From: Escherichia coli
GTDB taxonomy: Bacteria; Pseudomonadota; Gammaproteobacteria; Enterobacterales; Enterobacteriaceae
DNA length: 64,000 nucleotides
Strand: one strand, 5' to 3'
Assembly (NCBI RefSeq): GCF_044647545.1
Contig: NZ_CP172818.1
Part shown: positions 1 to 64,000 of the stretch, piece after piece
Layout of the letters: the number at the start of each line of letters is the position of its first letter
How positions within the stretch are numbered: the stretch's first letter is position 1
The notes under the pieces: generated by a model
The model's input: the letters and a program-made list of their open reading frames with translations, nothing else
What the model was told of the DNA's origin: nothing
Database searches by the model: none
Made by a program: the position numbers and the translations under genes

Positions 1-249
1 GGTTTTGAACGGATTGTTGCCGGATGTCCGGTACCCATTGTTATTGCTGGCGGTAAAAAGTTACCGGAGCGCGAGGCGCTGGAAATGTGCTGGCAGGCTA
101 TCGATCAGGGCGCTTCTGGTGTGGATATGGGACGTAATATTTTCCAGTCTGACCATCCGGTGGCGATGATGAAAGCCGTACAGGCGGTGGTACACCATAA
201 CGAAACGGCTGATCGGGCATATGAACTCTATCTGAGTGAAAAACAGTAA
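1..249 (+). CDS. lsrF: 3' end of LsrF (autoinducer-2 processing thiolase/aldolase-like), partial at window edge
   Basis: Frame 1 is open from base 1 to TAA at 247-249 and ends ...[10 protein letters not shown]; lies directly upstream of lsrG as in the lsr operon. Confidence 0.8.
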
Positions 250-272
250 CTGCGGATTTAAGGAGAAGAATT

Positions 273-563
273 ATGCACGTCACACTGGTTGAAATTAACG
301 TTCATGAAGACAAGGTTGACGAGTTTATCGAAGTTTTTCGCCAGAACCACCTGGGCTCGGTACAGGAAGAAGGCAATTTGCGCTTCGATGTCTTACAGGA
401 CCCGGAAGTGAATTCGCGCTTTTATATCTACGAAGCTTATAAAGATGAAGACGCAGTGGCGTTCCATAAAACCACGCCCCACTACAAAACCTGTGTCGCA
501 AAACTGGAAGCTTTAATGACCGGGCCGCGTAAAAAACGTCTGTTCAATGGATTGATGCCGTGA
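273..563 (+). CDS. lsrG: LsrG, autoinducer-2 (phospho-DPD) isomerase, 96 aa
   Basis: 96-aa [13 protein letters not shown]... with AGGAG-like RBS upstream; position after lsrF and before tam. Confidence 0.9.
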
Positions 564-619
564 GGCGAATTTATCAGTTTTATCTACACTAGGGGTAACG
601 CGCTGACGGGAGTAAAAAT

Positions 620-1378
620 ATGTCTGACTGGAACCCCTCTTTATATCTGCACTTTGCCGCTGAACGATCGCGTCCGGCGATGGAGCTGCTTGCCAGAGTG
701 CCGCTGGAGAATATCGAATACGTTGCCGATCTTGGCTGTGGCCCAGGTAACAGCACCGCACTGCTGCATCAACGTTGGCCTGCTGCCAGAATAACGGGCA
801 TCGACTCGTCTCCGGCGATGATTGCTGAAGCGCGCAGTGCTTTGCCAGACTGCCAGTTCGTGGAAGCAGACATCCGCAACTGGCAACCGGAACAGGCACT
901 CGATCTGATTTTTGCTAATGCCTCACTGCAATGGCTGCCCGCCCACTACGAATTGTTCCCTCATCTGGTTTCTTTACTTAATTCGCATGGTGTGTTGGCA
1001 GTACAGATGCCAGATAACTGGCTAGAGCCAACCCATGTGCTCATGCGCGAAGTCGCCTGGGAACAAAATTATCCGGATCGCGGGCGTGAGCCGCTGGCTG
1101 GCGTTCATGCTTACTACGATATTTTGAGCGAAGCCGGATGTGAGGTCGATATCTGGCGAACCACTTACTATCACCAGATGCCGTCGCACCAGGCGATTAT
1201 CGATTGGGTGACCGCCACTGGATTACGTCCGTGGTTACAGGATCTGACCGAGAGCGAACAGCAGCATTTTCTTACGCGCTACCATCAGATGCTGGAAGAG
1301 CAGTATCCACTGCAAGAGAACGGAGAGATACTGCTGGCATTTCCGCGTCTGTTTATTGTTGCCCGGCGTACGGAGTAA
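620..1378 (+). CDS. tam: trans-aconitate 2-methyltransferase, 252 aa
   Basis: 252-aa ORF with SAM-binding motif [10 protein letters not shown]; recognised sequence. Confidence 0.9.
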
Positions 1379-1381
1379 ATA

Positions 1382-2296
1382 TTACGTCAGCTGGTAATGA
1401 CGATCGGGAAGAATTTTTGCTGGAATTTCTGCTTCATCGTTCATCTGTAACAGGTCAATTTCAATAGCGTTGCAGATGGCATCCAGCGGTAAATCATTGT
1501 TTTCAATACCGAAGGGATCTTCCAGTTCTTCCGCCAGACAATCCAGCGAAATAAAAGTGTAGGAAATCAGCACAGAGATAAAAGGCGTCATGTAATGCAG
1601 ATCCACGACCAGCGCGAACGGCAGCATGATACAAAACAGATAAACGGTACGATGCAAAATCAGGGTGTAGGCAAAGGGAATTGGCGTATAGGCAATGCGC
1701 TCGCAGCCTGCCAGAACCGCTGAAATATCGTTAAGCCGATCGTTGAGGCTAATAAACAGGATATCTGAAAGCTGCCCATTGCGGCGCTGAACCGCCAACC
1801 ACTCCCCCATTATTAACAAGATACGGTTAGCTGGAGAGTTCGAAGTCAGTACACGCTGAAGATCTTCCGTCTTGAGATATTGAGCCAGCACTTCCGCCTG
1901 TGGTTGTTTGCGTAATGTCATGCGTAAACAGTGAGCGAAGGCGATTTGCAGCCGGGCAAACTCCCTTACACTTGCCGAATCCGGCAATGTCGTTTTTACC
2001 TCGCGCAGTAACGACCGTGAGGCAATCATCAACTGCCCCCAAAGTTTTCGCGCTTCAACGTAACGGGCGTAACCGGCATTATTACGAAAACCAAGAAAAA
2101 TGGCGATGGCGACACCGAGAATGCTGAACGGTGCGAGGGTGAATTTGATGCCCAGATGCGTGTACCAGGGCAGCATGAAAATAACAGCGATAGAAAAGAG
2201 AAAATTGAGTAGTAAACGCGAGGATATCTTGGATAATACTGAGCCGTGCCAGACAAAAATACGGCGCAGCCAGTGTTGTTGTGGACGAACAATCAT
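1382..2296 (-). CDS. yneE: bestrophin-family membrane protein YneE, 304 aa
   Basis: 321-aa ORF; internal Met (MIVRPQQHWL...) gives the 304 aa I recall; hydrophobic segments. Confidence 0.8.
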   Translation of the reverse strand: MIVRPQQHWLRRIFVWHGSVLSKISSRLLLNFLFSIAVIFMLPWYTHLGIKFTLAPFSILGVAIAIFLGFRNNAGYARYVEARKLWGQLMIASRSLLREVKTTLPDSASVREFARLQIAFAHCLRMTLRKQPQAEVLAQYLKTEDLQRVLTSNSPANRILLIMGEWLAVQRRNGQLSDILFISLNDRLNDISAVLAGCERIAYTPIPFAYTLILHRTVYLFCIMLPFALVVDLHYMTPFISVLISYTFISLDCLAEELEDPFGIENNDLPLDAICNAIEIDLLQMNDEAEIPAKILPDRHYQLT

Positions 2297-2463
2297 GGTT
2301 ATCTTCAGGCGTGGAAAAGTCGCCCTATTAAACGTGATTACGATCACATTCTCAAGACACTACTTACAAATTACCTACAAGCTTACAACATTAACAGGTG
2401 CTGCATGTAGCACCTGTTAATGATAAAGGCACATAGGATGTTGTAACTAATATAGTGAAATAA

Positions 2464-2487
2464 GAAACCCGGTCGAAACCGGGTTCA
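2464..2487 (-). terminator. hairpin (cccggt/accggg stem) just downstream of uxaB stop
   Basis: Inverted repeat gaaacccggtcgaaaccgggttc followed on minus strand by T-rich tail. Confidence 0.5.
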
Positions 2488-2492
2488 GAGTA

Positions 2493-3944
2493 TTAGCACA
2501 ACGGACGTACAGCTTCGCGCATTCCTTTTTCGAGAATCGCATCCAGGTCATTAGCAACCTGCTCGACCAGACCAGGCACTTGCGTCAGGTCCTGCTCCCA
2601 GTGGTCTTTTTCTGCCAAAACAATCGCTACCAGTTCCTGGGTGCCGATAACACGGTTACGATGCTGGCTCCAGAGTTGCTGATAACGTTCCAGCCAGTGG
2701 GCATCGTCCTGTACCGGATATGTTTCTCCATTACGCTCACCGCGATAGAACGCAATCAATGCTGCTAATGCGAAAGTAAGGCGCGCCGGAAGTGTGCCGT
2801 TTGCCTTCTGCCCTGCCAGCAGCTGCGGCAGGATACGGGTGCGGAACTTGGTCATACCGTTGAGCGCGATAGACAGCAGCTGATGCTTAATGTACGGGTT
2901 ACGGAAACGCCCGGTGACAGCACTGGCGAAAGATTCCAGTTCATCACGAGGCAAATCCAGTACCGGAATAATCTCTTCGTAGATGGCTTTTTCAACGAAT
3001 GCGCAAATTTCAGCATCGTTCATCGCTTCACCTACGGTATCCAGCCCTGCCTGGAACGCCACCGGCACCAGCGCGGTGTGCGCACCGTTGAGGATTGCCA
3101 CTTTGCGCTCTTTATACGGTTTAATATCGTCAACAATCAGCACGTTGAGCGGATATTTGTCCAGACGCAGCTCAGTCGCTAAGGATTTCGGCCCCTGAAT
3201 CACAAACAGGTAAAAGTGTTCAGCGGTGTCGAGGAAACCATCGTGATAACCCAGTTCTTCTTCCAGTTTAGCCACTTCATCACGCGGATAGCCGGTAACG
3301 ATACGGTCCACCAGCGTAGAACAGAAGCTGTTAGCCTGATCCAGCCATTGAATAAATGCTTCTGGCAGTGCCCACTCTTGCGCGTAGCGCAGCACCAGTT
3401 CACGCAGTGCATCGCCGTTATAGTCGATCAGTTCACATGGTATGATGATCCAACCTTTATCCTGCGCTCCGTTGAAATGGCTAAAACGTTCGAACAGCAG
3501 ACGGGTCAGTTTTGCCGGATAACTTACCGCTGGCGCGTCATCGAATTTATCGCCCGCATGGTAGCTGATACCCGCTTCGGTGGTGTTAGAGAAAACAAAG
3601 CGCATTTCCGGGTTGTGCGCCAGTTTCAGGAATTCATCGTATTCACTGTAGACGCTGATTTCACGATTAACAGAGCGAATCAGACGCGCGTCGCTGACCG
3701 CTTCCCCCTTCTCGTTCAGACCACGGATAATGGTGGTGTACAGACCATCCTGCGTGCTCAGTGACGGCGGGAATGAAGTTTCAATCGGACGAACAACGAC
3801 CACGCCAGAATTCAGATCGGTGTGCTCATTCAGGAGATCGATTTGCCAGTCAACAAAGGCGCGCAGGAAGTTACCTTCACCAAACTGAATGATACGTTCT
3901 GGATACTGTGCACCGGGAAAATCGCGACGATTTAGTGTTTTCAC
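2493..3944 (-). CDS. uxaB: altronate oxidoreductase (tagaturonate reductase), 483 aa
   Basis: 483-aa [33 protein letters not shown]...; recognised. Confidence 0.95.
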
Positions 3945-4171
3945 AATGGGTTCCCTTCTGATTAGTCATACAACCTGTTTGAATTGGTACGACAGGTTAG
4001 CAAACTTTAATACGCCGAACCCCTGTTTTGATCAACTCCTGATGATTAATGAGCAGTTTTATGAGAAAAGTGTGGCGCGGATCATGGTTTAATCGAGGAA
4101 CTACGCCTTTTATTCGCTCAATAAAGTGGTAGAACACATTCCATTTAAATCGCTGTGAATGAATAAAGATG

Positions 4172-5119
4172 TCAGACAACTTCCTCACCGTAACGCATAG
4201 TGCTGGTACGGTTGCGCCCATCTTTCTTCGAGCGATACAGACATGTATCGGCTTCGACCATCAATTTATTAAAGTCATCGGTCAGCGTTCGGTACGATGC
4301 GCAACCACTACCGACGCCAATACTTACCGTGAGATAAAGCGTTTTTTGTTGCCAGGTGAACGGTTGCAGTTCAACGCCTTTACGGATTTTTTCCGCCATT
4401 AGCAGACCATCGACAGGATTCACCGATGGCACTGCAACAGCAAATTCCTCGCCGCCCATTCGCGCCACCAGCCCCTTATCACCGACAATCTTCTGAATAT
4501 GCTGGGCAAACACGCTTAACACTTTATCGCCACATTCATGTCCATAGTTATCGTTAATGCTTTTGAAATAGTCGATATCAAGCAGCATGACAGTCAGATG
4601 TTGTGTCTGTTTCAGCGATGGACTTTTCAGCGCCTCATAAAGACCGGACCGTGAGTAAACCTGAGTCAGAAAATCAAAGTCGGCTCGCAGCGCAACTTGC
4701 TTCATTAGCGAATTGATCGCTGCCACGCTAAAAGAAACCATAATTGGGCATATCGCCATCGTGGCAATACCGAGACGTGCGGAGAACATTTCTGGAATGG
4801 AGAATGGCGAACCGACCGAGATATCAATCACCGAATTTGCCACCAGTACGATTTCCACCGCACCGGTGACAAAGGTCAACAGACATGTTACCTGCGGCGT
4901 ATAGCGCACTGCACACCAGATTAATGCAGGCAGCGGGAACGCCAGACTCCCCGCTCCGCCAATGACTACCGAGGCAATAACCGACACAATAAGCGCGATG
5001 GCGGGCATCATCTGTTCTGCTTTAAAGCGCGGCAGCACTCCCGGAATAGCCAACGTCAGCATACAAGGCACGATCAACACGCCCGTTGAGAATTGCTCAC
5101 TGAACCAGTCCGCAAGCAA
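4172..5119 (-). CDS. dgcF: diguanylate cyclase DgcF (YneF), GGDEF-domain C-terminal portion; 5' region of the gene is disrupted in this window
   Basis: 315-aa ORF with GGEEF motif (RMGGEEFAVAV); ORF-track start is TTG at 5119; same frame stays open upstream to a stop at 5204-5206 and then runs into the A-rich tract. Confidence 0.8.
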   Translation of the reverse strand: MLADWFSEQFSTGVLIVPCMLTLAIPGVLPRFKAEQMMPAIALIVSVIASVVIGGAGSLAFPLPALIWCAVRYTPQVTCLLTFVTGAVEIVLVANSVIDISVGSPFSIPEMFSARLGIATMAICPIMVSFSVAAINSLMKQVALRADFDFLTQVYSRSGLYEALKSPSLKQTQHLTVMLLDIDYFKSINDNYGHECGDKVLSVFAQHIQKIVGDKGLVARMGGEEFAVAVPSVNPVDGLLMAEKIRKGVELQPFTWQQKTLYLTVSIGVGSGCASYRTLTDDFNKLMVEADTCLYRSKKDGRNRTSTMRYGEEVV

Positions 5120-5204
5120 AGGCCAGAAATCCAGACTATCAATACTGACCGAACCAATCCCCCAAATACCATAATAATCGGCAATCAGACAGTAATTAAA
5201 TACC

Positions 5205-5495
5205 TAACACTTACTCTCATACTTATTTTTCCCCAAACCTTATCCCCACGACCAAACGACAAAAATAAACATCATATAGAAATTGATACCAGAAACCCCC
5301 CCATCTTTACACATAAACCACACCCACAAACGACGCAAGAAGACGATAAACCAAAAAAGAAAACCCCCCAAACGAAAAAAAAAAAAAGGAAAACCAAAAA
5401 AAAAAAAAAAAAAAAAAAAAAAAGAAAAAAAAAAGAAAAAAAAAAAAAAAAGAAAGGGAAAAAAATAAAAAAGAAAAAAAAAAAAAAAAAGATAG
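5205..5495. repeat. low-complexity A-rich tract (plus strand); core 5381-5490 is roughly 90% A with an uninterrupted A28 run at 5396-5423
   Basis: Direct inspection; 5205-5380 is already nearly G-free A/C-rich sequence that degrades progressively into poly(A); normal composition resumes abruptly at about 5491 (gatagcatgttcgctgac). Confidence 0.9.
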
Positions 5496-5567
5496 CATGT
5501 TCGCTGACAGCGGCGGCAAATAAAGATACCTAATGAATGCCATTTTATCGATTTCCGTAATTATCAT
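5496..5567 (-). other. probable original 5' end of dgcF (ATG at 5567-5565 overlapping yneG stop as ATGA), now out of frame with the GGDEF part
   Basis: ORF 5307..5567 begins MIITEIDKMAFIRYLYLPPLSANMLS then reads poly-Phe through the A/T tract; its ATG shares bases with the yneG TGA. Confidence 0.4.
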
Positions 5568-5923
5568 GGCTGATTCATCTGTATAACCAGCCAGTGATAG
5601 ATTACCGTCACAATATAACGTTGTTGCTCCTCACTTAACGCTTCCCCTTGAGGAATGTTATGCCACTTAGCCAGACAACCGCGACAACAGGTCGCGGTGG
5701 CGTGTTGAGCGATAAAAACCGGATGCCCGCGCATGGGGGTTTGCTTACCGTCGTTAGCCGGTAATGCCGGAGCAAGACGTTTAGCGACAAAATCCGCCGC
5801 ATGTTGTTCGATGACTGGCGCACCTTTCTCCAGACAATACTGACGCTCTTTCATGCCCAAACGAAAGCGAGAGCGAAATTTTGAACGGGATAAACGCGCG
5901 AAGAGTGGATCGAGAGACTGCAT
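5564..5923 (-). CDS. yneG: YneG, uncharacterised, 119 aa
   Basis: 119-aa ORF; start overlaps glsB stop by 1 bp (same operon). Confidence 0.85.
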   Translation of the reverse strand: MQSLDPLFARLSRSKFRSRFRLGMKERQYCLEKGAPVIEQHAADFVAKRLAPALPANDGKQTPMRGHPVFIAQHATATCCRGCLAKWHNIPQGEALSEEQQRYIVTVIYHWLVIQMNQP

Positions 5924-6849
5924 TAATAAACTGAACGCCCTAATTGTTTCGTCAATTGTTCAAGGACAGCAATGCCCGCAAGCGAGTTACCGGCATCATC
6001 CAGTTCCGGGCTCCAGACTGCGATGGCCATTTCATGCGGAACAATCGCCACAATACCGCCACCAACGCCAGATTTTGCCGGTAGTCCCACCCGCCAGGCA
6101 AACTCCCCCGCGTTCTGGTACATACCACTGGTCGCCATCAGCGCGTTAATTTGCCGCGCCTGCATTGGCGTCACCACAGGTTCATCAATATGAATAGCTT
6201 TACCCTGATTAGCCAGAAAGACAAACGTCCGGGCCAGCTCTACACAGCTCATTTTCAGAGCGCAGTAATGAAAGTAGTTTTGCAGAACGGTTGTCACATC
6301 ATGATGGAAATTGCCAAACGACTTCATCAGCCAGGCGATAGCCGCATTTCGCGCGGAGTGTTCAAATTCGGAACGCGCTACCACCGTATCGTAGGAAATA
6401 TCAGACACACCGCTTAAGCCGCGCACGACTTCCAGCATACGTTGCCGAGGAGCGCTTAATCGCCCTTGCAACATATCGCAGACCACCAGCGCACCGGCAT
6501 TAATAAACGGATTACGCGGAATACCCTGCTCCATTTCCAGTTGCACTAAAGAATTGAACGGTGATCCAGACGGATCTTTGCCGACGCGTTGCCAGATTTC
6601 CTCTTCGGAGTAATGACGCATGGCGACAACGAGACTCAGCACTTTGGAAATAGACTGAATGGAAAAACGTTCTTGCGCGTCTCCGGCCTGAAAAAGCTGT
6701 CCGTCAACGGTACAGATAGCAATCCCCAATCGGGAACCGTCTACCGTAGCCAGCGCCGGAATATAATCCGCGACTTTACCCTGACCAATGAGCGGCCGCA
6801 CTTGCCGCAAGATGTTTTCTAAAATTGCATTATCCATGGCGACTGCCAC
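5923..6849 (-). CDS. glsB: glutaminase 2, 308 aa
   Basis: 308-aa ORF with serine-dependent glutaminase family features (QSISKV motif); recognised. Confidence 0.9.
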
Positions 6850-6912
6850 TTTCTACTCCTGGACCGCAGGTCTGAAAAGACCTGCGAGTATATCAGAGCT
6901 GAATATATAGCG

Positions 6913-8301
6913 TCAGACCCGGTCTTTCCACACCGTCTGGATATTACAGAATTCGTGTAAGCCAAAATGGGAAAGCTCACGCCCAAAGCCACTCTTCTTC
7001 ACACCACCAAAGGCGACTCGCGCGTCGCTGGCACAGTAACCATTGATAAACACCCCACCGCATTCCAGACGTGCCGCCATCTGTCTGGCCCGGGTTTCGT
7101 CGGTGGTGAAAATGGTCGCTGAAAGGCCGAACTCGCTATTATTAGCCAGTTCCAGTGCATGTTCTGCATCTTTCGCAATGGTGATTGCCGCAACGGGGCC
7201 AAACATTTCTTCCCGAAACGCGGTCATTTCTGGGGTAACATTCGCCAGAACCGTTGGCGGATAGTAGTTACCTGCCCCAGCCATCTTTTCCCCGCCCAGT
7301 AACAAACGCGCACCCTGCGCCAGGGTTTTCTCCACCTGATGATGCAGCTCATCACGTAAATCAAAACGAGCCATTGGTCCGAGAGTGTTCTCTTCGTCAC
7401 GGGGATCGCCCATTTTCAAGGCTGCCGCAGCTGCCACAAAACGTTCGGTAAATGCCGAAGCAATTCCCTCTTCGATGATAAAGCGTTTTGCCGCTGCACA
7501 AACCTGTCCGGTATTCTGATAACGTCCGGCTACCGCCGCTTTAACCGCCAGTTCCAGATCGGCATCGTTAAGCACAATAAATGGATCCGAACCGCCCAGT
7601 TCCAGTACGCATTTTTTCAGTGCCGCTCCAGCCTGTGCGCCAATAGCCGCTCCCGCACGAACACTTCCGGTCACCGTGACAGCAGCAATGCGCGAGTCTT
7701 TAATCATCTGACTGACGCCGTCGTTGTCGGCATTCAGCCAGCCATATACGCCTTGTGGGATACCCGCATCTTTAAACACCTGGGCAATGAGCTGTGCACA
7801 GCCCATCACATTCGGCGCATGTTTAAGTAAGTAGCCGTTACCTGCAAGAATGATGGGAACCGCGCCACGCATCACCTGCCATAACGGAAAATTCCACGGC
7901 ATAATCGCCAGAATTGTCCCCAACGGTCGATACTCAATAACTGCCTGCTGATTTTCCACCAGCGTAGGTTCCGCCTTCAGCATTGCCGGACCATGTTCTG
8001 CATACCAGTCACACAAATTCGCCGATTTCGCCACTTCAGCGCGCGCCTGGTTGATTGGTTTGCCCATTTCACGGGTGATCATTTGCGCCATTTCTTCGCT
8101 ACGGACACGCAGAGCCTTACCGATATCACGCAGTTTTTCAGCACGATAATCTATATTTGTCTCGCGCCAGTCGCGAAAGCCTGCTGCCGCCAGCTGAAGT
8201 GCGTTTTCGATATCATCAGCGCCAGCCCACGGCAGCACAGAAAGTTGTTCACCGGTGGCAGGATTTATCGAAATTGCATGAGTTGCCGGAGTAATGGTCA
8301 T
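6913..8301 (-). CDS. sad: NAD-dependent succinate-semialdehyde dehydrogenase Sad (YneI), 462 aa
   Basis: 462-aa ORF; aldehyde dehydrogenase motifs (ELGGSDP, catalytic Cys region QVCAAAKRF). Confidence 0.9.
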
Positions 8302-8401
8302 CGGGGTATCTCCTTTATGGGTTATGGTAAAAAGATACGCAGATTTACTCTTGCTTGAAAATGAATAATATTAAGCCACTTATTCACGAATCGAGAATAT
8401 T

Positions 8402-9283
8402 ATGGATCTGACCCAACTGGAGATGTTCAACGCGGTTGCCGAAGCTGGCAGCATTACCCAGGCTGCAGCAAAAGTGCATCGCGTGCCGTCGAATCTCACT
8501 ACCCGTCTACGCCAGCTGGAAACAGAACTGGGGGTTGATCTGTTTATTCGCGAGAATCAGCGTTTACGTCTCTCGCCTGCCGGGCATAACTTTTTACGCT
8601 ATAGCCAACAAATTCTCGCGTTAGTGGATGAAGCGCGGAGCGTTGTCGCTGGCGATGAGCCGCAAGGTTTATTTTCTCTTGGTTCGCTGGAAAGCACCGC
8701 TGCAGTGCGCATTCCGGCCACGCTGGCGGAATTTAACCGTCGTTATCCCAAAATTCAGTTTTCACTTTCCACCGGCCCTTCCGGCACTATGCTGGAAGGT
8801 GTGCTGGAGGGAAAACTGAATGCAGCGTTTATTGATGGGCCCATTAACCATACTGCCATTGACGGGATACCGGTGTACCGCGAGGAGCTGATGATCGTCA
8901 CGCCACAAGGACATGCGCCAGTAACCCGCGCCAGTCAGGTAAATGGCAGTAACATTTATGCCTTCCGCGCCAATTGTTCGTATCGTCGCCACTTCGAGAG
9001 CTGGTTTCATGCTGATGGTGCCGCTCCGGGAACTATTCACGAGATGGAGTCGTATCACGGGATGTTGGCCTGTGTGGTCGCAGGAGCAGGCATTGCGCTT
9101 ATTCCACGCTCTATGCTGGAAAGTATGCCGGGGCATCACCAGGTTGAAGCGTGGCCGTTAGCTGAGCAATGGCGTTGGTTAACAACCTGGCTGGTCTGGC
9201 GTCGCGGTGCGAAAACGCGTCCGCTTGAGGCATTTATTCAACTACTGGATGCGCCTGACTCGGCAAAACAGGGTTACCAATGA
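8402..9283 (+). CDS. yneJ: LysR-family transcriptional regulator YneJ, 293 aa
   Basis: N-terminal HTH ([23 protein letters not shown]); divergent from sad. Confidence 0.85.
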
Positions 9284-9360
9284 GCTATTTTTGATAGTTC
9301 TTGCGGCTAATATGCTCTATATAGTGATGTTCCGATGACTTATGACTATATGGGGCAAAT

Positions 9361-10476
9361 ATGGTTACGCCAGTAAGCATCAGCAATTACATATCTCTTC
9401 CTGATGATTTTCCCGTACGTAATATTGCACCGCAGGTAAAAGAAGTTTTAAAGGATTTCATTGATGCACTTAGTACAATAATATGTGATGAAGAATGGCG
9501 CACGTCTTTAAACATCAACTCAGCCACAAAAAAGATATTTAATAACCTTGACAACTTATCATATATTCAGAGGACTTCTTTTCGGGGTAACGACACGCTA
9601 TACAATGAAAAGGTTCAGTTTAAACTCACTTATCCCGTCAAGAATGGAAGACACAAAGAAAATATTGAATTTCAGGTAGTAATAAATTTAAGCCCTATTT
9701 ATTTAGATAATTTCCGCCATGATGGGGAAATTAATATTTTTTGCGCTCCCAACCCAAAGCCTGTCACTATGGGGCGCGTATTTCAGACCGGCGTCGAGCG
9801 TGTACTCTTTCTGTTTCTGAATGACTTTATAGAACAATTTCCAATAATCAACCCTGGCGTTCCTATCAAAAGAGCGCATACGCCACATATTGAACCCCTG
9901 CATCCGGATCACCATACCGCTGCAGATTACATACGCCAGTTTGATTTGCTTGTCCTGAATTTTATCTCTCGCGGTAATTTTGTCATACTCCCCCGATTAT
10001 GGAATAACTCTGAGGTTCACAGATGGTTCGGGAATAAAGAACCTAACTTGCTCACCGCTATTCTCGACATAACGGACAGCGAATTAAAAGAGGATTTATT
10101 GCAAAGTCTGATGGATTCACTAGGTTCTAACAAACATGTACTACCCGAAGTCTGCATCTGCTTTTTATCCCTTTTAGCAGAACAAGATTTTCCACATTTT
10201 CAGGAGTTGTTTTTATTTTTCGCCAATATGTTATTGCACTATCACCAATTTATGAAACCCAATGAAAGTGATTTGATTGACGTGTTGATGCCAGCATCAT
10301 TAAGTGATGATAAAATTATCAAACATATGGCGCGCAAGACCCTCAAACTTTTTGTAAAAAATGAAACGCCGCCAAAAGTTACTCATGAAGACCTGGTGAA
10401 AAACAGGCCTCGCTCCCCTGTCAGACCACCTATACCCGCAACCTCCAAAACGCCAGACCTCCCTGAACGTCATTAA
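9361..10476 (+). CDS. yneK: uncharacterised protein YneK, 371 aa
   Basis: 371-aa ORF in AT-rich DNA with atypical codon usage; position matches yneK. Confidence 0.75.
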   Translation: MVTPVSISNYISLPDDFPVRNIAPQVKEVLKDFIDALSTIICDEEWRTSLNINSATKKIFNNLDNLSYIQRTSFRGNDTLYNEKVQFKLTYPVKNGRHKENIEFQVVINLSPIYLDNFRHDGEINIFCAPNPKPVTMGRVFQTGVERVLFLFLNDFIEQFPIINPGVPIKRAHTPHIEPLHPDHHTAADYIRQFDLLVLNFISRGNFVILPRLWNNSEVHRWFGNKEPNLLTAILDITDSELKEDLLQSLMDSLGSNKHVLPEVCICFLSLLAEQDFPHFQELFLFFANMLLHYHQFMKPNESDLIDVLMPASLSDDKIIKHMARKTLKLFVKNETPPKVTHEDLVKNRPRSPVRPPIPATSKTPDLPERH

Positions 10477-10625
10477 ACCGTGATGTGACCGACTCTCTGA
10501 CGCGTGAAAGAATCAGCGTCAGAGAAACGGAAAACGCGATCCAGATCACAAATGCATTGTATTCACATCATTAACCGTTTTAAGATCATTTCATCACTTT
10601 TTCGCAACTCACCCGATAATCTGTT

Positions 10626-11816
10626 ATGACAACAAACACTGTTTCCCGCAAAGTGGCGTGGCTACGGGTCGTTACGCTGGCAGTCGCCGCCTTCATCTTC
10701 AACACCACCGAATTTGTCCCAGTTGGCCTGCTCTCTGACATTGCGCAAAGTTTTCACATGCAAACCGCTCAGGTCGGCATTATGTTGACCATTTACGCAT
10801 GGGTAGTAGCGCTAATGTCATTGCCTTTTATGTTAATGACCAGCCAGGTTGAACGGCGCAAATTACTGATCTGCCTGTTTGTGGTGTTTATTGCCAGCCA
10901 CGTACTGTCGTTTTTATCGTGGAGTTTTACCGTTCTGGTGATCAGTCGCATTGGTGTGGCTTTTGCACATGCGATTTTCTGGTCGATTACGGCGTCTCTG
11001 GCGATCCGTATGGCTCCGGCCGGGAAGCGAGCGCAGGCTTTGAGTTTAATAGCCACCGGTACAGCACTGGCAATGGTATTAGGTTTACCTCTCGGGCGCA
11101 TTGTGGGGCAGTATTTCGGTTGGCGAATGACCTTCTTCGCGATTGGTATCGGGGCGCTTATCACCCTTTTGTGCCTGATTAAGTTACTTCCCTTACTGCC
11201 CAGTGAGCATTCCGGTTCGCTGAAAAGCCTCCCGCTATTATTCCGCCGCCCGGCATTGATGAGCATTTATTTGTTAACTGTGGTGGTTGTCACCGCCCAT
11301 TACACGGCATACAGCTATATCGAGCCTTTTGTGCAAAACATTGCGGGATTCAGCGCCAACTTTGCCACGGCATTACTGTTATTACTCGGTGGTGCGGGCA
11401 TTATTGGCAGCGTGATTTTCGGTAAACTGGGTAATCAGTATGCGTCTGCGTTGGTGAGTACGGCGATTGCGTTGTTGCTGGTGTGCCTGGCACTGCTGCT
11501 ACCTGCGGCGAACAGTGAAATACACCTCGGGGTGCTGAGTATTTTCTGGGGGATCGCGATGATGATCATCGGGCTTGGTATGCAGGTTAAAGTGCTGGCG
11601 CTGGCACCAGATGCTACCGACGTCGCGATGGCGCTATTCTCCGGGATATTTAATATTGGAATCGGCGCGGGTGCGTTGGTAGGTAATCAGGTCAGTCTGC
11701 ACTGGTCAATGTCGATGATTGGTTATGTGGGCGCGGTGCCTGCTTTTGCCGCGTTAATATGGTCAATCATCATTTTTCGCCGCTGGCCAGTGACACTCGA
11801 AGAACAGACGCAATAG
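10626..11816 (+). CDS. sotB: MFS sugar efflux transporter SotB (YdeA), 396 aa
   Basis: 396-aa ORF with about 12 predicted TM segments; recognised. Confidence 0.9.
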
Positions 11817-11819
11817 TTG

Positions 11820-11844
11820 AAAGGCCCATTCGGGCCTTTTTTAG
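11820..11844 (+). terminator. rho-independent terminator after sotB
   Basis: aaaggcccattcgggcc hairpin followed by T6. Confidence 0.6.
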
Positions 11845-12506
11845 TGGTACGTTTTAATGATTTCCAGGATGCCGTTAATAATAAACTGCACCCCCATACA
11901 TACCAGCAGGAATCCCATCAGACGGGAGATCGCTTCAATGCCACCCTTGCCCACCAGCCGCATAATCGCGCCGGAGCTGCGTAGGCTTCCCCACAAAATA
12001 ACCGCCACCAGGAAAAAGATCAGCGGCGGCGCAACCATCAGTACCCAATCAGCAAAGGTTGAACTCTGACGCACTGTGGACGCCGAGCTAATAATCATCG
12101 CTATGGTTCCCGGACCGGCGGTACTTGGCATTGCCAGTGGTACAAAAGCAATATTGGCGCTGGGTTCATCTTCCAGCTCTTCCGACTTGCTTTTCGCTTC
12201 CGGTGAATCAATCGCTTTCTGTTGCGGAAAGAGCATCCGAAAACCGATAAACGCGACGATTAAGCCGCCTGCAATTCGCAGACCGGGAATCGAAATGCCA
12301 AATGTATCCATCACCAGTTGCCCGGCGTAATACGCCACCATCATGATGGCAAAGACGTACACCGAGGCCATCAACGACTGACGATTACGTTCGGCACTGT
12401 TCATGTTGCCTGCCAGGCCAAGAAATAACGCGACAGTTGTTAATGGGTTAGCTAACGGTAGTAACACCACCAGCCCCAGGCCAATTGCTTTAAATAAATC
12501 TAACAT
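11841..12506 (-). CDS. marC: MarC-family inner membrane protein, 221 aa
   Basis: 221-aa hydrophobic ORF divergent from marRAB. Confidence 0.9.
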
Positions 12507-12599
12507 TGGTGGTTGTTATCCTGTGTATCTGGTTTATCAGCGAAAAGTATAAGGGGTAAACAACGATAAAGTGTCACTCTTTAGCTAACCTTGCATCGC

Positions 12600-12717
12600 A
12601 CTGACCAAAACTTGAACCGATTTAGCAAAACGTGGCATCGGTCAATTCATTCATTTGACTTATACTTGCCTGGGCAATATTATCCCCTGCAACTAATTAC
12701 TTGCCAGGGCAACTAAT
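12600..12717 (+). promoter_or_regulatory. marO: marRAB promoter/operator with marbox (12619-12643) and two palindromic MarR sites (about 12662-12678 and 12697-12715)
   Basis: gatttagcaaaacgtggcatcggtc marbox; TTGCC..GGCAA palindromes tacttgcctgggcaata and ttacttgccagggcaacta immediately upstream of the GTG start. Confidence 0.8.
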
Positions 12718-13152
12718 GTGAAAAGTACCAGCGATCTGTTCAATGAAATTATTCCATTGGGTCGCTTAATCCATATGGTTAATCAGAAGAAAGATCGCCT
12801 GCTTAACGAGTATCTGTCTCCGCTGGATATTACCGCGGCACAGTTTAAGGTGCTCTGCTCTATCCGCTGCGCGGAGTGTATTACTCCGGTTGAACTGAAA
12901 AAGGTATTGTCGGTCGACCTGGGGGCGCTGACCCGTATGCTGGATCGCCTGGTCTGTAAAGGCTGGGTGGAAAGGTTGCCGAACCCGAATGACAAGCGCG
13001 GCGTACTGGTAAAACTTACCACCAGCGGCGCGGCAATATGTGAACAATGCCATCAATTAGTTGGCCAGGACCTGCATCAAGAATTAACAAAAAACCTGAC
13101 GGCGGACGAAGTGGCAACACTTGAGCATTTGCTTAAGAAAGTCCTGCCGTAA
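12718..13152 (+). CDS. marR: multiple antibiotic resistance repressor MarR, 144 aa, GTG start; carries E53, S103, H137
   Basis: Recognised sequence; codons 12874-12876 gag, 13024-13026 agc, 13126-13128 cat. Confidence 0.95.
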
Positions 13153-13172
13153 ACAAAAAAAGAGGTATGACG

Positions 13173-13556
13173 ATGTCCAGACGCAATACTGACGCTATTA
13201 CCATTCATAGCATTTTGGACTGGATCGAGGACAACCTGGAATCGCCACTGTCACTGGAGAAAGTGTCAGAGCGTTCGGGTTACTCCAAATGGCACCTGCA
13301 ACGGATGTTTAAAAAAGAAACCGGTCATTCATTAGGCCAATACATCCGCAGCCGTAAGATGACGGAAATCGCGCAAAAGCTGAAGGAAAGTAACGAGCCG
13401 ATACTCTATCTGGCAGAACGATATGGCTTCGAGTCGCAACAAACTCTGACCCGAACCTTCAAAAATTACTTTGATGTTCCGCCGCATAAATACCGGATGA
13501 CCAATATGCAGGGCGAATCGCGCTTTTTACATCCATTAAATCATTACAACAGCTAG
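13173..13556 (+). CDS. marA: AraC-family activator MarA, 127 aa
   Basis: [31 protein letters not shown]...; second ATG of the ORF chosen. Confidence 0.95.
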
Positions 13557-13587
13557 TTGAAAACGTGACAACGTCACTGAGGCAATC

Positions 13588-13806
13588 ATGAAACCACTTT
13601 TATCCGCAATAGCAGCTGCGCTTATTCTCTTTTCCGCGCAGGGCGTTGCGGAACAAACCACGCAGCAGTTTGTTACTTCCTGTGCCAATGTCGTGGTTGT
13701 TCCCCCATCGCAGGAACAACCACCGTTTGATTTAAATCACATGGGTACTGGCAGTGATAAGTCGGATGCGCTCGGCGTGCCCTATTATAATCAACACGCT
13801 ATGTAG
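13588..13806 (+). CDS. marB: MarB, periplasmic small protein, 72 aa
   Basis: 72-aa ORF with signal peptide after marA. Confidence 0.9.
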   Translation: MKPLLSAIAAALILFSAQGVAEQTTQQFVTSCANVVVVPPSQEQPPFDLNHMGTGSDKSDALGVPYYNQHAM

Positions 13807-13836
13807 TTTGTTCTGGCCCCGACATATCGGGGCTTA

Positions 13837-14736
13837 TTAACTTCCCACTTTTACCGCTTTACGCCACCGCAAGCCAAATACATTGATATACAGCCCGGTC
13901 ATAATGAGCACCGCACCGAAAAATTGCAGGCCCGTTAAGCGTTCATCCAGCAATAGTGCCGCACTTGCCAGTCCAACTACAGGCACCAGTAACGATAACG
14001 GTGCAACCCGCCAGGTTTCATAGCGTCCCAGTAACGTCCCCCAGATCCCATAACCAACAATTGTCGCCACAAACGCCAGATACATCAGAGACAAGATGGT
14101 GGTCATATCGATAGTAACCAGACTGTGAATCATGGTTGCGGAACCATCGAGAATCAGCGAGGCAACAAAGAAGGGAATGATTGGGATTAATGCGCTCCAG
14201 ATTACCAGCGACATCACCGCCGGACGCGTTGCGTGCGACATGATCTTTTTATTGAAGATGTTGCCACACGCCCAACTAAATGCTGCCGCCAGGGTCAACA
14301 TAAAGCCGAGCATCGCCACATGCTGACCGTTCAGACTATCTTCGATTAACACCAGTACGCCAAAAATCGCTAAGGCGATCCCCGCCAATTGTTTGCCATG
14401 CAGTCGCTCCCCGAAAGTAAACGCGCCAAGCACGATAGTAAAAAACGCCTGTGCCTGTAACACCAGCGAAGCCAGTCCAGCAGGCATACCAAAGTTAATG
14501 GCGCAGAACAGAAAGGCAAACTGCGCAAAACTGATGGTTAATCCATACCCCAGCAGCAAATTCAGTGGTACTTTCGGTCGTGCGACAAAAAAGATAGCCG
14601 GAAAAGCAACCAGCATAAAGCGCAAACCGGCCAACATCAGCGGTGGCATGTTATGAAGCCCCACTTTGATGACCACAAAATTTAGCCCCCATACGACCAC
14701 TACCAGTAGCGCCAACACCCCATCTTTTCGCGACAT
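13837..14736 (-). CDS. eamA: cysteine/O-acetylserine exporter EamA (YdeD), 299 aa
   Basis: ORF with internal Met MSRKDGVLALLVVVVWG...; drug/metabolite-transporter family features. Confidence 0.9.
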   Translation of the reverse strand: MSRKDGVLALLVVVVWGLNFVVIKVGLHNMPPLMLAGLRFMLVAFPAIFFVARPKVPLNLLLGYGLTISFAQFAFLFCAINFGMPAGLASLVLQAQAFFTIVLGAFTFGERLHGKQLAGIALAIFGVLVLIEDSLNGQHVAMLGFMLTLAAAFSWACGNIFNKKIMSHATRPAVMSLVIWSALIPIIPFFVASLILDGSATMIHSLVTIDMTTILSLMYLAFVATIVGYGIWGTLLGRYETWRVAPLSLLVPVVGLASAALLLDERLTGLQFFGAVLIMTGLYINVFGLRWRKAVKVGS

Positions 14737-14930
14737 TCTACCGCCTCTGAATTTCATCTTTTGTAAGCAATCAACTTAGCTGAATTTACTTTTCTTTAAC
14801 AGTTGATTCGTTAGTCGCCGATTACGACGGCATTAATGCGCAAATAAGTCGCTATACTTCGGATTTTTGCCATGCTATTCCTTTACATCTCTAAAACAAA
14901 ACATAACGAAACGCACTGCCGGACAGACAA

Positions 14931-16118
14931 ATGAACTTATCCCTACGACGCTCTACCAGCGCCCTTCTTGCCTCGTCGTTGTTATTAACCATCGGACGCG
15001 GCGCTACGCTGCCGTTTATGACCATTTACTTGAGTCGCCAGTACAGCCTGAGTGTCGATCTAATCGGTTATGCGATGACAATTGCGCTCACTATTGGCGT
15101 CGTTTTTAGCCTCGGTTTTGGTATCCTGGCGGATAAGTTCGACAAGAAACGCTATATGTTACTGGCAATTACCGCCTTCGCCAGCGGTTTTATTGCCATT
15201 CCTTTAGTGAATAACGTGACGCTGGTGGTGCTCTTTTTTGCCCTTATTAACTGCGCCTATTCCGTTTTTGCTACCGTGTTGAAAGCCTGGTTTGCCGACA
15301 ATCTTTCCTCCACCAGCAAAACGAAAATCTTCTCAATCAACTACACCATGCTCAACATTGGCTGGACCATCGGTCCGCCGCTCGGCACGCTGTTGGTGAT
15401 GCAGAGCATCAATCTGCCCTTTTGGCTGGCAGCTATCTGTTCCGCGTTTCCCATGCTTTTCATTCAAATTTGGGTAAAGCGCAGCGAGAAAATCATCGCC
15501 ACGGAAACAGGCAGTGCCTGGTCGCCGAAAGTTTTATTACAAGATAAAGCACTGTTGTGGTTTACCTGCTCTGGTTTTCTGGCTTCCTTTGTTAGTGGCG
15601 CATTTGCTTCATGCATTTCACAATATGTGATGGTGATTGCTGATGGGGATTTTGCCGAAAAGGTGGTCGCGGTTGTTCTTCCGGTGAATGCCGCCATGGT
15701 AGTTACGTTGCAATATTCCGTGGGCCGCCGACTTAACCCGGCTAACATCCGCGCGCTGATGACAGCAGGCACCCTCTGTTTCGTCATCGGTCTGGTTGGT
15801 TTTATTTTTTCCGGCAACAGCCTGCTAATGTGGGGTATGTCAGCTGCGGTATTTACTGTCGGTGAAATCATTTATGCGCCGGGCGAGTATATGTTGATTG
15901 ACCATATTGCGCCGCCAGGAATGAAAGCCAGCTATTTTTCCGCCCAGTCTTTAGGCTGGCTTGGTGCTGCGATTAACCCATTAGTGAGTGGCATAGTACT
16001 TACCAGTCTGCCGCCTTTCTCGCTGTTTATCATCTTAGCGTTGGTGATCGTTGCTGCGTGGGTGCTGATGTTAAAAGGAATTCGTGCAAGACCGTGGGGG
16101 CAGCCCGCGCTTTGTTGA
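14931..16118 (+). CDS. ydeE: MFS transporter YdeE, 395 aa
   Basis: 395-aa ORF, multiple TM segments. Confidence 0.9.
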   Translation: MNLSLRRSTSALLASSLLLTIGRGATLPFMTIYLSRQYSLSVDLIGYAMTIALTIGVVFSLGFGILADKFDKKRYMLLAITAFASGFIAIPLVNNVTLVVLFFALINCAYSVFATVLKAWFADNLSSTSKTKIFSINYTMLNIGWTIGPPLGTLLVMQSINLPFWLAAICSAFPMLFIQIWVKRSEKIIATETGSAWSPKVLLQDKALLWFTCSGFLASFVSGAFASCISQYVMVIADGDFAEKVVAVVLPVNAAMVVTLQYSVGRRLNPANIRALMTAGTLCFVIGLVGFIFSGNSLLMWGMSAAVFTVGEIIYAPGEYMLIDHIAPPGMKASYFSAQSLGWLGAAINPLVSGIVLTSLPPFSLFIILALVIVAAWVLMLKGIRARPWGQPALC

Positions 16119-16245
16119 TTTAAGTCGAACACAATAAAAATTTAATTCAGCCTTCGTTTAGGTTACCTCTGCTAATATCTTTCTCATTGAGATGAAAATT
16201 AAGGTAAGCGAGGAAACACACCACACCATAAACGGAGGCAAATAA

Positions 16246-16341
16246 TGCTGGGTAATATGAATGTTTTTATGGCCGTACTGGGAATAATTTTATTTTCTGG
16301 GTTTCTGGCCGCGTATTTCAGCCACAAATGGGATGACTAAT
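16246..16341 (+). CDS. mgtS: small membrane protein MgtS (YneM), 31 aa
   Basis: atgctgggtaatatgaatgtt... encodes MLGNMNVFMAVLGIILFSGFLAAYFSHKWDD; terminator hairpin follows. Confidence 0.8.
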
Positions 16342-16367
16342 GAACGGAGATAATCCCTCACCTAACC

Positions 16368-16407
16368 GGCCCCTTGTTACAGTTGTGTACAAGGGGCCTG
16401 ATTTTTA
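16368..16407 (+). terminator. rho-independent terminator of mgtS
   Basis: ggccccttgt...acaaggggcc stem followed by tgattttta. Confidence 0.6.
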
Positions 16408-16415
16408 TGACGGCG

Positions 16416-16513
16416 AAAAAAAACCGCCAGTAAACCGGCGGTGAATGCTTGCATGGATAGATTTGTGTTTTGCTTTTACGCTAACAGGCATTTTCCTGCA
16501 CTGATAACGGATC
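16416..16513 (-). ncRNA. mgrR: MgrR sRNA (PhoP-dependent, Hfq-binding); coordinates approximate
   Basis: Minus-strand PhoP box, candidate -10 TACTGT about 22 bp downstream, and a terminator (ccgccggtttactggcgg + T8) about 98 nt from the predicted start. Confidence 0.6.
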
Positions 16514-16546
16514 GTTGACACAGTAGCATCAGTTTTCTCAATGAAT

Positions 16547-16564
16547 GTTAAACGGAGCTTAAAC
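16547..16564 (-). promoter_or_regulatory. PhoP box (GTTTAA-N5-GTTTAA direct repeat) upstream of mgrR
   Basis: Minus strand reads gtttaagctccgtttaac. Confidence 0.6.
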
Positions 16565-17449
16565 TCGGTGAATCACGTTTTGTTCGTCAATAAACATACA
16601 GCGATTTCTTCCGGTTTGCTTACCCTCATACATTGCCCGGTCCGCTCTTCCAATGACCACATCCAGAGGCTCTTCAGGAAATGCGCGACTCACACCTGCT
16701 GTCACGGTAATGTTGATATGCCCTTCAGAATGTGTGATGGCATGGTTATCGACTAACTGGCAAATTCTGATACCTGCACGACATGCTTCTTCATCATTAT
16801 CCGCTTTGACAATAATGATAAATTCTTCGCCCCCGTAGCGATAAACCGTTTCGTAATCACGCGTCCAACTGGCTAAGTAAGTTGCCAGGGTGCGTAATAC
16901 TACATCGCCGATTAAATGCCCGTAGGTATCATTAACCAATTTAAATCGGTCAATATCCAACAACATTAAATAAAGATTCAGAGGCTCAGCGTTGCGTAAC
17001 TGATGATCAAAGGATTCATCAAGAACCCGACGACCCGGCAATCCCGTCAAAACATCCATATTGCTACGGATCGTCAGCAAATAAATTTTGTAATCGGTTA
17101 ATGCCGCAGTAAAAGAAAGCAACCCTTCCTGAAAGGCGTCGAAATGCGCGTCCTGCCAGTGATTTTCAACAATAGCCAACATTAATTCCCGACCACAGTT
17201 ATGCATATGTTGATGGGCAGAATCCATTAGCCGAACGTAAGGTAATTCATCGTTATCGAGTGGCCCCAGATGATCAATCCACCGACCAAACTGGCACAGT
17301 CCATAAGAATGGTTATCCGTTATTTCTGGCTTACTGGCATCTCTCGCGACCACGCTGTGAAACATACTTACCAGCCACTGGTAGTGGGCATCGATAGCCT
17401 TATTGAGATTTAACAAGATGGCATCAATTTCCGTTGTCTTCTTGATCAT
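16559..17449 (-). CDS. dgcZ: zinc-regulated diguanylate cyclase DgcZ (YdeH), 296 aa
   Basis: GGEEF motif (YRYGGEEFIIIV); internal Met MIKKTTEIDAILL... Confidence 0.9.
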   Translation of the reverse strand: MIKKTTEIDAILLNLNKAIDAHYQWLVSMFHSVVARDASKPEITDNHSYGLCQFGRWIDHLGPLDNDELPYVRLMDSAHQHMHNCGRELMLAIVENHWQDAHFDAFQEGLLSFTAALTDYKIYLLTIRSNMDVLTGLPGRRVLDESFDHQLRNAEPLNLYLMLLDIDRFKLVNDTYGHLIGDVVLRTLATYLASWTRDYETVYRYGGEEFIIIVKADNDEEACRAGIRICQLVDNHAITHSEGHINITVTAGVSRAFPEEPLDVVIGRADRAMYEGKQTGRNRCMFIDEQNVIHRV

Positions 17450-17703
17450 TGCCACTCCTTTTTCACAGTTCCTTGTGCGCGCTATTCTAACGAGAGAAAA
17501 GCAAAATTACGTCAATATTTTCATAGAAATCCGAAGTTATGAGCCATCTCTGAGATAACATTGTGATTTAAAACAAAATCAGTAGATAAAAAAGTGTTTA
17601 ATTCTGTAAATTAACTCTGCATTATCGCAATTAAAAGGATGACAAATAGCATAACCCAATACCCTAATGGCCCAGTAGTTCAGGCCATCAGGCTAATTTA
17701 TTT

Positions 17704-18096
17704 TTATTTCTGCAACTGAGTGACCCGAACGACGGCCGGCGCGCTTTTCTTATCCAGACTGCCGCTAATGTTGATCATCTGGTCCGGCTGAACTTCTCGT
17801 CCATCAAAGACGGCCGCAGGAATAACAACATTAATTTCACCGCTCTTATCGCGAAAAACGTAACGGTCCTCTCCTTTGTGAGAAATCAAATTACCGCGTA
17901 GTGAAACCGAAGCGCCATCGTGCATGGTTTTTGCGAAATCAACGGTCATTTTTTTTGCATCGTCGGTTCCGCGATAGCCATCTTCTATTGCATGAGGCGG
18001 CGGTGGCGCTGCATCCTGTTTTAAACCGCCCGGGTCATCTGCCAACGCATAAGGCATGACAAGAAAACTTGCTAATACAATGGCCTGAAATTTCAT
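17704..18096 (-). CDS. ydeI: OB-fold (BOF/YgiW family) periplasmic protein YdeI, 130 aa
   Basis: 130-aa ORF with signal peptide [19 protein letters not shown]. Confidence 0.85.
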
Positions 18097-18298
18097 ACTG
18101 ACTCCTTAATTGCGTTTGGTTTGACTTATTAAGTCTGGTTGCTATTTTTATAATTGACAATTAAGATTACTTCCAATTGTTATAAGGCATTTAAAATCAG
18201 GTAACTAGCTGTCAAATATTCAGAGAATTTAACTCACTAAGGTTAAGAAGAAGATTAAAGAGTCTTAAACATATTTCAGAATAATCAGATTTATAAAT

Positions 18299-18414
18299 TT
18301 GAAAATTATTATAACGGAAGGGTATACAAAAAAAGATTTTGCTGGCGACTGCGAAACGGCATTCGCATTAGCGGTGAAGTTTGCCCTCGCCCAGCTGCTG
18401 CAATTACTGCTATA
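18299..18414 (+). pseudogene. ydeJ: short remnant resembling the C-terminus of CinA-like YdeJ; most of the gene appears absent
   Basis: Frame ending ...DFAGDCETAFALAVKFALAQLLQLLL* 46 bp before the convergent dcp stop; only about 360 bp separate ydeI from dcp, no ATG and no upstream CinA-domain coding sequence. Confidence 0.4.
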
Positions 18415-18459
18415 ACGAGGCTGGTCTGGCGATAAATCCAGGCCAGCCATTGGTGGTGT

Positions 18460-20505
18460 TTATACGTTCAAGCCACGATGTTGCAGCATCGGCATAATCT
18501 GAGGTGCCTTACCGCGCCATTGTCGATACAGGCGTTCCAGATCCTCGCTGTTACCTCTGGAAAGGATCGCCTCGCGAAAACGCAGCCCATTTTCACGCGT
18601 TAATCCGCCCTGCTCAACAAACCACTGATAACCATCATCGGCCAACATTTGCGTCCACAGATAAGCGTAATAACCCGCGGCATATCCGCCACCAAAAATA
18701 TGGGCGAAATAACTGCTGCGATAGCGTGGCGGTATAGCGGGAAGATCCATATTTTCCGCCACCAGCGCCCGCAATTCGAAATCATCGACATCCTGCATTG
18801 CTTCGTTTTCTTCCAGGCAATGCCAGCGCATATCGAGAAGTGCGGCGCTAAGCAGTTCGCTCATCTCATACCCTTTATTGAACAGGCTGGCATTACGCAT
18901 TTTCTGTTGCAGTTCGTCAGGCATTGCTGCCCCGCTCTGATAATGCCGGGCGTAGCGAGCGAATACCTGCGGATGCGTTGCCCAGTGTTCGTTGATTTGC
19001 GACGGAAATTCGACAAAATCACGCGGCGTGTTGGTGCCGGAAAGCGTAGCATAACGCTGGCAGGCAAACAGGCCGTGCAGCGTATGACCAAATTCATGGA
19101 ATAAGGTTATTACATCATCCCAGAGTAACAACGCAGGCTCCCCAGCAGCGGGTTTCTGATAATTGCAGACGTTATAAATTACCGGATGCGTTTCATTAAG
19201 CGTTGATTGCTCAACAAAATTGCCCATCCATGCACCGCCGCTTTTTGAATCACGGGCGAAGAAATCACCGTAAAATAACGCCAGCCCCACGCCATTATGA
19301 TCAAAAATTTCCCACACCCGAACGTCAGGATGGTAGACAGGAATATCAAAACGTTCGACAAACTTAATACCGAAGAGCTGATTCGCAGTCCAGAATACAC
19401 CTTCATTCAACACCGTGTTTAATTCAAAATATGGCTTGAGCTGCGATTCATCGAGATCGAATTTCTCACGTCTTACCTGCTCGGCATAAAATGCCCAGTC
19501 CCACGGCTGCGCGCTAAACCCGCCCTGCTGCTTATCGATAACCGCCTGTATGGAGGCTAATTCATCGCTCGCACGTTGACGCGCCGCTGGAACAATTTCC
19601 CGCATAAAGTTGAGCGCTGCTTCTGGCGTTTTTGCCATCTGATCGGCGATTTTCCATGCGGCATAATGAGGAAAACCAAGCAGTTTCGCCTGCTGCGCGC
19701 GGATCTCCACCAGACGTTGAATGATAGCGCGGGTATCATTGGCATCATTTTTTTCCGCTCGCATCCAGCCCGCAGTAAACAGTTTTTCACGCGTCGCGCG
19801 ATCGCACAGTTCAGCAAGCGCTGGTTGTTGGGTGGTATTCAGCAGCGGAATCAGCCATTTGTTATACAGACCTTTCTCGCGAGCCGCCTCTGCCGCCAGC
19901 GCAATCTCTTGCTCACTCATTCCTGCCAGCTGCGCGATATCGTTCACAACCAGACCGCCGGATTTATTTGCTGCCAGTAACCGCTGGTTAAACTGGCTGG
20001 TCAGGGTCGCAGCTTCTGTATTCAGTACTTTTAATTTTGCTTTATCAGCTTGCTTAAGTTTGGCTCCGGCAAGGACAAAACGTTGATGAATCACCTCCAC
20101 CAGGCGGATGGATTCACTATCAAGCCCCAGGGATTCACGGCGCTGCCAGACAGCATCTACCCGCGCGAATAATTCCCCGTTCAGATAGATATCATTCGCA
20201 AGTTCCGCCAGTTCAGCGGAAAACTGTTCATCAAGACGCTGTAATTCATCATTGGTATGCGCCGCAGTCATCGCAAAAAAGACGCTGGTAACGCGGGTAA
20301 GTAATTCTCCGCTTTGTTCCAGTGCCAGAATAGTATTGTTGAAATCAGGTGTTTGCGGGTTAAGCGCGATGGCAGCAATTTCTGCCCGCTTTTGCTGCAT
20401 TCCCTCATCGAATGCCGGGCGATAGTGATGATTGGCAATTTGATCAAAATGGGGAGCCAGATACGGCAGTGTGCTTTGCACAAGGAAAGGATTCATTGTT
20501 GTCAT
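18460..20505 (-). CDS. dcp: peptidyl-dipeptidase Dcp, 681 aa
   Basis: M3 zinc-metallopeptidase motif HEFGH; start taken at MTTMNPFLVQ... Confidence 0.95.
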   Translation of the reverse strand: MTTMNPFLVQSTLPYLAPHFDQIANHHYRPAFDEGMQQKRAEIAAIALNPQTPDFNNTILALEQSGELLTRVTSVFFAMTAAHTNDELQRLDEQFSAELAELANDIYLNGELFARVDAVWQRRESLGLDSESIRLVEVIHQRFVLAGAKLKQADKAKLKVLNTEAATLTSQFNQRLLAANKSGGLVVNDIAQLAGMSEQEIALAAEAAREKGLYNKWLIPLLNTTQQPALAELCDRATREKLFTAGWMRAEKNDANDTRAIIQRLVEIRAQQAKLLGFPHYAAWKIADQMAKTPEAALNFMREIVPAARQRASDELASIQAVIDKQQGGFSAQPWDWAFYAEQVRREKFDLDESQLKPYFELNTVLNEGVFWTANQLFGIKFVERFDIPVYHPDVRVWEIFDHNGVGLALFYGDFFARDSKSGGAWMGNFVEQSTLNETHPVIYNVCNYQKPAAGEPALLLWDDVITLFHEFGHTLHGLFACQRYATLSGTNTPRDFVEFPSQINEHWATHPQVFARYARHYQSGAAMPDELQQKMRNASLFNKGYEMSELLSAALLDMRWHCLEENEAMQDVDDFELRALVAENMDLPAIPPRYRSSYFAHIFGGGYAAGYYAYLWTQMLADDGYQWFVEQGGLTRENGLRFREAILSRGNSEDLERLYRQWRGKAPQIMPMLQHRGLNV

Positions 20506-20641
20506 TTTCTTCTCCTGAACGCGAGGTGTTCCATAGCGTAGGCTTACTGATAACGGAGTGCAATCTTGCAAACCAGTATTACCCGCTCTTAAGCATCACG
20601 TGCTATGTTATTGACACACAAAAGCGTTGAGGAACAGTGAG

Positions 20642-21388
20642 ATGATCGTTTTAGTAACTGGAGCAACGGCAGGTTTTGGTGAATGCATTACTCGTCGTTT
20701 TATTCAACAAGGGCATAAAGTTATCGCCACTGGCCGTCGCCAGGAGCGGTTGCAGGAGTTAAAAGACGAACTGGGAGATAATCTGTATATCGCCCAACTG
20801 GACGTTCGCAACCGCGCCGCTATTGAAGAGATGCTGGCATCGCTTCCTGCCGAGTGGTGCAATATTGATATCCTGGTAAATAATGCCGGTCTGGCGTTGG
20901 GCATGGAGCCTGCGCATAAAGCCAGCGTTGAAGACTGGGAAACGATGATTGATACCAACAACAAAGGCCTGGTATATATGACGCGCGCCGTCTTACCGGG
21001 TATGGTTGAACGTAATCATGGTCATATTATTAACATTGGCTCAACGGCAGGCAGCTGGCCGTATGCCGGTGGTAACGTTTACGGTGCGACGAAAGCGTTT
21101 GTTCGTCAGTTTAGCCTGAATCTGCGTACGGACCTGCATGGTACGGCGGTGCGCGTCACCGACATCGAACCGGGTCTGGTGGGTGGCACCGAGTTTTCCA
21201 ATGTCCGCTTTAAAGGCGATGACGGTAAAGCGGAAAAAACCTATCAAAATACCGTTGCATTGACGCCAGAAGATGTCAGCGAAGCCGTCTGGTGGGTGTC
21301 AACGCTGCCTGCTCACGTCAATATCAATACCCTGGAAATGATGCCGGTTACCCAAAGCTATGCCGGACTGAATGTCCACCGTCAGTAA
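20642..21388 (+). CDS. ydfG: NADP-dependent short-chain dehydrogenase YdfG, 248 aa
   Basis: SDR glycine motif TGATAGFG, catalytic YxxxK region. Confidence 0.9.
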   Translation: MIVLVTGATAGFGECITRRFIQQGHKVIATGRRQERLQELKDELGDNLYIAQLDVRNRAAIEEMLASLPAEWCNIDILVNNAGLALGMEPAHKASVEDWETMIDTNNKGLVYMTRAVLPGMVERNHGHIINIGSTAGSWPYAGGNVYGATKAFVRQFSLNLRTDLHGTAVRVTDIEPGLVGGTEFSNVRFKGDDGKAEKTYQNTVALTPEDVSEAVWWVSTLPAHVNINTLEMMPVTQSYAGLNVHRQ

Positions 21389-21476
21389 TTTTTATACCCG
21401 GCGTAACTGCCGGGTTATTGCTTGTCACAAAAAAGTGGTAGACTCATGCAGTTAACTCACTCACAAGCAAGAACGA

Positions 21477-22163
21477 ATGACCGTCGAAACGCAACTTAAT
21501 CCCACACAGCCTGTCAATCAGCAGATTTATCGTATTCTTCGTCGCGACATTGTCCATTGCCTGATTGCTCCAGGCACACCGTTGTCGGAAAAAGAAGTTT
21601 CTGTTCGTTTCAATGTGTCACGCCAGCCGGTTCGTGAAGCCTTTATTAAACTGGCGGAAAACGGCCTGATTCAAATTCGTCCGCAGCGTGGCAGCTACGT
21701 CAACAAAATTTCCATGGCCCAGGTGCGCAACGGCAGTTTTATCCGTCAGGCCATTGAGTGCGCGGTGGCGCGTCGGGCGGCGAGCATGATTACCGAAAGC
21801 CAGTGCTACCAACTGGAACAAAATCTTCACCAGCAACGCATTGCCATTGAGCGCAAGCAACTGGATGATTTTTTTGAACTTGATGACAACTTCCATCAAC
21901 TCCTGACCCAGATTGCCGACTGTCAACTGGCGTGGGAAACCATTGAGAACCTGAAAGCGACCGTTGATCGCGTGCGCTATATGAGTTTCGACCACGTTTC
22001 TCCACCAGAAATGCTGTTACGCCAGCATCTTGAGATTTTCTCTGCCCTGCAAAAACGTGATGGCGATGCGGTAGAACGTGCAATGACGCAACATTTGCAG
22101 GAAATCAGCGAATCTGTGCGCCAGATCCGCCAGGAAAACAGCGACTGGTTTAGCGAAGAGTAA
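21477..22163 (+). CDS. ydfH: GntR/FadR-family regulator YdfH (RspR), 228 aa
   Basis: N-terminal GntR HTH plus FCD domain. Confidence 0.85.
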
Positions 22164-22339
22164 TTCATTTCCTCTCATCCCATCCGGGGTGAGAGTCTTT
22201 TCCCCCGACTTATGGCTCATGCATGCATCAAAAAAGATGTGAGCTTGATCAAAAACAAAAAATATTTCACTCGACAGGAGTATTTATATTGCGCCCGTTA
22301 CGTGGGCTTCGACTGTAAATCAGAAAGGAGAAAACACCT

Positions 22340-22543
22340 ATGACGACCTACGATCGTAACCGTAACGCAATCACCACTGGCAGCCGTGTTATGGTTAGCG
22401 GCACCGGTCACACTGGCAAGATCCTGTCGATTGATACTGAAGGTCTGACCGCTGAGCAAATCCGCCGCGGAAAAACCGTAGTTGTTGAAGGTTGTGAAGA
22501 GAAACTGGCACCTCTGGACCTGATTCGTCTCGGCATGAACTAA
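22340..22543 (+). CDS. ydfZ: YdfZ, small protein, 67 aa
   Basis: 67-aa ORF with strong terminator immediately downstream. Confidence 0.85.
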
Positions 22544-22550
22544 GCGTGTG

Positions 22551-22580
22551 AATGCCGCCGATGGCGGCATTGCTTTTTTT
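22551..22580 (+). terminator. rho-independent terminator after ydfZ
   Basis: aatgccgccgatggcggcatt hairpin followed by T7. Confidence 0.7.
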
Positions 22581-24039
22581 ACTTCACGGAATATTTCGCC
22601 ACGGTCGCTTTCGCACCATGCGCTAATAAAGACAAGTACGCTTCCGTCACTTTTGCAGTAAACAAGCTATTGTCTGGCAAATCATCACCAAAGATCGCCT
22701 TAATCGCCAGCAATGACTGGACGCGCGCTTTCCCTTCGGCACTACTTTGTACAGCCTTCTGAATAACAGGTAACAGTGGGTCACTGATTTCTATCGGATT
22801 TCCCTGTTCATCAACACCACCGACATAACGCATCCAACCCGCGACGCCTAGCGCCAGCAGATCGAACTTGCTGTCATGCGCCAGATGCCAGCGAACAGAA
22901 TCCAACATCCGCTGTGGCAATTTCTGGCTGCCATCCATCGCAATCTGCCAGGTTCGATGACGTAGCGCCGGGTTGCTATAGCGTTCAATTAATCGGTTAG
23001 CGTAATCTTGCAAATCAACGCCCTGCACTTTCAACGTCGGCGCTTGTTCATGCAACATCAAGGCATACGCTGCATGACGATAATGTTCATCTTCCATGCA
23101 GTCATTAATGTGCTGATATCCGGCAAGATAACCCAGATACGCCAGGAATGAATGACTGCCGTTGAGCATGCGCAACTTCATCTCTTCATAAGGCAGCACA
23201 TCACTAACCAGTTCGGCTCCCGCTTTTTCCCATTCCGGACGTCCGGCAACAAAGTTATCTTCTATTACCCACTGGCGGAAAGGTTCACAGGCAACGCCAG
23301 CAGGATCGCGCACACCGGTAAGTTGTTCGATTTTCGCCAGCGTATCCTCTGTCACTGCGGGCACAATACGGTCCACCATTGTTGATGGGAAAGTCACGTT
23401 TTCTTCGATCCATTGTGCCAGTTTTACATCAACAGCTTGCGCGTAGGAAGTGACAACGTCACGCATAACATGACCGTTTTCTGGCATGTTGTCACATGAC
23501 ATGACGGTAAATGCGGGAAGTCCTGCCGCTTTACGGCGAGCCAGCGCCTCGACAATCACCCCTATTGCAGTTTTCGGCTGGTGGGGATTTTGTACATCGG
23601 CAACGACCATCGGGTGATCGGGCATTAACTGTCCGGTCGCCGGAGAGTGGAAATACCCTTTTTCGGTGATTGTCAGAGAGACAATCGCGATTTGCGGTTC
23701 ACACATCGCAGCCAACACGGTTTCTAAGCCATCAATCTGTACGTGCAAGGCTTTTTTAACGACGCCAACGACGCGAGCCGTCCACGCATCGGCCGACATT
23801 TCCGCAACGGTATAAAGATTATCTTGCTGTTGTAAATCGGCAATTTGCTGTTCGCCGCCGATTAAATTGACCTCATAATATCCCCAGTCACTGAAATGTT
23901 CCGTAGCAAGAATATCGGCATACACACCCTGATGCGCACGGTGAAATGCACCAAAGCCTAAATGAACAATTCTTGGGGCCAGGTTATTACGATCATAAAC
24001 AGGGAGCGTCGCTTTTGCTGATAACAAATTATTTCCCAT
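22579..24039 (-). CDS. ydfI: mannitol/mannonate dehydrogenase-family oxidoreductase YdfI, 486 aa
   Basis: 486-aa ORF, paralogous to UxaB/UxuB-type enzymes. Confidence 0.9.
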
Positions 24040-24128
24040 AACAATTCCTTAAATTTAAATATGGCAAGCTGCATGTTTTGTTATATGAATAAAAAATCCC
24101 CTCTCCGGTAAGAGAAGGGATGGAGGAT

Positions 24129-25412
24129 TTACAGACTTCTTGAAGGTTGCGCTGCTGTTACAACACGCGGTTGATCTTCCGCGGCATCTTCCAGTGCACT
24201 TAAATCACGGTCTTTCACTTCTGGCATTTTCAGCGCAGAGATTAAACCAATCACTGAATATGCCATGATCATAATGGCGATCGGATACCAGGATTCCGTC
24301 ATGGTGCAGAAAATACCCGCCAGGATAGGACCAAAACCGGAAGCGATAAGACCACCAATTTCTTTAGAAATAGCCATCCGGGTAAAGCGGTTTTTACAGC
24401 CGAACATTTCTGCCATGGTAATGTTTTCCAGAGCAAATAATCCCAGCACCGCACAGTTATGAATCACAATCAGTGCAACCATAATGGTGCTCGGGGCATA
24501 GCTTTTATCTACGATGATAGAAAGCATTGGCCACGCCAGCACAATCGCAGAGGTATTCATAATAATATACGGGATCCGGCGACCTATTTTATCGGATAAC
24601 CAACCAAGGAACGGAATGGTCATAAAGCCGAGAATCGAACTGATCATCAATGCATCTGTTGGAATTGCTTTGTTAAACAATAACGTCTGCACTAAATAGC
24701 CTGCAAGGAAAGTCTGAATTAAACCTGAGTTACCAGCCTGACCAAAACGCAGCCCTGTTGCCAGCCAGAAGGATTTGCTCTGGAACATGCTACCAGCAGG
24801 TGCAGGTTTTGCTGTCGGTTGATTGCTGTCGTTAACCTTCTCAAAGACCGGGCTTTCTTTCAGATTCATACGCAACCAGATAGCAAAGACCATCACGACA
24901 ACGCTCGCCAGGAACGGTATACGCCATCCCCACGCCAACAGTTCCTCTTTACTGAGAATGAAGAACATAAAGGCCCAGATTGCCGTTGCGCTCAAGGTTC
25001 CGCAGTTAGTCCCCATAGCAACAAATGAGGAGATAATTCCGCGCTTACCTTTTGGCGCATATTCCGCCAGCATCGTACCGGCACCGGAAATTTCCGCACC
25101 TGCACCCAATCCCTGAATAATACGCAGCGTCACCAGCAAGATGGGTGCAAAAACACCAATCTGTGCATAGGTCGGTAACACACCAATTAAGGTGGTACAG
25201 ATCCCCATCATGGTGATGGTAATAAAGAGTACTTTTTTACGCCCTATTCTGTCGCCCATTTTGCCGAAAATAAATGCTCCGACAATACGCGCCACATAAC
25301 CTGCACCGTAGGTTCCCATTGCCAGAATTAACGCCATTGCCGTTGATGATTCAGGAAAAAATATTTCATGAAACACTAACGCTGCGCCGAGCGAATATAA
25401 CTGGAAATCCAT
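24129..25412 (-). CDS. ydfJ: MFS transporter YdfJ, N-terminally truncated by prophage insertion (427-aa remainder)
   Basis: ORF starts at MDFQLYSLGAALVF, inside the first TM region; the missing N-terminus (MTIEKHERSTKDLVKAAVSGWLGTALEFMDF) lies at 46250-46342 on the far side of the prophage. Confidence 0.85.
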   Translation of the reverse strand: MDFQLYSLGAALVFHEIFFPESSTAMALILAMGTYGAGYVARIVGAFIFGKMGDRIGRKKVLFITITMMGICTTLIGVLPTYAQIGVFAPILLVTLRIIQGLGAGAEISGAGTMLAEYAPKGKRGIISSFVAMGTNCGTLSATAIWAFMFFILSKEELLAWGWRIPFLASVVVMVFAIWLRMNLKESPVFEKVNDSNQPTAKPAPAGSMFQSKSFWLATGLRFGQAGNSGLIQTFLAGYLVQTLLFNKAIPTDALMISSILGFMTIPFLGWLSDKIGRRIPYIIMNTSAIVLAWPMLSIIVDKSYAPSTIMVALIVIHNCAVLGLFALENITMAEMFGCKNRFTRMAISKEIGGLIASGFGPILAGIFCTMTESWYPIAIMIMAYSVIGLISALKMPEVKDRDLSALEDAAEDQPRVVTAAQPSRSL

Positions 25413-25416
25413 AATT
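25403..25416. repeat. attL core copy
   Basis: gaaatccataattc; 11 identical bases plus TTC shared with the right-end copy. Confidence 0.6.
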
Positions 25417-26198
25417 CACAGGTGTTTTTTCCCATCCTGTGGTTTCCTTGGCGTTTTCTAGGTTTTTTCAGATAGTTGCATTTTTTAAAAAGCATCCTAA
25501 GTTCGATCTCAGTGTCTATCTGGGGCCTATTTCTGTCCCATATATGCCCCAAAAAAAACTCCCCAACAGATAAGTAGTTTTTTCATGGATTTATGCGTAA
25601 AATCAAGAACGGCTGGAAATCATTCAATACTCACACTATCGAAAAATTTACCAGCCAACCGCAGCACGTTCTTGCATAAGGCGTGTCTGCGGTTTTTCAA
25701 CTATTCAGATACATCACTCCCATCACATTCATTCCTCCGCATCAAAGGCATATAGGCTATATCACCTTGATATTTTTCTTTTTCAGATAAAAACTGTTAT
25801 CTATGTATACTTTTAAACCCAATCCGTGTAGAGTCTCTGCATAAGATAGTTTACAGTTGCCGCTTCAGCTTGCGCCATAAACCGCCTGATTTTTGCTGCC
25901 ACCTGTTAGCATTCCTGTATACCTGAAACGACAATGTTTATCTACGAACTTTAAGAACACCCAAGATAAAAATTGTCAACTATATCATATATAACACATT
26001 ACTAATTCGAGGCTATATGAACAGCATACTGATAATCACATCTCTCCTTATCATATTCAGCATTTTTAGTCATGCCCTAATAAAATTAGGGATTGGCATA
26101 TCCAATAACCCAGACAAAACCGATGTATAAGTCAACATATCCTGAATCAGACATACAATATCGCAATGAAAATCAATAATATTTTAAGGAATATCTTC

Positions 26199-26432
26199 AT
26201 GAAATCAAAAGACACCCTAAAGTGGTTCCCTGCGCAGCTTCCTGAAGTAAGAATTATCCTAGGGGATGCTGTAGTGGAAGTAGCAAAACAGGGAAGACCT
26301 ATCAATACCAGAACATTGCTTGATTACATTGAAGGAAACATAAAGAAAAAATCATGGCTGGATAACAAAGAATTATTACAAACAGCGATATCAGTTCTTA
26401 AAGACAACCAAAATTTAAATGGTAAAATGTAA
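26199..26432 (+). CDS. ydfK: Qin prophage protein YdfK, 77 aa
   Basis: MKSKDTLKWFPAQLPEVRIILGDAVVEVAKQGRP... Confidence 0.8.
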   Translation: MKSKDTLKWFPAQLPEVRIILGDAVVEVAKQGRPINTRTLLDYIEGNIKKKSWLDNKELLQTAISVLKDNQNLNGKM

Positions 26433-26748
26433 TATAATAAACTTACTTTTTTATCATTTTTCCACTTTAACAACATTTTGCTCCACTTTTCCACGACCAA
26501 ACAACTTGAAATCTGGTTAAAATAACACGCAACACTATTCTTCTTCCTTGAGTCCGCCCGGAACTCGAAAAACAAACCGAGTTAAAGCCTTTTTTCACAA
26601 AATCGATTTTGGGTCTCACCAAAATTACGGGGTTGCATACGCATTCGTTTATTTTCGAACGTGTACATACAAATATGCACAAAAATAATCATAATTATTT
26701 TCTGAGATGCATTATGATATGAACACCAATTTCGTATAGAGTCTCACT

Positions 26749-27339
26749 ATGTCTCGAATTTTTGCTTACTGTCGGATATCAACGCTGGATCAGACCACCG
26801 AAAATCAACGCCGGGAAATCGAAAGTGCAGGTTTTAAAATCAAACCTCAGCAAATAATCGAAGAACACATTAGCGGCTCAGCAGCAACCAGTGAGCGTCC
26901 TGGTTTTAACCGGTTGCTTGCTCGCCTGAAATGTGGTGATCAATTGATTGTGACAAAACTGGATCGCCTTGGTTGTAATGCAATGGATATCAGGAAAACA
27001 GTGGAACAACTGACCGAAACAGGTATCAGAGTGCATTGCTTAGCATTGGGTGGCATTGACCTGACCAGTCCAACAGGAAAAATGATGATGCAAGTAATTT
27101 CAGCAGTCGCTGAATTTGAACGAGACCTTTTACTTGAACGCACTCATTCCGGGATAGTAAGAGCCCGCGGCGCAGGGAAACGTTTTGGTCGACCACCTGT
27201 GTTAAATGAAGAACAGAAACAGGTGGTATTCGAACGAATTAAGTCAGGTGTAAGTATAAGTGCCATTGCCCGGGAATTCAAAACCTCGCGGCAAACCATT
27301 TTAAGAGCCAAAGCAAAACTTCAGACACCTGACATATAA
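26749..27339 (+). CDS. pinQ: serine DNA invertase PinQ (Hin/Gin/Pin family), 196 aa
   Basis: N-terminal resolvase catalytic region ([17 protein letters not shown]) and C-terminal HTH. Confidence 0.95.
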
Positions 27340-27436
27340 AAAATAATCTCGGTGTGAGATGCTTTACGTCTTCCAAGCCCCCTTCCTTGCCGTAAATGGA
27401 AAGATACATCTAATTATAGAATTTATATGTTTTACC

Positions 27437-28011
27437 CTACGGCAGTGCTGGCCATTCAATATCCTGTGCAGTTGACGTATCAACACGGTTCAGCAATACC
27501 CGATACTTTTTCCATGCTTCCAGCAACGGGGTTTCTTCCTCCGTTGCAATTTCCAGATCTGCAGCATCCTGAAGCGGCGCAATATGCTCACTGGCTACCT
27601 GCATCAGGTTGTTTTTTTTTCTTCCGCTTCCCGTATCCGAAACAGTTTTTCTGCTTCCTCATCATTCACCCAGGATACGCCGTCCCACTTCTGATACTCC
27701 CCTGCTGGCGACAACCAGGTGACATTCTCTGGTAGCGGTCCGAGTTCAGAAATAAACAATGCGTCCCCCGACGCCACGTCATAGACCGTTTTACCACGAT
27801 GGTCTTCAACAATATTCCACGATTCATTTTCACTGTTAAAAACTGCCACAAAGCCAGCAGGAATTTCCGGTGGGGCGATATCTGTAGAATTAGCTGGCAG
27901 CCCTGTATGAGGTGGAATATATGCGTCACCTTCACCAATAAACTCATTAGTTCCGGCCAGCAGGTTATAAATTTTTACGGTACGTGATTGTTCACTCATT
28001 CTGAATGCCAT
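27437..28011 (-). pseudogene. tfaQ: tail fibre assembly protein TfaQ, frameshifted at a 9-nt homopolymer (27612-27620)
   Basis: N-terminal frame stops after ...EAEEKKTT at 27604; the C-terminal part ([22 protein letters not shown]...DIEWPALP*) continues in another frame to a stop at 27437-27439. Confidence 0.7.
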
Positions 28012-28934
28012 TATGCAAGCCTCACAATATAATTAAATGCGATGTTTTTAACGGTGTTTTCCGCGTTACCAGCAGCGTTAACGGTGATGGTGTGTCCATG
28101 TGAACCAATCTTAACAGAGTGCGTATGAGCGCCAATACCAACAGTGTGTGCATGTGCCCCAGCACTTGTAGCGGTACCTGATACTGAGTGGGTATGTGCG
28201 CCAGAAGAAGGCACAGTTCCATTCCCCACCACCGTGCCACTTGATGAACCATCCAGCCAGTCGAAATTCATACCGCCACTGTTTGGTCTCCTTAATGGAA
28301 CGGTATGAGTATGTGCGCCAGCACTATTTGCAGTACCAGATACATTGTGGGTATGTGCACCTGTGTTATTCGTTGATTTAGTACCGTAATCAAACGACGA
28401 TGTGGTTTTCGTACCCAAATCCGTACTGGATGCGCTGGCACTGTGGGTGTGCGATTTAATGCCATCCTGTTCCTGAGACAATACGGCCCGACCACTGGCG
28501 GGTTTGCCCTTGATTGTCCAGCCGCGCATATCTGGAATAACACCAGAAGGATAGGCAATAGCCAGTTTCGGATATGCTGCCTTATCAAACGTCTGCCCCT
28601 GCATGATTGCATAACCTGCAGGTGGCGTATCTGATGGCCACGGGATTGGTGCACCGACTGGATAAAACTCTGCAGGAGGATGAGCCGAGGTGTAAAGCTG
28701 CGCCCACGGCGACCAGTTTGCGTCGGTCGTATCCCGTCGTGAACGAATAAATGCCGGAGCATGAGCACCGCTTGTACCACTCCAGCCGATGAGTAACTCA
28801 CCTTCGCCAACGGCTGTCATCCCTTTCAGGTGAATGATATTTCCATACGCTGTTGGATATCCGTTGTTATACACCTCGTATAACTCAAGACCTGCTGCCC
28901 CCTGCGTATTGTCTGTCAGCGCGGTTATATTCAC
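28011..28934 (-). CDS. stfQ: side tail fibre protein fragment StfQ (YdfN); Gly/His-rich repeats
   Basis: 307-aa ORF with repeated [11 protein letters not shown]-type units; stop overlaps tfaQ start (TAATG); the 5' end overlaps nohQ so the true start is uncertain. Confidence 0.65.
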
Positions 28935-29454
28935 TCAGCAACCCCGGTATCAGTTCATCCAGCGCGGCTGCTTTGTTCATGGCTTTGATAATATCCCGTT
29001 TCAGGAAATCAACATGTCGGTTTTCCAGTTCCGGAAAACGCCGCTGCACCGACAGGGGGAGCCCGTCGAGAATACTGGCAATTTCACCTGCGATCCGCGA
29101 CAACACGAAAGTACAGAATGCGGTTTCCACCACTTCAGCGGAGTCTCTGGCATTCTTCAGTTCCTGTGCGTCGGCCTGCGCACGCGTAAGTCGATGGCGT
29201 TCGTACTCAATAGTTCCTGGCTGGAGATCTGCCTCGCTGGCCTGCCGCAGTTCTTCAACCTCCCGGCGCAGCTTTTCGTTCTCAATTTCAGCATCCCTTT
29301 CGGCATACCATTTTATGACGGCGGCAGAGTCATAAAGCACCTCATTACCCTTGCCACCGCCTCGCAGAACGGGCATTCCCTGTTCCTGCCAGTTCTGAAT
29401 GGTACGGATACTCGCACCGAAAATGTCAGCCAGCTGCTTTTTGTTGACTTCCAT
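28885..29454 (-). CDS. nohQ: terminase small-subunit (Nu1) homologue NohQ, 189 aa with altered C-terminus
   Basis: [46 protein letters not shown]... as in lambda Nu1; C-terminal residues diverge, consistent with a deletion junction. Confidence 0.85.
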
Positions 29455-29630
29455 TGTTCATTCCACGGACAAAAACAGAGAAAGGAAACGACAGAGGCCA
29501 AAAAGCTCGCTTTCAGCACCTGTCGTTTCCTTTCTTTCAGAGGGTATTTTAAATAAAAACATTAAGTTATGACGAAGAAGAACGGAAACGCCTTAAACCG
29601 GAAATTTTTCATAAATAGCGAAAACCCGCG

Positions 29631-29642
29631 AGGTCGCCGCCC
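29631..29642. other. cosN cohesive-end site, within a lambda-like cos region (about 29455-29700)
   Basis: aggtcgccgccc is the reverse complement of lambda cosN GGGCGGCGACCT; flanks match my recollection of the lambda left end (cosB) and right end (cosQ side). Confidence 0.75.
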
Positions 29643-29841
29643 CGTAACCTGTCGGATCGCCGGAAAGGACCCGCAAAATGATAATAATTATCATCTGCAT
29701 GTCACAACGTGCATCTACGCCATCAAACCACGTCAAATAATCAATTATGACGCAGGTATCATATTAATTGATCTGCATCAACTTAACGTAAAAACAACTT
29801 CAGACAATACAAATCAGCGACACTAAATACGGGACAACCTC

Positions 29842-30075
29842 ATGTCAACGAAGAACAGAACCCGCAGAACAACAATCCGCAACATCCGCTTTCCTAACCA
29901 AATGATTGAACAAATTAACATCGCTCTTGATCAAAAAGGGTCCGGGAATTTCTCAGCCTGGGTCATTGAAGCCTGCCGCCGGAGACTGTGCTCAGAAAAA
30001 AGAGTTTCTCCTGAAGCAAACAAAGAAAAGAGTGACATTACTGAATTGCTCAGAAAACAGATCAGACCAGATTGA
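29842..30075 (+). CDS. ynfO: Qin prophage protein YnfO, 77 aa
   Basis: 77-aa ORF MSTKNRTRRTTIRNIRFPNQMIEQ... Confidence 0.75.
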   Translation: MSTKNRTRRTTIRNIRFPNQMIEQINIALDQKGSGNFSAWVIEACRRRLCSEKRVSPEANKEKSDITELLRKQIRPD

Positions 30076-30131
30076 AGCAATTTAGATAATCGTGCAGACT
30101 ACGCCCCTCATATCACATGGAAGGTACCACA

Positions 30132-30542
30132 ATGGCTCAGGTTGCCATTTTTAAACAAATATTCGATAAAGTGCGAAATAATTTAAACTATCACTGGTTT
30201 TATTCTGAACTAAAACGTCACAATGTCTCACATTACATTTACTATTTAGCTACAGAGAATATTCATCTTGTTCTTGAAAACGATAATACGGTTTTAATAA
30301 AAGGACAGGGTAAGGTTGTAAATGTAAGATTTTCAAAAAATAAATGCCTTATAGAAGCCACCTTAAAAGGATTCAAATCAGGAGAGTTATCATTTTACGA
30401 ATACAGGAAAAATCTTGCTACAGCAGGGGTTTTCAGATGGATTACAAATATCCACGAAAACAAAAGGTATTACTATACCTTTGATAATTCATTACTCTTT
30501 ACTGAGAACATTCAGAACACTACACAAATATTTCCGCACTAA
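30132..30542 (+). CDS. ydfO: Qin prophage protein YdfO, 136 aa
   Basis: Start at [13 protein letters not shown]... Confidence 0.8.
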
Positions 30543-30731
30543 ATCATAACGTCCGGTTTCTCTCACTCCTGAGCCGGACTGCATTGGTTTAATAAAAACC
30601 ATCGACAATCGAGATTTATATCTATTCGGTAATGTTTAAATATAACAAAACCCCGTAAAAACGAGGTTTATGGGTAATTTGTATTGTTGAATAGCATCTG
30701 ATGAGAAATTGATGCTAATACTATAAACATG

Positions 30732-30905
30732 CTAGATTAAATCAATCTTGATATCATAGCTTTCAAGACCAGTCATTTTTTCCCGTGCAGTAAACTGGAT
30801 ACTGGTAACTTCTTTCCCGGTCTTTTTCTTAAGCTCAATGATTTTTTTTGTTATATATTCAGAAATATCTGCTTCTGTTTTTGTTTTTAACTCTTCAATG
30901 TTCAT
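30732..30905 (-). CDS. gnsB: GnsB (GnsA/GnsB family), 57 aa
   Basis: MNIEELKTKTEADISEYITKKIIELKKKTGKEVTSIQFTAREKMTGLESYDIKIDLI. Confidence 0.85.
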   Translation of the reverse strand: MNIEELKTKTEADISEYITKKIIELKKKTGKEVTSIQFTAREKMTGLESYDIKIDLI

Positions 30906-31077
30906 CATTTCCTCTTTTAGTCTGTTATGACTGTCCTGGTACACAGTAGTGTCAATTATATGGAGCAAACGTATAAAAGATAAGATGAAACATCGCAATA
31001 ATCAACATACGACGGTCTAAATTTCACACAAACAGATAAAGATGATTATCATTTATTATCAATGCATTAGAATCAAA

Positions 31078-31308
31078 TCAATTCAAGAGTCTCATTGCTG
31101 CTTCCAGAATTTCTTCTGAAGTTACATGTCGATCCGCTGCTACATAAATGACTTTATGATCTCCGGTCAGAGATGGAAACCCTGCAGCCATTACAGTGAG
31201 GTGTGTTGTTTCGCCATTTGGATATTCACGCATGATGGTGTTAACTCCGGTCATCACTGGCACTACCATTGCTGGTTCAGAGTTAAAAAAAACTATTATT
31301 TTTTTCAT
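31078..31308 (-). CDS. ynfN: Qin prophage small protein YnfN; start uncertain
   Basis: 89-aa ORF; several in-frame Met candidates (MKKIIVFF..., MREYPNG...). Confidence 0.5.
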   Translation of the reverse strand: MKKIIVFFNSEPAMVVPVMTGVNTIMREYPNGETTHLTVMAAGFPSLTGDHKVIYVAADRHVTSEEILEAAMRLLN

Positions 31309-31579
31309 AATGTTACCGTAATATGTGAGTATCCATCGACTAGACACTAAGCAAAAAAGCTCCCGAAGGAGCCTTCATTTTCACTTTCTTAAATCTAACG
31401 ACAGATGGCTAACATTTAAGTATTGTGAAATATTATCAAATGTAATCATCATTGATTTACAAAAGATACATTTTGCCCCGAAAGGATTTCTGTCAGAAAC
31501 ATCAAAAGATGATGTTCTATACTGAGAACCATGGCAACACGGGCATCTAAAGTGAATATGGTTTGTAATATTTTCTACC

Positions 31580-31792
31580 TCAAAGTGCCACTACATGAAC
31601 AGCTGCAGGGCCTTTAGGTCCGTTCTCAATACCAAATTCGACTTCCTGATTCTCAGTTAACGTTTTGAAATCGTTGCTCTGAATAGCTGAGAAATGCACA
31701 AACACATCTTTGCTACCATCTTTCGGCGTGATGAAACCAAAACCTTTTTCAGGGTTAAACCATTTCACTAAACCAGTCATTTTGTTAGACAT
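31580..31792 (-). CDS. cspI: cold-shock protein CspI, 70 aa
   Basis: [38 protein letters not shown]...; long AT-rich upstream leader. Confidence 0.9.
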
Positions 31793-32156
31793 CATTATTA
31801 CCTTTTGAAGAAGTTAGCCCTTGGGCAGAATGGTCCGAAAAAAAAATATCAGAGAGAAAAACCAACAAGGAAATCTCAAGAGGTACAAATAATAAAATTA
31901 TAACAATGACTGCTTCAGATAATTTTGTAACAAACCAGAACACCATTAACGCATGATTAACCAACCATAGCAAGGATTACTTTTGTAAAGAAAAACACAC
32001 GAATGAAACAATAGCTTTATTTATTAATAAAACGTGTCATTCTGTCTAATGACCTTTTATCTTACCCTTAAGATTTCAAGGATTTTGACTCATGGAAGAG
32101 TCCTTTTTATTTAAATTTCACATTCAGCGCTAAAAATAATCCGATTTAATATTAAT

Positions 32157-33180
<1,024 letters not shown>

Positions 33181-33184
<4 letters not shown>

Positions 33185-33492
33185 AGATATTTATGATGAG
33201 GACGCTCGTGCTTATTGGCAGGATTTTCAATCTTAAAGGAGTACTGATGCTGCAGATAAGACTCAACTTTTTCTGACAATTTTTCTGCTACTTCCAGGAA
33301 GACTTGCCGGACGCTCATTCTGGCTGCTGCCTCATAAAACTCCAGCGCAGCTCCTTCAACACGGTCCATGGCGACATCCAGGCCAAAAATTTCACCGTCA
33401 AAGCGTTCTTTGTCCTGTAAGGCTACAGTTACCGTAACTTTATTCTCAAAATTACGGACTCCTTTCACAACCAGTTCATAGTATTGAGTCAT
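33181..33492 (-). CDS. ydfR: Qin prophage protein YdfR, 103 aa
   Basis: 103-aa ORF between holin and endolysin. Confidence 0.75.
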
Positions 33493-33496
33493 TGGA

Positions 33497-33712
33497 TTAC
33501 TCTCCTCTCGCAGCCTTACGCCTGTCTTCTTTAATCTTGAAATAAAGATTTGTCAGGTACGTCAGCAGGCCAAATACCAGGCTACCCAGCACACCTATTG
33601 CTGCCCACTGTGAGGGCGTGACTTTATCGAGCAGCTGTAAAAACCAGTAGCCAGCACTGCCTGCGGAGGTGCCGTAGGCAATGCCTGTTGAAATTTTGTC
33701 CATGGATTTCAT
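33497..33712 (-). CDS. essQ: holin EssQ, 71 aa
   Basis: [31 protein letters not shown]... with TM segments and charged C-terminus. Confidence 0.8.
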
Positions 33713-33932
33713 AGCCTCACCTCCGCACGGAACGGATGGTGCAATATGTTTGAAAAGATCGGAGTCTACGGGGTAGTTTTGACAGCACACGTTGTTCTCA
33801 ACGGCGCTAAAAAAACATACACATTAAAAATGTGGGTAATTATTTTGAAAGAAAGTCATATATAAAATAATAATACGAGAAATGTTTTCATATTTAGTGT
33901 ACTGTATACGGCCATTTATACAGGAAAAGCCT

Positions 33933-34103
33933 ATGTCAGAACGTAAAAACTCAAAATCACGCCGTAATTATCTCGTTAAATGTTCCTGCCCAAACTGCAC
34001 CCAAGAGTCAGAACACAGTTTTTCAAGAGTACAAAAAGGTGCCCTTTTGATCTGCCCTCATTGCAACAAAGTATTCCAGACAAATCTTAAAGCTGTAGCC
34101 TGA
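33933..34103 (+). CDS. 56-aa zinc-ribbon small protein (two CxxC pairs); possibly the ribosome-profiling-identified small protein of this region
   Basis: AGGAAAA RBS 6 nt upstream of ATG; MSERKNSKSRRNYLVKCSCPNCTQESEHSFSRVQKGALLICPHCNKVFQTNLKAVA; hairpin downstream. Confidence 0.45.
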   Translation: MSERKNSKSRRNYLVKCSCPNCTQESEHSFSRVQKGALLICPHCNKVFQTNLKAVA

Positions 34104-34466
34104 TTGATTTTATTAGTAACAAGTATTTTTTATATTTTAATAATATATTTAAAGCAGATAATAAAAAACCCGCCTGAGCGGGTTTGAGATTGTGGTGCTT
34201 TTTGTGGGAGTCATCCACTTACGCACTTTGTTTTGCCATGCCAGCAGTTAGCTTCTGCTGTAAAACTATTCATGCAGCAAACCTGCACTTCACCACAATG
34301 GTTAGCATACTTTTCCTGATTAAGATTTTGCCAAATATGCTAGCCATTGTTTCATGTATTGGACCTCCTTACTTTTTATTAAAGAGATCCAATATTCACT
34401 ACTCTGTCCGTATCTCTACTCAGGCATCAGCCTTCTTCGTTATCGTATACAGACGAGCGATGAATT

Positions 34467-34682
34467 TTAATCAGTAATGATGACATTTGCTGCTGCAGGA
34501 CCTTTAGCACCACTCTCTATAGAGAAGGTAACCTTTTGACCTTCAAATAAGGTTCGATAATTATCATTCTGAATCGCAGAAAAATGCACAAACACATCTT
34601 TACTACCATCAACAGGAGAAATAAAGCCGAAACCTTTATCAGCGTTAAACCATTTTACTAAACCAGTCATTTTATTTGACAT
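34467..34682 (-). CDS. cspB: cold-shock protein CspB, 71 aa
   Basis: [38 protein letters not shown]... Confidence 0.9.
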
Positions 34683-34982
34683 TCTACATTCCTTAACTTG
34701 AGCCTTTCGGCATAAATGGTTTGCATAACAGAAACGACTTCGTACTTAATTGGAGAGACTCAAAGAAGGAATAAGTGAATAACACCTGAAATGAGAACTG
34801 CTTTAGTAAACTACTTCGTATATCGTCTGTTCTTCAAACCGACGCAATCATTAACGCATAGTTGAACATATGAAGCAATGTTTATTTTAGACATCCAGCC
34901 ATCTTCAACCCCATCAAAAAACTATAGCTTTCTTCAGGAACGTGTGTATAGTGCGCCAAGTTATCAGTATTAAGGAATTTTT

Positions 34983-35195
34983 TTGTCCCGTAAAATGACA
35001 GGAATTGTCAAAACCTTTGACGGCAAAAGCGGCAAGGGTCTTATCACCCCATCCGATGGTCGTATCGATGTCCAGCTTCATGTTTCAGCGCTCAATCTCC
35101 GCGATGCAGAAGAAATTACCACCGGATTACGCGTGGAATTTTGCCGGATAAATGGTCTGCGTGGCCCTTCAGCTGCCAATGTTTACCTTTCATGA
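34983..35195 (+). CDS. cspF: cold-shock-like protein CspF, 70 aa (TTG start as reported by the ORF track)
   Basis: [37 protein letters not shown]...; divergent from cspB. Confidence 0.85.
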
Positions 35196-35616
35196 GCTAT
35201 ATTAAAGCTTTAATTTCAGGCCCCATCGGATCACACATGGAGAGTTTTTATGAATAACCCCGTCTGTCTTGATGACTGGTTGATTGGCTTTAAAAGCTTA
35301 TGCTGTACTTTGGCCGTAATAGCTCTGCTAATAATATAATAAGCAGACTCATTGTGTTTAGGGACATTGTACTGGAAGAAAACATTTTAAACATCAGGCA
35401 AATAACCAAGTCACCAGCTAAATAATAAGTTAACAGACATGAGTCCCGGGATGAGATTCAACATTACCATTGCCCCATTTAAAGCACAAAACCCGCTCAT
35501 CAGCGGGTTTTCTACTTTTTCTTAACGTCGGGTATACAAAGCCCATCGTTAGGAGAATCCTAACCAAATTTTTTGAAAAATGCAAGAATCATGTCGCCAT
35601 CTTCGGCGAAAATCAT

Positions 35617-36369
35617 TTATCTCGTCACTTTTCTTAATTGCGCCTCAGCATATGCTTCTTCCTGCCAGCACTTTGTCACCAGTTTATCAATGACATCTGC
35701 ATATCCTTTGTACCACTGATAATCCGTCAGGTCTGGTACCAGCTTCTGGACATGATGCCGCGCCAGTGTGGTTGGTAAACGGCTAAACCGATTTCCATTG
35801 CAACGCCCACAAATCTTATAAACAGGCGTGCCATGAAGCCGGGTCCTTTTTTCATCCAGGACAATACCTTTACCCTTACACCCTCTGCACGCTGTGCTGA
35901 CTTCTCCCTTACCATGACAATGCTGACATAGTTCCTTCACCCACTCTTCCTTGATAACAGATTCCCCGCTTCTGGAGTGTTTCACCACTTCGCGCAATAC
36001 ATTATGAAATCCAGTACCAGCACAATGCTCACAGCGAGCCTTACTTGCCGCAGACCTGGAATAATCAGCAAAGGCAAAATTCACAAGGTAAGGGATGATC
36101 TGTAACCGGGTTTCTTCACTCAATTTGTTCAATGTCGGGTTATCCAGTGCCATCGCGTAATTGAGCAGACCTTCAATCGCAAATTGAGGATCCTGAACAC
36201 CAACTTTTGCCAGGAATAAGGCAAACCCAAGCGGTGCTTTCGACTGCACCATCCCCTGCGCAGCCATCACATCCGTAATCGTTAAACCACCTGAGCCTGT
36301 CGCCGGTGCGTCATCGCTCAATTTTGGAGATTTTGGGGAGTAATATTTTGGTAAGGCTTCAAGGTTCAT
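35617..36369 (-). CDS. quuQ: late-gene antiterminator Q homologue QuuQ, 250 aa
   Basis: 250-aa ORF with Cys-rich zinc-binding region upstream of the lysis cassette. Confidence 0.85.
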   Translation of the reverse strand: MNLEALPKYYSPKSPKLSDDAPATGSGGLTITDVMAAQGMVQSKAPLGFALFLAKVGVQDPQFAIEGLLNYAMALDNPTLNKLSEETRLQIIPYLVNFAFADYSRSAASKARCEHCAGTGFHNVLREVVKHSRSGESVIKEEWVKELCQHCHGKGEVSTACRGCKGKGIVLDEKRTRLHGTPVYKICGRCNGNRFSRLPTTLARHHVQKLVPDLTDYQWYKGYADVIDKLVTKCWQEEAYAEAQLRKVTR

Positions 36370-36564
36370 GCTCGTTCTCCACTTACGCCAGTACGCCTAT
36401 TGCCAGCGCACGATCGATAAAACGAAATATCAGCTCCAGCTGGGAACCATACATCTCTTCAAATGCCACGGTATCCGCATGCAGCTCGTCGTGATGCTTT
36501 CTGCACAAAGGCAACACGAAGAGGTCATGCGCTTTTGTACCCATTCCACCCTGACCGTGGCCTA

Positions 36565-37470
36565 TCAGGTGATGGGGATCATCGGCAGGCTTACCACAAC
36601 ACGCACACGGCTGTGTCTTAACCCAGCGCGTGTACTTCTCATTAACCCAGCGGCGACGTTTAGGCGCTTCATAAAAGATTCCGGCGACTCTGGATCAACG
36701 GCAATGCTGACCACCGTCTTTTCCTGTGGTGGGTTCTGTTGCTGGTGGGCGTGAGGCAGCGGCGCAAGATTTTTTGTGCGCTGTTTCAGTATGCTGGTGG
36801 CGGTCTGCTCTCCCGGTACGATGTCGCTTTCGCGGTACACCGAGCAGATTTTTTCCGCTGGTAATCCCAGCGAACGACGCGATACAGCCTCAGGTAGTGC
36901 ATCCACCACCTGATTGCAGACCGCCCACCAGGATAATTCAGCCAAAGATAATTCCCGCTCCTGCGTACCGCTTATTGCGTGACGGATGACGTCAATCACC
37001 CATGCTGTCAGATTTTGTTGAGCAAGCAGCTCCAGTGATTCCGATGTCTGGTCACGCAGTTGGTTGTCGCAGTGCCAACACAACACCATTGCGCCGGTAC
37101 CATAACGGTGAATGACTGTTTCAGTGTGATGGTAATCTCCATTAGGCCACTGGCAGGATGTAACATGACGTAATAGCCAGTCAGACAATGCGCCAACGCC
37201 GCCAGCAGCACGAATCACCCGTTCGTTACTAAAAAACGGCAGCAATGTTTTGTCTTCCGCCAGCGGCTGGCCAACGGCAGGAACGACTCCGGATGGCAGA
37301 TTACGCATGCTTTTTGGTTCCGGTTCCACCAGCACTCGAGGATTATGAAATATCTGTATGGATTCACGGCCCGGCTTAAGGACCACCAGCCCAAGCTCAG
37401 GCACCAGAACAGGTCTAAGTAATACCCGCACGTTACCTCCAGATCCGTTGCTGGAAAGTGCGGGACGCAC
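36565..37470 (-). CDS. ydfU: DUF968-type prophage protein YdfU (301-aa frame, GTG start per ORF track)
   Basis: Long minus-strand ORF; its 5' end overlaps the adjacent 92-aa ORF by 38 bp in a different frame. Confidence 0.7.
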   Translation of the reverse strand: MRPALSSNGSGGNVRVLLRPVLVPELGLVVLKPGRESIQIFHNPRVLVEPEPKSMRNLPSGVVPAVGQPLAEDKTLLPFFSNERVIRAAGGVGALSDWLLRHVTSCQWPNGDYHHTETVIHRYGTGAMVLCWHCDNQLRDQTSESLELLAQQNLTAWVIDVIRHAISGTQERELSLAELSWWAVCNQVVDALPEAVSRRSLGLPAEKICSVYRESDIVPGEQTATSILKQRTKNLAPLPHAHQQQNPPQEKTVVSIAVDPESPESFMKRLNVAAGLMRSTRAGLRHSRVRVVVSLPMIPIT

Positions 37471-37711
37471 GTGGTGGGCGTTCGGAGTAAGGCAATCTGA
37501 CTGAGATTATCCAGTGACGGTAGTCGAGACTAAGGGCTTTCTTAACCTCGTATCCGCGCCTGCGGTAACACTGAATTATCCATTCAGCCTGCTCTTCAGT
37601 GCATGGAGGGTGTTGGAACCATTCAGACTTGAATGCGTGAGAATACCGCTCGTGCGTGCAGGCAAGAACGGGCGAATTATCAGAATTGTAATATTTTACG
37701 TTGCGTGCCAT
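37433..37711 (-). CDS. 92-aa Cys-containing prophage ORF upstream of ydfU (separate gene or frameshifted N-terminus of ydfU)
   Basis: MARNVKYYNSDNSPVLACTHERYSHAFKSEWFQHPPCTEEQAEWIIQCYRRRGYEVKK... Confidence 0.45.
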   Translation of the reverse strand: MARNVKYYNSDNSPVLACTHERYSHAFKSEWFQHPPCTEEQAEWIIQCYRRRGYEVKKALSLDYRHWIISVRLPYSERPPRASRTFQQRIWR

Positions 37712-37777
37712 CGGTTTTCTCCGGTGGCACGGTGTTACTCAGCGGGAGTTCAGCCCCGCGCAAGATTGTAGATGAGT

Positions 37778-38029
37778 TTATTCTTCTGCAAAAGCTGAAA
37801 AGCCTGCTTTTATTCCGATCTCTTTCAGTGCCTGTAATGAAGTGACAAACTCACCTTCGCGCAAGATAAATCCGTCTGTCACTCGACCATCCACAAAATT
37901 AATTAACGCAGCCCCATTCTTTCGCAAACACATAATGCGGTAATGACTAACAAGATTTCCATTTTCAACGCACACCGCATAGAGGCCATCTTCACAAAAA
38001 ATTTTACGCAGTTCTTCGATGTTCATCAT
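37778..38029 (-). CDS. rem: Rem, Qin prophage protein, 83 aa
   Basis: 83-aa ORF MMNIEELRKIFCEDGLYAVCVENGNLVSHYRIMCL... Confidence 0.75.
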   Translation of the reverse strand: MMNIEELRKIFCEDGLYAVCVENGNLVSHYRIMCLRKNGAALINFVDGRVTDGFILREGEFVTSLQALKEIGIKAGFSAFAEE

Positions 38030-38245
38030 CAGAATCCTTCCGGATAATTAGCTCTCCCCTTTAAGGGACCATCCCTCTTATCCCTGCGCGCTACTTAAGT
38101 ATTTTTGATTCTATTCCGGCACCGTCCAGAACTTCAAACGCGTTGAAAATAAAAACAAAAACCCGCCGAAGCGGGTTAAGTGCGGGTGCGTTGAGGATGC
38201 CTGCCACATCAGAGGTGGCGAGGGATTTCTCCCTCGCCGGGTCTC

Positions 38246-38401
38246 TTACTCCTCAGGTTCGTAAGCTGTGAAGACAGCGACCTCCGTCTGCCCGGTTCGG
38301 ATTCGTACCTCGCAGAGGTCTTTCCTCGTTACCAGTGCCGTCACTATGACGGTTAAACAGATGACGATCAGGGCGATTAACATCGCCTTTTGCTGCTTCA
38401 T
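38246..38401 (-). CDS. hokD: Hok-family membrane toxin HokD (RelF), 51 aa
   Basis: Minus strand encodes MKQQKAMLIALIVICLTVIVTALVTRKDLCEVRIRTGQTEVAVFTAYEPEE. Confidence 0.85.
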   Translation of the reverse strand: MKQQKAMLIALIVICLTVIVTALVTRKDLCEVRIRTGQTEVAVFTAYEPEE

Positions 38402-38472
38402 AGCCTGCTTCTCCTGTCAACGCAAAGCAGAAGTGTCACCTTCGGTGCGAAACAGAGATGTCATGCTTTGGT

Positions 38473-38760
38473 TCAGAGAATGCGTTTGACCGCCTCGCTA
38501 TATACTTCCGAGCGTTCTCTTTTCCCAACAGAAATCACGAAAACGACAACTTTCTCGTCTATAACCTGGTATACAAGGCGATAGCCTGAAGACCGGAGCT
38601 TAATCTTGTAACAATCAGGCATACCACGGAGCTTGTTTGCTTCAATCCGGGGTGACTCAAGTACTTCAACCAGCTTCTTTTTCAACTGTTCACGTACCGT
38701 CGAGCCCAGCTTTCGCCATTCCTTTAGTGCCCGCTCGTCAAAATCCAGAAAATACGCCAT
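38473..38760 (-). CDS. relE: mRNA interferase toxin RelE, 95 aa
   Basis: MAYFLDFDERALKEWRKLGSTVREQLKKKLVEVLESPRIEANKLRG... Confidence 0.95.
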   Translation of the reverse strand: MAYFLDFDERALKEWRKLGSTVREQLKKKLVEVLESPRIEANKLRGMPDCYKIKLRSSGYRLVYQVIDEKVVVFVISVGKRERSEVYSEAVKRIL

Positions 38761-38999
38761 CAGAGTTCATCCAGCGTCACACGTACTGGCTTAGGATTAC
38801 GAAGCCGTTCTTTCACTATCTCCACAAGTTCAGCATCTTCATCACTCAGGAGTGTCTGTTTGAACGGCAAGCGTTCATTGTCAGCGATATACTCGAGCAT
38901 GAGACGAAGCGCTTCAGAAGGAGTTACACCCATTTTTTCAAGCGCGGCGTAAGAACGCGCTTTAAGTTCATCGTCAATACGCAGGTTAATGCTACCCAT
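38760..38999 (-). CDS. relB: antitoxin RelB, 79 aa
   Basis: MGSINLRIDDELKARSYAALEKMGVTPSEALRLML...; stop overlaps relE start. Confidence 0.95.
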   Translation of the reverse strand: MGSINLRIDDELKARSYAALEKMGVTPSEALRLMLEYIADNERLPFKQTLLSDEDAELVEIVKERLRNPKPVRVTLDEL

Positions 39000-39023
39000 G
39001 TCTTACACCTCTTGTAATTACAA

Positions 39024-39329
39024 ATGTCATTACAAGTATCGCACTACAACATGCTTAGGGCAAGTCACGAAGGAAGTCAGAAAGTAGTCGTAAGAACGGT
39101 GATCACTGTCCGCTTTGTGCCAGGAGCAGCCATTGCTAAGTCCATCCTGTATTGTGCAGGTCAGCTCGTTTTTAAAGAGTCCGGCCATCATCTTACTGGT
39201 ACAGACACCATATACTTTGTGACGGTCAGGCTACATATGCACAACTCAACTTATTCATCTATTTTTTGCTTTAGCATGTCAGTGTTGCTTTCTCGTCGGC
39301 GGGTGAGCGGTGACCTGACCTGTCGATAA
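39024..39329 (+). CDS. ydfV: Qin prophage protein YdfV, 101 aa
   Basis: 101-aa ORF; weak coding signal. Confidence 0.6.
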   Translation: MSLQVSHYNMLRASHEGSQKVVVRTVITVRFVPGAAIAKSILYCAGQLVFKESGHHLTGTDTIYFVTVRLHMHNSTYSSIFCFSMSVLLSRRRVSGDLTCR

Positions 39330-39531
39330 AGGAACGTAACACGTTTTATGCAACACCCGCATGCGGCAGAAAATTATTGCCGAACGTTTACCCCTGTCAA
39401 CAAGCTTTACTTTCTGAGGCGCGCCAGCCCGCGAGGAAAACAATCTGAACATCAAACAATTAATGACACAAGAAATACGATTAAAGATTTTTTTGTGCAT
39501 GCCGATAGTGCTTTTTTAAAAGGAGAAATCT

Positions 39532-39864
39532 ATGTCTGTCACAATTCAGGGAAATACCTCAACCGTTATTTCAAACAACTCCGCCCCGGAAGGAACATCA
39601 GAAATAGCCAAAATCACAAGACAAATTCAGGTGCTGACTGAAAAGCTTGGGAAAATCTCATCGGAAGAGGGGATGACGACACAGCAGAAAAAAGAAATGG
39701 CTGCATTGGTACAGAAGCAAATTGAAAGCCTCTGGGCTCAACTGGAGCAGTTGTTAAGGCAGCAGGCAGAGAAAAAGAATGAAGACGCGACAGTTCAGCC
39801 TGATAAAAAAGAAGAGAAAAAAGACGATACAAATACCGCTGGCACCATTGATATTTACGTCTAA
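39532..39864 (+). CDS. flxA: FlxA (flagellar-regulon sigma-28-dependent protein), 110 aa
   Basis: 110-aa Lys/Glu-rich ORF; GGAG RBS; terminator follows. Confidence 0.85.
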   Translation: MSVTIQGNTSTVISNNSAPEGTSEIAKITRQIQVLTEKLGKISSEEGMTTQQKKEMAALVQKQIESLWAQLEQLLRQQAEKKNEDATVQPDKKEEKKDDTNTAGTIDIYV

Positions 39865-39877
39865 GTGACAGCCGTAT

Positions 39878-39902
39878 TGTGGCCCTCATCGGGCCACTTT
39901 TC
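39878..39902 (+). terminator. rho-independent terminator after flxA
   Basis: gtggccctcatcgggccac hairpin followed by ttttc. Confidence 0.6.
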
Positions 39903-40248
39903 GCCATCAGCCTTTTCTTTAAAGACATATTATCTTTGTATCATTTCTGATAGTTAACATTACAAGATATAAGTAATGGACGCACTCCCAATTAGTCTAT
40001 TTAAATCGCCACGAGTTTAACTGACAACCCATGATCAATTATGAATTGCAACTATTTCTGTAGTCACTTTTGTGGGGACAGTCCACAAAACTGCCAACTT
40101 CCGCTTCTTGCTCTTAGCGGACATTAGCATAGGCTATTTACCATAACGCCTCATTACGCGCACCGCCCAGACTGACTCAGCGCGTTTCTGGCATATCCCC
40201 GGTAAAACAAGTAACAAACCACCCGAAAATGAACACCAGAAACGCGAC

Positions 40249-40476
40249 TTAAGAATCTACCCTATGAATGGATATGCACTCAACCGAATCGATCTTGGTT
40301 TCAATCTTTTTTATCGGGATCAGGCTTCTTTTTAGGTAACTTCGGGGGCTTAACTTGCTGATGACTTTGCGTTCGGCGCGTAAGCCAGGGATGGTCAGCT
40401 TTAGGTTTAACATAGTATTTTGAGCGTAAATCAATACGGGCATTATCCACTCGTTCATGGACACTCTTTTCATCAT
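40249..40476 (-). pseudogene. ydfW: integrase-like fragment YdfW (IntK remnant)
   Basis: 75-aa ORF with weak similarity to the C-terminal end of tyrosine recombinases; far too short to be functional. Confidence 0.55.
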
Positions 40477-40763
40477 CCAGTGGTAGCCTCCATAATTGCA
40501 GGCACTAGCGCCGTGAACTTTTCACGCTTATCCCTAGTGTCGATAGCCTTCCAGCGTTCGAATATCTTCACTCGATTAACGCCAAGCGCTCGCTGATCAA
40601 CCGCGCCACCTTCATCTGTGACACGCTGAACATCGATGTTCGGGCGCTCTTTCAAAGCCCAGAATGCTTCAGTGATTAATATCGTCGCCTGCTCCTGTGT
40701 CATTCCTGGTCGACATATCCAGGCATCCAGAGCCTCACGAGCCTGTTCAGGAGTGATTTTCAT
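40473..40763 (-). CDS. ydfX: Qin prophage protein YdfX, 96 aa
   Basis: 96-aa ORF overlapping dicC stop. Confidence 0.7.
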   Translation of the reverse strand: MKITPEQAREALDAWICRPGMTQEQATILITEAFWALKERPNIDVQRVTDEGGAVDQRALGVNRVKIFERWKAIDTRDKREKFTALVPAIMEATTG

Positions 40764-40974
40764 TGTTCAACCGCCCCGCCCGCTTCGTCTTACGATATTC
40801 GTCATAAACCTTGGGATCATACAGAAGCTCGCCGCCAGATGCCTCCTGTAGACGCATCGCGCGACCTTCAGGAACCAGCTCTTGCCATTGAGAAACAGCA
40901 GATGGGTCAACGCCAGCAGCTTTCGCTACTTTGGCTTTCGTACCGTAAAAATTAATTACGTCTGATTTAAACAT
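40747..40974 (-). CDS. dicC: Cro-like repressor DicC
   Basis: Small ORF divergent from dicA; C-terminal ...LQEASGGELLYDPKVYDEYRKTKRAGRLNNENHS. Confidence 0.8.
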   Translation of the reverse strand: MFKSDVINFYGTKAKVAKAAGVDPSAVSQWQELVPEGRAMRLQEASGGELLYDPKVYDEYRKTKRAGRLNNENHS

Positions 40975-41049
40975 CGCACCTCCAATATTGGTTTTCTCAA
41001 TGCTAATCACTCAAGAATCTCAAGTCAAGGGTTATTAAGATATCTAAAT

Positions 41050-41457
41050 ATGAACGAGAAAACTTTAGGTCAACGCATTAGAGAAAGACGTAAGCAGGTA
41101 GGCTTAAGTCAAAACGGTTTAAGCAAAGCTGCTGGCGTATCTGGCTCATCAATTTCATTATGGGAAAGTGACCATACAGCCCCGCGCGGGCAAAATTTGC
41201 ATCGCCTCGCCGAGGTATTGCAATGTTCACCAACCTGGATACTGTTTGGCGACGAGGACAAAACACCAGCTCCCCCTGTTTCACTCGATAGTGCCTTAGA
41301 CTTATCGGAAGATGAGTTAGAGATGCTGCGTTTGTATCGCGCACTTCCTAAATCAGAGCAACAAGCACAACTCAGCGAACTCCGCGCCCGCGTTGAGAAT
41401 TTTAATCGCCTGTTCACCGAGCTATTAGAGGCTCGCAAACGCTACAAGCATCAATAA
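41050..41457 (+). CDS. dicA: HTH-XRE repressor DicA, 135 aa
   Basis: MNEKTLGQRIRERRKQVGLSQNGLSKAAGVSGSSISLWES... Confidence 0.9.
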   Translation: MNEKTLGQRIRERRKQVGLSQNGLSKAAGVSGSSISLWESDHTAPRGQNLHRLAEVLQCSPTWILFGDEDKTPAPPVSLDSALDLSEDELEMLRLYRALPKSEQQAQLSELRARVENFNRLFTELLEARKRYKHQ

Positions 41458-41649
41458 TCATCCCTTCACAAAATTTTAAAGCCTTACATTTCAATGTATT
41501 GGCTTTATCTTGCGCCAATACTTGAGTTTTCTCATCAAAAAACCTTGACGAAAAATAATGAGAAAACTAAATTACTTCCATCAAGACACCGCACGGTGTT
41601 CTCAGCAAACAGTTCCGCTACCCCGGCGTTAAGGGGAAATGAGGTCAGC

Positions 41650-41802
41650 ATGGATACTATCGATCTTGGCAACAGCGAATCTCTGGTATGTGGCGTGTTC
41701 CCCAACCAGGACGGTACGTTCACCGCGATGACATATACCAAAAGCAAAACGTTTAAAACCGAATCTGGCGCGCGTTGCTGGTTAGCCAGAAACACTGACT
41801 GA
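41650..41802 (+). CDS. ydfA: YdfA, 50 aa
   Basis: MDTIDLGNSESLVCGVFPNQDGTFTAMTYTKSKTFKTESGARCWLARNTD. Confidence 0.75.
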   Translation: MDTIDLGNSESLVCGVFPNQDGTFTAMTYTKSKTFKTESGARCWLARNTD

Positions 41803-41813
41803 TGAGGCTGACG

Positions 41814-42179
41814 ATGGAATTTAAAGATTTACCGTCTGATGTACAGAAAACAGCAGCTCATACATTGCATTCTGTGCTGCGAGAAATCGGGAAAGATATT
41901 GCAAGCGAGCCAGCAAAAGATCTGGCCCGGAAAATCAAGACCGCTTTCGTTGAGCTTTATAATGTTGGCACTGACTCTGAAACTGTCGAGACCAAGACCG
42001 TAAGTTCACCAATATTCTCACTTGAGCCAGGCGTATTATCAGGTGAAATATGCACCGAGATTTCCAGCGAACTGCTTCCGGTAATACGAGAAGCAATTTG
42101 CCGTCGCGGTTTGGATGGAAGTTACGATCATGACGTCCTGCAAGTTCTCAGGACAATGGTGACTTCACTGGGGATTTGA
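41814..42179 (+). CDS. single 121-aa ORF covering the region I recall as two small genes (ydfB and ydfC) in K-12
   Basis: GAGG RBS then ATG (MEFKDLPSDVQKTAAHTLHSVLREIG...); uninterrupted frame to 42179. Confidence 0.55.
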   Translation: MEFKDLPSDVQKTAAHTLHSVLREIGKDIASEPAKDLARKIKTAFVELYNVGTDSETVETKTVSSPIFSLEPGVLSGEICTEISSELLPVIREAICRRGLDGSYDHDVLQVLRTMVTSLGI

Positions 42180-42621
42180 TCCCTGCGTCCTCTAACCTTT
42201 TGATATAGCGGTCCTCCAAGAAGCGGTAAATTTTGTCGAAATCATCTTTCCCCTCTGTTTATTCAGAGGATTACAGGACCCGTAAGTAGCGGCATACATT
42301 TCAACCGTTTTATCAAAAATATAAGAGACAAATTCTTCTTTAGTCATATAGATTTCCTTCAATGGGTTATTCGGAAAGAAGGATACCACTTCGCCTGACG
42401 TGTTAAAAGCAGGCATACAACACGAAAGCGCACGGCGAAGTTCGTCTCACTGTACGGTGTCGTTAAATTTAATTCGACCGTGCGCTTCCGGTTGTGGCAA
42501 CCCGCGAAATGGCGCGGCGGTAAGTATGGCGGGGTTATTCCTTCCCCGTTGAGGACACCGAGTTGTCAGGTTGACCATACGCTTAAGTGACAACCCCGCT
42601 GCAACGCCCTCTGTTATCAAT

Positions 42622-42679
42622 TTTCTGGTGACGTTTGGCGGTATCAGTTTTACTCCGTGACTGCTCTGCCGCCCTTTTT
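42622..42679 (+). ncRNA. dicF: DicF sRNA (53 nt) plus its terminator U-tail
   Basis: tttctggtgacgtttggcggtatcagttttactccgtgactgctctgccgccc followed by ttttt. Confidence 0.8.
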
Positions 42680-42848
42680 AAAGTGAATTTTGTGATGCGG
42701 TGAATGCGGCTGAGCGCACGCGGAACAGTTAAAACCAAAAACAGTGTTATGGGTGGATTCTCTGTATCCGGCGTTAATTGTTAACTGGTTAACGTCACCT
42801 GGAGGCACCAGGCACCGCATCACAAAATTCATTGTTGAGGACGCGATA

Positions 42849-43037
42849 ATGGAAACGTTATTACCAAACGTTAATACGTCTGAAGGTTGTTTTGAAATTG
42901 GTGTCACTATCAGTAACCCTGTATTTACTGAAGATGCCATTAACAAGAGAAAACACGAACGGAAGCTATTAAATAAAATATGCATTCTTTCAATGTTGGC
43001 CCGTTTACGTCCGATACAAAAAGGATGCTGGCAATGA
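42849..43037 (+). CDS. dicB: cell-division inhibitor DicB, 62 aa
   Basis: METLLPNVNTSEGCFEIGVTISNPVFTEDAINKRK... Confidence 0.9.
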   Translation: METLLPNVNTSEGCFEIGVTISNPVFTEDAINKRKHERKLLNKICILSMLARLRPIQKGCWQ

Positions 43038-43225
43038 ATACAGCATTTGCACTTGTTCTGACAGTTTTTCTTGTTTCCGGAGAGCCAGTTGATATTGCAG
43101 TCAGTGTTCACAGGACAATGCAGGAGTGTGTGACTGCAGCAACCGAACAGAAAATTCCCGGTAACTGTTACCCGGTCGATAAAGTTATTCACCAGGATAA
43201 TAACGAAATCCCGGCAGGTCTTTAA
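43034..43225 (+). CDS. ydfD: YdfD, 63 aa small membrane (lysis-associated) protein
   Basis: MNTAFALVLTVFLVSGEPVDIAVSVHRTMQEC...; ATGA overlap with dicB stop. Confidence 0.8.
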   Translation: MNTAFALVLTVFLVSGEPVDIAVSVHRTMQECVTAATEQKIPGNCYPVDKVIHQDNNEIPAGL

Positions 43226-43317
43226 AACAGTTCCGTAATAAACATCCGATTTCATTCTTATATGCCAGCAATGGCAGGGATTTGTTCACCCTTAAATCTG
43301 TAATGAGGTAAAACAAA

Positions 43318-44232
43318 ATGAGTAAAGTCTTTATTTGCGCCGCCATTCCGGACGAACAGGCAATAAAGGAAGAAGGTGCCGTCGCTGTAGCCACTGCCAT
43401 TGAAGCCGGTGATGAACGTCGCGCCCGCGCAAAATTTCACTGGCAATTCCTGGAACATTATCCGGCTGCTCAGGACTGCGCTTATAAATTTCTTGTTTGC
43501 GAGGATAAACCCGGTATACCCCGCCCTGCCCTCGATTCCTGGGATGCTGAATATATGCAGGAAAACCGCTGGGATGAGGCGTCTGCTTCCTTTGTCCCGG
43601 TCGAGACTGAATCCGATCCGATGAACGTCACTTTTGACAACCTAGCCCCTGAAGTACAGAACGCTGTCATGGTTAAGTTCGACACATGTGAAAACATCAC
43701 TGTTGATATGGTGATTAGCGCACAGGAATTGTTGCAGGAAGACATGGCAACATTCGACGGCCATATCGTTGAAGCGTTGATGAAAATGCCAGAAGTTAAC
43801 GCTATGTATCCGGAGCTTAAGCTGCATGCCATCGGGTGGGTTAAGCATAAATGTAAGCCTGGTGCCAAATGGCCCGAAATTCAGGCAGAGATGCGCATCT
43901 GGAAAAAACGTCGCGAAGGTGAACGCAAGGAAGCCGGAAAATACACGTCTGTTGTTGATCTCGCCCGCGCCAGAGCCAATCAACAGCACACTGAAAATTC
44001 AACAGGAAAAATCAACCCGGTCATTGCTGCCATTCATCGCGAATACAAGCAGACATGGAAAACACTGGATGACGAACTGGCCTACGCTCTCTGGCCTGGT
44101 GATGTGGATGCCGGAAACATTGACGGCAGCATCCATCGCTGGGCAAAAAATGAAGTTATCGACAACGACCGCGAAGACTGGAAGCGTATCTCGGCATCAA
44201 TGCGCAAACAGCCTGATGCCCTTCGCTCACGA

Positions 44233-44256
<24 letters not shown>
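43318..44256 (+). CDS. ydfE: Qin prophage protein YdfE; last few codons read into the IS2-like remnant
   Basis: 312-aa ORF; from about 44233 the DNA is IS2 insD-like (cgccagaatgcgctgttgcttga...), so the C-terminus is insertion-derived. Confidence 0.75.
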
Positions 44257-44917
<661 letters not shown>

Positions 44918-45417
44918 GTGATAAGAGAAGTCTGAAAGAGAAATATCCGACAGGCGTGGAAAACCATGGAGGGAAATTACGTATCTGTTTTTTATAAAGG
45001 CGTAAGAGCAGGGAAAACCTGGGGGTCGAAAAAGGAAAAAAAAGGCGCGTTGCAGGTGAGCTACGCGCCTCTGTTTGTTACGCAATAAAAACTGGTGTTT
45101 TCGACTATGCAAAACAGTTTCCCTCCTCACGCAATCTGGAAAAATTTGGTGAGGCCCGACAAGATTTAACCATAAAAGAACTGGCTGAAAAATTTCTGGC
45201 ACTGAAAGAAACTGAAGTCGCAAAAACATCACTCAACACATACCGTGCCGTCATCAAAAATATCCTGAGCATAATCGGTGAAAAAAATCTTGCCTCATCG
45301 ATTAATAAAGAAAAATTACTGGAGGTTCGTAAAGAGCTACTGACTGGATACCAGATCCCCAAAAGTAACTATATTGTTACACAACCAGGGAGATCGGCTG
45401 TAACTGTAAATAATTAC

Positions 45418-46212
45418 ATGACAAATCTTAACGCCGTGTTCCAGTTTGGTGTTGATAACGGTTACCTGGCAGATAACCCGTTTAAGGGGATCTCGCCATT
45501 AAAGGAATCAAGAACCATTCCGGATCCTCTTTCGCGGGAGGAATTCATCCGTCTTATCGATGCGTGCAGAAATCAGCAAGCCAAAAATTTATGGTGTGTT
45601 TCTGTTTATACTGGCGTTCGCCCTGGTGAGCTGTGTGCACTTGGATGGGAGGACATAGATCTGAAAAATGGAACAATGATGATCAGGAGAAATTTAGCAA
45701 AAGACCGTTTCACGGTACCAAAAACACAGGCGGGAACCAATCGGGTCATTCATCTTATTAAGCCAGCAATCGACGCTCTCCGGAGTCAGATGACATTAAC
45801 GAGACTGAGCAAAGAGCATATCATTGATGTTCACCTCAGAGAGTATGGCAGAACAGAAAAACATAAATGCACCTTTGTTTTTCAACCTGAAGTGTCAGCG
45901 AGAGTAAAAAATTATGGTGACCATTTTACCGTTGACTCAATAAGGCAGATGTGGGACGCAGCGATAAAACGTGCCGGACTCCGCCATCGAAAATCATATC
46001 AGTCGAGACATACTTATGCCTGCTGGTCGCTGACAGCTGGTGCTAACCCGGCATTTATAGCAAACCAGATGGGCCATGCAGATGCGCAAATGGTATTTCA
46101 GGTATACGGAAAATGGATGTCTGAAAACAATAATGCACAGGTAGCTTTGTTAAATACACAGTTAAGCGAGTTTGCCCCAACCATGCCCCATAACGAAGCA
46201 ATGAAAAATTAA
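45418..46212 (+). pseudogene. intQ: defective prophage integrase IntQ (C-terminal catalytic domain only)
   Basis: 264-aa ORF with tyrosine-recombinase features (...HLIKPAIDALR..., ...RHTYACW...); upstream 44950-45417 has integrase-like N-terminal coding potential broken across frames. Confidence 0.8.
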
Positions 46213-46213
46213 T

Positions 46214-46342
46214 TTAATATTTATCAAATAGTTGACACGTATGACTCTTGAAATCCATAAATTCAAGCGCAGTGCCCAGCCATCCCGATACTGCTGCTTT
46301 CACCAAATCCTTAGTGCTTCTTTCGTGTTTTTCTATTGTCAT
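46214..46342 (-). pseudogene. ydfJ: N-terminal fragment of ydfJ separated from the gene body by the prophage
   Basis: Minus strand encodes MTIEKHERSTKDLVKAAVSGWLGTALEFMDF then prophage-derived residues; the EFMDF coding core is the repeated att sequence (46250-46264). Confidence 0.55.
46250..46264. repeat. attR core copy
   Basis: gaaatccataaattc, matching 25403-25416 apart from one extra A. Confidence 0.6.
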
Positions 46343-46399
46343 AATGGTTATCTCTAAAAAAGAGGTAAGATGCGTACTACTTACTCGCCGTTATTGGTA

Positions 46400-47419
46400 T
46401 TATTCAGAAAAAGTGAGTAAGACTTTGCAGCAATGCTTTTGATCCTGTTCAAATAAACTAATGGCATCAGCAACATGCTGGAAATCAAACGTATGGGTAA
46501 TTAGTTTTTCTGGTTTAATTAACCCTTTACTTAACCAGTCGATAACGACCGGGAATTTATTTGCATTTAAGCGTGAAGAGAAAATAGAGAGTTCTTTTCC
46601 GGTAATTCCTTGCTGAATCACTTCAGACGGTTCACTGGAGAAGCCCATCAATACAATACGTGCCGCTGGAGAAGCCAGCGTTACGGCCTCTTTCAGGATA
46701 GAAGGATGACAAGCCGCATCGATAATTAATGTCGGCTTTATGCCTTTTTCAGCGAAAATCTCGCCAAGCGGTGTCTGGCTGTTATTAATCGCCCAGTCTG
46801 CCCCGCTCTCTTTCGCTTTTTCCAGTCGTTCATCAATGCGATCGGCAACAATCACATTCTTAACGTTATAGACGCCTTTTAATACCTGAACGATCGTCAG
46901 GCCGATTGGACCGGCACCATAAACCAGAACGGTATCATTTTCAGTCGGTTGACCATGTCCGGTTACGTTAGCCGCAATGGTAAAAGGTTCGATCATTACC
47001 GCATATTGATCGGCCACTGCTTCAGGAATTTTCCACGCATTTTTTGCCGGAACCACGGCATATTCACTGAAACCACCGTCAGCGTGCACACCTAATACAG
47101 CCAGTGTCGTACAAACGTTCGGTTTACCTATAGAGCACGGATAGCAATGCCCACAGCTGACCACCGGATCGACAGCAACACGTTCACCGACTCTGGCGCT
47201 TTCCACGCCTTCACCCACTGCATCAATGACGCCAAAGAATTCATGACCAATGACGCGCGGATATTTCGCAAAAGGATTATGCCCACGATAAATATGGCTA
47301 TCTGAACCACAAATTCCGGCAAGTTTCACTTTTACTCGTACTTCACCCGCTGACGGGGTGGGTATTTCGCGTTCGATAATTGCCAGTTGATTCGGTTTTT
47401 CAATTAAAATGCTTTTCAT
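46400..47419 (-). CDS. rspB: zinc-dependent alcohol dehydrogenase-family starvation-sensing protein RspB, 339 aa
   Basis: GHEFFG and Cys-rich zinc sites; start at MKSILIEKPNQ... Confidence 0.9.
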   Translation of the reverse strand: MKSILIEKPNQLAIIEREIPTPSAGEVRVKVKLAGICGSDSHIYRGHNPFAKYPRVIGHEFFGVIDAVGEGVESARVGERVAVDPVVSCGHCYPCSIGKPNVCTTLAVLGVHADGGFSEYAVVPAKNAWKIPEAVADQYAVMIEPFTIAANVTGHGQPTENDTVLVYGAGPIGLTIVQVLKGVYNVKNVIVADRIDERLEKAKESGADWAINNSQTPLGEIFAEKGIKPTLIIDAACHPSILKEAVTLASPAARIVLMGFSSEPSEVIQQGITGKELSIFSSRLNANKFPVVIDWLSKGLIKPEKLITHTFDFQHVADAISLFEQDQKHCCKVLLTFSE

Positions 47420-47430
47420 TATCTTACTCC

Positions 47431-48645
47431 TTACCAGTTCCACAGCGTGCCATCTTCCAGACGTGCGACTGGCAGATAAGCAGGTTCATAGGGATATTTC
47501 GCCGCCAGCTTTTCATCGAATTCGATGCCAAGACCCGGTTTGTCTCCCGGATGCATATAGCCGTTATCAAAAGTCCAGTTGTGCGGGAAGACTTCAAGCA
47601 TTTGTTCGGAATAACCCATGTATTCCTGGACACCGAAATTGGGGACCCACAGATCAAAGTGCAGCGCCGCAGCCATGCAGACTGGCGACAAATCGGAAGG
47701 ACCGTGTGAGCCAGTACGTACCTGATACAACGAAGCAAAATCGGCAATCCGGCGCATACCGGTAATCCCCCCCGCGTGAGTCAGCGTGGTGCGGATATAG
47801 TCGATAAGTTGTTCTTCAATCAGCTGTTTGCAGTCCCAGATGCTGTTGAAGACTTCACCCACTGCAATTGGCGTGACGGTGTGTTGGCGAATCAGGCGGA
47901 AACACTCCTGGTTTTCCGCAGGCGTCGGATCTTCCATCCAGAACATGCGATAATCTTCAATGCTTTTACCAAAGCGTGCTGCTTCAATAGGCGTTAAGCG
48001 ATGGTGCATGTCATGCAGCAAATGTTCATTAAAACCAAACTTGTTACGTACCGCGTCAAACAATTTCGGCATGAAATCGAGGTATTTCTCCGTCGACCAC
48101 AGCTGCTCTTCCGGCCACTGTCCTTTGGTTGCGGGTTCATAAGCCAGACCTTTACCTTTCGACATGCCATAGGTGGTTTTCATACCAGGGATTCCGCACT
48201 GCACGCGGATGGCTTTGAATCCCAGCTCCTGATGACGGGCATAATCATCCAGAGCTTCATCAATACTGTGACCGGTGGTATGGCAATAAACCATCACCCC
48301 TTCACGAGACGCGCCGCCGAGTAACTGGTAAAGCGGCATGTTGGCAGCTTTGGCTTTAATATCCCACAGCGCCATATCAACCGCTGAAATGGCCGACATC
48401 GTAACCGGACCGCGACGCCAGTAAGCACCTTTATAGAAAAACTGCCAGATATCTTCGATACGGTGCGCATCGCGACCAATAAGCTGCGGACAAAGGTGAT
48501 CCTGCAAATAAGAGGCCACGGAAAGCTCACGTCCATTGAGGGTGGCATCCCCAAGGCCCGTAATACCGTCCTCAGTGGTGATTTTTAATGTGACGAAATT
48601 ACGCCCCGGACAGGTAACAAAAACTTCAGCCTTTACGATCTTCAT
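47431..48645 (-). CDS. rspA: enolase-superfamily mannonate dehydratase-like protein RspA, 404 aa
   Basis: Start at [40 protein letters not shown]... Confidence 0.9.
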
Positions 48646-48850
48646 GTTCGATTCCTTGCATCGCTTGTCGTGATGCATGAAATCTACGCAACTGAGCTAC
48701 TACCATACAAGTATGAAGATCAAAAAAAGCCGGAGTGATCACAAAAAAAGGCGTATATTTGCGCCGTGAATGGTTGACAAAAGATGAAATAGAATACCTT
48801 TTGTCAGCTGACACTTCCCCGTATCTTATTGATAAAATGGATTTATGTTC

Positions 48851-49177
48851 CTACGTGCGCCCCCAGCCCGCAACAATGATCAACATGCCGCAAAGCGCAA
48901 TCAACGCCCCCGTCCAGTCATAAAGAGTCAGTTTCACGCCATCCACAACGCGCAGCCAAATCAACGCCGTGCAGACATAAACGCCACCATAAGCCGCGTA
49001 AACACGCCCACTCGCCGCAGGATGCAACGTTAACAACCAGACAAACAGCGCCAGTGAAATCCCTGCCGGAAGCAACAGCCAGATACTGGCGTTTCGCTTC
49101 AACCACAGCCAGGGCAAAAAGCACCCAATAATTTCACACAGCGCAGTAGCAAAAAATAGTAACGTTGTTTTAATCAT
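48851..49177 (-). CDS. ynfA: UPF0060 membrane protein YnfA, 108 aa
   Basis: Hydrophobic 4-TM small ORF. Confidence 0.85.
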
Positions 49178-49311
49178 CTTTGTCACTTATTGACATCATG
49201 TATAGTTATAGGACGACATAATATCATCAATATAAACACCCTCCTTGAACGTTTTGCGTTCGCAGTGGATGGTGTAGAATCAGCTTTAATCATTCATACA
49301 GGGAATGAATT

Positions 49312-49653
49312 ATGAAAATCACTCTCAGCAAACGAATCGGCCTGCTCGCTTTTCTGCTGCCTTGCGCACTGGCATTGAGCACAACTGTTCATGCCGAAAC
49401 TAACAAACTGGTGATTGAGTCTGGCGACAGTGCACAAAGCCGCCAGCACGCCGCTATGGAAAAAGAGCAATGGAATGACACGCGCAATCTGCGCCAGAAA
49501 GTGAATAAACGCACTGAAAAAGAGTGGGATAAAGCCGACGCCGCTTTTGATAACCGCGATAAATGTGAGCAAAGCGCCAACATCAATGCCTACTGGGAGC
49601 CAAATACTTTGCGCTGCCTGGACCGTCGAACTGGCCGCGTTATTACCCCCTAA
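49312..49653 (+). CDS. ynfB: YnfB (UPF0482), secreted small protein, 113 aa
   Basis: Signal peptide [28 protein letters not shown]. Confidence 0.8.
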
Positions 49654-49687
49654 CCTGTTATTGATTTAAGGAATGTAAGGACACGTT

Positions 49688-50248
49688 ATGCCAAGCGCCC
49701 ACAGTGTTAAGCTACGCCCGCTGGAGCGTGAAGATTTACGCTATGTACATCAACTCGACAATAACGCCAGTGTGATGCGTTACTGGTTTGAGGAACCCTA
49801 CGAAGCCTTTGTTGAACTCTCTGATCTGTACGATAAGCATATTCACGATCAGAGCGAACGGCGCTTTGTGGTGGAATGTGACGGCGAAAAAGCCGGTCTG
49901 GTGGAGCTGGTGGAAATTAACCATGTTCATCGCCGCGCAGAATTTCAGATAATTATCTCCCCGGAATATCAGGGGAAAGGTCTGGCAACGCGTGCCGCAA
50001 AATTAGCAATGGACTATGGCTTCACCGTTCTCAATCTCTATAAGCTGTATCTGATCGTCGATAAAGAGAATGAAAAAGCGATTCACATTTACCGCAAGCT
50101 TGGCTTTACGGTTGAAGGTGAATTGATGCATGAGTTCTTTATTAATGGTCAATATCGGAATGCCATTCGCATGTGCATATTCCAGCATCAGTATCTGGCA
50201 GAGCACAAAACACCGGGTCAGACTCTCCTGAAGCCGACCGCACAATAG
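49688..50248 (+). CDS. speG: spermidine N1-acetyltransferase SpeG, 186 aa
   Basis: GNAT fold motifs; recognised. Confidence 0.95.
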
Positions 50249-50250
50249 CA

Positions 50251-50961
50251 TTAATAATAATCGATAGTATTTTTGATGGTGTAAACCCGTTCGACGGCGG
50301 GTTTTACTCCTTCATCAACAATGATTAGCTGACAGTCTACCGGATTGGCGTGACTGTCATATTCACAGCTCTGTTTTACATTACCAACCCGTTGATTATT
50401 CAGTAAAGTAACCGCTGTGTAATCTAATTTTTTGATCGGATCCGTTGATGGCGTAGCGCTAACAGATAATGTTTTGTCGTTACTTTTCGTGGTTTTACCC
50501 AGCGGATAACCCTGATCATCATAGCGATATTCCATCTGCATCTGTTTGCTGCTGGCTTTAATCACAAAGCCATTATCATCGGTTTCCCAACTCACCCCGG
50601 CAGAAGGTAATTCTGCTAGCTGGCATTTTCCCTGCAAACGAACTCTTTTCTCCAGTGTCTGGGCATCACGGTAATAATTGGCGTCCAGTACCAGGGCAAC
50701 CACGGTATTATTTTCCAGATCCAGTAATTCGAGAGAATCAAAACAGCCTTCTTCCGACAAAGTCCCCGAAACACGTTTCGTCACTTCACCTTGCTCATCC
50801 ATTAATGTCTGAGTGAAATCTTTTACGGGACCACGCAGCGGATCAAAATCGAATTCATTAGAGAAACTGGCCATCTCCGGGGTAAATGAAAGTGTTACTT
50901 CTGTGCGGTCACATCCTGTGAGGAATATCGCGAGTAAGCATGGCAGTAATTTGTATTTCAC
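50251..50961 (-). CDS. ynfC: UPF0257 lipoprotein YnfC, 236 aa (GTG start inferred)
   Basis: Lipobox LTGC in KYKLLPCLLAIFLTGCDR. Confidence 0.8.
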   Translation of the reverse strand: MKYKLLPCLLAIFLTGCDRTEVTLSFTPEMASFSNEFDFDPLRGPVKDFTQTLMDEQGEVTKRVSGTLSEEGCFDSLELLDLENNTVVALVLDANYYRDAQTLEKRVRLQGKCQLAELPSAGVSWETDDNGFVIKASSKQMQMEYRYDDQGYPLGKTTKSNDKTLSVSATPSTDPIKKLDYTAVTLLNNQRVGNVKQSCEYDSHANPVDCQLIIVDEGVKPAVERVYTIKNTIDYY

Positions 50962-51068
50962 AACAGTCACCTGAGAGTAGAGATGATTCTCAATCATAGT
51001 AGCAAATACAGTACTTTACACGTTAAATGCTATGCTTAAAGAAGTTATCTTCGCGTAAGGAGCTTATG

Positions 51069-51374
51069 ATGAAACTCTCAACCTGCTGTGCCGCGCTTCT
51101 GCTCGCCCTCGCCTCACCCGCGGTACTCGCCGCGCCGGGATCCTGCGAGCGCATACAGAGCGATATATCACAGCGCATTATCAATAATGGCGTACCCGAA
51201 AGCAGCTTCACGTTAAGTATTGTACCCAATGACCAGGTTGATCAGCCTGATTCCCAGGTCGTCGGGCATTGCGCTAATGATACGCATAAAATTCTCTACA
51301 CCCGTACCACCAGCGGTAACGTCTCTGCTCCCGCGCAGTCTACCCAGGATGGCGCGCCTGCCGAACCGCAGTAA
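51069..51374 (+). CDS. ynfD: YnfD, secreted small protein, 101 aa
   Basis: Signal peptide MKLSTCCAALLLALASPAVLA. Confidence 0.8.
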   Translation: MKLSTCCAALLLALASPAVLAAPGSCERIQSDISQRIINNGVPESSFTLSIVPNDQVDQPDSQVVGHCANDTHKILYTRTTSGNVSAPAQSTQDGAPAEPQ

Positions 51375-51459
51375 CACATTATCGACTGAACGCCGGATAC
51401 GACACATCCGGCGATTTGAACATACAACATAATCCCACCTTATTACTCATACCCTTCTA

Positions 51460-51473
51460 TTGATATGGATTAA
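51460..51473 (+). promoter_or_regulatory. candidate FNR-type site (TTGAT-N4-ATTAA) upstream of ynfE
   Basis: ttgatatggattaa about 100 bp upstream of the ynfE start; one mismatch to TTGAT-N4-ATCAA. Confidence 0.35.
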
Positions 51474-51572
51474 TAATTCTTAACCCAAAATAGGTAGACT
51501 CCCTCTATTGTTAGCGCGCTAAATATTCAATATATAAACTTTTATATAACGATAAAGAACAGGGAGTGAGTT

Positions 51573-53999
51573 ATGTCCAAAAATGAACAAATGGTGGGCA
51601 TCAGCCGCAGAACACTCGTTAAATCTACCGCGATAGGTTCTCTGGCGCTGGCTGCAGGTGGTTTTTCTTTACCGTTCACCCTGCGCAGTGCAGCGGCAGC
51701 GGTACAACAGGCCAGCGAGAAAGTGGTCTGGGGTGCCTGTTCCGTCAACTGTGGTAGCCGCTGTGCACTTCGTCTGCATGTTAAAGATAATGAAGTGACC
51801 TGGGTGGAAACTGACAACACCGGCAACGACGAGTATGGCAATCATCAAGTACGTGCCTGTTTGCGCGGTCGCTCCATCCGTCGGCGTATTAATCATCCCG
51901 ATCGCTTGAATTACCCAATGAAACGCGTGGGCAAACGCGGCGAAGGCAAATTCGAACGGATTAGCTGGGATGAAGCCCTGGATACTATCGCCAGTAGCCT
52001 GAAAAAAACCGTCGAACAATATGGCAATGAGGCTGTATATATTCAGTACTCTTCAGGGATCGTTGGCGGCAATATGACCCGCTCTTCACCATCAGCCTCG
52101 GCGGTCAAACGCCTGATGAACTGCTACGGCGGTTCACTCAATCAGTATGGCTCCTACAGCACCGCGCAAATTTCCTGTGCCATGCCCTACACCTACGGCA
52201 GTAATGATGGCAACAGCACCACGGATATTGAAAACAGCAAGCTGGTCGTGATGTTTGGTAACAACCCGGCAGAAACCCGCATGAGCGGCGGTGGCATCAC
52301 TTATCTTCTTGAAAAAGCGCGCGAGAAATCGAACGCAAAAATGATTGTTATCGATCCGCGATATACCGATACGGCTGCTGGTCGTGAAGACGAATGGCTA
52401 CCTATTCGCCCGGGCACCGATGCCGCGCTGGTTGCGGGTATTGCCTGGGTATTGATTAACGAAAATCTCGTTGATCAACCTTTTCTCGATAAATACTGCG
52501 TCGGCTATGACGAAAAAACCTTACCCGCAGATGCACCAATAAATGGTCACTATAAAGCCTATATTCTTGGTGAAGGTGATGATAAAACAGCGAAAACGCC
52601 GCAGTGGGCTTCGCAAATTACCGGTATCCCGGTGGACCGTATCATCAAGCTGGCGCGTGAAATTGGCACAGCAAAACCCGCTTATATCTGCCAGGGCTGG
52701 GGGCCGCAACGCCAGGCAAACGGTGAGCTGACCGCACGCGCTATTGCTATGTTGCCTATTTTGACGGGCAATGTCGGCATCAGCGGCGGAAATAGTGGCG
52801 CGCGTGAATCGACCTATACCATTACCATAGAACGCCTGCCGGTGCTGGATAATCCGGTCAAAACGTCAATCTCCTGCTTCAGCTGGACGGATGCTATCGA
52901 TCATGGCCCGCAAATGACGGCAATCCGCGACGGCGTCCGGGGCAAAGATAAACTGGATGTGCCCATTAAGTTCATCTGGAACTACGCGGGAAATACCCTG
53001 GTTAATCAGCATTCTGACATCAACAAAACGCATGAAATTCTGCAGGACGAATCGAAATGCGAAATGATTGTGGTCATCGAAAACTTTATGACCTCATCGG
53101 CAAAATATGCCGACATTCTGCTGCCAGACCTGATGACCGTTGAGCAGGAAGATATTATTCCTAACGATTACGCCGGTAACATGGGATATCTCATTTTCCT
53201 TCAGCCAGTCACCAGCGAAAAATTCGAACGCAAACCGATTTACTGGATCCTGAGTGAGGTCGCGAAACGTCTTGGACCTGACGTCTATCAAAAGTTCACT
53301 GAAGGTCGCACTCAGGAACAATGGTTACAACATCTGTACGCCAAAATGCTTGCCAAAGATCCGGCGTTACCGTCTTACGACGAACTGAAAAAAATGGGTA
53401 TCTATAAGCGTAAAGATCCCAATGGTCATTTTGTCGCCTACAAAGCATTTCGTGACGACCCCGAGGCAAATCCACTTAAAACGCCTTCCGGTAAGATCGA
53501 AATTTACTCCAGCAAGCTGGCGGAAATTGCCCGTACCTGGGAACTGGAAAAAGATGAAGTGATAAGCCCACTGCCGGTTTATGCCTCAACCTTTGAAGGC
53601 TGGGACTCCCCTGAACGTAGTACCTTTCCACTGCAACTGTTTGGTTTCCATTACAAATCCCGTACTCACTCGACCTACGGCAATATTGATGTCCTGAAGG
53701 CAGCCTGCCGTCAGGAAGTGTGGATCAACCCTATAGATGCACAGAAACGTGGGATTGCCAACGGCGATATGGTGCGGGTGTTTAACCATCGTGGCGAAGT
53801 TCGGCTACCAGCCAAAGTGACACCACGCATTCTCCCTGGGGTTAGCGCTATGGGCCAGGGAGCCTGGCACGAGGCCAATATGTCTGGCGATAAAATCGAC
53901 CATGGCGGCTGTGTGAATACGCTAACCACTCTGCGCCCCTCACCACTGGCGAAGGGAAACCCGCAGCACACTAATCTGGTCGAGATCGAAAAAATATAA
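51573..53999 (+). CDS. ynfE: Tat-exported molybdopterin oxidoreductase YnfE (DmsA paralogue; selenate reductase catalytic subunit), 808 aa
   Basis: Twin-arginine signal ISRRTLVK, N-terminal Cys cluster C-x2-C-x3-C, DmsA-like throughout. Confidence 0.95.
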   Translation: MSKNEQMVGISRRTLVKSTAIGSLALAAGGFSLPFTLRSAAAAVQQASEKVVWGACSVNCGSRCALRLHVKDNEVTWVETDNTGNDEYGNHQVRACLRGRSIRRRINHPDRLNYPMKRVGKRGEGKFERISWDEALDTIASSLKKTVEQYGNEAVYIQYSSGIVGGNMTRSSPSASAVKRLMNCYGGSLNQYGSYSTAQISCAMPYTYGSNDGNSTTDIENSKLVVMFGNNPAETRMSGGGITYLLEKAREKSNAKMIVIDPRYTDTAAGREDEWLPIRPGTDAALVAGIAWVLINENLVDQPFLDKYCVGYDEKTLPADAPINGHYKAYILGEGDDKTAKTPQWASQITGIPVDRIIKLAREIGTAKPAYICQGWGPQRQANGELTARAIAMLPILTGNVGISGGNSGARESTYTITIERLPVLDNPVKTSISCFSWTDAIDHGPQMTAIRDGVRGKDKLDVPIKFIWNYAGNTLVNQHSDINKTHEILQDESKCEMIVVIENFMTSSAKYADILLPDLMTVEQEDIIPNDYAGNMGYLIFLQPVTSEKFERKPIYWILSEVAKRLGPDVYQKFTEGRTQEQWLQHLYAKMLAKDPALPSYDELKKMGIYKRKDPNGHFVAYKAFRDDPEANPLKTPSGKIEIYSSKLAEIARTWELEKDEVISPLPVYASTFEGWDSPERSTFPLQLFGFHYKSRTHSTYGNIDVLKAACRQEVWINPIDAQKRGIANGDMVRVFNHRGEVRLPAKVTPRILPGVSAMGQGAWHEANMSGDKIDHGGCVNTLTTLRPSPLAKGNPQHTNLVEIEKI

Positions 54000-54056
54000 C
54001 CCTCTACAACCATAAATTCTGGCATGACATTTTGTTTGAAAAGCAATAAGTGAGTA

Positions 54057-56483
54057 ATGATGAAAATCCATACCACAGAGGCGCTCATGAAGGCTGAAAT
54101 CAGCCGTAGAAGTCTGATGAAAACCTCCGCACTTGGCAGTCTTGCGCTGGCAAGCAGTGCTTTCACTCTGCCATTTTCCCAAATGGTCCGAGCGGCAGAG
54201 ACACCGGTAGAAGAGAAAGCGGTCTGGAGTTCCTGCACCGTTAACTGCGGGAGCCGCTGTCTGTTACGTTTGCATGTGAAAGATGACACCGTGTACTGGG
54301 TGGAGTCTGATACGACAGGAGACGACGTTTACGGTAATCATCAGGTTCGGGCATGTTTACGCGGGCGCTCTATCCGCCGACGGATGAATCATCCTGACAG
54401 GTTGAAATATCCCATGAAGCGCGTCGGCAAGCGCGGTGAAGGTAAATTTGAACGGATAAGTTGGGATGAAGCCCTGGATACCATCAGTGATAATCTTCGG
54501 CGGATCCTTAAAGATTACGGCAATGAGGCTGTACATGTCCTGTACGGAACAGGCGTAGATGGCGGAAACATCACCAACTCGAACGTCCCGTACCGTCTGA
54601 TGAACTCATGCGGTGGTTTTCTCAGTCGCTATGGTAGCTACAGTACCGCACAGATCAGTGCCGCGATGAGTTATATGTTCGGTGCCAATGATGGCAACAG
54701 CCCGGATGATATCGCCAATACGAAACTGGTCGTTATGTTCGGAAATAACCCGGCAGAAACCCGGATGAGCGGCGGTGGTGTCACTTACTACGTCGAGCAA
54801 GCCCGCGAACGTTCAAATGCACGCATGATCGTCATCGATCCACGTTATAACGACACTGCTGCCGGGCGTGAAGATGAATGGCTGCCCATTCGCCCTGGCA
54901 CCGATGGCGCACTGGCCTGTGCGATTGCCTGGGTACTGATTACTGAAAACATGGTCGATCAGCCATTTCTCGACAAATATTGTGTTGGTTACGATGAAAA
55001 AACGCTGCCCGCCAACGCACCTCGTAACGCGCATTATAAAGCCTATATTCTGGGCGAAGGGCCTGACGGCATAGCTAAAACGCCGGAATGGGCAGCAAAA
55101 ATCACCAGCATCCCGGCAGAAAAAATTATCCAGTTGGCACGAGAGATCGGTTCAGCAAAACCGGCTTATATTTGTCAGGGTTGGGGGCCACAACGACATT
55201 CCAACGGCGAGCAAACATCCCGCGCTATTGCCATGCTTTCCGTTCTCACCGGTAACGTCGGCATAAACGGCGGCAACTCAGGTGTACGCGAAGGTAGCTG
55301 GGATCTGGGAGTAGAATGGTTCCCGATGCTCGAGAATCCTGTTAAAACGCAGATTTCCGTCTTTACATGGACAGATGCCATCGACCATGGTACGGAAATG
55401 ACCGCGACCCGTGATGGTGTTCGTGGAAAAGAAAAACTGGATGTCCCCATCAAGTTTTTATGGTGCTACGCCAGTAACACATTGATCAATCAACATGGCG
55501 ACATCAATCACACCCATGAGGTGCTTCAGGATGACAGCAAGTGCGAGATGATTGTTGGCATTGACCACTTCATGACTGCCTCGGCTAAGTATTGCGATAT
55601 CCTGTTGCCCGACCTGATGCCAACAGAGCAAGAAGACCTTATCTCTCATGAATCTGCAGGGAATATGGGATATGTGATCCTCGCCCAACCCGCAACCTCA
55701 GCAAAATTTGAACGCAAACCCATCTACTGGATTCTGAGTGAAGTCGCCAAACGCTTAGGACCAGACGTTTATCAAACCTTTACTGAAGGTCGCAGTCAGC
55801 ATGAATGGATCAAATATCTCCATGCGAAAACGAAGGAACGTAACCCTGAGATGCCCGACTACGAGGAGATGAAAACGACCGGGATCTTTAAGAAAAAATG
55901 CCCGGAAGAACACTACGTCGCTTTCCGCGCATTCCGTGAAGATCCACAGGCAAACCCGTTGAAAACACCTTCGGGGAAAATCGAAATTTATTCTGAACGA
56001 CTGGCGACGATTGCGGATACCTGGGAATTGAAAAAAGATGAAATTATTCATCCCCTTCCTGCATATACCCCAGGTTTTGATGGCTGGGACGATCCCCTGC
56101 GGAAAACCTATCCACTGCAGTTAACGGGCTTCCACTACAAAGCGCGTACCCACTCCAGCTACGGCAATATTGATGTGTTACAGCAGGCCTGCCCACAAGA
56201 GGTGTGGATCAACCCTATTGATGCTCAGGCACGCGGTATCCGTCATGGCGATACCGTGCGGGTATTTAACACTAATGGAGAAATGCTGATTGCCGCAAAA
56301 GTGACTCCGCGTATTCTGCCTGGCGTTACCGCCATCGGGCAAGGTGCGTGGCTTAAAGCGGATATGTTTGGTGACCGGGTCGATCACGGCGGCAGTATCA
56401 ATATTCTGACCTCTCACCGCCCTTCACCGCTGGCAAAGGGAAACCCGTCGCACAGCAATCTCGTCCAGATCGAAAAGGTTTAA
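54057..56483 (+). CDS. ynfF: Tat-exported molybdopterin oxidoreductase YnfF (DmsA paralogue), 808-aa ORF
   Basis: Twin-arginine signal ISRRSLMK; close tandem paralogue of ynfE. Confidence 0.95.
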   Translation: MMKIHTTEALMKAEISRRSLMKTSALGSLALASSAFTLPFSQMVRAAETPVEEKAVWSSCTVNCGSRCLLRLHVKDDTVYWVESDTTGDDVYGNHQVRACLRGRSIRRRMNHPDRLKYPMKRVGKRGEGKFERISWDEALDTISDNLRRILKDYGNEAVHVLYGTGVDGGNITNSNVPYRLMNSCGGFLSRYGSYSTAQISAAMSYMFGANDGNSPDDIANTKLVVMFGNNPAETRMSGGGVTYYVEQARERSNARMIVIDPRYNDTAAGREDEWLPIRPGTDGALACAIAWVLITENMVDQPFLDKYCVGYDEKTLPANAPRNAHYKAYILGEGPDGIAKTPEWAAKITSIPAEKIIQLAREIGSAKPAYICQGWGPQRHSNGEQTSRAIAMLSVLTGNVGINGGNSGVREGSWDLGVEWFPMLENPVKTQISVFTWTDAIDHGTEMTATRDGVRGKEKLDVPIKFLWCYASNTLINQHGDINHTHEVLQDDSKCEMIVGIDHFMTASAKYCDILLPDLMPTEQEDLISHESAGNMGYVILAQPATSAKFERKPIYWILSEVAKRLGPDVYQTFTEGRSQHEWIKYLHAKTKERNPEMPDYEEMKTTGIFKKKCPEEHYVAFRAFREDPQANPLKTPSGKIEIYSERLATIADTWELKKDEIIHPLPAYTPGFDGWDDPLRKTYPLQLTGFHYKARTHSSYGNIDVLQQACPQEVWINPIDAQARGIRHGDTVRVFNTNGEMLIAAKVTPRILPGVTAIGQGAWLKADMFGDRVDHGGSINILTSHRPSPLAKGNPSHSNLVQIEKV

Positions 56484-56493
56484 GGAGTAGCCC

Positions 56494-57111
56494 ATGACCA
56501 CACAATATGGATTTTTTATCGATTCCAGCCGCTGTACTGGCTGTAAAACCTGCGAACTGGCGTGCAAAGATTTTAAAGATCTTGGCCCGGAAGTCAGTTT
56601 CCGCCGTATTTATGAATATGCTGGCGGCGACTGGCAGGAAGATAATGGCGTCTGGCACCAGAACGTGTTCGCTTATTATCTCTCCATCTCCTGTAACCAT
56701 TGCGATGACCCCGCATGTACAAAAGTCTGCCCCAGCGGCGCAATGCATAAGCGTGAAGATGGCTTTGTGGTGGTTGATGAAGATGTTTGTATCGGCTGCC
56801 GCTACTGCCACATGGCTTGTCCGTACGGCGCACCACAGTACAATGCTGAAAAAGGGCACATGACGAAGTGCGATGGTTGTTATTCGCGCGTCGCCGAGGG
56901 GAAACAACCCATATGTGTCGAATCCTGCCCGCTGCGTGCACTTGAATTCGGTCCAATTGAAGAGCTGCGCCAGAAGCACGGCACTCTGGCTGCCGTTGCG
57001 CCACTGCCGCGCGCGCATTTCACAAAACCCAATATCGTTATCAAACCTAACGCCAACAGCCGCCCGACCGGCGATACCACTGGTTATCTGGCTAATCCGG
57101 AGGAAGTGTAA
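56494..57111 (+). CDS. ynfG: 4Fe-4S ferredoxin-type subunit YnfG (DmsB paralogue), 205 aa
   Basis: Four Cys clusters (CTGCKTCELAC, CNHCDDPACTKVC, CIGCRYCHMAC, CDGC...). Confidence 0.95.
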   Translation: MTTQYGFFIDSSRCTGCKTCELACKDFKDLGPEVSFRRIYEYAGGDWQEDNGVWHQNVFAYYLSISCNHCDDPACTKVCPSGAMHKREDGFVVVDEDVCIGCRYCHMACPYGAPQYNAEKGHMTKCDGCYSRVAEGKQPICVESCPLRALEFGPIEELRQKHGTLAAVAPLPRAHFTKPNIVIKPNANSRPTGDTTGYLANPEEV

Positions 57112-57112
57112 A

Positions 57113-57967
57113 ATGGGAAATGGATGGCATGAATGGCCACTGGTTATCTTTACCGTATTGGGTCAATGCGTAGTAGGCGCGCTGATTGTTAGCGGAATTG
57201 GCTGGTTCGCCGCCAAAAATGACGCAGACCGTCAGCGTATTGTCCGTGGCATGTTTTTCCTCTGGCTGTTGATGGGCATCGGGTTTATTGCCTCTGTCAT
57301 GCACCTGGGGTCGCCACTGCGGGCGTTTAACTCGCTGAATCGAATCGGAGATTCTGGTCTGAGTAACGAGATTGCTGCCGGTTCCATATTTTTTGCCGTT
57401 GGCGGATTATGGTGGCTGGTGGCAGTCATCGGTAAAATGCCGCAAGCGTTGGGGAAACTCTGGTTACTTGTCAGCATGGCGCTCGGCGTCATTTTCGTCT
57501 GGATGATGACCTGCGTGTATCAAATCGACACAGTGCCAACCTGGCATAACGGTTACACTACGCTGGCTTTCTTCCTGACAGTATTGTTGAGCGGTCCAAT
57601 ACTTGCTGCCGCAATTCTGCGAGCAGCCCGCGTTACATTTAATACCACACCATTTGCCATCATTAGCGTTCTGGCGCTGATCGCTTGTGCCGGGGTGATT
57701 GTGCTGCAAGGTTTGTCTCTGGCGTCTATTCACTCATCCGTACAACAAGCCAGCGCACTGGTACCAGATTACGCCTCCTTACAGGTCTGGCGTGTGGTAT
57801 TGTTATGCGCAGGTCTAGGATGCTGGCTTTGTCCGCTCATTCGTCGCCGTGAACCTCACGTTGCCGGACTTGTTCTGGGGCTAATCCTCATACTTGGCGG
57901 TGAGATGATCGGGCGTGTGCTCTTTTATGGCCTGCACATGACGGTAGGAATGGCTATTGCAGGTTAA
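57113..57967 (+). CDS. ynfH: membrane anchor subunit YnfH (DmsC paralogue), 284 aa
   Basis: MGNGWHEWPLVIFTVLGQ..., about 8 TM segments. Confidence 0.9.
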   Translation: MGNGWHEWPLVIFTVLGQCVVGALIVSGIGWFAAKNDADRQRIVRGMFFLWLLMGIGFIASVMHLGSPLRAFNSLNRIGDSGLSNEIAAGSIFFAVGGLWWLVAVIGKMPQALGKLWLLVSMALGVIFVWMMTCVYQIDTVPTWHNGYTTLAFFLTVLLSGPILAAAILRAARVTFNTTPFAIISVLALIACAGVIVLQGLSLASIHSSVQQASALVPDYASLQVWRVVLLCAGLGCWLCPLIRRREPHVAGLVLGLILILGGEMIGRVLFYGLHMTVGMAIAG

Positions 57968-58009
57968 CAAATTGGTGCGGGGCAACCCGCACATTTCAGG
58001 ATGTTAGGA

Positions 58010-58624
58010 ATGACCCATTTTTCACAGCAAGATAATTTTTCTGTCGCGGCGCGCGTGTTGGGCGCGCTGTTTTATTACGCTCCAGAGAGTGCGGAAGCCG
58101 CACCTCTGGTTGCGGTACTCACCAATGACAGCTGGGAAACTCAGTGGCCTCTACCAGAAGCGTCATTAGCGCCGCTGGTGACTGCTTTTCAGACACAGAG
58201 TGAAGAGACTCACGCCCAGGCCTGGCAGCGTTTGTTTGTCGGCCCGTGGGCACTGCCGTCACCGCCGTGGGGATCGGTCTGGCTGGATCGCGAATCTGTG
58301 CTGTTTGGCGATTCAACATTGGCACTTCGTCAGTGGATGCGCGAGAAAGGCATTCAGTTTGAAATGCAGCAAAACGAACCGGAAGATCATTTTGGTTCAC
58401 TGCTGTTGATGGCTGCGTGGTTGGCGGAGAATGGTCGCCAGACAGAATGCGAAGAATTGCTGGCATGGCACCTTTTTCCGTGGTCAACACGTTTTCTTGA
58501 CGTTTTTATCGAAAAAGCAGAACACCCTTTCTACCGTGCACTGGGTGAACTCGCTCGCTTAACGCTGGCGCAATGGCAATCACAACTGTTGATTCCTGTC
58601 GCGGTTAAACCGCTGTTTCGATAG
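58010..58624 (+). CDS. dmsD: Tat proofreading chaperone DmsD, 204 aa
   Basis: MTHFSQQDNFSVAARVLGALFYYAPESAEAAPLVA... Confidence 0.95.
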   Translation: MTHFSQQDNFSVAARVLGALFYYAPESAEAAPLVAVLTNDSWETQWPLPEASLAPLVTAFQTQSEETHAQAWQRLFVGPWALPSPPWGSVWLDRESVLFGDSTLALRQWMREKGIQFEMQQNEPEDHFGSLLLMAAWLAENGRQTECEELLAWHLFPWSTRFLDVFIEKAEHPFYRALGELARLTLAQWQSQLLIPVAVKPLFR

Positions 58625-58818
58625 GATCACCGTAATATTGCCGGATGGTGACGATTACGCGCGATTCGGCAATAATACGTTACAGTGTCACGTTTTTTTA
58701 TCTCTTAAAGCACGCACTGCTTTTGCGGCTGGCCTCTTTTGCCGCAAAATAGTCGCCCGTGTTTCATTGCCCATTTCTGCTCATGCATCATCTACACATC
58801 TATCCGGATCTGCGCACT

Positions 58819-60075
58819 ATGTTCCGCCGTCTGCTTATCGCAACAGTCGTCGGTATTCTCGCGGCCTTTGCCGTTGCCGGGTTTCGTCATGCAATGCTGC
58901 TACTGGAGTGGTTGTTCCTCAATAATGACTCCGGCAGTCTGGTCAATGCAGCGACAAATCTTTCCCCATGGCGACGGCTGCTAACTCCGGCGCTCGGCGG
59001 ACTGGCGGCGGGTTTGTTGCTGATGGGCTGGCAGAAATTTACCCAGCAACGCCCTCATGCGCCGACCGATTACATGGAAGCGTTGCAAACCGATGGTCAG
59101 TTCGATTACGCAGCAAGCCTGGTTAAATCGCTTGCCTCTCTGCTGGTAGTAACCAGCGGCAGTGCAATTGGTCGCGAAGGTGCGATGATTCTTTTAGCTG
59201 CCCTTGCCGCCTCCTGTTTTGCCCAACGTTTTACGCCACGCCAGGAGTGGAAATTATGGATCGCCTGTGGAGCTGCGGCGGGAATGGCTGCGGCCTATCG
59301 CGCCCCGCTTGCTGGCAGTTTATTTATAGCCGAAGTGCTGTTTGGCACTATGATGTTGGCCTCTCTCGGCCCGGTGATTATTTCCGCCGTCGTGGCGTTG
59401 CTGGTTAGCAATCTGATTAATCATAGCGACGCGTTACTCTACAGCGTACAACTCTCAGTGACGGTTCAGGCTCGTGACTATGCGCTGATTATCAGTACAG
59501 GTGTGCTGGCAGGTCTGTGCGGACCACTGTTGTTAACGTTAATGAACGCCTGTCATCGTGGATTTGTAAGTCTCAAACTTGCGCCGCCCTGGCAACTGGC
59601 ACTGGGCGGGTTGATCGTGGGTCTGCTTTCCCTGTTCACACCTGCAGTGTGGGGCAACGGCTATAGCACCGTACAATCCTTTTTAACCGCCCCGCCACTG
59701 TTAATGATCATTGCCGGGATCTTCCTCTGTAAACTGTTTGCCGTGCTGGCGAGTAGTGGTTCTGGCGCGCCCGGTGGTGTCTTTACACCGACGCTATTTA
59801 TCGGTCTTGCCATTGGCATGTTGTATGGTCGTAGCCTGGGATTATGGTTCCCTGATGGCGAAGAAATTACGCTTTTACTCGGATTGACCGGGATGGCGAC
59901 ACTGTTGGCGGCAACCACGCACGCGCCGATTATGTCGACGTTGATGATATGTGAAATGACCGGGGAGTATCAGCTACTCCCCGGTTTATTGATTGCCTGC
60001 GTAATTGCGTCGGTAATTTCGCGGACGTTACACCGTGACTCTATCTACCGCCAGCACACTGCGAAGCATAGCTAA
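58819..60075 (+). CDS. clcB: voltage-gated ClC-type chloride channel ClcB, 418 aa
   Basis: ClC selectivity motifs GSAIGREGA and GVFTPT; start at [11 protein letters not shown]... Confidence 0.9.
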
Positions 60076-60723
60076 GCGGATGTATTGCCCCAGTTCACGC
60101 TGTTCGGCGCGCGGCAGATAAGGCAGTTCACCAATGAGCGGTGCCGGAAGTTTTTTACCGAGCACATCAATGATTTCCGCATAATGCGCCAGTCCTGGAT
60201 TGATTCGGTTAGCCACCCAGCCAATGAGCGGTAGCCCGTCGTTGGCGATCGCCTGAGCTGTTAGCAGTGCATGGTTAATGCAACCTTCCTGAATACCGAC
60301 AACCATCAACACCGGCAGTTGTTCCTGCACCACCCATTCAGAGAGCGGACGCAAATCATTCATCAGACTGCGCCAGCCGCCAGTCCCTTCTACCACCACA
60401 TGATCGACTTTATCGGTCAGGTTTGCCAGGCCGTTTGAAATGAGGGTGTAATTGATTGGGCAACTGTGCGCCACGCTACTTTCTTCTTCGCTTAACGCGA
60501 TAGGATTAACTGCTTCATAAGGCAGTTCGATGGTTGAAACACTCTGCAACACCAGGGCATCTTTATTACGCAGCCCTTCGGGTGTCTCTTTGCTCCCCTT
60601 CGCTACGGGTTTATATCCCGCAACCGTTTTTCCCTGGGAGGCTAACGCTTGTAGCAATGCGCGGGAAACCACCGTTTTCCCTACAGAAGTGTCTGTACCG
60701 GTAATAAAGAAACGCTTCAGCAT
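60028..60723 (-). CDS. ynfK: dethiobiotin synthetase paralogue YnfK (BioD2), 231 aa
   Basis: P-loop GTDTSVGKT; 3' end overlaps the convergent clcB 3' end by 48 bp. Confidence 0.9.
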
Positions 60724-60847
60724 CACTAACTCCACCGTTATGCTTCACAAATATAAACCAGGAAAATAATTAACCTTGAAAGTCTAAGTTATGCTTTCCT
60801 GGCCCAAATTGAGATAGCGCAAATTTTGGTAGAACAGTTAAAAAATG

Positions 60848-62068
60848 TTAACCCTGCAACAGACGAATCAACAAAGAACCGTTATACATCGCGTCTTTTA
60901 CTAGCGCAGCCCCTGCCATCGTACCCTGGTTAGAAAATTGAGTACTCTCAACGCTAATGTGCTGACTATACGCAGGAAGGGCCTGCTGACGGATGCTATC
61001 TGAGATGACCGGGAAGAGGATATCTGCCGCTTTACTTAACGGTGAGCCAATCAGTATTTTTTGTGGGTTAAATAAATTCACCATGATGGCAAGAATGCGC
61101 CCGACATGCGCGCCCACCCCGGTAATGATGTCTTTTGCCAGTAGATCGCCGCGCAATGCCGCCTGACACAATGAGTCCACGGTTAACGGCTGTCCATGTA
61201 ACATCGAGCTCATGGATTGATTGAGACGCAGCTGTGCCAGCTCAAGAATACTGTCCACACTGGCGATGGTTTCGAGGCAGCCGTGATTCCCGCAATAACA
61301 GCGTTTCCCATACGGGTCGACCTGCGTGTGACCTATTTCCACGAGGCTACTGCTGCCGGCGTGTAGCAGATGACCATCGGTAATGACGCCCGCCCCCACG
61401 TTGTGATCGATAACCACCTGAATCACATCGCGCGCCCCGCGTGAGGCACCAAACAAGGCCTCTGCCATCGTCCATGCGCTGATATCATGCTGGATATAAA
61501 CCGGTACGCCGGTATGCTGCTCCAGCGCCTCGCCGAGCGGCATCTCTTTTACATCCTCGTAGAACGGCATGCGATGTACAATGCCATTTTCCGTATCAAT
61601 AATTCCCGGCAAGGTTATGGCAATCGAAGTTAGACGCTCAAGTTTTTTCTGGTGGCGGATAAAAAACTGATCGATATGGGAAATGATACGATCCAGCAAT
61701 GGTGAGTCATCTTTTAACGCCAGTTCCTGCGCCTCCTCCACCACCAGTTTGCTGCTCAGATCGCGCAGAGCAAGGAAAATCTCCCCGCGACTAATGCGCA
61801 GAGAAAGATAGTGCCAGGCTTCAGTTTCAACCACCAGCCCCACCGCCGGACGGCCACGGTTCCCCGCTTCTTTGATTTCCAGCTCTTGCACCAGGTGTGC
61901 TTCGAGCATCTCACGGACAATTTTAGTGATACTGGCAGGAGCCAGTTGCGCCAGACGGGAAAGATCGATACGCGAGACTGGACCAAGCTGATCAATCAGG
62001 CGATAAACCGCGCCCGCGTTGGTCTGCTTTATTTGATCAATGTGCCCAGGCTGATTTTCAGCAACCAC
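60848..62068 (-). CDS. mlc: ROK-family global repressor Mlc (DgsA), 406 aa
   Basis: N-terminal HTH plus ROK sugar-kinase-like domain with the CxCGxxGC zinc motif (CYCGNHGC). Confidence 0.95.
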   Translation of the reverse strand: MVAENQPGHIDQIKQTNAGAVYRLIDQLGPVSRIDLSRLAQLAPASITKIVREMLEAHLVQELEIKEAGNRGRPAVGLVVETEAWHYLSLRISRGEIFLALRDLSSKLVVEEAQELALKDDSPLLDRIISHIDQFFIRHQKKLERLTSIAITLPGIIDTENGIVHRMPFYEDVKEMPLGEALEQHTGVPVYIQHDISAWTMAEALFGASRGARDVIQVVIDHNVGAGVITDGHLLHAGSSSLVEIGHTQVDPYGKRCYCGNHGCLETIASVDSILELAQLRLNQSMSSMLHGQPLTVDSLCQAALRGDLLAKDIITGVGAHVGRILAIMVNLFNPQKILIGSPLSKAADILFPVISDSIRQQALPAYSQHISVESTQFSNQGTMAGAALVKDAMYNGSLLIRLLQG

Positions 62069-62202
62069 CGCATACTCCCTATATTTTCGCGCTCCGAAAT
62101 AATCTGTAGGCTATGGTGAAGCACTTCAATACGTGTCGTCAAATTTTTACTTAGGCATGTGATTAACAGCACATTTTTCGGGCTTTTTCGCTGAAATTTC
62201 CC

Positions 62203-63096
62203 TCACCTGAGAGCATTCAGCAGATGAATACGAAAGTTTCGCGCAGCTGGACTTTGTTCATGATGTTTCGGCCAGACCAACCACATTTCAGAAACCGCAT
62301 CCTCTTCAGCAATCGGCACCCAGCGCATTTCGTTGAGCTGAACTCGTTTAAATGACGCAGGCAAAATTGAGACACCCAGACCGGCGGAAACCAGACCGAT
62401 GATGGTCATTGCCTCGCCCACCTCCTGAGTGATGACGGGCGTCAAATGGTAACGTCGCATCAGTCCGAGAATATCGTCATACAGCCCTGTCCCGACGTGC
62501 GGATCAAAAAAGACAAAGGGTTCTTTCGCCAGTTCAGCCAGCGTTACATTCGGGTTATTTGCCAGGGGATGATCGTGCGGGATCATCGCCATAAGCGGTT
62601 CATGGACGATGACTGCGTGTTCAAGCGTCTCCGGTAACGCTGTGTTACGCAGCAATCCCATATCCAGCGTTCCTTCAATGAGCGGAGCGATTTGCTCGCG
62701 AGTGTTCATTTCGCGGGTTTGTAAATGGACATCAGGATAATCACGGCGAAACAGCGATAACGTATCGGACACCGCCCGAATAAAAGGAGCGGACGAAGTA
62801 AAACCAATACGCAACTCCCCCGCTTCACCCTGATGCAGTCTTTCAGCGCGAGCGGCAGCGTCATCCACCATAGACAGGATTTGCCGACTATCTGCAAGAA
62901 ACTGTTTTCCTGCTGCCGTCAGCAATACACTGCGATTGGTTCGTGCCAGCAGTCGGGCACCAATTTGTTGTTCCAGCGCCTGAATCTGCTGGCTTAGCGG
63001 CGGTTGCGAAATATTCAGGCGGGCAGCGGCGCGCCCGAAATGCAGCTCTTCTGCAACAGCAACAAAGTAACGCAGATGACGAAGTTCAATATTCAT
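62203..63096 (-). CDS. ynfL: LysR-family transcriptional regulator YnfL, 297 aa
   Basis: N-terminal HTH MNIELRHLRYFVAVAEELHFGRAAARLNISQPPLSQQIQ; divergent from ynfM. Confidence 0.85.
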   Translation of the reverse strand: MNIELRHLRYFVAVAEELHFGRAAARLNISQPPLSQQIQALEQQIGARLLARTNRSVLLTAAGKQFLADSRQILSMVDDAAARAERLHQGEAGELRIGFTSSAPFIRAVSDTLSLFRRDYPDVHLQTREMNTREQIAPLIEGTLDMGLLRNTALPETLEHAVIVHEPLMAMIPHDHPLANNPNVTLAELAKEPFVFFDPHVGTGLYDDILGLMRRYHLTPVITQEVGEAMTIIGLVSAGLGVSILPASFKRVQLNEMRWVPIAEEDAVSEMWLVWPKHHEQSPAARNFRIHLLNALR

Positions 63097-63202
63097 ATTT
63101 AAAACATCTTATTTGAGATTATTAATATATTAGACAGAACAATTCCATTTTCCTAATCTATTCATAAGCCTGATCCACAGGCATATTTAGCAAGGATTTC
63201 AA

Positions 63203-64000
63203 GTGAGCCGTACTACAACTGTTGATGGCGCTCCGGCAAGCGACACTGACAAGCAAAGCATTTCTCAGCCAAATCAATTTATTAAACGCGGTACGCCGCA
63301 ATTTATGCGCGTCACCCTGGCGCTGTTCTCTGCCGGACTGGCAACCTTCGCACTTCTCTATTGTGTGCAACCTATCCTTCCGGTGCTTTCGCAGGAGTTT
63401 GGCTTAACGCCCGCGAACAGTAGTATTTCACTGTCCATTTCAACGGCGATGTTGGCTATCGGTTTGCTGTTTACTGGCCCGCTATCCGATGCCATTGGTC
63501 GCAAACCAGTGATGGTCACGGCGCTACTGTTGGCCTCCATTTGTACGTTACTTTCGACAATGATGACCAGCTGGCACGGCATTTTGATTATGCGCGCCTT
63601 GATTGGGCTTTCGTTAAGTGGCGTGGCAGCCGTTGGCATGACTTATCTTAGCGAGGAAATCCACCCCAGTTTCGTGGCCTTTTCGATGGGGTTGTATATC
63701 AGCGGCAACTCAATTGGCGGCATGAGCGGACGCTTAATTAGCGGTGTCTTCACGGACTTTTTCAACTGGCGAATTGCGCTGGCGGCAATCGGTTGTTTCG
63801 CGCTGGCCTCGGCGTTGATGTTCTGGAAAATCCTCCCGGAATCACGCCATTTTCGCCCGACTTCGCTGCGACCTAAGACGTTGTTTATCAACTTTCGTCT
63901 GCACTGGCGTGACCGGGGATTACCGTTATTGTTCGCAGAAGGCTTTTTGCTGATGGGGTCGTTCGTCACGCTGTTTAATTACATCGGCTATCGGTTGATG
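63203..64000 (+). CDS. ynfM: MFS transporter YnfM, 5' portion (runs off window end), GTG start
   Basis: Frame open from GTG at 63203 to the window end; hydrophobic TM segments (LALFSAGLATFALLYCVQPILPV...). Confidence 0.8.
   Translation, partial: MSRTTTVDGAPASDTDKQSISQPNQFIKRGTPQFMRVTLALFSAGLATFALLYCVQPILPVLSQEFGLTPANSSISLSISTAMLAIGLLFTGPLSDAIGRKPVMVTALLLASICTLLSTMMTSWHGILIMRALIGLSLSGVAAVGMTYLSEEIHPSFVAFSMGLYISGNSIGGMSGRLISGVFTDFFNWRIALAAIGCFALASALMFWKILPESRHFRPTSLRPKTLFINFRLHWRDRGLPLLFAEGFLLMGSFVTLFNYIGYRLM

Follow-up and report, generated by a model that had tools for sequence, protein, structure and literature searches.

The window, a stretch of 64,000 nucleotides of Escherichia coli DNA, harbors between positions of about 25404 and 46265 a defective lambdoid prophage of the Qin type. 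The prophage is inserted in ydfJ and carries ydfK, pinQ, tfaQ and, further along, cspI, rzpQ, cspB and cspF in the K-12 order. Positions 23001-35000 are colinear with a K-12-type genome annotated with Qin genes; in such genomes the prophage, also in ydfJ, reads ydfK, pinQ, tfaQ, a truncated tail gene, nohA, ynfO, ydfO, gnsB and cspI. Beside the tail-fibre remnant, pinQ (26749-27339, plus strand) is an ORF for a 196-aa small serine recombinase, annotated as pinQ in K-12. The tail-fibre assembly gene tfaQ (27437-28011, minus strand) is split into ORFs of 135 and 55 aa by the loss of one base at 27604-27625 (GTTTTTTTTTC vs GTTTTTTGTTTC in K-12 and in phage PhiR42_1). It is adjoined by two overlapping ORFs on the same strand, stfQ (28011-28934, 307 aa, GTG start) and nohQ (28885-29454, 189 aa), and cosN (GGGCGGCGACCT, an exact match at 29631-29642, minus strand) has been kept upstream of nohQ.

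The first-pass annotation had described NohQ as a match to the lambda small terminase subunit Nu1 over most of its length, with a diverging tail, and both statements hold. Residues 1-176 of NohQ (28927-29454, minus strand) are identical to those of lambda Nu1 at all 176 positions, and at 173 of 176 to those of PhiR42_1 Nu1. At the DNA level, the window from 29642 down to 28926 aligns with lambda nucleotides 1-719 at 99.3% identity, that is, from the first base of the cohesive end to Nu1 codon 176. Lambda Nu1 has 181 residues and ends in SEYIEQSG; in NohQ the last five (IEQSG) are replaced by 13 unrelated residues, which correspond to 13 out-of-frame codons and a stop read from the Nu1 frame into stf DNA (28885-28926, minus strand). 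On the other side, positions 28011-28925 (minus strand) hold codons 709/710-1025, the C-terminal 316-317, of a side tail fibre 1025 aa long, and StfQ residues 3-307 align locally with PhiR42_1 Stf residues 709-1025. Of a fibre made up of an N-terminal tail-attachment domain, a shaft and a C-terminal receptor-binding module, only residues of about 709-1025 are thus left.

A three-way alignment of the window with PhiR42_1 24176-24255 and 45314-45393 places the joint at a TA dinucleotide shared by both parents (28926-28927), the Nu1 parent reading ...GAATA[TA]TCG and the stf parent ...CGGG[TA]ACC. With longer flanks, the window reads ...GAGTGAATA[TA]ACCGCGCTG, the Nu1 parent ...GAGTGAATA[TA]TCGAAC and the stf parent ...AAGGTCGGG[TA]ACCGCGCTG. 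The GTG start of the stfQ ORF and its next two codons (GTG AAT ATA, 28926-28934, minus strand) stand immediately before the stf DNA, in TGA GTG AAT ATA|ACC; the seven bases 28928-28934 come from Nu1 only, and 28926-28927 is the shared TA. Being built of Nu1 bases, this start codon is fortuitous, and the 50-bp overlap between the two ORFs (28885-28934), which had been noted before, is therefore a by-product of the joint and no real gene overlap.

Intact Qin-like relatives are found among phage records, namely PhiR42_1 (PV340562.1) and mEp460_ev081 (LR597641.1). Their annotation comprises int, xis, dicA/dicC-type repressors, relBE, hokD, csp genes and lysis genes, then ynfO, the series Nu1-A-W-B-C-D-E-FI-FII-Z-U-V-G-T-H-M-L-K-I-J-lom, a 1025-aa stf and tfa, and, after tfa, a PinQ/PinR-type recombinase and a ydfK-like gene. 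In local blastn the whole window forms one colinear chain with PhiR42_1, from window position 25404 to 46265. The Nu1 alignment stops at 28926 and the stf alignment begins at 28927, phage positions 24217-45352 being absent; 21,138 bp are missing at the joint, with an overlap of 2 bp and no inserted DNA. The lost genes are A, W, B, C/Nu3, D, E, FI, FII, Z, U, V, G, T, H, M, L, K, I, J, lom and stf codons 1-708, which bears out the earlier statement that the head and tail morphogenesis genes between terminase and tail fibre are absent, and blastn against PhiR42_1 finds no gene for the large terminase subunit left in the prophage. In strains EC14 and S171-1, the same ydfJ site is taken up by full Qin-like prophages. 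Like the two phages, they are colinear with the window over the entire prophage, at 93-99% identity, but they hold the 21.1 kb of morphogenesis genes and the full 1025-aa stf that the window has lost.

The prophage is thus of the defective Qin type, with a single illegitimate deletion of 21,138 bp at 28926/28927, a reading to which we assign a probability of about 0.9. It is supported by colinearity with PhiR42_1 except for one gap, by the base-level TA joint and by the identity with lambda from cos to Nu1 codon 176, as well as by the fact that K-12-type genomes carry the same joint while intact Qin-like prophages sit at ydfJ. The flanks colinear with an intact relative, the lack of a mobile element and the 2-bp TA are those of a microhomology-type illegitimate deletion, and nothing in the evidence speaks against the deletion itself. 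Mapping against lambda and an intact Qin-like phage, as had been proposed, yields one clean breakpoint, and neither of them aligns continuously through it; a continuous alignment would have spoken against a deletion. Window positions 28656-28926 have no lambda homologue, and lambda therefore cannot place the stf-side end. The deletion joined Nu1 codon 176 to stf codon 709/710 over the TA. With it went the large terminase, all of the head and tail genes, lom and two thirds of stf, from the N-terminal side; it left a nohQ that ends in a nonsense tail of 13 codons, and a stf that lacks its N-terminal part and owes its ORF start to accident.

The first-pass annotation had also held that a large internal deletion made the prophage cryptic. 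The deletion stands, but it is not the only lesion: the tfaQ frameshift and a second loss of about 4.8 kb at 40484/40485 are further lesions, so that crypticity cannot be assigned to the Nu1/stf deletion alone. The second gap corresponds to PhiR42_1 positions 7897-12695 in the early region and contains cII, O, other early genes and the phage's IS; its joint also has a TA overlap.

By itself the joint is the known and annotated nohA/stf' scar of Qin and of low interest; it only documents the loss of virion genes by Qin, which annotation already reflects, the K-12 counterpart of the stf remnant being labeled in RefSeq 'phage tail protein, incomplete, missing N-terminus'. Qin (Kim) of K-12, with nohA/nohQ and ydfN/stfQ, occupies the same ydfJ site with the order ydfK-pinQ-tfaQ-stf'-nohA-ynfO-ydfO-gnsB-cspI and has the identical joint ...GAGTGAATATAACCGCGCTG, the 60-nt left flank and the right flank being the same in L002 and in the window. 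The window differs from K-12 Qin by its frameshifted tfaQ and by a strongly diverged stf' block at about 28100-28650. In this block, 10-47 mismatches per 100 nt and indels separate it from both K-12 Qin and EC21Z-048, with the 300 nt beside the joint near-identical to both, a pattern that suggests patchwise replacement from another tail-fibre allele. Among 5,426 complete E. coli genomes, the best match over 26700-29500 reaches 94.7%, and the window is from neither K-12 nor any other of these genomes; the ydfI/ydfJ arm (22000-25400) is 97.7% identical to its best match.

A 601-nt probe across the joint was covered to at least 80% in 375 of the same 5,426 genomes, many of them K-12 laboratory strains. 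Thousands of probe matches in this set end exactly at the joint, from either side, and the break in homology is no product of chance. Genomes with the Nu1 half only run on into a large terminase gene, and where only the stf half is present, a fibre gene of full length follows. Among GTDB species representatives, none contains the junction 25-mer. Other terminase-to-tail-fibre scars, in E24377A, XJ6.2 and DLI.5a, resemble the Qin joint in having lost everything from terminase to the distal tail fibre. DLP12, with nohD-aaaD'-tfaD', is a further scar of this kind. The joints of the first three lie elsewhere in stf (45416, 45545 and 45320), with 7-8 nt of microhomology where examined (E24377A and XJ6.2); the Qin joint, by contrast, has an overlap of 2 nt and lies on a nucleotide that recurs elsewhere.

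This recurrence was detected by searching contigs from IMG/VR and from metagenomes for the 25-29 nt that follow the joint on its right, together with sampled BLAST matches in complete genomes. The stf-side endpoint, ...GGTCGGGT|AACCGCG..., is common to at least ten junction classes with different left partners; the DNA to its left in the intact class is ...CAAAAGGTCGGGTA. The retained stf DNA starts at one point in all ten, as ...A|ACCGCG in nine and as ...A|GCCGCG in L071, which has a variant stf allele. In PhiR42_1 coordinates, the left partner is Nu1 24216 in this window and K-12, gene A at 24377 (L069), 24452 (L014/L021 and 4-5 complete genomes) or 25447 (EC21Z-048), portal gene B 27407 (L019; one IMG/VR contig and no complete genome), gene I at about 38770 (L071), J at about 39640 (EC2001, in a Rac-like prophage beside trkG-ynaK) and the lom-stf spacer 43175 (L039). 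The remaining two are the V/G spacer of a different phage (L012) and a different terminase type (A30, at the Qin site). In EC21Z-048, which has a different cryptic prophage by bioA/ybhB, DNA from the interior of terminase A abuts stf at this very nucleotide. The ten classes are spread over three chromosomal loci (ydfJ, att-lambda/bio and Rac), and the DNA on their right is identical to that of different intact haplotypes. An endpoint that is the same to the nucleotide is thus combined with unrelated partners in at least ten classes, three loci and several haplotypes, although some of these classes are known from one draft contig each.

The ten events are all direct-orientation deletions, with no inversions among them. 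The join dinucleotide TA is present in six of the ten partners, L012 being counted from its product alone as the parent phage of its V/G partner was not identified; two partners share only the T and two only the A. Partner sites match the stf site at 5-9 of 26 positions, with a background of 6.5, and specificity is therefore one-sided. At one further locus, L052, it is the left side (...GGTCGGGTA) that is preserved, and the DNA joined to it comes from further to the right, within tfa. Joints elsewhere in the same loci, namely A|stf at 45320, 45416 and 45545 and several internal ones, are each unique and have 2-8 nt of microhomology. The recurrent nucleotide accounts for three of the six classes in a 600-nt interval that was sampled without bias as to position; if endpoints were spread uniformly, the chance of this would be about 2e-4. 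This is a rough estimate, the background joint rate is known only for this interval, and most of the classes at the site were found by a pattern blind to other positions. BLAST with the whole of stf was uninformative for an unbiased spectrum of endpoints, the best match per genome usually being a full-length stf in another prophage. We infer that the stf end of the Qin deletion is not random. A literature search on stfQ/nohQ/ydfN and intact Qin phages returned nothing specific, and as far as could be found the recurrent endpoint has not been described.

The sequence ...GGTCGGGT|AACCGCG... would act as a fixed breakpoint, to which a wide range of upstream positions has been joined, in many prophages, over 1-2 nt of overlap. 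The mechanism we favour, at slightly short of even odds, is that the DNA breaks or replication is arrested at ...GGGT|AACC..., followed by microhomology joining to upstream DNA. No nuclease, pause element or structure that would act at the stf site was identified, and the single-stranded fold of the site gave no hairpin or cruciform signal relative to shuffled sequence (z = -0.17). Cleavage at GGTNACC restriction sites was discarded as a cause, the phage having 15 such sites with no joints between them, as were Chi and cos-like elements, since no Chi site lies nearby and the resemblance to cosN is weak. The stf site is reminiscent of the deletion hotspots at rolling-circle nick sites, where one endpoint is fixed to the nucleotide and the other is variable, with little homology; Michel and Ehrlich reportedly described such hotspots in 1986 at the nick sites of M13 and pC194. 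Unlike in rolling-circle replicons, no nickase or origin was found at Qin, and the likeness is one of analogy only. It is possible, though we put it forward with reserve, that the site is a true hotspot of breakage or recombination with a TA crossover, which would seed cryptic deletions in lambdoid prophages and perhaps shuffle tail-fibre modules.

Second to a break or replication arrest, and in our view unlikely, comes a site-specific recombinase with a TA crossover: a small serine recombinase (PinQ/PinR, encoded about 1.6 kb away) might cut a TA core in stf and use weak secondary sites upstream, as Cin does at quasi-cix sites. Invertases have been proposed as drivers of stf exchanges (PMC3945230, citing Sandmeier 1994). 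The fixed endpoint fits such an enzyme, as do the six TA partners with the others matching one base, the use of the stf site once in the opposite direction (L052), and the presence of an adjacent pin in the Qin and Rac types. In addition, an imperfect dyad, AGgtCGGg-TA-aCCGcgCT, surrounds the TA and is symmetric at about 5 of the 8 inner positions (p about 0.03), and the motif GTNGGGTAA recurs directly after the tfa stop codon. Recombination by Cin, Gin, Hin or Pin at quasi-sites similarly pairs a single fixed site with many partners that resemble it only weakly but share its 2-bp crossover dinucleotide. The stf site is unlike those of the Din family, however, in lacking a match to the 26-bp consensus, TTNTCNNAAACC-NN-GGTTTNNGANAA, in which strands cross over at the central dinucleotide. 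Mu gix and P1 cixL, taken from annotated records, do not align with the site when TA is set as the core: by manual count, the left arm then agrees with gix at about 1 of 12 bases. The gix-equivalent position lies about 530 nt upstream, and a consensus scan of the phage gave only chance-level matches, none of them at the stf site. PinQ is only 36% identical to Mu Gin, and its matches to NCBIfam serine-recombinase models are weak and all under cut-off; its own site may therefore differ, so that the consensus test is not decisive.

Other observations also weigh against a recombinase. The intact phage was found to contain neither a partner copy nor an inverted repeat; in it, direct and inverted copies of the site do not rise above background except for the 9/10 half-site after the tfa stop; no inverted second copy bounding an invertible segment was found either, all 48 intact loci being in one orientation. 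Invertases favour inversion, yet the ten events include none. Four partners have mismatched cores, and L001, L014 and L039 have no pin in cis.

Common descent would dispense with repeated use of the site: one or a few founder joints would have been trimmed on the left by later deletions that chanced to stop at the old joint, or carried from prophage to prophage by homologous recombination. The Qin-type, L014, L019 and L001 joints have identical or near-identical right flanks, the window matches L001 at 99.6-99.8% identity to the left and right of the joint if a 229-bp indel is set aside, and the Qin-type joint is derivable from L001 via an ATA overlap. Nested derivation from few founders may apply to the subset that has one haplotype in common. 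As an account of the whole set, descent appears improbable. Every trimming step would need to stop no more than 1 nt from the old joint, itself the thing to explain, and several classes are not derivable from one another by a single deletion. L001, L014 and L069 each hold A segments missing from the others and are therefore not simple derivatives of one another, and L039, L063, L064 and L071 have other stf haplotypes or alleles and lie at other loci.

CRISPR self-targeting is a far less credible source of a fixed break. A type I-E spacer against GTCGGGTAACCGCGCTGACAGACAATACGCAG would have its PAM, AAG, directly 5' of the protospacer and a Cas3 nick at protospacer position 7/8, which is the joint, and leftward deletions would remove PAM and seed; but in the one register and strand tested, the spacer is in no array of the 5,426 complete E. 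coli genomes, where the best full-length matches are repeats with unrelated spacers. Least credible of all is that no deletion took place and that cos-Nu1/stf-tfa-pin is a native satellite-like element borrowing the structural genes of a helper, as the retention of cos and most of Nu1 and the clustering of the left endpoints of many independent deletions just downstream of Nu1 might suggest, since the joint cuts both genes out of frame and inside codons, intact relatives at the same attachment site hold every intervening gene, and the sister Qin prophages XJ6.2, DLI.5a and A30 carry different A|stf joints.

The recurrent endpoint lies at a boundary within the fibre gene. P1 Sv' (L062 6437-6684 and 7061-7275) has both Qin-type stf blocks, but in swapped order, which clearly exemplifies module permutation inside tail-fibre genes; the one with homology to the retained module starts with GGTCGCGTAACGGCC, aligned to GGTCGGGTAACCGCG, within 7 nt of the site. 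The homology of phage Ro157c2YLVW also starts at the hotspot, which therefore coincides with a tail-fibre module boundary. The site marks the start of the C-terminal receptor-binding module in Qin-, Rac- and lambda-type stf. Mosaic boundaries in tail-fibre genes are usually ascribed to selection on protein domains alone. Such selection can suffice for boundaries in functional fibres; the products of the junctions described here are out of frame, and protein-level selection therefore cannot explain the coincidence at the nucleotide. If the recurrent endpoint is a true hotspot, prophage decay in E. coli would be channelled in part through a specific DNA site rather than proceed by random deletion, and the mosaic boundaries of tail-fibre (host-range) genes would have a testable cause at the DNA level.

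Several further endpoints were noted along the way. On the left side, eleven junctions in nine differently deleted prophages have their endpoints at PhiR42_1 (L005) positions 24082, 24199, 24216, 24374, 24377, 24452, 24453, 25257, 25391, 25765 and 27407, from the last 150 bp of Nu1 to the portal gene, and none of these prophages has lost cos or the greater part of Nu1. An 11-bp direct repeat, GTGTCGGTTAT, is present in terminase A (L005 24442-24453) and at the end of lom (43150-43160). Three types of junction end in its A copy: with stf (L014), with gene K at 37743 (L071) and apparently with lom (strain E94, H68), the E94 joint being deduced from one match line. A fragment of J begins at the same nucleotide (L005 39302) in L052, at about 6968, and in L064, at about 2668, with Nu1 (...CTGATACC) to its left in one and a ynaK-like gene (...GGAATACC) in the other, so J 39302 may be a second recurrent endpoint. 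The Qin site of XJ6.2 holds a 601-aa ORF (L066 1959-3764) that is labeled an intact large terminase but in which roughly 350 residues from the N terminus of gpA are fused in frame to the last 250 or so residues of Stf. Finally, after the tfa stop, window positions 27429-27442 (L005 46875-46888) read CCGTAGGGTAAAAC, which repeats the left half of the hotspot at 9 of 10 positions in direct orientation; in L038 an insertion, which we take to be IS1, apparently lies right at this repeat.

Follow-up and report, generated by a model that had tools for sequence, protein, structure and literature searches.

A near-perfectly preserved, putatively cuttable lambda-type cos site in a Qin-type prophage remnant of Escherichia coli

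Can a lambda-type cos site that has been left in a cryptic prophage, beside a gene for a terminase small subunit (TerS) and with neither a large subunit (TerL) gene nor head genes, still be used by an incoming phage, and would its use move host DNA between cells? The question was raised by a first-pass annotation of a stretch of 64 000 nucleotides from Escherichia coli (contig NZ_CP172818.1, assembly GCF_044647545.1; this whole stretch is called the window), in which the site had been placed at 29455–29700 and helper-phage-dependent packaging or transduction of the region had been suggested. On the evidence assembled here the site is very probably the authentic cos of a grounded Qin prophage, a fossil that could still be cut, with dead-end particles or hybrid phages as the outcome, and not a mobilisation device. 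Coordinates of the features are given in table 1.

Table 1. Features of the cos region and of the prophage element, in window coordinates.
Feature	Position	Strand	Remarks
Whole lambda-homologous block	28926–30004	minus	lambda 48141–48502 plus 1–719
cosQ, GGGTCCT	29666–29672	minus	equals lambda 48473–48479; at the lambda distance from cosN with no indel between; required for packaging termination
cosN, GGGCGGCGACCT	29631–29642	minus	equals lambda 1–12, exact; unique in the window
cosN plus 2 flanking bp on each side (16 bp), CGGGGCGGCGACCTCG	29629–29644	minus	identical to lambda
I2, bent spacer from cosN to cosB	29593–29625	minus	lambda 18–50; one change, T38A
R3, AGGCGTTTCCGTTCTT	29578–29593	minus	critical TerS binding site; lambda 50–65, identical including contact bp 55–63
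I1 region (IHF site and intrinsic bend), R3 to R2	about 29536–29577	minus	equals lambda 66–105 up to the A run
A3 run (TTT on the plus strand)	29535–29537	minus	A4 at lambda 106–109; lies between I1 and R2
R2, inverted	29520–29535	minus	lambda 109–124; reverse complement CTGTCGTTTCCTTTCT, the same as R1 and as R2 of lambda
R1, CTGTCGTTTCCTTTCT	29479–29494	minus	accessory TerS site; lambda 151–166, identical
nohQ (nohA)	28885–29454	minus	shortened and fused TerS gene, 189 codons; Pfam Phage_Nu1, E = 2.8e-100
Deletion junction, end of lambda homology (bp 719) to tail fibre (stf)	28925/28926	minus	same base for base in the window, K-12 Qin and BS-01
DicF	42623–42674		Rfam, gathering level
Integrase ORF	45418–46212		264 aa, N-terminally truncated; catalytic domain by Pfam

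The cosN 12-mer was found as a single copy in the window and in none of 100 dinucleotide-preserving shuffles of the window. For the lambda alignment that the first-pass annotation had called for, the right end of the lambda genome (NC_001416) was joined to the left end and aligned locally with the reverse-complemented window. The alignment comprised 1081 columns with 26 differences and ran through the joined termini (lambda 48141–48502 plus 1–719), so that the flanks do match both lambda ends, as the first-pass annotation had it. The match in the cos region is one of homology and not of chance. The interval first proposed was found to cover all cos subsites, from cosQ through R1, and the distance of about 190 bp that had been put between cosN and nohQ was close to the value measured, with the first cosN base 188 bp before the ATG at 29454. 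An RNA-element reading of cos was dropped, as no RNA family was matched there in Rfam, and small plus-strand ORFs lying over cos (e.g. 29569–29826) were taken as spurious, being unannotated in BS-01 and in K-12.

Subsites were defined according to the Feiss papers (PMC4669245, PMC4856287), with R3 taken from PMC9026076, and each element was read from the window. All lie on the minus strand in the order known from lambda, cosQ-cosN-I2-R3-I1-R2-R1. Together with this order, the window and lambda cos (NC_001416 48473–48502 plus 1–166) have in common cosQ, cosN, the critical part of I2, R3, I1, R2, R1 and the spacing between cosN and R3, and no indel was present across lambda bp 1–105. R3, I1, R2 and R1 were each identical to lambda, and the I1–R2 distance was 1 bp short of that at every other site examined. 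In I2 the critical bp 30–35 (TATGAA) were unchanged, and T38A turns A4T4 into A5T3; only bp 30–35 of I2 are critical, and bp 36–41 can be exchanged with no major change in lambda yield (PMC4856287). R3 is more sensitive than R2 or R1 to transition of a conserved base pair (PMC9026076), and R1 is an accessory site (PMC4669245).

Substitutions at positions of cosN or cosB that are essential for terminase binding and nicking had been named beforehand as the observation that would speak against a retained site. None was seen: cosN, cosQ, R3 bp 55–63, I2 bp 30–35 and the 16-bp R2 and R1 sequences were all unchanged. At the level of sequence, the site was shown to keep every element known to be required for recognition, nicking and termination by a lambda-specificity terminase, and it should still be recognised and cut by such enzymes. 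It is a real lambda-type cos of a cryptic prophage, in a near-perfect state of preservation.

Between cosQ and the nohQ ATG, five differences from lambda were counted, namely A48471G, T48486C, T38A, one A fewer at lambda 106–109 (1 bp fewer between I1 and R2) and the lack of G138 (1 bp fewer between R2 and R1). These were compared with 70 other lambda-type cos sites, drawn from IMG/VR contigs (71 by exact cosB pattern, part of them usable), two isolated phages, K-12 Qin and BS-01. The two changes nearest to cosQ are majority alleles, 48471G being present at 56/70 and 48486C at 64/70 of the other sites. The 38A allele, which falls in the replaceable bp 36–41, was present at 13/70, phage Chlobot among them. 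G138 was missing from 70/70, which makes the lambda reference the outlier, and loss of this base as a sign of decay was rejected on the same count; the window equivalent of lambda bp 138 is about 29506/29507. The offset from cosN to the nu1 ATG is usually 189 bp, with 190 bp in lambda and 188 bp in the window. The 108-bp core from cosQ to R3 was identical to that of the window at eight loci with complete nu1 plus A after cos, and over the 252-bp cos region only 2 differences from the window were counted in Chlobot and 3 in PhiR11_1, both of them plaque-forming phages. Most of the differences between the window and lambda are common natural alleles, present also in prophages with complete terminase genes.

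The shortened A run is a private change of this copy and not a known natural allele. It is called private because no IMG/VR contig carried the A3 variant, whereas the A4 control pattern was present in 71; it was also not found in BS-01, K-12 Qin, PhiR11_1 or Chlobot, nor at any of the 70 other lambda-type cos sites, and an 85-bp A3 query was matched exactly at 0/3737 places in 2743 complete E. coli genomes, the matches there all reading A4. The change could be a real mutation or an assembly error. It leaves the R2 sequence itself intact and shortens the I1–R2 and R3–R2 distances by 1 bp; the phasing between R3 and R2 over the IHF bend would thereby be shifted, and cos efficiency may be somewhat lowered. 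In the papers on cos spacing that were consulted, a change of one bp in the I1–R2 stretch is not reported. Among complete genomes, BS-01 has the nearest relative of this Qin copy; 1-bp indels against the window were numerous in it, and many of its genes are annotated as frameshifted (pinQ, ydfK, ynfN and others). These indels suggest errors in that assembly, and BS-01 is therefore a poor reference for single-base indels.

In a rival reading the site is dead: terminase would no longer assemble on it, on account of this deletion or of the place of cos in the chromosome, and cos would have persisted only for want of time to decay. The change from A4 to A3 is unique among all sites examined, inactivating changes are present in nearby genes of this copy (e.g. 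the frameshifted tfaQ), and cos spacing can matter: the spacing between cosN and cosB is critical (PMC4856287, PMC9026076) and a 3-bp deletion there is severe (PMC9026076). The A3 run, however, lies outside cosN, I2, R3 and the 16-bp R2 and leaves the cosN–R3 spacing unaltered, and R2 and R1 are less critical than R3 (PMC9026076, PMC4669245). N15, with R3 only, packages its DNA, and the N15 terminase also packages lambda DNA (PMC4669245, PMC9026076). Loss of function through the A3 run or its surroundings is judged improbable, and the site can probably still be cut.

The gene beside cos conforms to the earlier description of a cryptic-prophage site next to a TerS gene and without TerL or head genes. 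NohQ was assigned to Phage_Nu1, and tblastn searches of the window with gpA and gpW for large terminase and head genes gave no match. Residues 1–176 of NohQ, including the recognition helix (residues 17–24) and the wing (residues 31–39), were 100% identical to lambda gpNu1, and the final five residues of the latter (IEQSG) were swapped for 13 unrelated ones; compared with lambda, the window lacks the last 5 codons of nu1 and genes A, W, B and onward. At the point where intact phages run on into gene A, the lambda homology in the window gives way to a side tail fibre remnant with collar domain and fibre repeats. All that lay between the end of nu1 and the gene for the side tail fibre would have been lost in an internal deletion, with cos and the first 176 nu1 codons left in place. 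When metagenome contigs were scanned for the nu1/stf junction, only two short contigs were recovered, neither extending to cos.

The open nohQ frame could be taken to mean that cos and NohQ are kept under selection as a decoy or poison, by which lambda-specificity phages that superinfect would have their terminase titrated or disabled. Over the 176 codons there were 0 nonsynonymous changes relative to lambda in the window and 2 in K-12, and Qin copies that have diverged still show this junction. Abortive initiations at a prophage cos reduce phage progeny (PMC4669245), and the Rpp protein of phage-inducible chromosomal islands (PICIs) shows that TerS-binding proteins can redirect packaging (PMC9026076). 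The substitutions are nevertheless too few to demonstrate selection, and recent recombination with circulating phages fits equally well, there being 0 nu1 differences between the window and Chlobot. Retention as a selected decoy is considered extremely unlikely.

The element that carries cos is a Qin-type grounded lambdoid prophage. It measures about 20 kb and lies between ydfJ' and rspB, in synteny with the annotated Qin of BS-01 and of K-12. The Qin markers dicBF, relBE, hokD, the csp genes (cspI) and the Q-lysis genes were placed through BS-01/K-12 synteny, and Pfam matches in the element comprised a Q antiterminator, DUF968 and a DicA-like HTH repressor. In BS-01 the homologue of the truncated integrase is listed as a pseudogene that lacks the N-terminus, and the annotations of the homologous Qin elements of BS-01 and K-12 contain no replication genes. 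An IS-type transposase fragment (rve_3/rve integrase core, 44369–44917) adjoins the integrase ORF, and the segment from 42.4 to 44.1 kb is only 87% identical to BS-01, with many indels. Further Rfam matches at gathering level were the STnc560 sRNA (16334–16547) and two cspA-type thermoregulator leaders (31534–31951 and 34451–34843, upstream of cspI and cspB). The tfaQ gene (window 27437–28011, minus strand) carries a frameshift near 27604–27617 that splits it into ORFs of 135 and 55 aa, the 55-aa ORF keeping the conserved C-terminus, and an Rfam IS009 match (27471–27668) overlaps this frameshift; K-12 TfaQ is a single 191-aa protein.

The window and K-12 Qin share the locus (ydfJ ... rspB), the gene order, the nu1/stf junction, DicF, relBE, hokD and the csp genes, and the cos–nohQ segment was about 97% identical between them. 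They differ at 11 positions of the 252-bp cos region and at 8 of nu1, and the window, as opposed to K-12, has the frameshifted tfaQ, the A3 run and an ST648-type flank. A non-E. coli source, considered for the 97% identity to BS-01 in the flanking genes, was rejected because the flank at 50000–62000 (ynfE–mlc region) is 100% identical to that of ST648-lineage E. coli strains. In FDAARGOS_497, a strain of this lineage, a full-length lambdoid prophage is present at the same rspB-side attachment locus (NZ_CP033850.1, 4095000–4138000); it has intact int/xis and Qin-like lysis and csp genes, and its packaging module differs, with a DUF1441 protein, a large terminase subunit, a portal and a protease–capsid fusion. 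Different Qin relatives have, on this showing, occupied the locus. Across 5426 complete E. coli genomes, the Qin-type cos-nohQ-stf arrangement was counted in about 420, thousands had nu1 and a large terminase gene behind a lambda-type cos, and most carried some lambda-type cos. The cos and nohQ of Qin are an already known, long-annotated relic, and the only new detail is the private 1-bp deletion in the I1–R2 spacer.

Use of the site would begin with a lambda-specificity phage growing in the cell, whether it had entered by superinfection or had been released by induction of a resident prophage. The TerS of this phage, with IHF, would bind R3 and R2, and its TerL would nick cosN and stay on the cosB side. 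Translocation would then proceed in the cosB direction, to lower window coordinates, through nohQ, stfQ', tfaQ', pinQ, ydfJ' and ydfI, thus leaving the prophage, and on into mar. The marRAB/marC genes were mapped through BS-01 to about 11840–13800 of the window, about 16–18 kb from cosN, and the mar locus would fall inside any headful begun at the Qin cos. A second cosN with up to 1 mismatch was found nowhere else in the window, which covers 29.6 kb downstream, and in syntenic BS-01 no second cos was found over about 54 kb of downstream sequence. Termination requires a downstream cosQ/cosN (PMC4669245, PMC9026076), and because a headful begun at the Qin cos takes in no other cos of like orientation, packaging from it is not expected to terminate. 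The result would be either a full-head, tailless, non-infectious particle or, after recombination of phage DNA with the cut end or with the 1.1-kb homologous block, a hybrid phage.

This course agrees with what has been published for prophage cos sites in general. When a phage infects a cell whose prophage has a cos of its own specificity, it initiates there, and the head fills with prophage and adjacent bacterial DNA until the motor stalls; the product is a tailless, non-infectious particle, or a recombinant phage after crossover, and the abortive initiations lower the progeny yield (PMC4669245, section 18). In crosses of lambda with the K-12 prophage DLP12, cos stimulates recombination and junctions cluster at cos (PMC3945230). 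Consistent with this course, too, is a case in O157, where the terminase of a neighbouring prophage packages a defective one whose nu1 is disrupted but whose cos is whole (PMC2669165). Like the window, DLP12 is a grounded lambdoid prophage with a cos beside a Nu1 homologue (nohD); the homology that it retains comes to 3.3 kb, with R, Rz and a part of the terminase region, and that of the Qin type to no more than 1.1 kb around cos. Sternberg and Weisberg reportedly described single-cos 'doc' particles in 1975, and the lambda-qin hybrids that defined Qin, in the studies of Kaiser (1980) and Espion et al. (1983), are said to have taken the Qin late region and cos via homology.

The packaging range of lambda is about 37–51 kb, above the size of the element, which at about 20 kb would be too small as a monomer. 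This is one of several points against satellite-like mobilisation, in which a helper lambdoid phage would package and transduce Qin or the adjacent chromosome in infectious particles. Such a reading draws on a cos that is intact by sequence and on the likely availability of helpers, since genes for lambda-type terminase abound in E. coli (many genomes have nohD plus TerL); terminases of other prophages can package defective O157 prophages (PMC2669165), and PICIs use lambda-like cosQ/cosN (PMC9026076). Against it stand the lack of a downstream cosQ/cosN over the distances given above, the N-terminally truncated integrase beside an IS fragment, with a pseudogene as its BS-01 homologue, the lack of annotated replication genes in the BS-01 and K-12 elements, the lack of any Rpp-type function in the element, and the tailless, non-infectious particles that Feiss et al. 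expect (PMC4669245). We regard mobilisation of this kind as very unlikely. The original suggestion of helper-dependent packaging or transduction holds only in part: initiation at a prophage cos is the published expectation, but productive transduction is unlikely from the Qin cos, with no second cos, a truncated integrase and an element below the packaging range.

Two known kinds of packaged element were compared with the window directly. Cos-type PICIs (EcCICFT073 and relatives) resemble it in having lambda-like cosQ/cosN by a small TerS-related gene in an element without capsid genes, but they have no lambda R sites, encode an Rpp that retargets the helper TerS, and excise and replicate (PMC9026076). 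In the window, cosB consists of the R3, R2 and R1 of lambda itself, the protein is Nu1 and the integrase a truncated one, and Rpp is lacking. By its sequence the element would be classed neither as a cos-type PICI, for which a functional integrase and Rpp are expected, nor as a cosmid-like cos-to-cos unit. Sp4 of O157 Sakai is, like the element studied here, a lambdoid prophage that is defective and in which nu1 is broken while cos is intact. The cos of Sp4 is the same as in another prophage resident in that strain, and the terminase of the latter packages Sp4 (PMC2669165). Sp4, however, is near full length and excises, whereas Qin is a 20-kb remnant that does not. A further proposal, that the orphan cos and open nohQ are kept against superinfecting phages or exploit them, be it as a decoy or TerS poison or as a one-directional, lateral-transduction-like start towards ydfJ-mar-lsr that occasionally gives infectious particles, is held to be very unlikely.

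The window is thereby shown to hold a Qin cryptic prophage, an expected relic and not a new mobility system. Where a grounded prophage has an intact cos, a lambda-like phage that enters will cut the chromosome of its host at that point, and encounters must be frequent, because about 420 of the 5426 E. coli genomes are Qin-type and most have some lambda-type cos. In such cuts heads would be wasted, or recombination with the relic would follow, which is a recognised route to mosaic phages.

Follow-up and report, generated by a model that had tools for sequence, protein, structure and literature searches.

The locus and its setting

What are the four small genes that lie between cos and the lysis genes of an Escherichia coli prophage, and do they belong together? 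The window, a stretch of 64,000 nucleotides from an E. coli genome (RefSeq assembly GCF_044647545.1, contig NZ_CP172818.1), carries ynfO, ydfO, gnsB and ynfN in an interval which a preliminary description, made from the sequence alone, took as a single cluster of phage cargo genes (morons) at 29842-31347. All four open reading frames are found where that description put them, ynfO and ydfO on one strand and gnsB and ynfN on the other (Table 1). The placement between cos and the lysis functions is borne out as well. On one side is an exact cosN, AGGTCGCCGCCC in reverse orientation, which is the reverse complement of λ GGGCGGCGACCT, and on the other are the lysis-side genes rzpQ, rrrQ, ydfR and essQ, from 32157 onwards. 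The DNA was also said to be AT-rich. This is true of roughly 30050-32150, where GC is 0.30-0.40; nohA and the lysis genes have 0.46-0.55, and ynfO itself about 0.42.

Table 1. Features of the interval between cos and the lysis genes, in window coordinates
Feature	Coordinates	Strand	Description
nohA	28885-29454		truncated Nu1; PF07471, E=3e-100
cosN	29631-29642	-	exact 12-base λ cohesive-end sequence; upstream of nohA
ynfO	29842-30075	+	77 aa; YlcI/YnfO (DUF3950); PF13132/NF041551
ydfO	30132-30542	+	136 aa; DUF1398; PF07166
Mosaic junction between modules	30580-30598		left and right parts match different phages
Hairpin AAACCCCGTAAAAACGAGGTTT	30648-30674		T-rich tails on both strands; from a consensus scan only
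gnsB	30732-30905	-	57 aa; GnsA/GnsB family; PF08178
Candidate gnsB promoter	30977-31005	-	TTGATT, 17-nt spacer, TATCTT; from conservation
ynfN	31078-31308	-	76 aa, intact form; phrog_3425
ynfR remnant	31340-31378		shortened here by a TAG codon; overlapped by the terminator
Putative intrinsic terminator	31353-31372	-	GCTCCTTCGGGAGC then T6; 45 nt upstream of ynfN; read from sequence
ynfQ	31381-31569	-	62 aa; YmcF-like zinc-ribbon small protein; non-ATG start; from RefSeq annotation of homologues
cspA-type thermoregulator leader and cspI	31534-31951 (cspI CDS 31580-31795)	-	head of the cold-shock unit

The host element is Qin, a λ-type cryptic prophage inserted at ydfJ, which here lacks any head genes and is unable to excise (PMC3105296). 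Of 5426 complete E. coli genomes, 4837 contain a match to a 3.5-kb region covering the genes, and all four genes are already catalogued in E. coli K-12 as Qin passengers. Little is at stake by way of discovery, as the genes are annotated in K-12, one with a PDB structure and one with a published phenotype. The statement that they have no established function fits ynfO, ydfO and ynfN, which were still listed as uncharacterized in 2024 (PMC11551758), but not gnsB, whose phenotype has been described (PMC10607373).

Are the genes real? Because family HMMs match the products over their full length, and because dN/dS is 0.16-0.34 for ydfO, 0.18 for gnsB and 0.05-0.11 for ynfN, the open reading frames are not chance products. 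These ratios clearly point to purifying selection on the three genes. One might think that some of the frames, ynfO above all, are functionless relics in decay, which seem conserved through linkage to cos and recent sharing. The N-terminal DNA of ynfO is nearly identical among phages whose ydfO genes differ at dS of 0.46-0.70, so that its selection signal is unreadable, and we found no report of ynfO expression or function in the literature. A stop codon truncates the neighboring ynfR, ynfN is frameshifted in some loci (below), and the prophage is captive in its chromosome. The selection on ydfO, gnsB and ynfN argues otherwise, as do their intactness in the window, their presence in viable phages, and the coverage of the YnfO family by curated Pfam and NCBIfam models. 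We judge this relic reading to be unlikely.

Two probable convergent modules

One cluster or two? We think it probable that the interval consists of two independent accessory modules, module A (ynfO-ydfO) and module B, a cold-adaptation block, which are convergent and meet at a shared hairpin terminator. The cluster would then be two modules, not one. YnfO stands upstream of YdfO in 78 of 80 YdfO loci, none of the 80 showed the cold module of GnsB, YnfN and CspI, and about eight GnsB loci continue into Nu1 or YnfO without any YdfO. The mosaic junction falls between the two gene pairs: up to query position 1126 the sequence shares 98.5% identity with phages Kati and Chlobot, and from query position 1144 onwards it matches HannyBb at 100% and mEp460_ev081 at 99.9% identity. 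The first of two terminator-like hairpins, at 30648-30674, likely serves as the shared terminator of the convergent units. The second, at 31353-31372, is conserved, being kept in divergent loci via compensatory changes. A promoter scan of the region returned 8 sites against 10.1 expected from shuffled sequence, that is, no excess.

Classical lambdoid morons include λ bor and lom, and the morons of HK97 and HK022 as defined by Hendrix and colleagues. Like these, the present genes would be dispensable cargo amid conserved phage genes. They occupy the usual moron site, from Rz to cos, have a GC below that of the flanking phage genes, lie next to terminator-like hairpins, are variably present among syntenic relatives (the 80 YdfO and about eight GnsB loci, where the modules come and go independently), and, going by the published data on a related phage (below), are at least in part expressed in lysogens. 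They differ in their products. The products of bor and lom are envelope proteins with known virulence phenotypes, whereas those encoded here appear, by inspection, to be small cytoplasmic proteins without signal sequences. The moron reading of the preliminary description is thus supported. The same genes, in the same order, occur in λ, PhiR42_1 and Tritos. In Tritos lysogens ynfN and cspI are expressed 27-fold and 93-fold over the prophage background, and gnsB is absent from the genes expressed (PMC9928086).

Module A: a gene pair shared with λ

Both genes of module A point away from cos and run antisense to the late operon of the phage; λ bor has the same orientation. The pair is carried by λ itself, as a 64-aa YnfO homologue and lambdap78, a "putative envelope protein", with 85% and 76% identity to YnfO and YdfO, respectively. 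The right end of λ (the YlcI/YnfO homologue, a ybcW-like ORF, lambdap78 and bor) and the ylcI-ybcW-ybcV genes of DLP12 have the same position between Rz and cos, again antisense to the late genes, and lambdap78 is dispensable, being non-essential by CRISPRi (PMC10695390). There are differences. In λ, DLP12 and Tritos an opposite-strand ybcW intervenes between the two genes, whereas the window lacks both ybcW and bor, has a different ydfO allele, and bears, on the far side, an inserted cold-shock module. The presence of the pair in λ means that λ genetics could be used to study it, and a function for YdfO or YnfO, if found, would close one of the few remaining gaps in the λ genome map.

What kind of protein is YnfO? 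It passes the cut-offs of both its family models, with 74.7 bits against 25 for PF13132 and 35.7 bits against 30 for NF041551. Its residues 1-50 hardly vary, in contrast to a hypervariable C-terminal tail. However, dS in ynfO is at most 0.08, so the N-terminal conservation may merely reflect the low DNA divergence next to cos, and because of that low divergence selection at the protein level cannot be read. A faint resemblance suggests that YnfO is probably a small ribbon-helix-helix (RHH) DNA binder. In an hhalign comparison with a hand-entered set of RHH reference sequences, YnfO scored 18.2 (P=0.002; none of 200 shuffles scored as high) at a probability of 8%. RHH repressors and antitoxins such as Arc, Mnt, CopG, the NikR N-domain and the HicB C-domain have a pattern of strand, helix, G-x-S/N turn and helix, to which the YnfO core RNIRFPNQMIEQINIALDQKGSGNFSAWVIEACRRRL conforms; its alignment with residues 10-36 of Arc and 6-42 of NikR is in register. 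YnfO nevertheless falls below every curated RHH model threshold, and its DNA binding, target site and dimerization are putative. Ten members of the YnfO family had no match to an RHH family in Pfam at E up to 10, a PDB search with the family profile returned no RHH match, and the match to the HicB-like phrog_497 is weak (E=0.16). As an RHH protein, YnfO would regulate the ynfO-ydfO unit. The sole inverted repeat upstream of ynfO is the palindrome GATAATAATTATCATC at 29680-29695; we considered it as a YnfO operator and make no such claim.

YdfO is better defined. Its reading frame extends from 30117 to 30542 on the + strand and gives 141 aa from 30117 or 136 aa from 30132; the latter start has the better Shine-Dalgarno sequence (GGAAGG) and is the RefSeq choice in the other genomes examined. 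The product matches DUF1398 (PF07166, E=3e-43) and the structure 2HH8 (E=1e-69), in which a helix-helix-three-strand unit is internally duplicated. YdfO is a soluble protein with a duplicated alpha/beta fold of its own, for which the structural neighbors included no informative one. At least 70 IMG/VR contigs carry an allele 100% identical to the window's. For the variable center of the protein we considered diversifying selection and ruled it out: dN/dS there is 0.20-0.44 with high dS, and the variation is therefore due to old divergence.

Is YdfO a structural protein? The preliminary description had set homology to structural phage proteins against its own reading, and formally such homology exists, as YdfO matches phrog_413, labeled "head protein", at E=1e-89. 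The same label is attached to YdfO homologues in the RefSeq records of HK629, HK630, DE3 and ev099, and ydfO adjoins cos and Nu1. The label has, however, neither structural nor genetic support. YdfO resembles no capsid or packaging protein in PDB or BFVD, its λ homologue is non-essential, the gene runs antisense to the late genes, and it persists in a prophage from which all head genes have been lost. To our knowledge the head proteins of λ are fully catalogued, which also speaks against such a role. That YdfO is a head or packaging protein is hardly credible, and we regard the PHROG label on DUF1398 as unsupported.

Might ynfO and ydfO instead form a type II toxin-antitoxin, abortive-infection or superinfection-exclusion pair, with an RHH antitoxin or repressor upstream and its effector downstream? 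The genes are small, co-oriented, 56 nt apart and together in nearly all of the YdfO loci, at a site that is a known hotspot for lysogenic-conversion genes. YnfO joins a conserved RHH-like N-terminus to a hypervariable tail, as do many antitoxins, and its one PHROG hint is HicB-like. Yet the partners do not co-vary. Identical YnfO proteins are paired with YdfO alleles that are only 79% alike, which disposes of the idea that the YnfO tail follows the YdfO allele. Moreover, the homologues in λ and DLP12 are separated by ybcW, and the selection on ydfO is purifying rather than diversifying. The downstream gene, ydfO, belongs to no known toxin fold or family. PADLOC-DB 2.0 gave no match for three of the four proteins and, for YdfO, a Csx23 match too weak to be credible (E=0.025, 12.6 bits), and no known toxin or defence fold was recognized among the proteins. 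The proposal that these genes are superinfection-exclusion or defence candidates thus found no backing, and we consider a toxin-antitoxin or exclusion pair quite unlikely.

A stress function had been suggested as well. The only published claim of this kind, that overexpression of YdfO increases resistance to oxidative stress (PMC4077768), cites as its source (reference 32) a work on YfdK, YfdO and YfdS of CPS-53 which does not deal with ydfO; the claim is a mix-up of the names YdfO and YfdO, and is unsupported. The gene is inducible: qPCR showed 116-fold induction by ionic liquid (PMC4077768), and ydfO responds to induction of DicC (PMC11430063). Our best guess is that YdfO is expressed in lysogens and acts in host physiology, and not in phage morphogenesis or defence. 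A bolder proposal is that ynfO-ydfO is a lysogenic-conversion module under RHH control and serves a genuine cellular function, such as phage exclusion or tolerance of envelope or solvent stress, which has been overlooked because the fold of YdfO has no known relatives. We give this little credence; if true, it would concern a module that is conserved beside cos in λ itself and that most E. coli genomes contain.

Module B: gnsB, ynfN and the cold-shock unit

Module B is the proposed cold-adaptation block. GnsB matches PF08178 over its entire length (E=2e-33, positions 1-54 of 54), so that it is a full-length member of the GnsA/GnsB family, and it matches the GnsA structures 4XO1 and 4XO2 at E=8e-20. 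Its gene has a strong Shine-Dalgarno sequence (AGAGGA), and within the ynfN-gnsB spacer, which otherwise diverges, the hexamers of the candidate promoter stand out as conserved among alleles only 74-78% identical to the window's YnfN. Overexpression of gnsB, the sole basis of its phenotype, raises unsaturated fatty acids (PMC10607373), and gnsA and gnsB plasmids rescue cold-sensitive fadR relA mutants (bioRxiv 2024.03.27.586906). One would expect gnsB, behind its own conserved candidate promoter, to keep membranes fluid in the cold through unsaturated fatty acids.

The chromosomal cspG-ymcF-ymcE-gnsA locus of K-12 has the same gene order and direction as cspI-ynfQ-ynfN-gnsB, with DNA identities of 74% between cspG-ymcF and cspI-ynfQ and 73% between gnsA and gnsB, and GnsA and GnsB share an overexpression phenotype. 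The slot next to gnsA is held by ymcE, and here by ynfN. Is YnfN then a partner of GnsB, as a neutralizer of a toxin? GnsB is called an addiction-module toxin in RefSeq, and the Pfam family is named GnsAB_toxin. YnfN fills exactly the ymcE slot, both proteins have 76 aa, and linkage is strict (80/80 one way, 78/80 the other way), with gnsB behind ynfN wherever the ynfN loci were examined. The resemblance stops there. Blastp found no similarity between YnfN and YmcE, and we rejected homology of the two; YmcE is hydrophobic, whereas YnfN is unrelated, soluble and beta-rich. Furthermore ymcE and gnsA overlap, but 170-230 nt separate ynfN from gnsB across loci (172 nt in the window), with the candidate promoter in between, and upstream of gnsB we found ynfN and no overlapping YmcE-like gene. 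K-12 tolerates a frameshifted ynfN beside an intact gnsB, and gnsA and gnsB plasmids rescue growth, not stop it. A toxin-antitoxin-like pair is rather improbable for ynfN and gnsB.

What is the proper form of YnfN? The limit of 31347 which the preliminary description gave to the cluster is only that of a GTG-extended version of the reading frame. Translation from the conserved ATG start at 31308 gives 76 aa, which match phrog_3425 over 76 of 76 positions. The annotated 51-aa YnfN of K-12 is a frameshift remnant, in which the T8 tract within 31282-31296 has become T7; the real protein has 76 aa. Frameshifts are found in K-12 and in 10 of 65 loci. All the same, the dN/dS values indicate that ynfN is under strong purifying selection. 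The predicted fold of YnfN is beta-rich, with five strands and a C-terminal helix.

How might ynfN be expressed? The gene apparently lies at the far end of a cold-shock unit, cspI-ynfQ-ynfR, which ends at or reads into it. At the head of the unit are a leader that scores 109 bits against the Rfam RF01766 gathering threshold of 78 and cspI, whose product has a cold-shock domain (PF00313, E=2e-31). A transcript from cspI would run via ynfQ and ynfR to the intrinsic terminator, and read-through would deliver ynfN. Cold-shock proteins are known antiterminators; therefore cold should raise read-through into ynfN. A bolder proposal, to which we again give little credence, is that the hairpin upstream of ynfN is a Csp-sensitive attenuator, by which ynfN would be gated by cold. 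Besides the expression data from Tritos lysogens, two reports bear on the unit. YnfR-SPA is cold-induced (PMC6001520), and AZT co-induces cspI 6.5-fold, ynfQ 5.9-fold and ynfN 5.8-fold, with similar dependence on SspA (PMC11228462).

Prophage setting and gene content

The window holds a Qin-type cryptic lambdoid prophage inserted at ydfJ, from which the complete head and tail morphogenesis region has been deleted, as in K-12 Qin. Among complete E. coli genomes, 4837 of 5426 match 29000-32500; the top match is strain BS-01 (97.8% identity), and K-12 MG1655 is about 93% identical, so the DNA does not come from K-12. The preliminary description read ynfO, ydfO, gnsB and ynfN as an AT-rich cluster of moron genes between cos and lysis, and that reading is right: GC is 0.30-0.40 across the cluster versus 0.46-0.55 in the flanks, cosN is an exact λ site, and the lysis genes start from 32157. 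The four ORFs lie where it placed them, save that 31347 is the start of a GTG-extended ynfN rather than the conserved ATG. Their family assignments are unambiguous. All of the cluster is already annotated in K-12 and λ, and what the present analysis adds is minor.

Features of the cos-lysis interval
Feature	Position	Strand	Description
cosN	29631-29642		exact λ sequence, upstream of nohA
nohA			Nu1 gene, truncated; downstream of cosN
ynfO	29842-30075	+	DUF3950 / YlcI_YnfO
ydfO	30117/30132-30542	+	DUF1398, E=3e-43; PDB 2HH8
Mosaic joint	30580-30598	.	directly after ydfO; switch of phage matches
Hairpin	30648-30674	.	T-rich tails, both strands; meeting point of convergent units
gnsB	30732-30905	-	GnsAB, E=2e-33
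Candidate gnsB promoter	30977-31005	-	conserved TTGATT/17-nt/TATCTT
T8 tract in ynfN	31282-31296	-	T7 in K-12 MG1655
ynfN	start 31308	-	conserved ATG; phrog_3425, 76/76 positions matched
ynfR remnant	31340-31378	-	small cold-induced protein gene; overlaps terminator hairpin
Intrinsic terminator	31353-31372	-	ynfN start 45 nt further on
ynfQ	31381-31569	-	intact, 62 aa, YmcF-like, CxxC...CxxC motifs
cspA thermoregulator	31534-31951	-	Rfam, 109 bits vs gathering score 78

Several observations concern the surroundings of the cluster. At 28011-29454 (-) the Nu1 homologue nohA leads directly into a tail-fibre fragment (ORF 28011-28934), and a match to Rfam family IS009 at 27471-27668 (-; 204.7 bits, E=2e-50) overlaps the tfaQ tail-fibre-assembly region. 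Between cosN and ynfO lies a 16-bp near-perfect palindrome, GATAATAATTATCATC (29680-29695), the sole inverted repeat detected upstream of ynfO and possibly an operator. A second cspA-type thermoregulator (34451-34843, -; 158.8 bits) occupies the cspB position, so that the prophage bears several cold-shock units: cspB, cspF and cspI, plus ydfK in relatives.

Two modules

The cluster is two modules rather than one, ynfO-ydfO on the one hand, and the cold-shock block cspI-ynfQ-ynfR-ynfN with gnsB on the other. On IMG/VR contigs YnfO is upstream in 78 of 80 YdfO loci and cold-shock genes were seen in none of the 80, while about eight GnsB loci continue into Nu1 or YnfO without YdfO. The interval is itself mosaic: phages Kati and Chlobot match its left part at 98.5% identity, and on the right it is 100% identical to HannyBb and 99.9% to mEp460_ev081. 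Viable lambdoid phages carry these genes too, as a phage genome search showed; PhiR42_1 has the full order Nu1, cos, ynfO, ydfO, gnsB, ynfN, csp, Rz, R, ydfR, S. In λ, a 64-aa YnfO homologue, lambdap78 (a DUF1398 gene recorded as "putative envelope protein") and bor all lie antisense to the late operon; a ybcW-like ORF runs in the opposite direction to these three.

The cold-shock module and ynfN

What is the true extent of ynfN? The genuine gene is the 76-aa form, as its N-terminus is invariant and its dN/dS is 0.05-0.11 at dS above 1, codons 1-25 included. YnfN belongs to a tiny family of 52 clusters, drawn from E. coli and Citrobacter. In K-12 MG1655 (locus L167, 4455-4700) the shorter T tract shifts the frame, so that what is annotated as YnfN, 51 aa long, represents the tail of the broken gene; among the loci compared, 55 have T8 and 10 have T7. 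Phage Tritos has an intact 231-nt ynfN ORF, yet the short form is annotated.

Downstream of the thermoregulator the order is cspI, ynfQ, the ynfR remnant, then ynfN. A TAG codon shortens ynfR in the window to 12 codons, where K-12 has TAT. The annotated start of ynfQ is not ATG, GTG or TTG, so an ORF lister misses it. The terminator is preserved by compensatory changes in loci whose YnfN is 74-78% identical to the window's, and Csp proteins are reportedly transcription antiterminators. We infer that ynfN lies at the distal end of the cspI unit and is reached by read-through; in the cold, Csp antitermination would favour read-through of the terminator into ynfN. In K-12 exposed to AZT, cspI, ynfQ and ynfN rise 6.5-, 5.9- and 5.8-fold and depend on SspA to a similar degree (PMC11228462), and YnfR-SPA increases upon cold shock (PMC6001520). 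In lysogens of Tritos, a phage matching the window's region, ynfN and cspI stand 27x and 93x over the prophage background (PMC9928086).

Overexpression of gnsA or gnsB increases unsaturated fatty acids and rescues cold-sensitive mutants (PMC10607373; bioRxiv 2024.03.27.586906). The gene gnsB comes next after ynfN in all 80 YnfN loci, at 170-230 nt, and the spacer is poorly conserved apart from the two hexamers and 17-nt gap of the candidate promoter; judged by these elements, gnsB likely has its own promoter. The chromosomal paralogue of the locus, cspG-ymcF-ymcE-gnsA, has flanks of 73-74% DNA identity but a different middle gene, YmcE and YnfN being unrelated. That ynfN sits where ymcE does beside gnsA is the single argument for a ynfN-gnsB toxin-antitoxin pair, which we consider improbable, as K-12 combines a frameshifted ynfN with an intact gnsB.

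The ynfO-ydfO module

Residues 1-50 of YnfO are nearly invariant and the tail is hypervariable. The DNA encoding its N-terminus has barely diverged (dS at most 0.08), which makes protein-level selection unreadable there. The core can be read as ribbon-helix-helix (RHH)-like: when hhalign was run against seven RHH proteins with hand-entered sequences, YnfO 13-39 aligned with Arc 10-36 (score 18.2, P=0.002, 0/200 column shuffles as high). HicB-like phrog_497 gave a weak match (E=0.16), and curated RHH models and PDB sequences gave none. From this sequence comparison, YnfO is plausibly an RHH protein.

In the fold of YdfO, a helix-helix-three-strand unit is duplicated in tandem (P=0.003, 0/100 shuffles); a BFVD search with YdfO returned no matches. 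With 196 representatives at 50% identity, the family is small; YdfO alleles differ by 21-30% in protein, with dN/dS of 0.16-0.34. An ionic liquid induces ydfO 116-fold (PMC4077768), ydfO is among four DicC-responsive Qin genes (PMC11430063), and lambdap78 is non-essential (PMC10695390); PMC11551758 counts ynfO, ydfO and ynfN among the uncharacterized genes.

The suggested defence or superinfection-exclusion role found no support in a PADLOC search. Homology to structural proteins, which had been named as grounds against the moron reading, is formally indicated by the "head protein" tag on DUF1398 proteins (PHROG 413; RefSeq NC_019711, NC_019723, NC_042057, NC_049953), yet nothing found supports that label. 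The idea that YdfO increases resistance to oxidative stress, often repeated and stated for its overexpression in PMC4077768, is likewise rejected. It originates from Wang et al. 2010 (PMC3105296), where YfdO of CPS-53 is described and ydfO is mentioned nowhere; yfdO and ydfO are also interchanged in PMC9181523.

YlcI/YnfO is encoded on many ENA contigs of ~3.5 kb (protein matches P0077-P0172). Nanopore sequencing uses a λ-derived 3.6-kb control DNA. These contigs, and the YlcI/YnfO/DUF1398 records or mentions ascribed to Staphylococcus aureus, Bacillus, a spider, a fungus and Arcanobacterium (PMC11206351, PMC11457142, PMC11171008), look like contamination by that control DNA.

Follow-up and report, generated by a model that had tools for sequence, protein, structure and literature searches.

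The closest described counterpart of the gene analysed here is ynfU (b4776) of Escherichia coli K-12, a small gene of the Qin prophage that entered the literature through a study by Weaver et al., reportedly published in mBio in 2019. That study detected ynfU in ribosome profiles taken from initiation complexes that had been stalled (Ribo-RET), confirmed it with a chromosomal SPA tag and immunoblot, ranked the level of its product highest among the new small proteins described there, reported that YnfU is abundant at 37 °C and expressed from the prophage state, and remarked on 'a pair of zinc knuckles', for which modelling gave a moderate match to PA0128 (bioRxiv 10.1101/511675). RiboReport gives ynfU a TIS peak and full Ribo-seq coverage, and PIRT-seq recovered the gene genetically, so that its translation is independently confirmed. 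The remaining literature mentions of ynfU repeat the zinc motif or merely list the gene; we found no functional study of YnfU, no zinc measurement in the literature mentioning it, and nothing on expression of ynfU under cold or DNA damage.

Outside its own family, YnfU is comparable to four groups of small zinc proteins. The N-terminal zinc ribbon of PhnA/YjdM (PF08274; P. aeruginosa PA0128, PDB 2akl) likewise has two CPxC-type knuckles at a similar spacing. The DNL-type zinc finger (Tim15/Zim17/Hep1, PF05180; PDB 2e2z) gives the best PDB sequence match to YnfU and, beyond the Cys residues, has S-x-H, S-[KR], KG and L-I-x-CPxC positions in common with it, although DNL zinc fingers, unlike YnfU, are eukaryotic organellar proteins. 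Small ribosome-bound zinc ribbons (archaeal eL42/L44e, L37ae and the Methanosarcina ribosomal Zn-finger protein 9o17_AZ) are, like YnfU, about 50–60 aa long, basic and of the Cys4 type. Finally, YmcF-like proteins (PF23641) resemble YnfU in being small CxxC...CxxC proteins whose gene adjoins a csp gene, here in the same prophage.

The stretch of E. coli DNA that we analysed, hereafter the window, is 64 kb (64,000 nucleotides) long. A preliminary description, made from the letters alone, had singled out a 56-codon ORF at 33933–34103 as perhaps a recently recognised small protein. This was well judged: the ORF is ynfU, a real protein-coding gene of a Qin-type lambdoid prophage, found in 2019 by ribosome profiling. 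All 171 nt on the plus strand, from ATG 33933 to TGA 34101–34103 (56 codons plus TGA), are identical to the K-12 allele. In a megablast of 33600–34500 against 5,426 complete E. coli genomes, the RefSeq feature over the ORF is 'ynfU: putative zinc-binding protein YnfU' (56 aa), between the holin gene (essQ/essD) and cspB, which is its place in K-12 also. The product, MSERKNSKSRRNYLVKCSCPNCTQESEHSFSRVQKGALLICPHCNKVFQTNLKAVA, matches Pfam PF23499 (YnfU) with 107.3 bits (cut-off 27) along profile positions 1–49 of 49, and NCBIfam NF038384 with 79.4 bits (cut-off 36). As the same description had it, the protein is basic (pI 9.6; 10 K/R vs 3 D/E). Its Cys residues are at 17, 19, 22, 41 and 44, with knuckles C19-P-N-C22 and C41-P-H-C44, and between them lie S26-E-H-S-F30 and R32-V-Q-K-G36. 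For the locus as a whole, we hold with good confidence that ynfU is real and translated; its product is very probably a Cys4 zinc ribbon, and the gene would form a moron-like unit with a putative promoter of its own and a shared hairpin.

The ORF is short and its AT-rich flanks hold many small chance ORFs, as would be expected if it were itself a chance open frame in intergenic DNA and not a gene. We give that explanation practically no weight. Among the 797 stop-to-stop frames of at least 40 aa in the 64-kb window, the ynfU frame was the sole carrier of CPxC-x(10-30)-CPxC, and 200 first-order Markov randomisations gave a mean of 0.005 double-CPxC ORFs per window. In the ynfU family mean pN was 0.165 against a mean pS of 0.76 (12 loci), and variable sites by codon position numbered 27/16/42 of 49 among the homologues, values that point to strong purifying selection. 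Together with the matches to curated HMMs and with published detection of translation by three independent experimental approaches, the randomisation test and the pN/pS comparison led us to reject a chance ORF.

Initiation at ATG 33933 follows from published initiation profiling, tagging and reporter-transposon data, all obtained on the identical K-12 allele. Ribosome profiling had been proposed as a check on the ORF, and the Ribo-RET data of Weaver et al. and the RiboReport TIS peak supply the translation signal, with PIRT-seq in agreement. The strong start signals claimed for the ORF can be read directly: a Shine-Dalgarno sequence, AGGA, stands at 33922–33925 (+), 7 nt before the ATG, and CAGGARA is kept at this position in 14 of 16 ynfU loci. 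The maximal ORF at the locus, which is the one in the ORF list, is longer (33882–34103; 73 aa from ATG 33882), several homologue entries in the databases carry in-frame N-terminal extensions, and some gene callers annotate the longer start for homologues. That the real product is this 73-aa protein is nevertheless very improbable. Protein conservation starts exactly at M1-S-x-R-K, in distant members the sequence before the ATG is interrupted by a stop or lies in another frame, and the extension would cover both the Shine-Dalgarno sequence and the conserved block described below. We therefore prefer the 56-aa start, on the strength of its Shine-Dalgarno sequence, of conservation beginning at M1 and of the RefSeq annotation (56 aa), with published initiation-site profiling also backing it; the start at 33882 was rejected because its upstream frames are not conserved.

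That block, GTGTACTGT at 33897–33905 (+), includes a −10-like hexamer, TACTGT (33900–33905). When loci were aligned by start codon, G(T/G)GTATGGT or GTGTACTGT was found 33–36 nt before the ATG in all 16 (16/16), including distant members whose proteins are only about 35–40% identical and whose neighbours are unrelated. The consensus is GTGTAYNGT, and its hexamer, TAYNGT, keeps the T-A...T positions of the sigma-70 −10. Because the distance between block and ATG stays constant at 16 loci whose neighbours are unrelated, we infer that it is the −10 of a promoter belonging to ynfU itself, with transcription starting near 33912 and a leader of about 20 nt. Such conservation is unusual for a promoter element, and the block is probably a private −10. 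A consensus promoter scan picked another site, 33845–33874, which is not conserved. The block motif showed no enrichment elsewhere in the window, and we rejected it as a regulon motif for this reason. One near-copy, GTGTATAGT at 34944–34952 (+), is a single mismatch from the ynfU block and precedes the start codon of cspF by 30 nt, a spacing much like that at ynfU; as the window holds no more copies of the motif than chance would give, this could simply be one more −10 element.

The same region contains a 7-bp perfect inverted repeat, CTGTATA-N8-TATACAG (33902–33923, +), overlapping the −10-like hexamer and the first Shine-Dalgarno bases. It occurs only in the E. coli and 2H10 alleles. We rejected it as an operator or RNA thermosensor because it is not kept as a repeat in any other genus, and as a LexA box because LexA sites are CTGT-N8-ACAG whereas the spacing here is N14.

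The AF2 model of YnfU (mean pLDDT 73.7, about 80–85 over residues 11–50; no metal in the model) has strands at 14–18, 25–29, 38–40 and 47–49 and a helix at 30–35. Strands 14–18/25–29 and 38–40/47–49 flank the two CPxC turns, giving the two beta-hairpin knuckles, each with two Cys, of a zinc ribbon. C19/C22 and C41/C44 on these hairpins would hold one Zn2+ in a Cys4 site and so make a minimal zinc ribbon. From sequence pattern and model we strongly infer that YnfU is a Cys4 zinc ribbon; zinc binding itself is predicted from the Cys4 pattern alone. The preliminary description had written the motif as CxCPxC...CPxC. Its two CPxC pairs are conserved, but its first Cys, Cys17, is lost in distant members and is no zinc ligand by our reading.

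Every weak match of YnfU in sequence or structure searches was a zinc ribbon. Foldseek returned no significant structural neighbour for the AF2 model, the fold being that of a generic zinc ribbon. Its top matches, all non-significant (TM about 0.47, 33% identity over 36 columns), were the ribosome-bound eL42/L44e, L37ae and 9o17_AZ. Against PhnA/YjdM, YnfU scored 22.4 bits (cut-off 30.8), with a PDB profile E-value of 0.23 for PA0128, and 29 of 36 YnfU family members gave a sub-threshold PF08274 match; YnfU differs in having no PhnA C-terminal domain and in its SEHSF/RVQKG core, which is YnfU-specific. The DNL match (E 0.013; 13.5 bits, cut-off 27) extended to 8 of 36 members, and the family differs from DNL proteins in having no D-N-L after the second knuckle and a variable C-terminal segment; YnfU itself ends ~12 residues past the last Cys. 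All matches to the PhnA/YjdM, DNL, SprT, Elf1 and GpA-ATPase zinc-ribbon families fell below their cut-offs, and we rejected membership in each. The likeness to the YmcF-like CxxC protein encoded nearby is one of arrangement only, and homology between the two was rejected (hhalign probability 0.4%, E 0.14).

Of the 5,426 complete E. coli genomes, 1,648 carry ynfU, nearly always at 99% identity or more. Sequenced temperate phages also carry it (2H10, Tritos, HannyBb, PhiR42_1 and PhiR63_1), with divergent copies in Klebsiella phage ST13-OXA48phi12.4 and Escherichia phage PHB10. A word-indexed search found 49 relatives, all in Enterobacterales; the genera are Escherichia, Klebsiella, Enterobacter, Kosakonia, Lelliottia, Kluyvera, Salmonella, Citrobacter, Franconibacter and Superficieibacter. 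An exhaustive HMM search of 1.84 billion cluster representatives placed the family at 37 clusters at 50% identity. Its proteins stand alone at about 52–60 aa; there was no real domain fusion among the 37 family representatives, the long matches being over-called ORFs or unrelated repeats. In public databases YnfU homologues are frequently misannotated: some ORFs run on too far, through the terminator and to as much as 186 aa, and misleading names such as 'aspartate carbamoyltransferase regulatory subunit' and 'Permease, cytosine/purine...' are found in the same set (P0002, P0007, P0010, P0050, P0057).

In a 36-sequence alignment covering ~10 genera, P20, C22, S26, E27, H28, S29, K35, P42 and C44 are invariant, and C17, C19, C41, F30, R32, Q34 and G36 are at least 90% conserved. 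The knuckles of YnfU lie 18 residues apart with the SEHSF-x-RVQKG core between them, a pattern kept in distant members, which retain CPxC-x3-S-x-HS-x2-[RK]-[VI]...L-[IL]-CPxC-x2-[LY]-F with Cys17 replaced. It is this replacement that points to C19, C22, C41 and C44 as the ligands, to the exclusion of Cys17. The Cys pairs, whose conservation in homologous prophages the preliminary description had made a condition of its reading, are conserved there and beyond.

Downstream of ynfU, its convergent neighbour cspB (34467–34682, −; ORF and RefSeq annotation) shares with it an intergenic hairpin. The preliminary description had placed a possible bidirectional terminator at 34154–34176; the hairpin is real but lies about 10 nt away, at 34166–34185. 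It has a GC-rich 8-bp stem, 34166–34173 and 34178–34185 (AAACCCGC and GCGGGTTT; 5 GC pairs), around a CTGA (CUGA) loop, with an A6 run at 34163–34168. Its energy is −12.8 to −15.3 kcal/mol (z = −3.3 to −3.5 vs shuffles), and it stands 62 nt past the ynfU stop and 281 nt past the cspB stop. The claim of bidirectionality stood for one side better than for the other. On the minus (cspB) strand it folds at −12.8 kcal/mol (z −3.5), the tail, TTTTTTATTAT, is T-rich, a terminator scan calls the hairpin, and its sequence is that of a canonical intrinsic terminator. On the plus (ynfU) strand the tail, TTTGAGATT, has 4–5 T in 9, the scan made no call, and the hairpin reads as a marginal, weaker terminator. 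The 2H10 allele has TTTAATATT as its plus-strand tail. Most ynfU homologues have a GC-rich hairpin 30–190 nt downstream, with two-sided T-runs at three loci (L006, L015 and L020). Since the late operon (Q, cspB, holin) is on the minus strand, the hairpin would chiefly stop cspB transcription before the lysis genes and stop ynfU transcription secondarily; the lysis genes would probably be shielded by it from transcription arriving from cspB.

The rest of the ynfU–cspB spacer yielded several side observations. A segment at ~34190–34310, on the cspB 3' side (minus), is partly conserved in Qin, the Superficieibacter prophage and phage PHB10, and has small hairpins (TGCAG/CTGCA and AGCAG/CTGCT); part of the spacer is found also at about 91 E. 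coli plasmid places. In some copies the minus strand has a short ORF, MNSFTAEANCWHGKTKCVSG, which Superficieibacter does not conserve. For hairpin and spacer, Rfam gave only a sub-threshold Trp_leader match, due to the terminator. We rejected a structured RNA in the cspB 3' spacer for want of an Rfam match and because the RNAalifold covariation term was +0.82, which is no support; in that alignment the Lelliottia row (L010, 4166–4460) lies outside the true Lelliottia spacer, 6166–6460, and is to be disregarded.

The window carries a Qin-type prophage with the K-12 gene order: nohA, ynfO, ydfO, gnsB, ynfN, ynfR, ymcF-like, cspI, rzpQ, rrrQ, ydfR, holin, ynfU, cspB, cspF, quuQ. The gene ynfU itself is the same as in K-12 Qin, whereas the surrounding prophage is a mosaic. 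The search for known small proteins of K-12 had been suggested as if the strain were close to it, which is right for 33732–35300, where ynfU, cspB and cspF equal K-12 exactly, and does not extend to the holin side. All 42 differences from K-12 within 33200–35300 fall in 33317–33731, mostly in the holin gene (33497–33712, −). Among the 5,426 complete E. coli genomes, none matched the 900-bp region above 98.4% or the holin allele (33490–33800) above 91.6%; the flank at 20000–32000 is about 97% identical to the best genomes. The contrast between 33317–33731 and 33732–35300 suggests that an abrupt recombination junction lies a short way 5' of ynfU. We detected no tRNA genes in the window. Against Rfam, the features scoring above the gathering threshold were cspA-type thermoregulators in the leaders of cspB (cspA thermoregulator, 34451–34843, −) and cspI (31534–31951, −), besides the Hfq-binding sRNA STnc560 (16334–16547, −), IS009 (27471–27668, −) and DicF (42623–42674, +).

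Cold-shock genes recur next to ynfU; in the window these are cspB and cspF (34467–35195). Adjoining cspI in the window is a YmcF-like 'cold shock small protein' gene (31381–31569, −; 62 aa, non-ATG start, CPCC...CIFC pair), which matches PF23641 and no other family, and the neighbouring small ORF ynfR has been reported in the literature to be cold-induced. Across 11 close-relative contexts, a cold-shock-domain gene lay within 410 bp of ynfU in seven, in three different arrangements; the csp-linked contexts are those of Qin/2H10, PHB10, Klebsiella, Lelliottia, Salmonella, Kluyvera and Superficieibacter. A YmcF-like gene is beside ynfU in Kluyvera and a YnaE gene in Lelliottia. With about nine csp genes per genome, we estimate the chance rate of an adjacent csp gene at well under 1%. 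No cold-shock gene was near ynfU in the four distant-member contexts (0/4), and since the linkage is absent from all four, co-mobility of a ynfU-cspB-cspF module can explain it.

The orientation of ynfU is opposite to that of the phage late operon (minus: Q, cspB, holin). With the conserved −10-like block and the downstream hairpin, and with expression known in K-12 from the literature, this would be in keeping with a moron. A moron-like placement, between Q and the holin gene in the same orientation, is found in phage 2H10 and a Superficieibacter prophage. ynfU appears to be transcribed autonomously, in the manner of a moron, from a putative promoter of its own and with a terminator that it shares: transcription would begin at its own conserved −10-like element (33900–33905), with a short leader, run against the late operon (Q -> cspB -> holin) and end at the hairpin 62 nt past the stop.

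YnfU might also be a phage moron or lysogenic-conversion factor with a phage-specific role (it could, for example, exclude superinfecting phages, counter host defences, or regulate lysis or late transcription), its chromosomal copies being prophage remnants. Consistent with such a role, ynfU is found in Qin-type prophages and in the inducible phages 2H10, Tritos, HannyBb and PhiR42_1, and its expression from the prophage state has been reported (Weaver et al., bioRxiv 10.1101/511675). It directly adjoins the lysis cassette in E. coli, Klebsiella phage ST13-OXA48phi12.4, Superficieibacter prophages and one further locus (L025). Set against this, in Klebsiella, Enterobacter, Lelliottia, Kluyvera, Franconibacter and the distant members ynfU has ordinary chromosomal neighbours with no phage genes nearby, and YnfU had no PADLOC match and no significant PHROG family, the last two results being our grounds for rejecting a defence or anti-defence assignment. 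The existence of chromosomal copies makes a phage-specific role the less likely reading, and we regard it as improbable.

Our own proposal for the protein is that the zinc ribbon would be a scaffold on which the invariant SEHSF-x-RVQKG surface and a basic tail at the N-terminus (R4, K5, R11) are displayed to a macromolecular partner; we do not expect YnfU to act as an enzyme. The likeliest partner would be RNA or the ribosome, and YnfU might share the stress context of the Csp RNA chaperones encoded next to it. This is speculative, and we advance it as a tentative lead, taken from the best (non-significant) neighbours of YnfU, which are ribosome-bound Zn proteins (L44e, the Methanosarcina ribosomal Zn-finger protein and L37ae), and from the csp linkage in 7/11 contexts. 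Many bacterial small proteins act by binding a larger protein, and YnfU may instead bind one (a chaperone, RNA polymerase, or a phage or host enzyme), its ribbon being a protein–protein module and not a nucleic-acid binder. Here the family matches are all below significance (zf-DNL 13.5 bits against a cut-off of 27, in 8/36 members), the DNL motif after the second knuckle is missing from the family, and no conserved neighbour points to a partner. We judge binding to a larger protein and binding to RNA or the ribosome about equally likely, neither above the level of a working possibility.

A more specific form of the RNA proposal would make YnfU a dedicated RNA- or ribosome-binding factor working with Csp-type chaperones in 'stress islands' (ynfU with cspB/cspF, YmcF-like and YnaE genes), its private promoter element, GTGTATGGT, kept across the whole family and so indicating dedicated regulation. 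We think this rather unlikely.

As a discovery the ORF matters little: ynfU, its translation and its zinc-knuckle motif are already known, having been published in 2019 and entered in RefSeq, Pfam and NCBIfam. New here are the conserved −10-like block, the csp linkage (7/11 close vs 0/4 distant contexts) and the family size of 37 clusters. The case is also a useful check that a real small protein under the customary ORF length limit can be picked out from raw sequence without tools. For experiments, the narrow enterobacterial family, the invariant SEHSF/RVQKG surface, the putative private −10 block and the partial cold-shock linkage offer starting points. If YnfU did work with Csp-type chaperones in stress islands, a function would thereby be assigned to a protein that ranks among the most abundant uncharacterised small proteins in E. 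coli.

Follow-up and report, generated by a model that had tools for sequence, protein, structure and literature searches.

Two neighboring genes of a Qin-type prophage in Escherichia coli, the second of which, ydfU, is frameshifted as read

The two minus-strand reading frames that meet near position 37433 of the 64,000-nt stretch of Escherichia coli DNA analyzed here (hereafter the window) are very likely two separate genes of a Qin-type prophage, i.e., a small conserved gene and ydfU; the latter starts at the GTG at 37431, would be translationally coupled to the small gene, and would have been pseudogenized by the loss of one T between positions 36666 and 36665. The two-gene architecture as such is already known, and the lesion is a trivial novelty. 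Three explanations had been offered for the apparent overlap of the two reading frames in the first-pass annotation (two translationally coupled genes, a programmed frameshift, or a frameshift mutation splitting one longer gene), and it is the first of these that the comparisons reported here favor.

The gene order relB-relE-hokD-rem-small ORF-ydfU-ydfT(quuQ) identifies the locus as part of a Qin-type cryptic prophage, and not of Rac; identity between the region and the Qin-type prophage of E. coli is 95-97%. The small gene is preceded by an intact rem (minus strand, 37778 to 38029; 83 aa; RefSeq annotation), and ydfU is followed by an intact gene for the antiterminator Q, ydfT/quuQ (minus strand, 35617 to 36369; 250 aa; Pfam Antiterm, E 9.5e-54); rusA follows ydfU in several relatives. 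The ydfU gene of the E. coli K-12 Qin prophage (b1560; DUF968, PF06147) and, upstream of it, the gene for the PGAP "hypothetical protein" WP_012304870.1 represent the same locus, with the same gene order and 95% DNA identity. The junction TGGAGGTAAcGTG between the small gene and ydfU is identical in K-12 Qin, and the YdfU protein of the window, once repaired, differs from that of K-12 at few residues only. Compared to K-12 Qin, the window lacks one T at 36666 and encodes a 288-aa product and a stranded 53-aa ORF instead of a 349-aa protein. The prophage allele of the window is 3-5% diverged from every RefSeq complete genome.

Both reading frames are present on the minus strand just as they had been described, i.e., a small ORF of 92 aa (ATG at 37711, TAA at 37435-37433) and a 301-aa ORF with a GTG start (37470 to 36565), which overlap by 38 nt in different frames; the DUF968-type assignment of the 301-aa ORF was borne out by a match to the Pfam DUF968 model. 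While the overlap is thus literally true of the ORFs, it does not hold for the genes. The GTG that gives rise to it (minus strand, 37468 to 37470) lies in the ydfU frame 13 codons upstream of the ydfU start at GTG 37431, is not a conserved start, and reads GTC in the diverged relatives (L003-L008) in the locus alignment. Upstream of the annotated ydfU start, the ydfU frame is open for 25 codons. By our own arithmetic, the chance that a stretch of this length stays open is (61/64)^25 = 0.30, and the chance that it contains at least one ATG, GTG or TTG is about 0.70; as an open stretch of 25 codons will usually hold a start codon, an apparent overlap is expected from the longest-ORF rule. The 38-nt overlap is an artefact of ORF calling, in which the first start codon after a stop is taken. 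Substitutions within the overlap preserve the small-ORF peptide RPPR[A/P]SRTFQQRIWR and alter the ydfU-frame extension. Rare products of 375-377 aa, reported by a few gene callers, are extensions into the open upstream ydfU frame.

The start codon of ydfU is the annotated and conserved GTG at 37429 to 37431 (minus strand), which is located 1 nt past the TAA of the small gene. Annotations in thousands of E. coli genomes place the ydfU start at the equivalent of this GTG, with the junction TGGAGGTAAcGTG, a 13-mer that was invariant in 9 loci. The first-pass annotation had proposed a comparison with homologues, on the view that a consistent two-ORF arrangement among them would mark normal architecture, and the relatives do share a conserved two-gene architecture. 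Specifically, in every locus examined (K-12-type, closest and diverged E. coli loci with 82-97% DNA identity, and an Stx2a phage), the RefSeq annotation has ydfU (348-352 aa) preceded, with a 1-nt gap, by a hypothetical protein of 89-92 aa. At least 80% of the region is covered by 3,486 records, and both features are listed in 27 of 27 spread-sampled matches that cover the junction. The same start is found at the protein level; the phrog_96 profile ("HNH endonuclease") aligns YdfU residues 1-349 to its positions 1-334 of 334, and residues 1-3 of YdfU are paired with residues 1-3 of its full-length homologues, down to those with 28% identity, when 1.84 billion representatives are scanned with HMMER. 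The YdfU proteins of the large clusters, which count thousands of members, have lengths of 349-352 aa. For the source genome, the protein collection contains the 288-aa product that starts at GTG 37431, while the 301-aa product is absent from it.

Ahead of its stop, the small gene ends in the sense codons TGG AGG, which contain a Shine-Dalgarno-like GGAGG (minus strand, 37436 to 37440) at a distance of 4 nt from the ydfU GTG; the junction reads TGG AGG TAA c GTG. The two genes are thus on the same strand, with stop and start within a few nucleotides of each other, with the Shine-Dalgarno (SD) sequence inside the upstream ORF, and with this arrangement conserved in relatives. Based on this geometry, the small gene and ydfU are probably translationally coupled, as had been proposed at the outset; ribosomes finishing the small gene would re-initiate on the ydfU GTG by way of the GGAGG in the final Trp-Arg codons. 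The short spacing of 4 nt between the SD sequence and the start counts against coupling. RNA folding of the junction (37390-37500) gave a structure no more stable than that of shuffled sequence (z = 0.05) and thus no sign of a structure-masked start codon, and a promoter and terminator scan revealed nothing above background at the junction. Known coupled phage gene pairs (with TAAnGTG, TGATG or ATGA junctions) likewise show stop and start 1 nt apart and an SD sequence in the last codons of the upstream ORF, and, compared to these pairs, there is nothing unusual in the junction between the small gene and ydfU.

The 92-aa ORF is a real gene, separate from ydfU. This small conserved prophage gene (minus strand, 37433 to 37711; annotated as a hypothetical protein in RefSeq) belongs to phrog_1212, which residues 27-92 of its product match end to end (E 1.7e-35). 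The product has 141 database homologues; the 120 of these that were listed are mostly 90-92 aa long and come from E. coli, Shigella flexneri, E. marmotae and E. albertii, and no full-length fusion to DUF968 was found among them. Pairwise dN/dS values for the small gene range from 0.15 to 0.38 at dS values of up to about 1, and its length differences are whole codons. Searches of the 92-aa protein against Pfam and NCBIfam yielded no match, and a PDB sequence search yielded nothing significant. The first-pass annotation had described the protein as Cys/His-containing; this hint did not lead to a zinc-finger signature, as only C37 and H34 are invariant in 37 homologues, while C18 and C48 vary, and C37 is itself absent from a 67-aa relative in locus L019. 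With fewer than four conserved Cys/His ligands, a zinc-finger identity was rejected, and so was an identity with YnfU, the CPXC zinc-knuckle small protein of Qin, as CPXC motifs are absent from the 92-aa ORF.

The frameshift that does affect ydfU is located about 770 nt downstream of the junction, at 36666; it splits the DUF968 domain and does not join the two ORFs. When the window is aligned to K-12-type and closest E. coli loci, it shows one gap only; on the minus strand, the C at 36666 is followed directly by the G at 36665, where these loci have an intervening T (context ATGAAGC[T]GCCTAAACG, which is not a homopolymer). The frame is broken after codon 255 (K255), with a premature stop at 36567-36565 and the natural stop at 36383. 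Thus, while the 301-aa ORF exists as read, its end at 36565 is not the natural end of the gene but a consequence of the 1-nt deletion. Counted from GTG 37431, the 5' fragment of ydfU (minus strand, 36565 to 37431) encodes 288 aa, i.e., native residues 1-255 and 33 out-of-frame residues. The 3' part in the original frame (minus strand, 36383 to 36665) carries a PKxxRW motif, a CxxC...HH...D...CxxHH zinc-finger/HNH module and C-terminal helices and is untranslated from the ydfU start. Within it, a leftover 53-aa ORF (minus strand, 36383 to 36544) begins at an internal Met and represents the C-terminal end of the DUF968/HNH domain. The match to the DUF968 profile is divided accordingly, with profile positions 1-81 of 171 found in the long ORF (73.3 bits) and positions 122-171 in the 53-aa ORF (82.6 bits, E 4.5e-23). 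When the T is inserted, a 349-aa protein is obtained that matches profile positions 1-171 with 260.1 bits, as compared to a gathering cut-off of 27.8. Loss of the T between 36666 and 36665 would have shifted the frame after codon 255, added 33 foreign residues up to the stop at 36565, and deprived the product of the catalytic His, of the two pairs of zinc ligands and of the invariant PK motif, leaving the 53-aa ORF as a stranded tail.

With an indel relative to intact orthologues, a premature stop and a conserved domain lost, ydfU as it stands in the window would be a pseudogene that lacks the HNH module, unless the deletion is a sequence error. The lesion falls immediately before the nearly invariant P257 and the invariant K258, and upstream of C276, H288, D303 and P308. 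Of the modules of YdfU, the truncated product retains just the N-terminal one and thus cannot work as an HNH nuclease. Frameshifted pseudogenes of cryptic prophages likewise have a single-base indel relative to intact alleles, stop prematurely and lack the catalytic domain, and independent lesions occur elsewhere in the same gene family; the particular ydfU lesion of the window was found in no other genome searched.

To describe what the intact protein would be, we used the repaired YdfU. In its AF2 model (pLDDT 87.7), an N-terminal module (about residues 1-225) is followed by a disordered linker (residues 230-242) and a C-terminal module, which includes a beta-beta-alpha element at residues 285-319 that is predicted to adopt a beta-beta-alpha-metal fold. 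Among 35 homologues (25-81% identity), C276, D303 and P308 are invariant and H288 is conserved in at least 90%, consistent with a catalytic His and metal ligands; all of these conserved catalytic or ligand residues are downstream of the frameshift and thus out of frame in the window. Judged by its sequence, repaired YdfU is a member of DUF968 (PF06147) and of group 7 of the His-Me finger (HNH) proteins, the gene in the window itself not being intact. DUF968/YdfU has been assigned, like YbcO, to His-Me finger group 7, and RusA and Q have been named as its typical neighbors (PMC5714182), and DUF968 has been described as an Orf-like domain combined with a zinc-finger HNH (PMC4118853); the module layout of the AF2 model agrees with both this placement and this description. 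YdfU matches the RecA_dep_nuc and HNHc_6 Pfam models below their cut-offs, and a PDB sequence search with YdfU returned nothing significant. The closest solved structures are those of two HNH/His-Me finger nucleases, phage P1 Ref (PDB 3plw) and DLP12 YbcO (PDB 3g27, DUF1364); compared to P1 Ref and YbcO, YdfU has an extra N-terminal module of approx. 225 residues without a structural match. A literature search found neither a biochemical study nor demonstrated nuclease activity of YdfU; family membership and gene context suggest that intact YdfU probably acts on DNA, in recombination or in replication-linked processing in the nin region, where RusA and Q are its neighbors.

We also assessed how widespread the lesion is. 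A 65-mer across the deletion site had 4,408 matching RefSeq complete-genome records, none of which reached 95% identity; the best matches listed span 66 nt, i.e., the extra base is present in them. The exact 288-aa truncated product was found on one contig only. On these matches, the deletion is private to this genome. An alternative reading, by which the T at 36666 was lost only through faulty sequencing or assembly and the organism itself has a complete ydfU (349 aa), draws on this same uniqueness of the allele and of its product, and on the fact that single-base indels are the commonest assembly error. On the other hand, such errors concentrate in homopolymers, and the missing base is outside of one (GAAGC[T]GCC); moreover, independent inactivating lesions are common in the same part of DUF968 genes elsewhere, which makes real decay plausible in a cryptic prophage. 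We thus regard an error as a reading that deserves to be taken seriously, but as the less likely one, and favor a genuine loss of the T from ydfU.

The lesions elsewhere include several that leave the same 53-aa ORF in other, unrelated contigs but differ from that of the window, i.e., a 1-nt deletion at another site (L010), a T-run deletion (L011 and L017) and a 29-bp deletion (L012). The lesions in these four contigs are located within about 120 nt upstream of the HNH motif (2250-2500 in L010; aligned with window positions 36545-36700), and they suggest repeated loss of the nuclease module in prophages. We rejected a recurrent or programmed split as the source of the 53-aa ORF, as the lesions differ in position and type. 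The DUF968 genes of these four contigs have a different N-terminal type and a KilA-N neighbor, and their products are 268-272 aa long. A mosaic boundary was also observed at approx. 36699; in many phages and prophages (Stx2c phages, SfIV, Salmonella and Klebsiella phages), what is shared with the window is limited to the start of Q and the C-terminal HNH part of ydfU, which is attached to other N-terminal modules. Within E. coli, Shigella and Stx phages, this shared module is 90-95% identical. The deletion in the window is located 33 nt inside the shared C-terminal module.

The remaining explanations for the two reading frames can be weighed by the relation between their frames in more distant relatives. 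In loci L019 and L020, a 67-aa homologue of the small protein (50% identity over residues 27-92, E 1.4e-21) is encoded directly upstream of a YdfU with 52% identity, and the L019 lineage has a TGATG-type junction, TGGAGGGACTGATG, equivalent to the stop-SD-start arrangement of E. coli. With the small gene as reference, the frame of ydfU is +1 in the E. coli loci and -1 in L019/L020. The feature conserved at the junction is the stop-SD-start arrangement and not a shift site, and the different frame relation in the L019 lineage argues against both a split gene and a programmed frameshift. More distant YdfU homologues (35-48% identity) are preceded by unrelated genes, i.e., an ANT antirepressor gene, a DUF4406 gene or a 114-aa ORF, with junctions that are tight or overlap by 4-7 nt; taken together, YdfU homologues other than those of E. 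coli overlap the gene upstream of them, whichever it is, by 1, 4 or 7 nt.

That the 92-aa ORF and ydfU had once been one gene, split by a frameshift mutation in 37433-37470, could be read from the two same-strand ORFs overlapping in different frames and from a single 438-aa database protein (P0183) that does fuse the small protein to YdfU (…RTFQQR-MRVLL…). However, this fusion is a singleton from one K-12-like contig and was caused by a 13-nt junction deletion that removed the GGAGG, the stop and the GTG (corresponding to window positions 37425-37445), while the other homologues listed for the small protein are, without exception, either free-standing or fragments. The N-terminus of the YdfU family is at GTG 37431 down to 28% identity, both in phrog_96 and in the distant homologues; distant YdfU homologues occur without the small ORF, and substitutions in the overlap keep the frame of the small ORF and not the ydfU-frame extension. 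A split at the junction is therefore extremely improbable. Separately, three 607-aa proteins (P0184-P0186) that carry both DUF968 and antiterminator-Q Pfam domains imply ydfU-ydfT fusions in a few contigs (window positions 35617-37431).

We give equally little credence to a programmed +1 frameshift, in the overlap or at AGG-TAA, that would produce a fused small-ORF-YdfU protein. The +1 site of prfB has an SD-like sequence before a stop codon, and AGG is a rare codon; the GGAGG just before the stop of the small gene loosely resembles this site. Yet, with a frame relation of +1 in E. coli and -1 in L019, there is no single conserved shift mechanism, and none of the 120 listed homologues of the small protein is a fusion to full-length DUF968. 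In addition, the junction shows no slippery heptamer, re-pairing of the tRNA from AGG to GGU would be unfavorable, folding of 37390-37500 gave no stimulatory structure, and the peptide that the ydfU frame would encode upstream of its start is not conserved. Finally, that ribosomes bypass the lesion at 36666 by a -1 shift and still make full-length YdfU has a negligible probability. A -1 slip after the CGC codon would formally restore ...MKRPKRRRW..., but the sequence G AAG CGC C is not a slippery heptamer of the X XXY YYZ type, this allele is private to the genome, and the lesions elsewhere differ in position and kind (including the 29-bp deletion), which points to random decay and not to a recoding site.

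For annotation, the preferred reading of two separate genes with a decayed ydfU means that the small ORF and ydfU should be given as two genes, with ydfU starting at GTG 37431, and that ydfU in the window should be given as a frameshifted pseudogene with its natural end at 36383 instead of 36565, the 53-aa ORF being no gene. For biology, it adds a further example of a nuclease gene decaying in a cryptic prophage. A much more speculative hypothesis, which we consider doubtful and put forward with less confidence than the error reading above, is that the phrog_1212 small protein is a dedicated partner of YdfU (an inhibitor, chaperone or specificity subunit) that would be made in fixed proportion to it through the stop-start junction. 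Lambdoid phages of Escherichia would then carry the pair as a two-component module that serves recombination or acts against the host, and the recurrent loss of HNH modules in prophages would reflect selection against a harmful nuclease.

Several observations concern the surroundings of the locus. The prophage segment (30000-45000) is approx. 96% identical to its best RefSeq complete-genome match, and the chromosomal flanks (1-8000 and 56000-64000) match E. coli strains, ST648 and IMT16316 among them, with 99.6-100% identity. In the ST648/IMT16316 strains, the same flanks are separated by about 81 kb, as compared to about 56 kb in the window, and the content of the Qin site thus differs among close relatives. 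An Rfam search over 33000-41000 found only a cspA thermoregulator 5'UTR (RF01766; minus strand, 34451-34843; 158.8 bits, full length), which is unrelated to the ydfU junction and presumably belongs to a Qin-encoded cold-shock gene (cspB/cspF/cspI cluster).

Follow-up and report, generated by a model that had tools for sequence, protein, structure and literature searches.

On the Qin prophage of Escherichia coli, the type II toxin-antitoxin genes relB and relE are followed on the same strand by hokD, a gene of the Hok family of type I toxins. The same order is present in the window analysed here, which comprises 64,000 nucleotides of one strand of E. coli contig NZ_CP172818.1 (RefSeq assembly GCF_044647545.1), and it raises the questions of whether hokD is a second addiction module beside relBE and how the two came to adjoin. 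The initial annotation, made from the sequence alone, had spoken of back-to-back toxin-antitoxin loci and of a dense addiction cassette that probably helps to retain the prophage, and had held that the presence of a Sok-like antisense RNA could not be judged from the sequence. The features on which our analysis relies are collected in Table 1.

Table 1. Features of the relB-relE-hokD region and of the surrounding element, in window coordinates
Feature	Position	Strand	Description
Intrinsic terminator	38150-38177	minus	Ends the hok mRNA and hence also the relBEF mRNA; stem 38160-38177, then U-tract (terminator scan)
fbi (fold-back inhibition) element	38184-38196	minus	CCUCAACGCACCC; in the hokD 3' UTR; orphaned, tac partner missing
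hokD (relF)	38246-38401	minus	Hok-family membrane toxin ORF, 51 aa; Pfam HOK_GEF, E = 1e-23
Target-site duplication, right copy	38400-38414	minus	15 bp, GGAGAAGCAGGCTAT; spans the Shine-Dalgarno sequence of hokD and the A and T of its start codon
IRR (right terminal inverted repeat)	38415-38444	minus	ISEsa1-family; ends GCGTTGACA; last 30 nt of the relE-hokD spacer
In-frame TGA	38417-38419	minus	18 nt upstream of the hokD ATG; closes the frame that codes for the Mok extension in intact loci
relE	38473-38760	minus	Ribosome-dependent mRNA interferase toxin, 95 aa; Pfam ParE_toxin (RelE/ParE superfamily), E = 2e-13
relB	38760-38999	minus	Antitoxin and autorepressor, 79 aa; Pfam RelB, E = 1e-32, residues 1-79
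relO-like operator	39011-39036	no strand	12-bp perfect palindrome TTGTAATTACAA within a 12-nt inverted-repeat pair (repeat search)
ydfV	39024-39329	plus	Passenger ORF diverging from relB (RefSeq annotation); within the element on phage, plasmid and chromosome
relBEF promoter	39035-39063	minus	-35 TTGCCC (39058-39063), 17-nt spacer, -10 GATACT (39035-39040)
flxA	39532-39864	plus	Passenger ORF, annotated FlxA-like; between the transposase gene and relBE within the element
ydfW ORF	40301-40450	minus	Last 49 codons of an ISNCY/ISEsa1-family transposase (remnant)
Surviving right part of the 3.3-kb element	38415-40485	minus	2071 bp: transposase 3' tip, flxA, ydfV, relB, relE, IRR

relBE is a complete type II system at the head of the relBEF operon

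The gene identities and the same-strand order proposed in the initial annotation were confirmed by the Pfam matches of the three minus-strand ORFs, and so was the overlap of the relB stop with the relE start, which share bases in an ATGA at 38758-38762. The RelB, RelE and HokD proteins were 100% identical to those of K-12 BW25113. At the nucleotide level relB and relE showed no difference from that strain and hokD a single synonymous change; no disrupting mutation was seen in any of the three ORFs in this comparison, as the first reading had already stated for relE and hokD. The catalytic residues K52, K54, R61, R81 and Y87 of RelE were kept, and the protein aligned over its full length (residues 1-95) with the RelE chains of PDB entries 4V7K and 4FXE (E = 1e-57).

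The relBEF promoter was read by eye, with a score of 8 out of 12, under the promoter-scan threshold of 9; its position agrees with the mapped transcription start, relative to which +28 falls just 5' of the relB ORF (PMC3598666). The relO-like operator overlaps the -10 box and the transcription start. A RelB-family antitoxin gene standing first, a RelE-fold toxin, a compact coupled operon and a palindromic operator were thus all found, and neutralisation of RelE by the unstable RelB has been shown for the identical K-12 proteins (PMC3598666, PMC7167474). With the mechanism taken from this K-12 literature on identical sequence, relBE is a complete, standard type II toxin-antitoxin system.

The 1-kb cassette was present at a coverage of at least 80%, with annotated relB, relE and hokD, in 1161 of 5426 complete E. 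coli genomes. One flank in the window contains the Qin genes rem, ydfU and the Q antiterminator, and the other ydfV, flxA, ydfW, dicC/dicA and DicF. The relBEF operon of K-12 Qin has the same three proteins, relB and relE nucleotides, promoter and operator, 71-nt relE-hokD gap and terminator, as well as the neighbours ydfV, flxA, ydfW, rem, ydfU and dicF; the strain is different, and the cassette differs by one synonymous hokD base and one base in the 3' UTR. The region is therefore the published relBEF (relB-relE-hokD) operon of a Qin-type lambdoid prophage and, as the initial annotation had recognised, the arrangement is known. It is a textbook operon, and finding it again is a rediscovery only. 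Our account of co-transcription also comes from the literature, in which relBEF is a single transcript that depends on the relB promoter, the relF part accumulates after cleavage, and deletion of the promoter removes the relF signal (PMC3598666).

hokD lacks the regulatory parts of a hok/mok/sok locus

As canonical hok/mok/sok systems we considered hok/sok of plasmid R1, hokW/mokW/sokW of phage 933W and the intact hokD-type loci of 4032 E. coli genomes. What the hokD of the window has in common with them is the Hok ORF with its Shine-Dalgarno sequence and, 3' of it, fbi and the hairpin of the terminator, which is unchanged in intact hokD loci. Beginning at the Shine-Dalgarno sequence, hokD was 97-100% identical to the intact hokD-type loci. 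These four parts are all that hokD retains. Of what defines a hok/mok/sok system only the Hok ORF was found, whereas the mok start, the Sok target, the sok gene with its promoter, the tac element with the tac-fbi fold-back and the hok promoter itself were missing. A canonical hok gene uses its own promoter, but hokD of the window uses a foreign one, that of relB.

The absence of a leader was assessed with the Rfam hok-leader/sok model RF01794, which gave no match in 37500-39600 at E <= 10, no match in 39300-44000 at E <= 5 and nothing that reached the gathering score across the whole window. In positive controls the model scored 115.3 bits at intact hokD loci, 88.9 bits at R1-type hok, and 104.1, 109.5 and 94.7 bits at displaced leaders. 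The intact plasmid hok control was pAPEC-O2-R; two IncF loci (L007 and L008), which carry ISKpn8 in the leader, were dropped. A promoter scan found no promoter-like site on either strand between relE and hokD. The search that had been proposed for 38390-38470, aimed at a Sok-like antisense promoter and the mok/hok fold-back, thus turned up no promoter, no RF01794 match, no mok and no tac. Among E. coli genomes, homology to intact hokD loci started abruptly 14-15 nt 5' of the ATG, as it did in 77 of 78 phage records. The region of sok and its target is replaced from this point on, so that the matter of a Sok RNA can be judged from the sequence after all.

The other elements of control were absent as well. 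Intact loci encode a 70-aa in-frame MokD, the frame of which is closed in the window by the TGA listed in Table 1; an out-of-frame ORF at 38253-38420 had no DUF5431 match. In the intact hokD mRNA, tac (nucleotides 1-12) pairs with fbi at a predicted probability of ~1.0, and no tac element was found throughout the window transcript. Two further matches in this region were rejected. An isrK-like Rfam match on the hokD 3' UTR reached 25.7 bits against a gathering score of 50; it reflects a generic hairpin plus terminator and occurs also in intact hokD loci. The 57-nt relE-hokD spacer shares GCTTTGCG, at a similar position, with the R1-type hok leader and could be taken for its remnant, but the spacer is an IS terminal repeat, which is conserved beside relBE also where no hok is present.

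Judged by its sequence, hokD is an orphan toxin gene and not a hok/sok locus. It cannot act as a type I addiction module because it has no unstable antitoxin, and no Sok RNA can act on it. Cut off from its own promoter as well as from tac, mok, the Sok target and sok, hokD can be reached only by transcription that reads through from the relB promoter. Translation of HokD is probably weak, as we infer; its ribosome-binding site has a predicted accessibility of 0.36, close to the values for relB (0.38) and relE (0.42), and this measure does not single out hokD as weak. Earlier reports describe hokD as inactivated by rearrangement (PMC12214031), describe an ancestral ORF of ~70 codons as shortened by relBE integration (PMC6379469) and regard the K-12 hok loci as inactive (PMC1635323, PMC12214031). 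For hokA, hokB and hokC, tests cited in bioRxiv 10.1101/2025.08.07.668861 gave no post-segregational killing.

Of the description as back-to-back toxin-antitoxin loci, therefore, the relBE half stands, and the hokD half does not. Both toxin ORFs are intact, which is what one would expect if relBE shared the retention of the prophage with hokD as a working type I system, kept in check by a hidden Sok-like antisense RNA. We consider such a double cassette extremely improbable: permissive thresholds returned no sok or leader match where controls gave 89-115 bits, no antisense promoter was found, IS and relBE sequence replaces the whole Sok-target region, the chromosomal hok loci that were tested showed no post-segregational killing, and those of K-12 are held to be inactive.

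The sequence upstream of hokD is the end of a probable transposable element

The block at 38415-40485 was colinear, at 99-99.7% identity, with sequences in a phage (L010), a plasmid (L005) and a chromosome (L001), all of which carry full copies of an element that constitutes an insertion of 3274 or 3301 bp. Against the NCBIfam model transpos_ISNCY_2, for which the cut-off is 250, the 446-aa transposase of these copies scored 465 bits. What the window retains of transposase homology is confined to the final ~61 codons (40301-40485), and 48 of the 49 residues of ydfW match residues 398-446 of the L005 transposase. In every comparison the homology ended at 40485, inside the transposase gene, and the truncation junction 40485/40486 was common to 359 genomes. 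The passenger ydfV had no Pfam or NCBIfam family match.

The IRR was complementary at 22 of 30 positions to the IRL, TGTTAACACCAAGCTGTAATGTCCCCTTTG, of full elements (L010, L026, L005 and L001), and this pairing was the best among all internal positions scanned; the window has the IRR only. The element tips are TGT...ACA, as in the IS1202 family (PMC10132070). An IRR-type end was linked to relBE in many Enterobacterales, in varied flanking DNA.

The 15-mer of Table 1 stood at both ends of the element in three cases: phage PhiR42_1, the metagenome-assembled contig L026 and the chromosome of E. coli KSC1031. In a further locus (L021) the two 15-bp copies were identical at 13 of 15 positions, and in an Enterobacter IncF plasmid the element lay between two 14-bp copies of hok sequence of the plasmid type. 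Empty sites, two of them intact hokD loci (L002 and L003) and the third L009, contained a single copy of the duplicated sequence. In Citrobacter the same hok site was occupied in inverted orientation. The element thus has the DDE transposase, the imperfect TGT...ACA repeats and the target-site duplication with matching empty site of the IS1202/ISNCY group; the indirect sign of its mobility is that almost identical copies occupy several sites and more than one kind of replicon. The window itself contains one element end and one copy of the duplication, and that the insertion took place in its lineage is suggested by these relatives. The juxtaposition of relBE and hokD would then be a transposition scar, left by movement of the 3.3-kb unit. 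On these grounds the description as a dense addiction cassette no longer holds, as the adjacency would be an IS insertion scar in hokD and not an evolved pairing, and hokD has no unstable antitoxin.

An arrival of relBE without transposition, as a minimal module of promoter and ORFs brought in by recombination with the IS nearby by coincidence, is a model reportedly due to Ramisetty and Santhosh. It would explain why a ~710-bp relBE module recurs with varied left neighbours and no duplication of its own, and it fits the description of relBE as horizontally transferred without a terminator (PMC5120126). It is highly unlikely in our assessment, because direct repeats of 15 or 14 bp precisely bound the whole 3.3-kb unit in two hok backgrounds with matching empty sites, inverted repeats stand at the tips of the unit, and the sequence following relE is the partner of the transposase-proximal end. 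The same end also accompanies relBE copies in which relE is only 72-95% identical. That the direct repeats are merely conserved hok sequence is unlikely because the empty sites have one copy.

Relatives of the element and its place among insertion sequences

In many genomes only the ~710-bp module of relBE plus IRR was matched, with no left end within the DNA examined. We considered whether this module is a mini-transposon in its own right and rejected the idea, as no duplication flanks it and a hairpin, in place of an inverted repeat, marks its boundary on the left. A 1938-bp Mangrovibacter element was likewise rejected as a cargo-less form of the IS: it has no transposase and contains NTP_transf_6 and DUF1737 ORFs, which makes it a non-autonomous relative. 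Such a non-autonomous relative, with the same ends and a 15-bp duplication, was found at a site unrelated to hok.

The ISEsa1/IS1202 (ISNCY) family, which includes transporter ISs with passenger genes such as ISKpn21, is the reference group for the element. The element shares with the IS1202 family the ISNCY-type DDE transposase, the imperfect TGT...ACA terminal repeats and an inner repeat. Family members end in TGT...ACA, and one subgroup makes duplications of 15-17 bp (PMC10132070, bioRxiv 2022.12.17.520857); in its 14-15-bp duplication the element resembles the ISTde1 subgroup. ISEsa1 itself was listed in the survey of the IS1202 family with 1609 bp, no detectable duplication and no known target (PMC10132070), whereas the present element measures 3.3 kb, carries relBE, ydfV and flxA as cargo, makes 14-15-bp duplications and has landed repeatedly at hok starts, the copy in the window being truncated. 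The published extent of ISEsa1 conflicts with the boundaries found here unless its right end was set at the start of the cargo.

Type II toxin-antitoxin modules also occur as integral components of transposons of the Tn3 family. The likeness lies in a type II pair inside a transposable element, where it plausibly stabilises the element or the host replicon. The transposase family, the size and the ends differ from those of Tn3-family transposons, and here the toxin-antitoxin pair abuts one of the terminal repeats and is read out of the element into the target gene.

Origin of the arrangement and fate of hokD

The explanation that we favour, and hold to be very probable as a whole, combines the relBEF operon, an orphan hokD, an ISEsa1-family insertion and a later truncation. 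The sigma-70 promoter at 39035-39063, with its palindromic RelB operator, produces one relB-relE-hokD mRNA ending at the hok terminator (~38160); unstable RelB neutralises RelE, and RelB and RelE jointly repress the promoter, as established for the identical K-12 sequence. The ~3.3-kb element of the ISEsa1 family (IS1202/ISNCY), in the order IRL, transposase, flxA, ydfV, relB, relE, IRR, would have inserted exactly at the hokD translation-initiation region, and relBE and hokD would be adjacent for this reason. Duplication of the 15 bp GGAGAAGCAGGCTAT would have left a Shine-Dalgarno sequence and an ATG 3' of the element, and because the right end of the element has no terminator, relBE transcription continues into hokD. 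A later deletion in the lineage of the window and K-12 would have taken away 1.2 kb at the left of the element and, with it, the sok gene and the hok leader that the insertion had displaced, while the ydfW remnant stayed. The anatomy of the locus, the absence of sok, mok and tac, the repeats and duplications, the filled and empty sites and the truncation were read directly from the sequences compared; transposition is what we infer from them.

What the insertion has left of hokD can be seen in more than one way. The gene might have been recruited as a second working toxin of relBEF, with its transcription under the control of RelB and RelE and post-transcriptional control by a new fold-back between the IS end (UGCGUUGA, 38417-38424) and fbi; mRNA cleavage and 3' processing under stress would free a translatable hokD fragment. 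Accumulation of the relF portion of the mRNA is strongest when a toxin has induced cleavage (PMC3598666), and hokD has a conserved ORF and an edited mRNA (PMC12214031). Between the IS end and fbi there is a perfect 8-nt complement, a match that only 50 of 20000 shuffles reached; the helix appeared in the minimum-free-energy fold and, for the isolated fragment, was predicted with a probability of 0.56. Its predicted probability in the full-length relBEF mRNA was 0, the complementarity is lost in plasmid-type hok fusions, which have a different 3' UTR, the match was noticed post hoc, and chromosomal hokD has no reported phenotype. As a replacement for tac the fold-back was accordingly rejected, statistically unusual as it is, and recruitment of hokD as a working toxin appears very unlikely to us.

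At the other end, hokD could be a dead remnant that is never translated and decays neutrally. This reading is possible but doubtful. The coupling to mok, the promoter of its own and all control elements are lost, and the literature terms the gene inactivated (PMC12214031). On the other hand, no mutation interrupts the ORF, which thousands of genomes share with a conservation of 97% or higher, the insertion regenerated the Shine-Dalgarno sequence and the ATG, the transcript is abundant (PMC3598666), and the hokD coding sequence is toxic when (over)expressed. Conservation should be weighed with care here: the block at 38415-40485 differs from K-12 at 2 positions, whereas the flanking phage genes (35500-38000) differ by 4-10%. 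The relBE block has spread recently and there has been little time for decay, so the conservation of hokD is weak evidence either way.

A possible preference for hok sites and implications

The transposon origin may be a new addition to what is known of relBEF, and we offer it as a modest lead. At least 4 or 5 separate hits at hok sites were seen; they involve three types of hok sequence and include both orientations of the element. A tentative reading is that the archetypal chromosomal relBE of E. coli is the cargo of an ISEsa1-family transporter IS which ends just after relE and prefers hok translation-initiation regions. As part of the same tentative reading, each hit at a hok site would sever the type I toxin from Sok and mok, and one of the orientations would place the toxin under the type II operon.

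The orphan state of hokD matters for toxin-antitoxin censuses and for the reading of results from relBE deletion strains, in which hokD expression is altered too. Neither annotations nor counts of type I toxin-antitoxin systems should include hokD of this genome or of K-12, since it is a solitary toxin ORF that is expressed only at the tail of relBEF. The transposon reading would provide a concrete route for the spread of relBE among phages, chromosomes and IncF plasmids, and would account for relBE without a terminator and for the odd ydfW and ydfX fragments of K-12. It also suggests that ISEsa1 has been mis-delimited; if this is true, its published boundaries, duplication and target need revision. 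If the preference for hok starts is real and not a matter of survivorship, one addiction module would be disabling and capturing another, and the inactivation of one such module by a mobile element with another as its cargo could be put to the test here.

relBE-linked hokD lacks the regulatory parts of a hok locus

The initial annotation had read the 38246-38999 region as two back-to-back toxin-antitoxin loci, relB-relE and hokD, forming an addiction cassette of the Qin prophage. The three genes were identified correctly, with exact coordinates (see the table), an ATGA overlap of the relB stop with the relE start, and 71 nt between relE and hokD. The RelB, RelE and HokD proteins are identical to their E. 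coli K-12 BW25113 counterparts, and at the nucleotide level relB and relE show no difference and hokD a single synonymous one. RelE aligned over its full length with solved RelE structures and retains K52, K54, R61, R81 and Y87. The neighbours confirmed the Qin assignment: the cassette is flanked by rem, ydfU and a Q antiterminator, and at its other end by ydfV, flxA, ydfW, dicC/dicA and DicF. Among 5426 complete E. coli genomes, 1161 carry the 1-kb cassette, annotated relB/relE/hokD. The codon for HokD Tyr47 is TAC followed by G (38260-38263, minus strand), the context of TadA A-to-I editing, and low-level editing of the hokD mRNA (Tyr to Cys) has been reported (PMC12214031).

This is the relBEF operon already in the literature, with relF being hokD, and both the arrangement and the truncation of hokD have been described. 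In Northern blots, probes for relB, relE and relF revealed one transcript dependent on the relB promoter, and the relF portion of the mRNA accumulated following toxin-induced cleavage (PMC3598666). Ramisetty and co-workers stated that integration of relBE reduced an ancestral hokD ORF of about 70 codons to 51, and that toxin-antitoxin modules in horizontal transfer have no terminators, which leads to co-transcription of the downstream gene (PMC6379469, PMC5120126).

Features of the window around relBE-hokD and other RNA elements
Feature	Position	Strand	Remarks
relB	38760-38999	-	79 aa; Pfam RelB, E=1e-32
relE	38473-38760	-	95 aa; Pfam ParE_toxin (RelE/ParE superfamily), E=2e-13
hokD	38246-38401	-	51 aa; Pfam HOK_GEF, E=1e-23
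relB promoter	39035-39063		TTGCCC, 17 nt, GATACT; read directly from sequence
Palindrome	39011-39036		12-bp perfect palindrome within 12-nt inverted repeats; overlaps relB promoter
hok terminator stem	38160-38177		terminator scan
Element right part	38415-40485		2071 bp; IRR, relE, relB, ydfV, flxA, last ~185 nt of transposase gene
IRR	38415-38444		right tip of the window's element copy
DicF	42623-42674	+	76.7 bits
STnc100-like	42672-42881	+	directly after DicF; sub-threshold, 40.1 bits vs 47
cspA-type thermoregulator leaders (two)	34451-34843 and 31534-31951	-
STnc560	16334-16547	-	281.9 bits
IS009	27471-27668	-	204.7 bits

To look for a Sok-like RNA we used the Rfam model RF01794, which spans the leader of hok together with the sok gene that overlaps it. 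No match was detected in 37500-39600 even at E<=10 or in 39300-44000 at E<=5, and across the whole 64-kb window none attained the gathering score. In E. coli Z226-7 and E. coli B, which lack relBE but have an otherwise identical hokD, the same model scored 115.3 bits directly upstream of that gene; on an R1-type plasmid hok it scored 88.9 bits. The missing match is explained by the alignment of relBE-linked with relBE-free loci: between the Shine-Dalgarno sequence and a point past the terminator they are virtually identical, but more than 14-15 nt upstream of the hokD ATG they are unrelated. All partial matches in E. coli genomes show this break, as do 77 of 78 phage records. Intact hokD loci have an in-frame MokD extension of 70 aa; in the window a TGA (38417-38419) shuts the mok frame. 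The 5' tac and 3' fbi elements of intact hokD mRNA are predicted to pair with a probability of about 1. The window retains fbi (38184-38196, minus strand) and lacks tac, and neither strand showed a promoter-like site between relE and hokD. Lacking four defining features of a hok/sok locus (the sok gene with its target, the mok frame, tac and a promoter of its own), hokD is an orphan toxin ORF. The gene identities thus stand and the second toxin-antitoxin locus does not, nor was the proposed addiction cassette borne out; the presence of a Sok-like RNA, which had been considered beyond judgement from sequence, is settled by these searches. The hokD 3' UTR (38156-38237, minus strand) gave a sub-threshold match to the Salmonella sRNA isrK (25.7 bits, gathering score 50), which probably reflects nothing but a hairpin-plus-terminator shape, since intact hokD loci match isrK equally.

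relBE lies within an ISEsa1-family element probably inserted at the hokD start

The missing leader was found in phage PhiR42_1 (from ECOR13), where the hok leader and sok gene lie 3.3 kb upstream (L010:2202-2373; 104.1 bits), followed by the transposase gene, flxA, ydfV, relB, relE and hokD. The intervening DNA of 3274 bp starts with TGTTAACACCAAGCTGTAATGTCCCC and ends with GGTGACACTTCTGCTTTGCGTTGACA, imperfect inverted repeats with 22 of 30 positions matching, which is the best match among the internal positions scanned. The 15-mer GGAGAAGCAGGCTAT, which covers the hokD Shine-Dalgarno sequence through the 'AT' of the ATG, flanks the element on both sides and is single-copy in intact hokD loci. 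The repeats, together with the doubled versus single 15-mer, have the structure of a classical filled-site/empty-site pair. E. coli KSC1031, the window's closest chromosomal relative, carries an element of 3301 bp with the same duplication and the displaced leader right beyond the IS (L001:12616-12787; 109.5 bits). An intact left junction with a displaced leader was present in 687 of the 1161 genomes with the relBE-hokD junction. In genomes with the complete element (PhiR42_1, KSC1031 and the 687 E. coli) the orphan leader comprises the sok gene and the mok start, and it may still yield Sok RNA without a target in cis.

The window itself contains a truncated copy. Its homology with phage, plasmid and chromosomal copies ended at 40485 in every comparison, and the 'ydfW' ORF (40301-40450, minus strand) is the C-terminal 49 codons of the ISNCY/ISEsa1-family transposase (48/49 identical). 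At 40485/40486 this remnant joins a fragment of a YdaT-family gene (ydfX), a deletion junction common to K-12 and 359 complete E. coli genomes. The block 38235-40500 (flxA, ydfV, relBE, hokD) differs from K-12 at 2 positions, against a divergence of 4-10% in the neighbouring rem/ydfU/Q-antiterminator region (35500-38000), a pattern that fits a recently exchanged module. Over 35500-40900, the comparison with K-12 places a mosaic boundary just downstream of the terminator of hokD.

The transposase is of ISNCY type (465 bits, cut-off 250) and is annotated in RefSeq as 'IS1202-like element ISEsa1 family'. The IS1202 family is known for TGT...ACA tips, and one subgroup makes 15-17-bp duplications; the entry for ISEsa1 gives 1609 bp and 15/22 repeats, with neither a detectable duplication nor a known target (PMC10132070). 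Copies that differ in cargo cease to be homologous at element position ~1592-1594, from which we infer that a variable cargo slot begins at the 1609-bp boundary and that the real right end follows relE. In Mangrovibacter phragmitis (L021:8165-10132) a unit of 1938 bp has the same IRL and IRR and a flanking 15-bp duplication (13/15 identical), no transposase, and the unrelated cargo NTP_transf_6 and DUF1737 ORFs; this makes it a non-autonomous relative whose cargo is different.

The element recurs at hok start sites

On an Enterobacter IncF plasmid the element is inserted in a different, plasmid-type hok, with that gene's own GGAGAAGAAGGCCA on both flanks. Because the flanks differ all the way to the element tips, this copy must have inserted independently at the corresponding hok position. 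A third hok variant was hit in Klebsiella (L006). In Citrobacter portucalensis the right end adjoins the reverse complement of the plasmid-hok site and the leader (94.7 bits) reads away from it, which reflects insertion in the opposite orientation or else an inversion at a later time. Two Klebsiella/Escherichia sp. plasmid or contig loci (L011:701-762 and L019) have a diverged, lone IS right end (~62 nt, 84% identical) at exactly the same position before a plasmid-type hok, with no relBE or transposase nearby; this looks like the scar of an older insertion by a diverged relative. The element is not confined to hok: its right end with relBE also precedes unrelated sequences in Enterobacter, Kluyvera, Leclercia, Cedecea, Mangrovibacter and Edwardsiella, where relE is 72-100% identical in nucleotide and 66-100% in protein sequence. 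An origin of relBE as cargo of a transposon that has repeatedly inserted at hok start sites has good structural support, and we consider it very probable. No such origin was found in the literature searched, with Pedersen & Gerdes 1999 and Ramisetty & Santhosh 2016 outside the search, and it is possibly new.

Consequences for relBEF expression and spread

relBE itself is a standard type II system according to the literature. Its promoter position agrees with the published transcription start, and the overlapping palindrome is expected to be the RelB operator. As the IS end has no terminator, relBE transcription continues into hokD and stops at the hok terminator. hokD has only its own ribosome-binding site, regenerated through the target duplication, and no Sok RNA can pair with the relBEF mRNA, since the Sok target region is absent from it. 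At 0.36, the predicted accessibility of the hokD ribosome-binding site resembles that of the relB (0.38) and relE (0.42) sites; loss of mok coupling would suggest weak hokD translation. The IS end also holds UGCGUUGA (38417-38424, minus strand), a perfect complement of the fbi core (38186-38193, minus strand). A complement of this length was reached in 50 of 20000 shuffles (0.25%), the predicted helix probability was 0.56 in the isolated relF fragment and 0 in the full-length mRNA, and the complementarity is not conserved in plasmid-hok fusions; it is probably due to chance.

The block of relBE plus IRR, often with ydfV and flxA, was also found at an identity of at least 99% in the Enterobacter IncF plasmid, L006, L028 and about 700 PLSDB plasmids. 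These are IncF-type plasmids of Enterobacter, Klebsiella and Citrobacter, and the block is mostly fused to the plasmid's own hok. The 'chromosomal' relBE of K-12 is thus circulating on conjugative plasmids.
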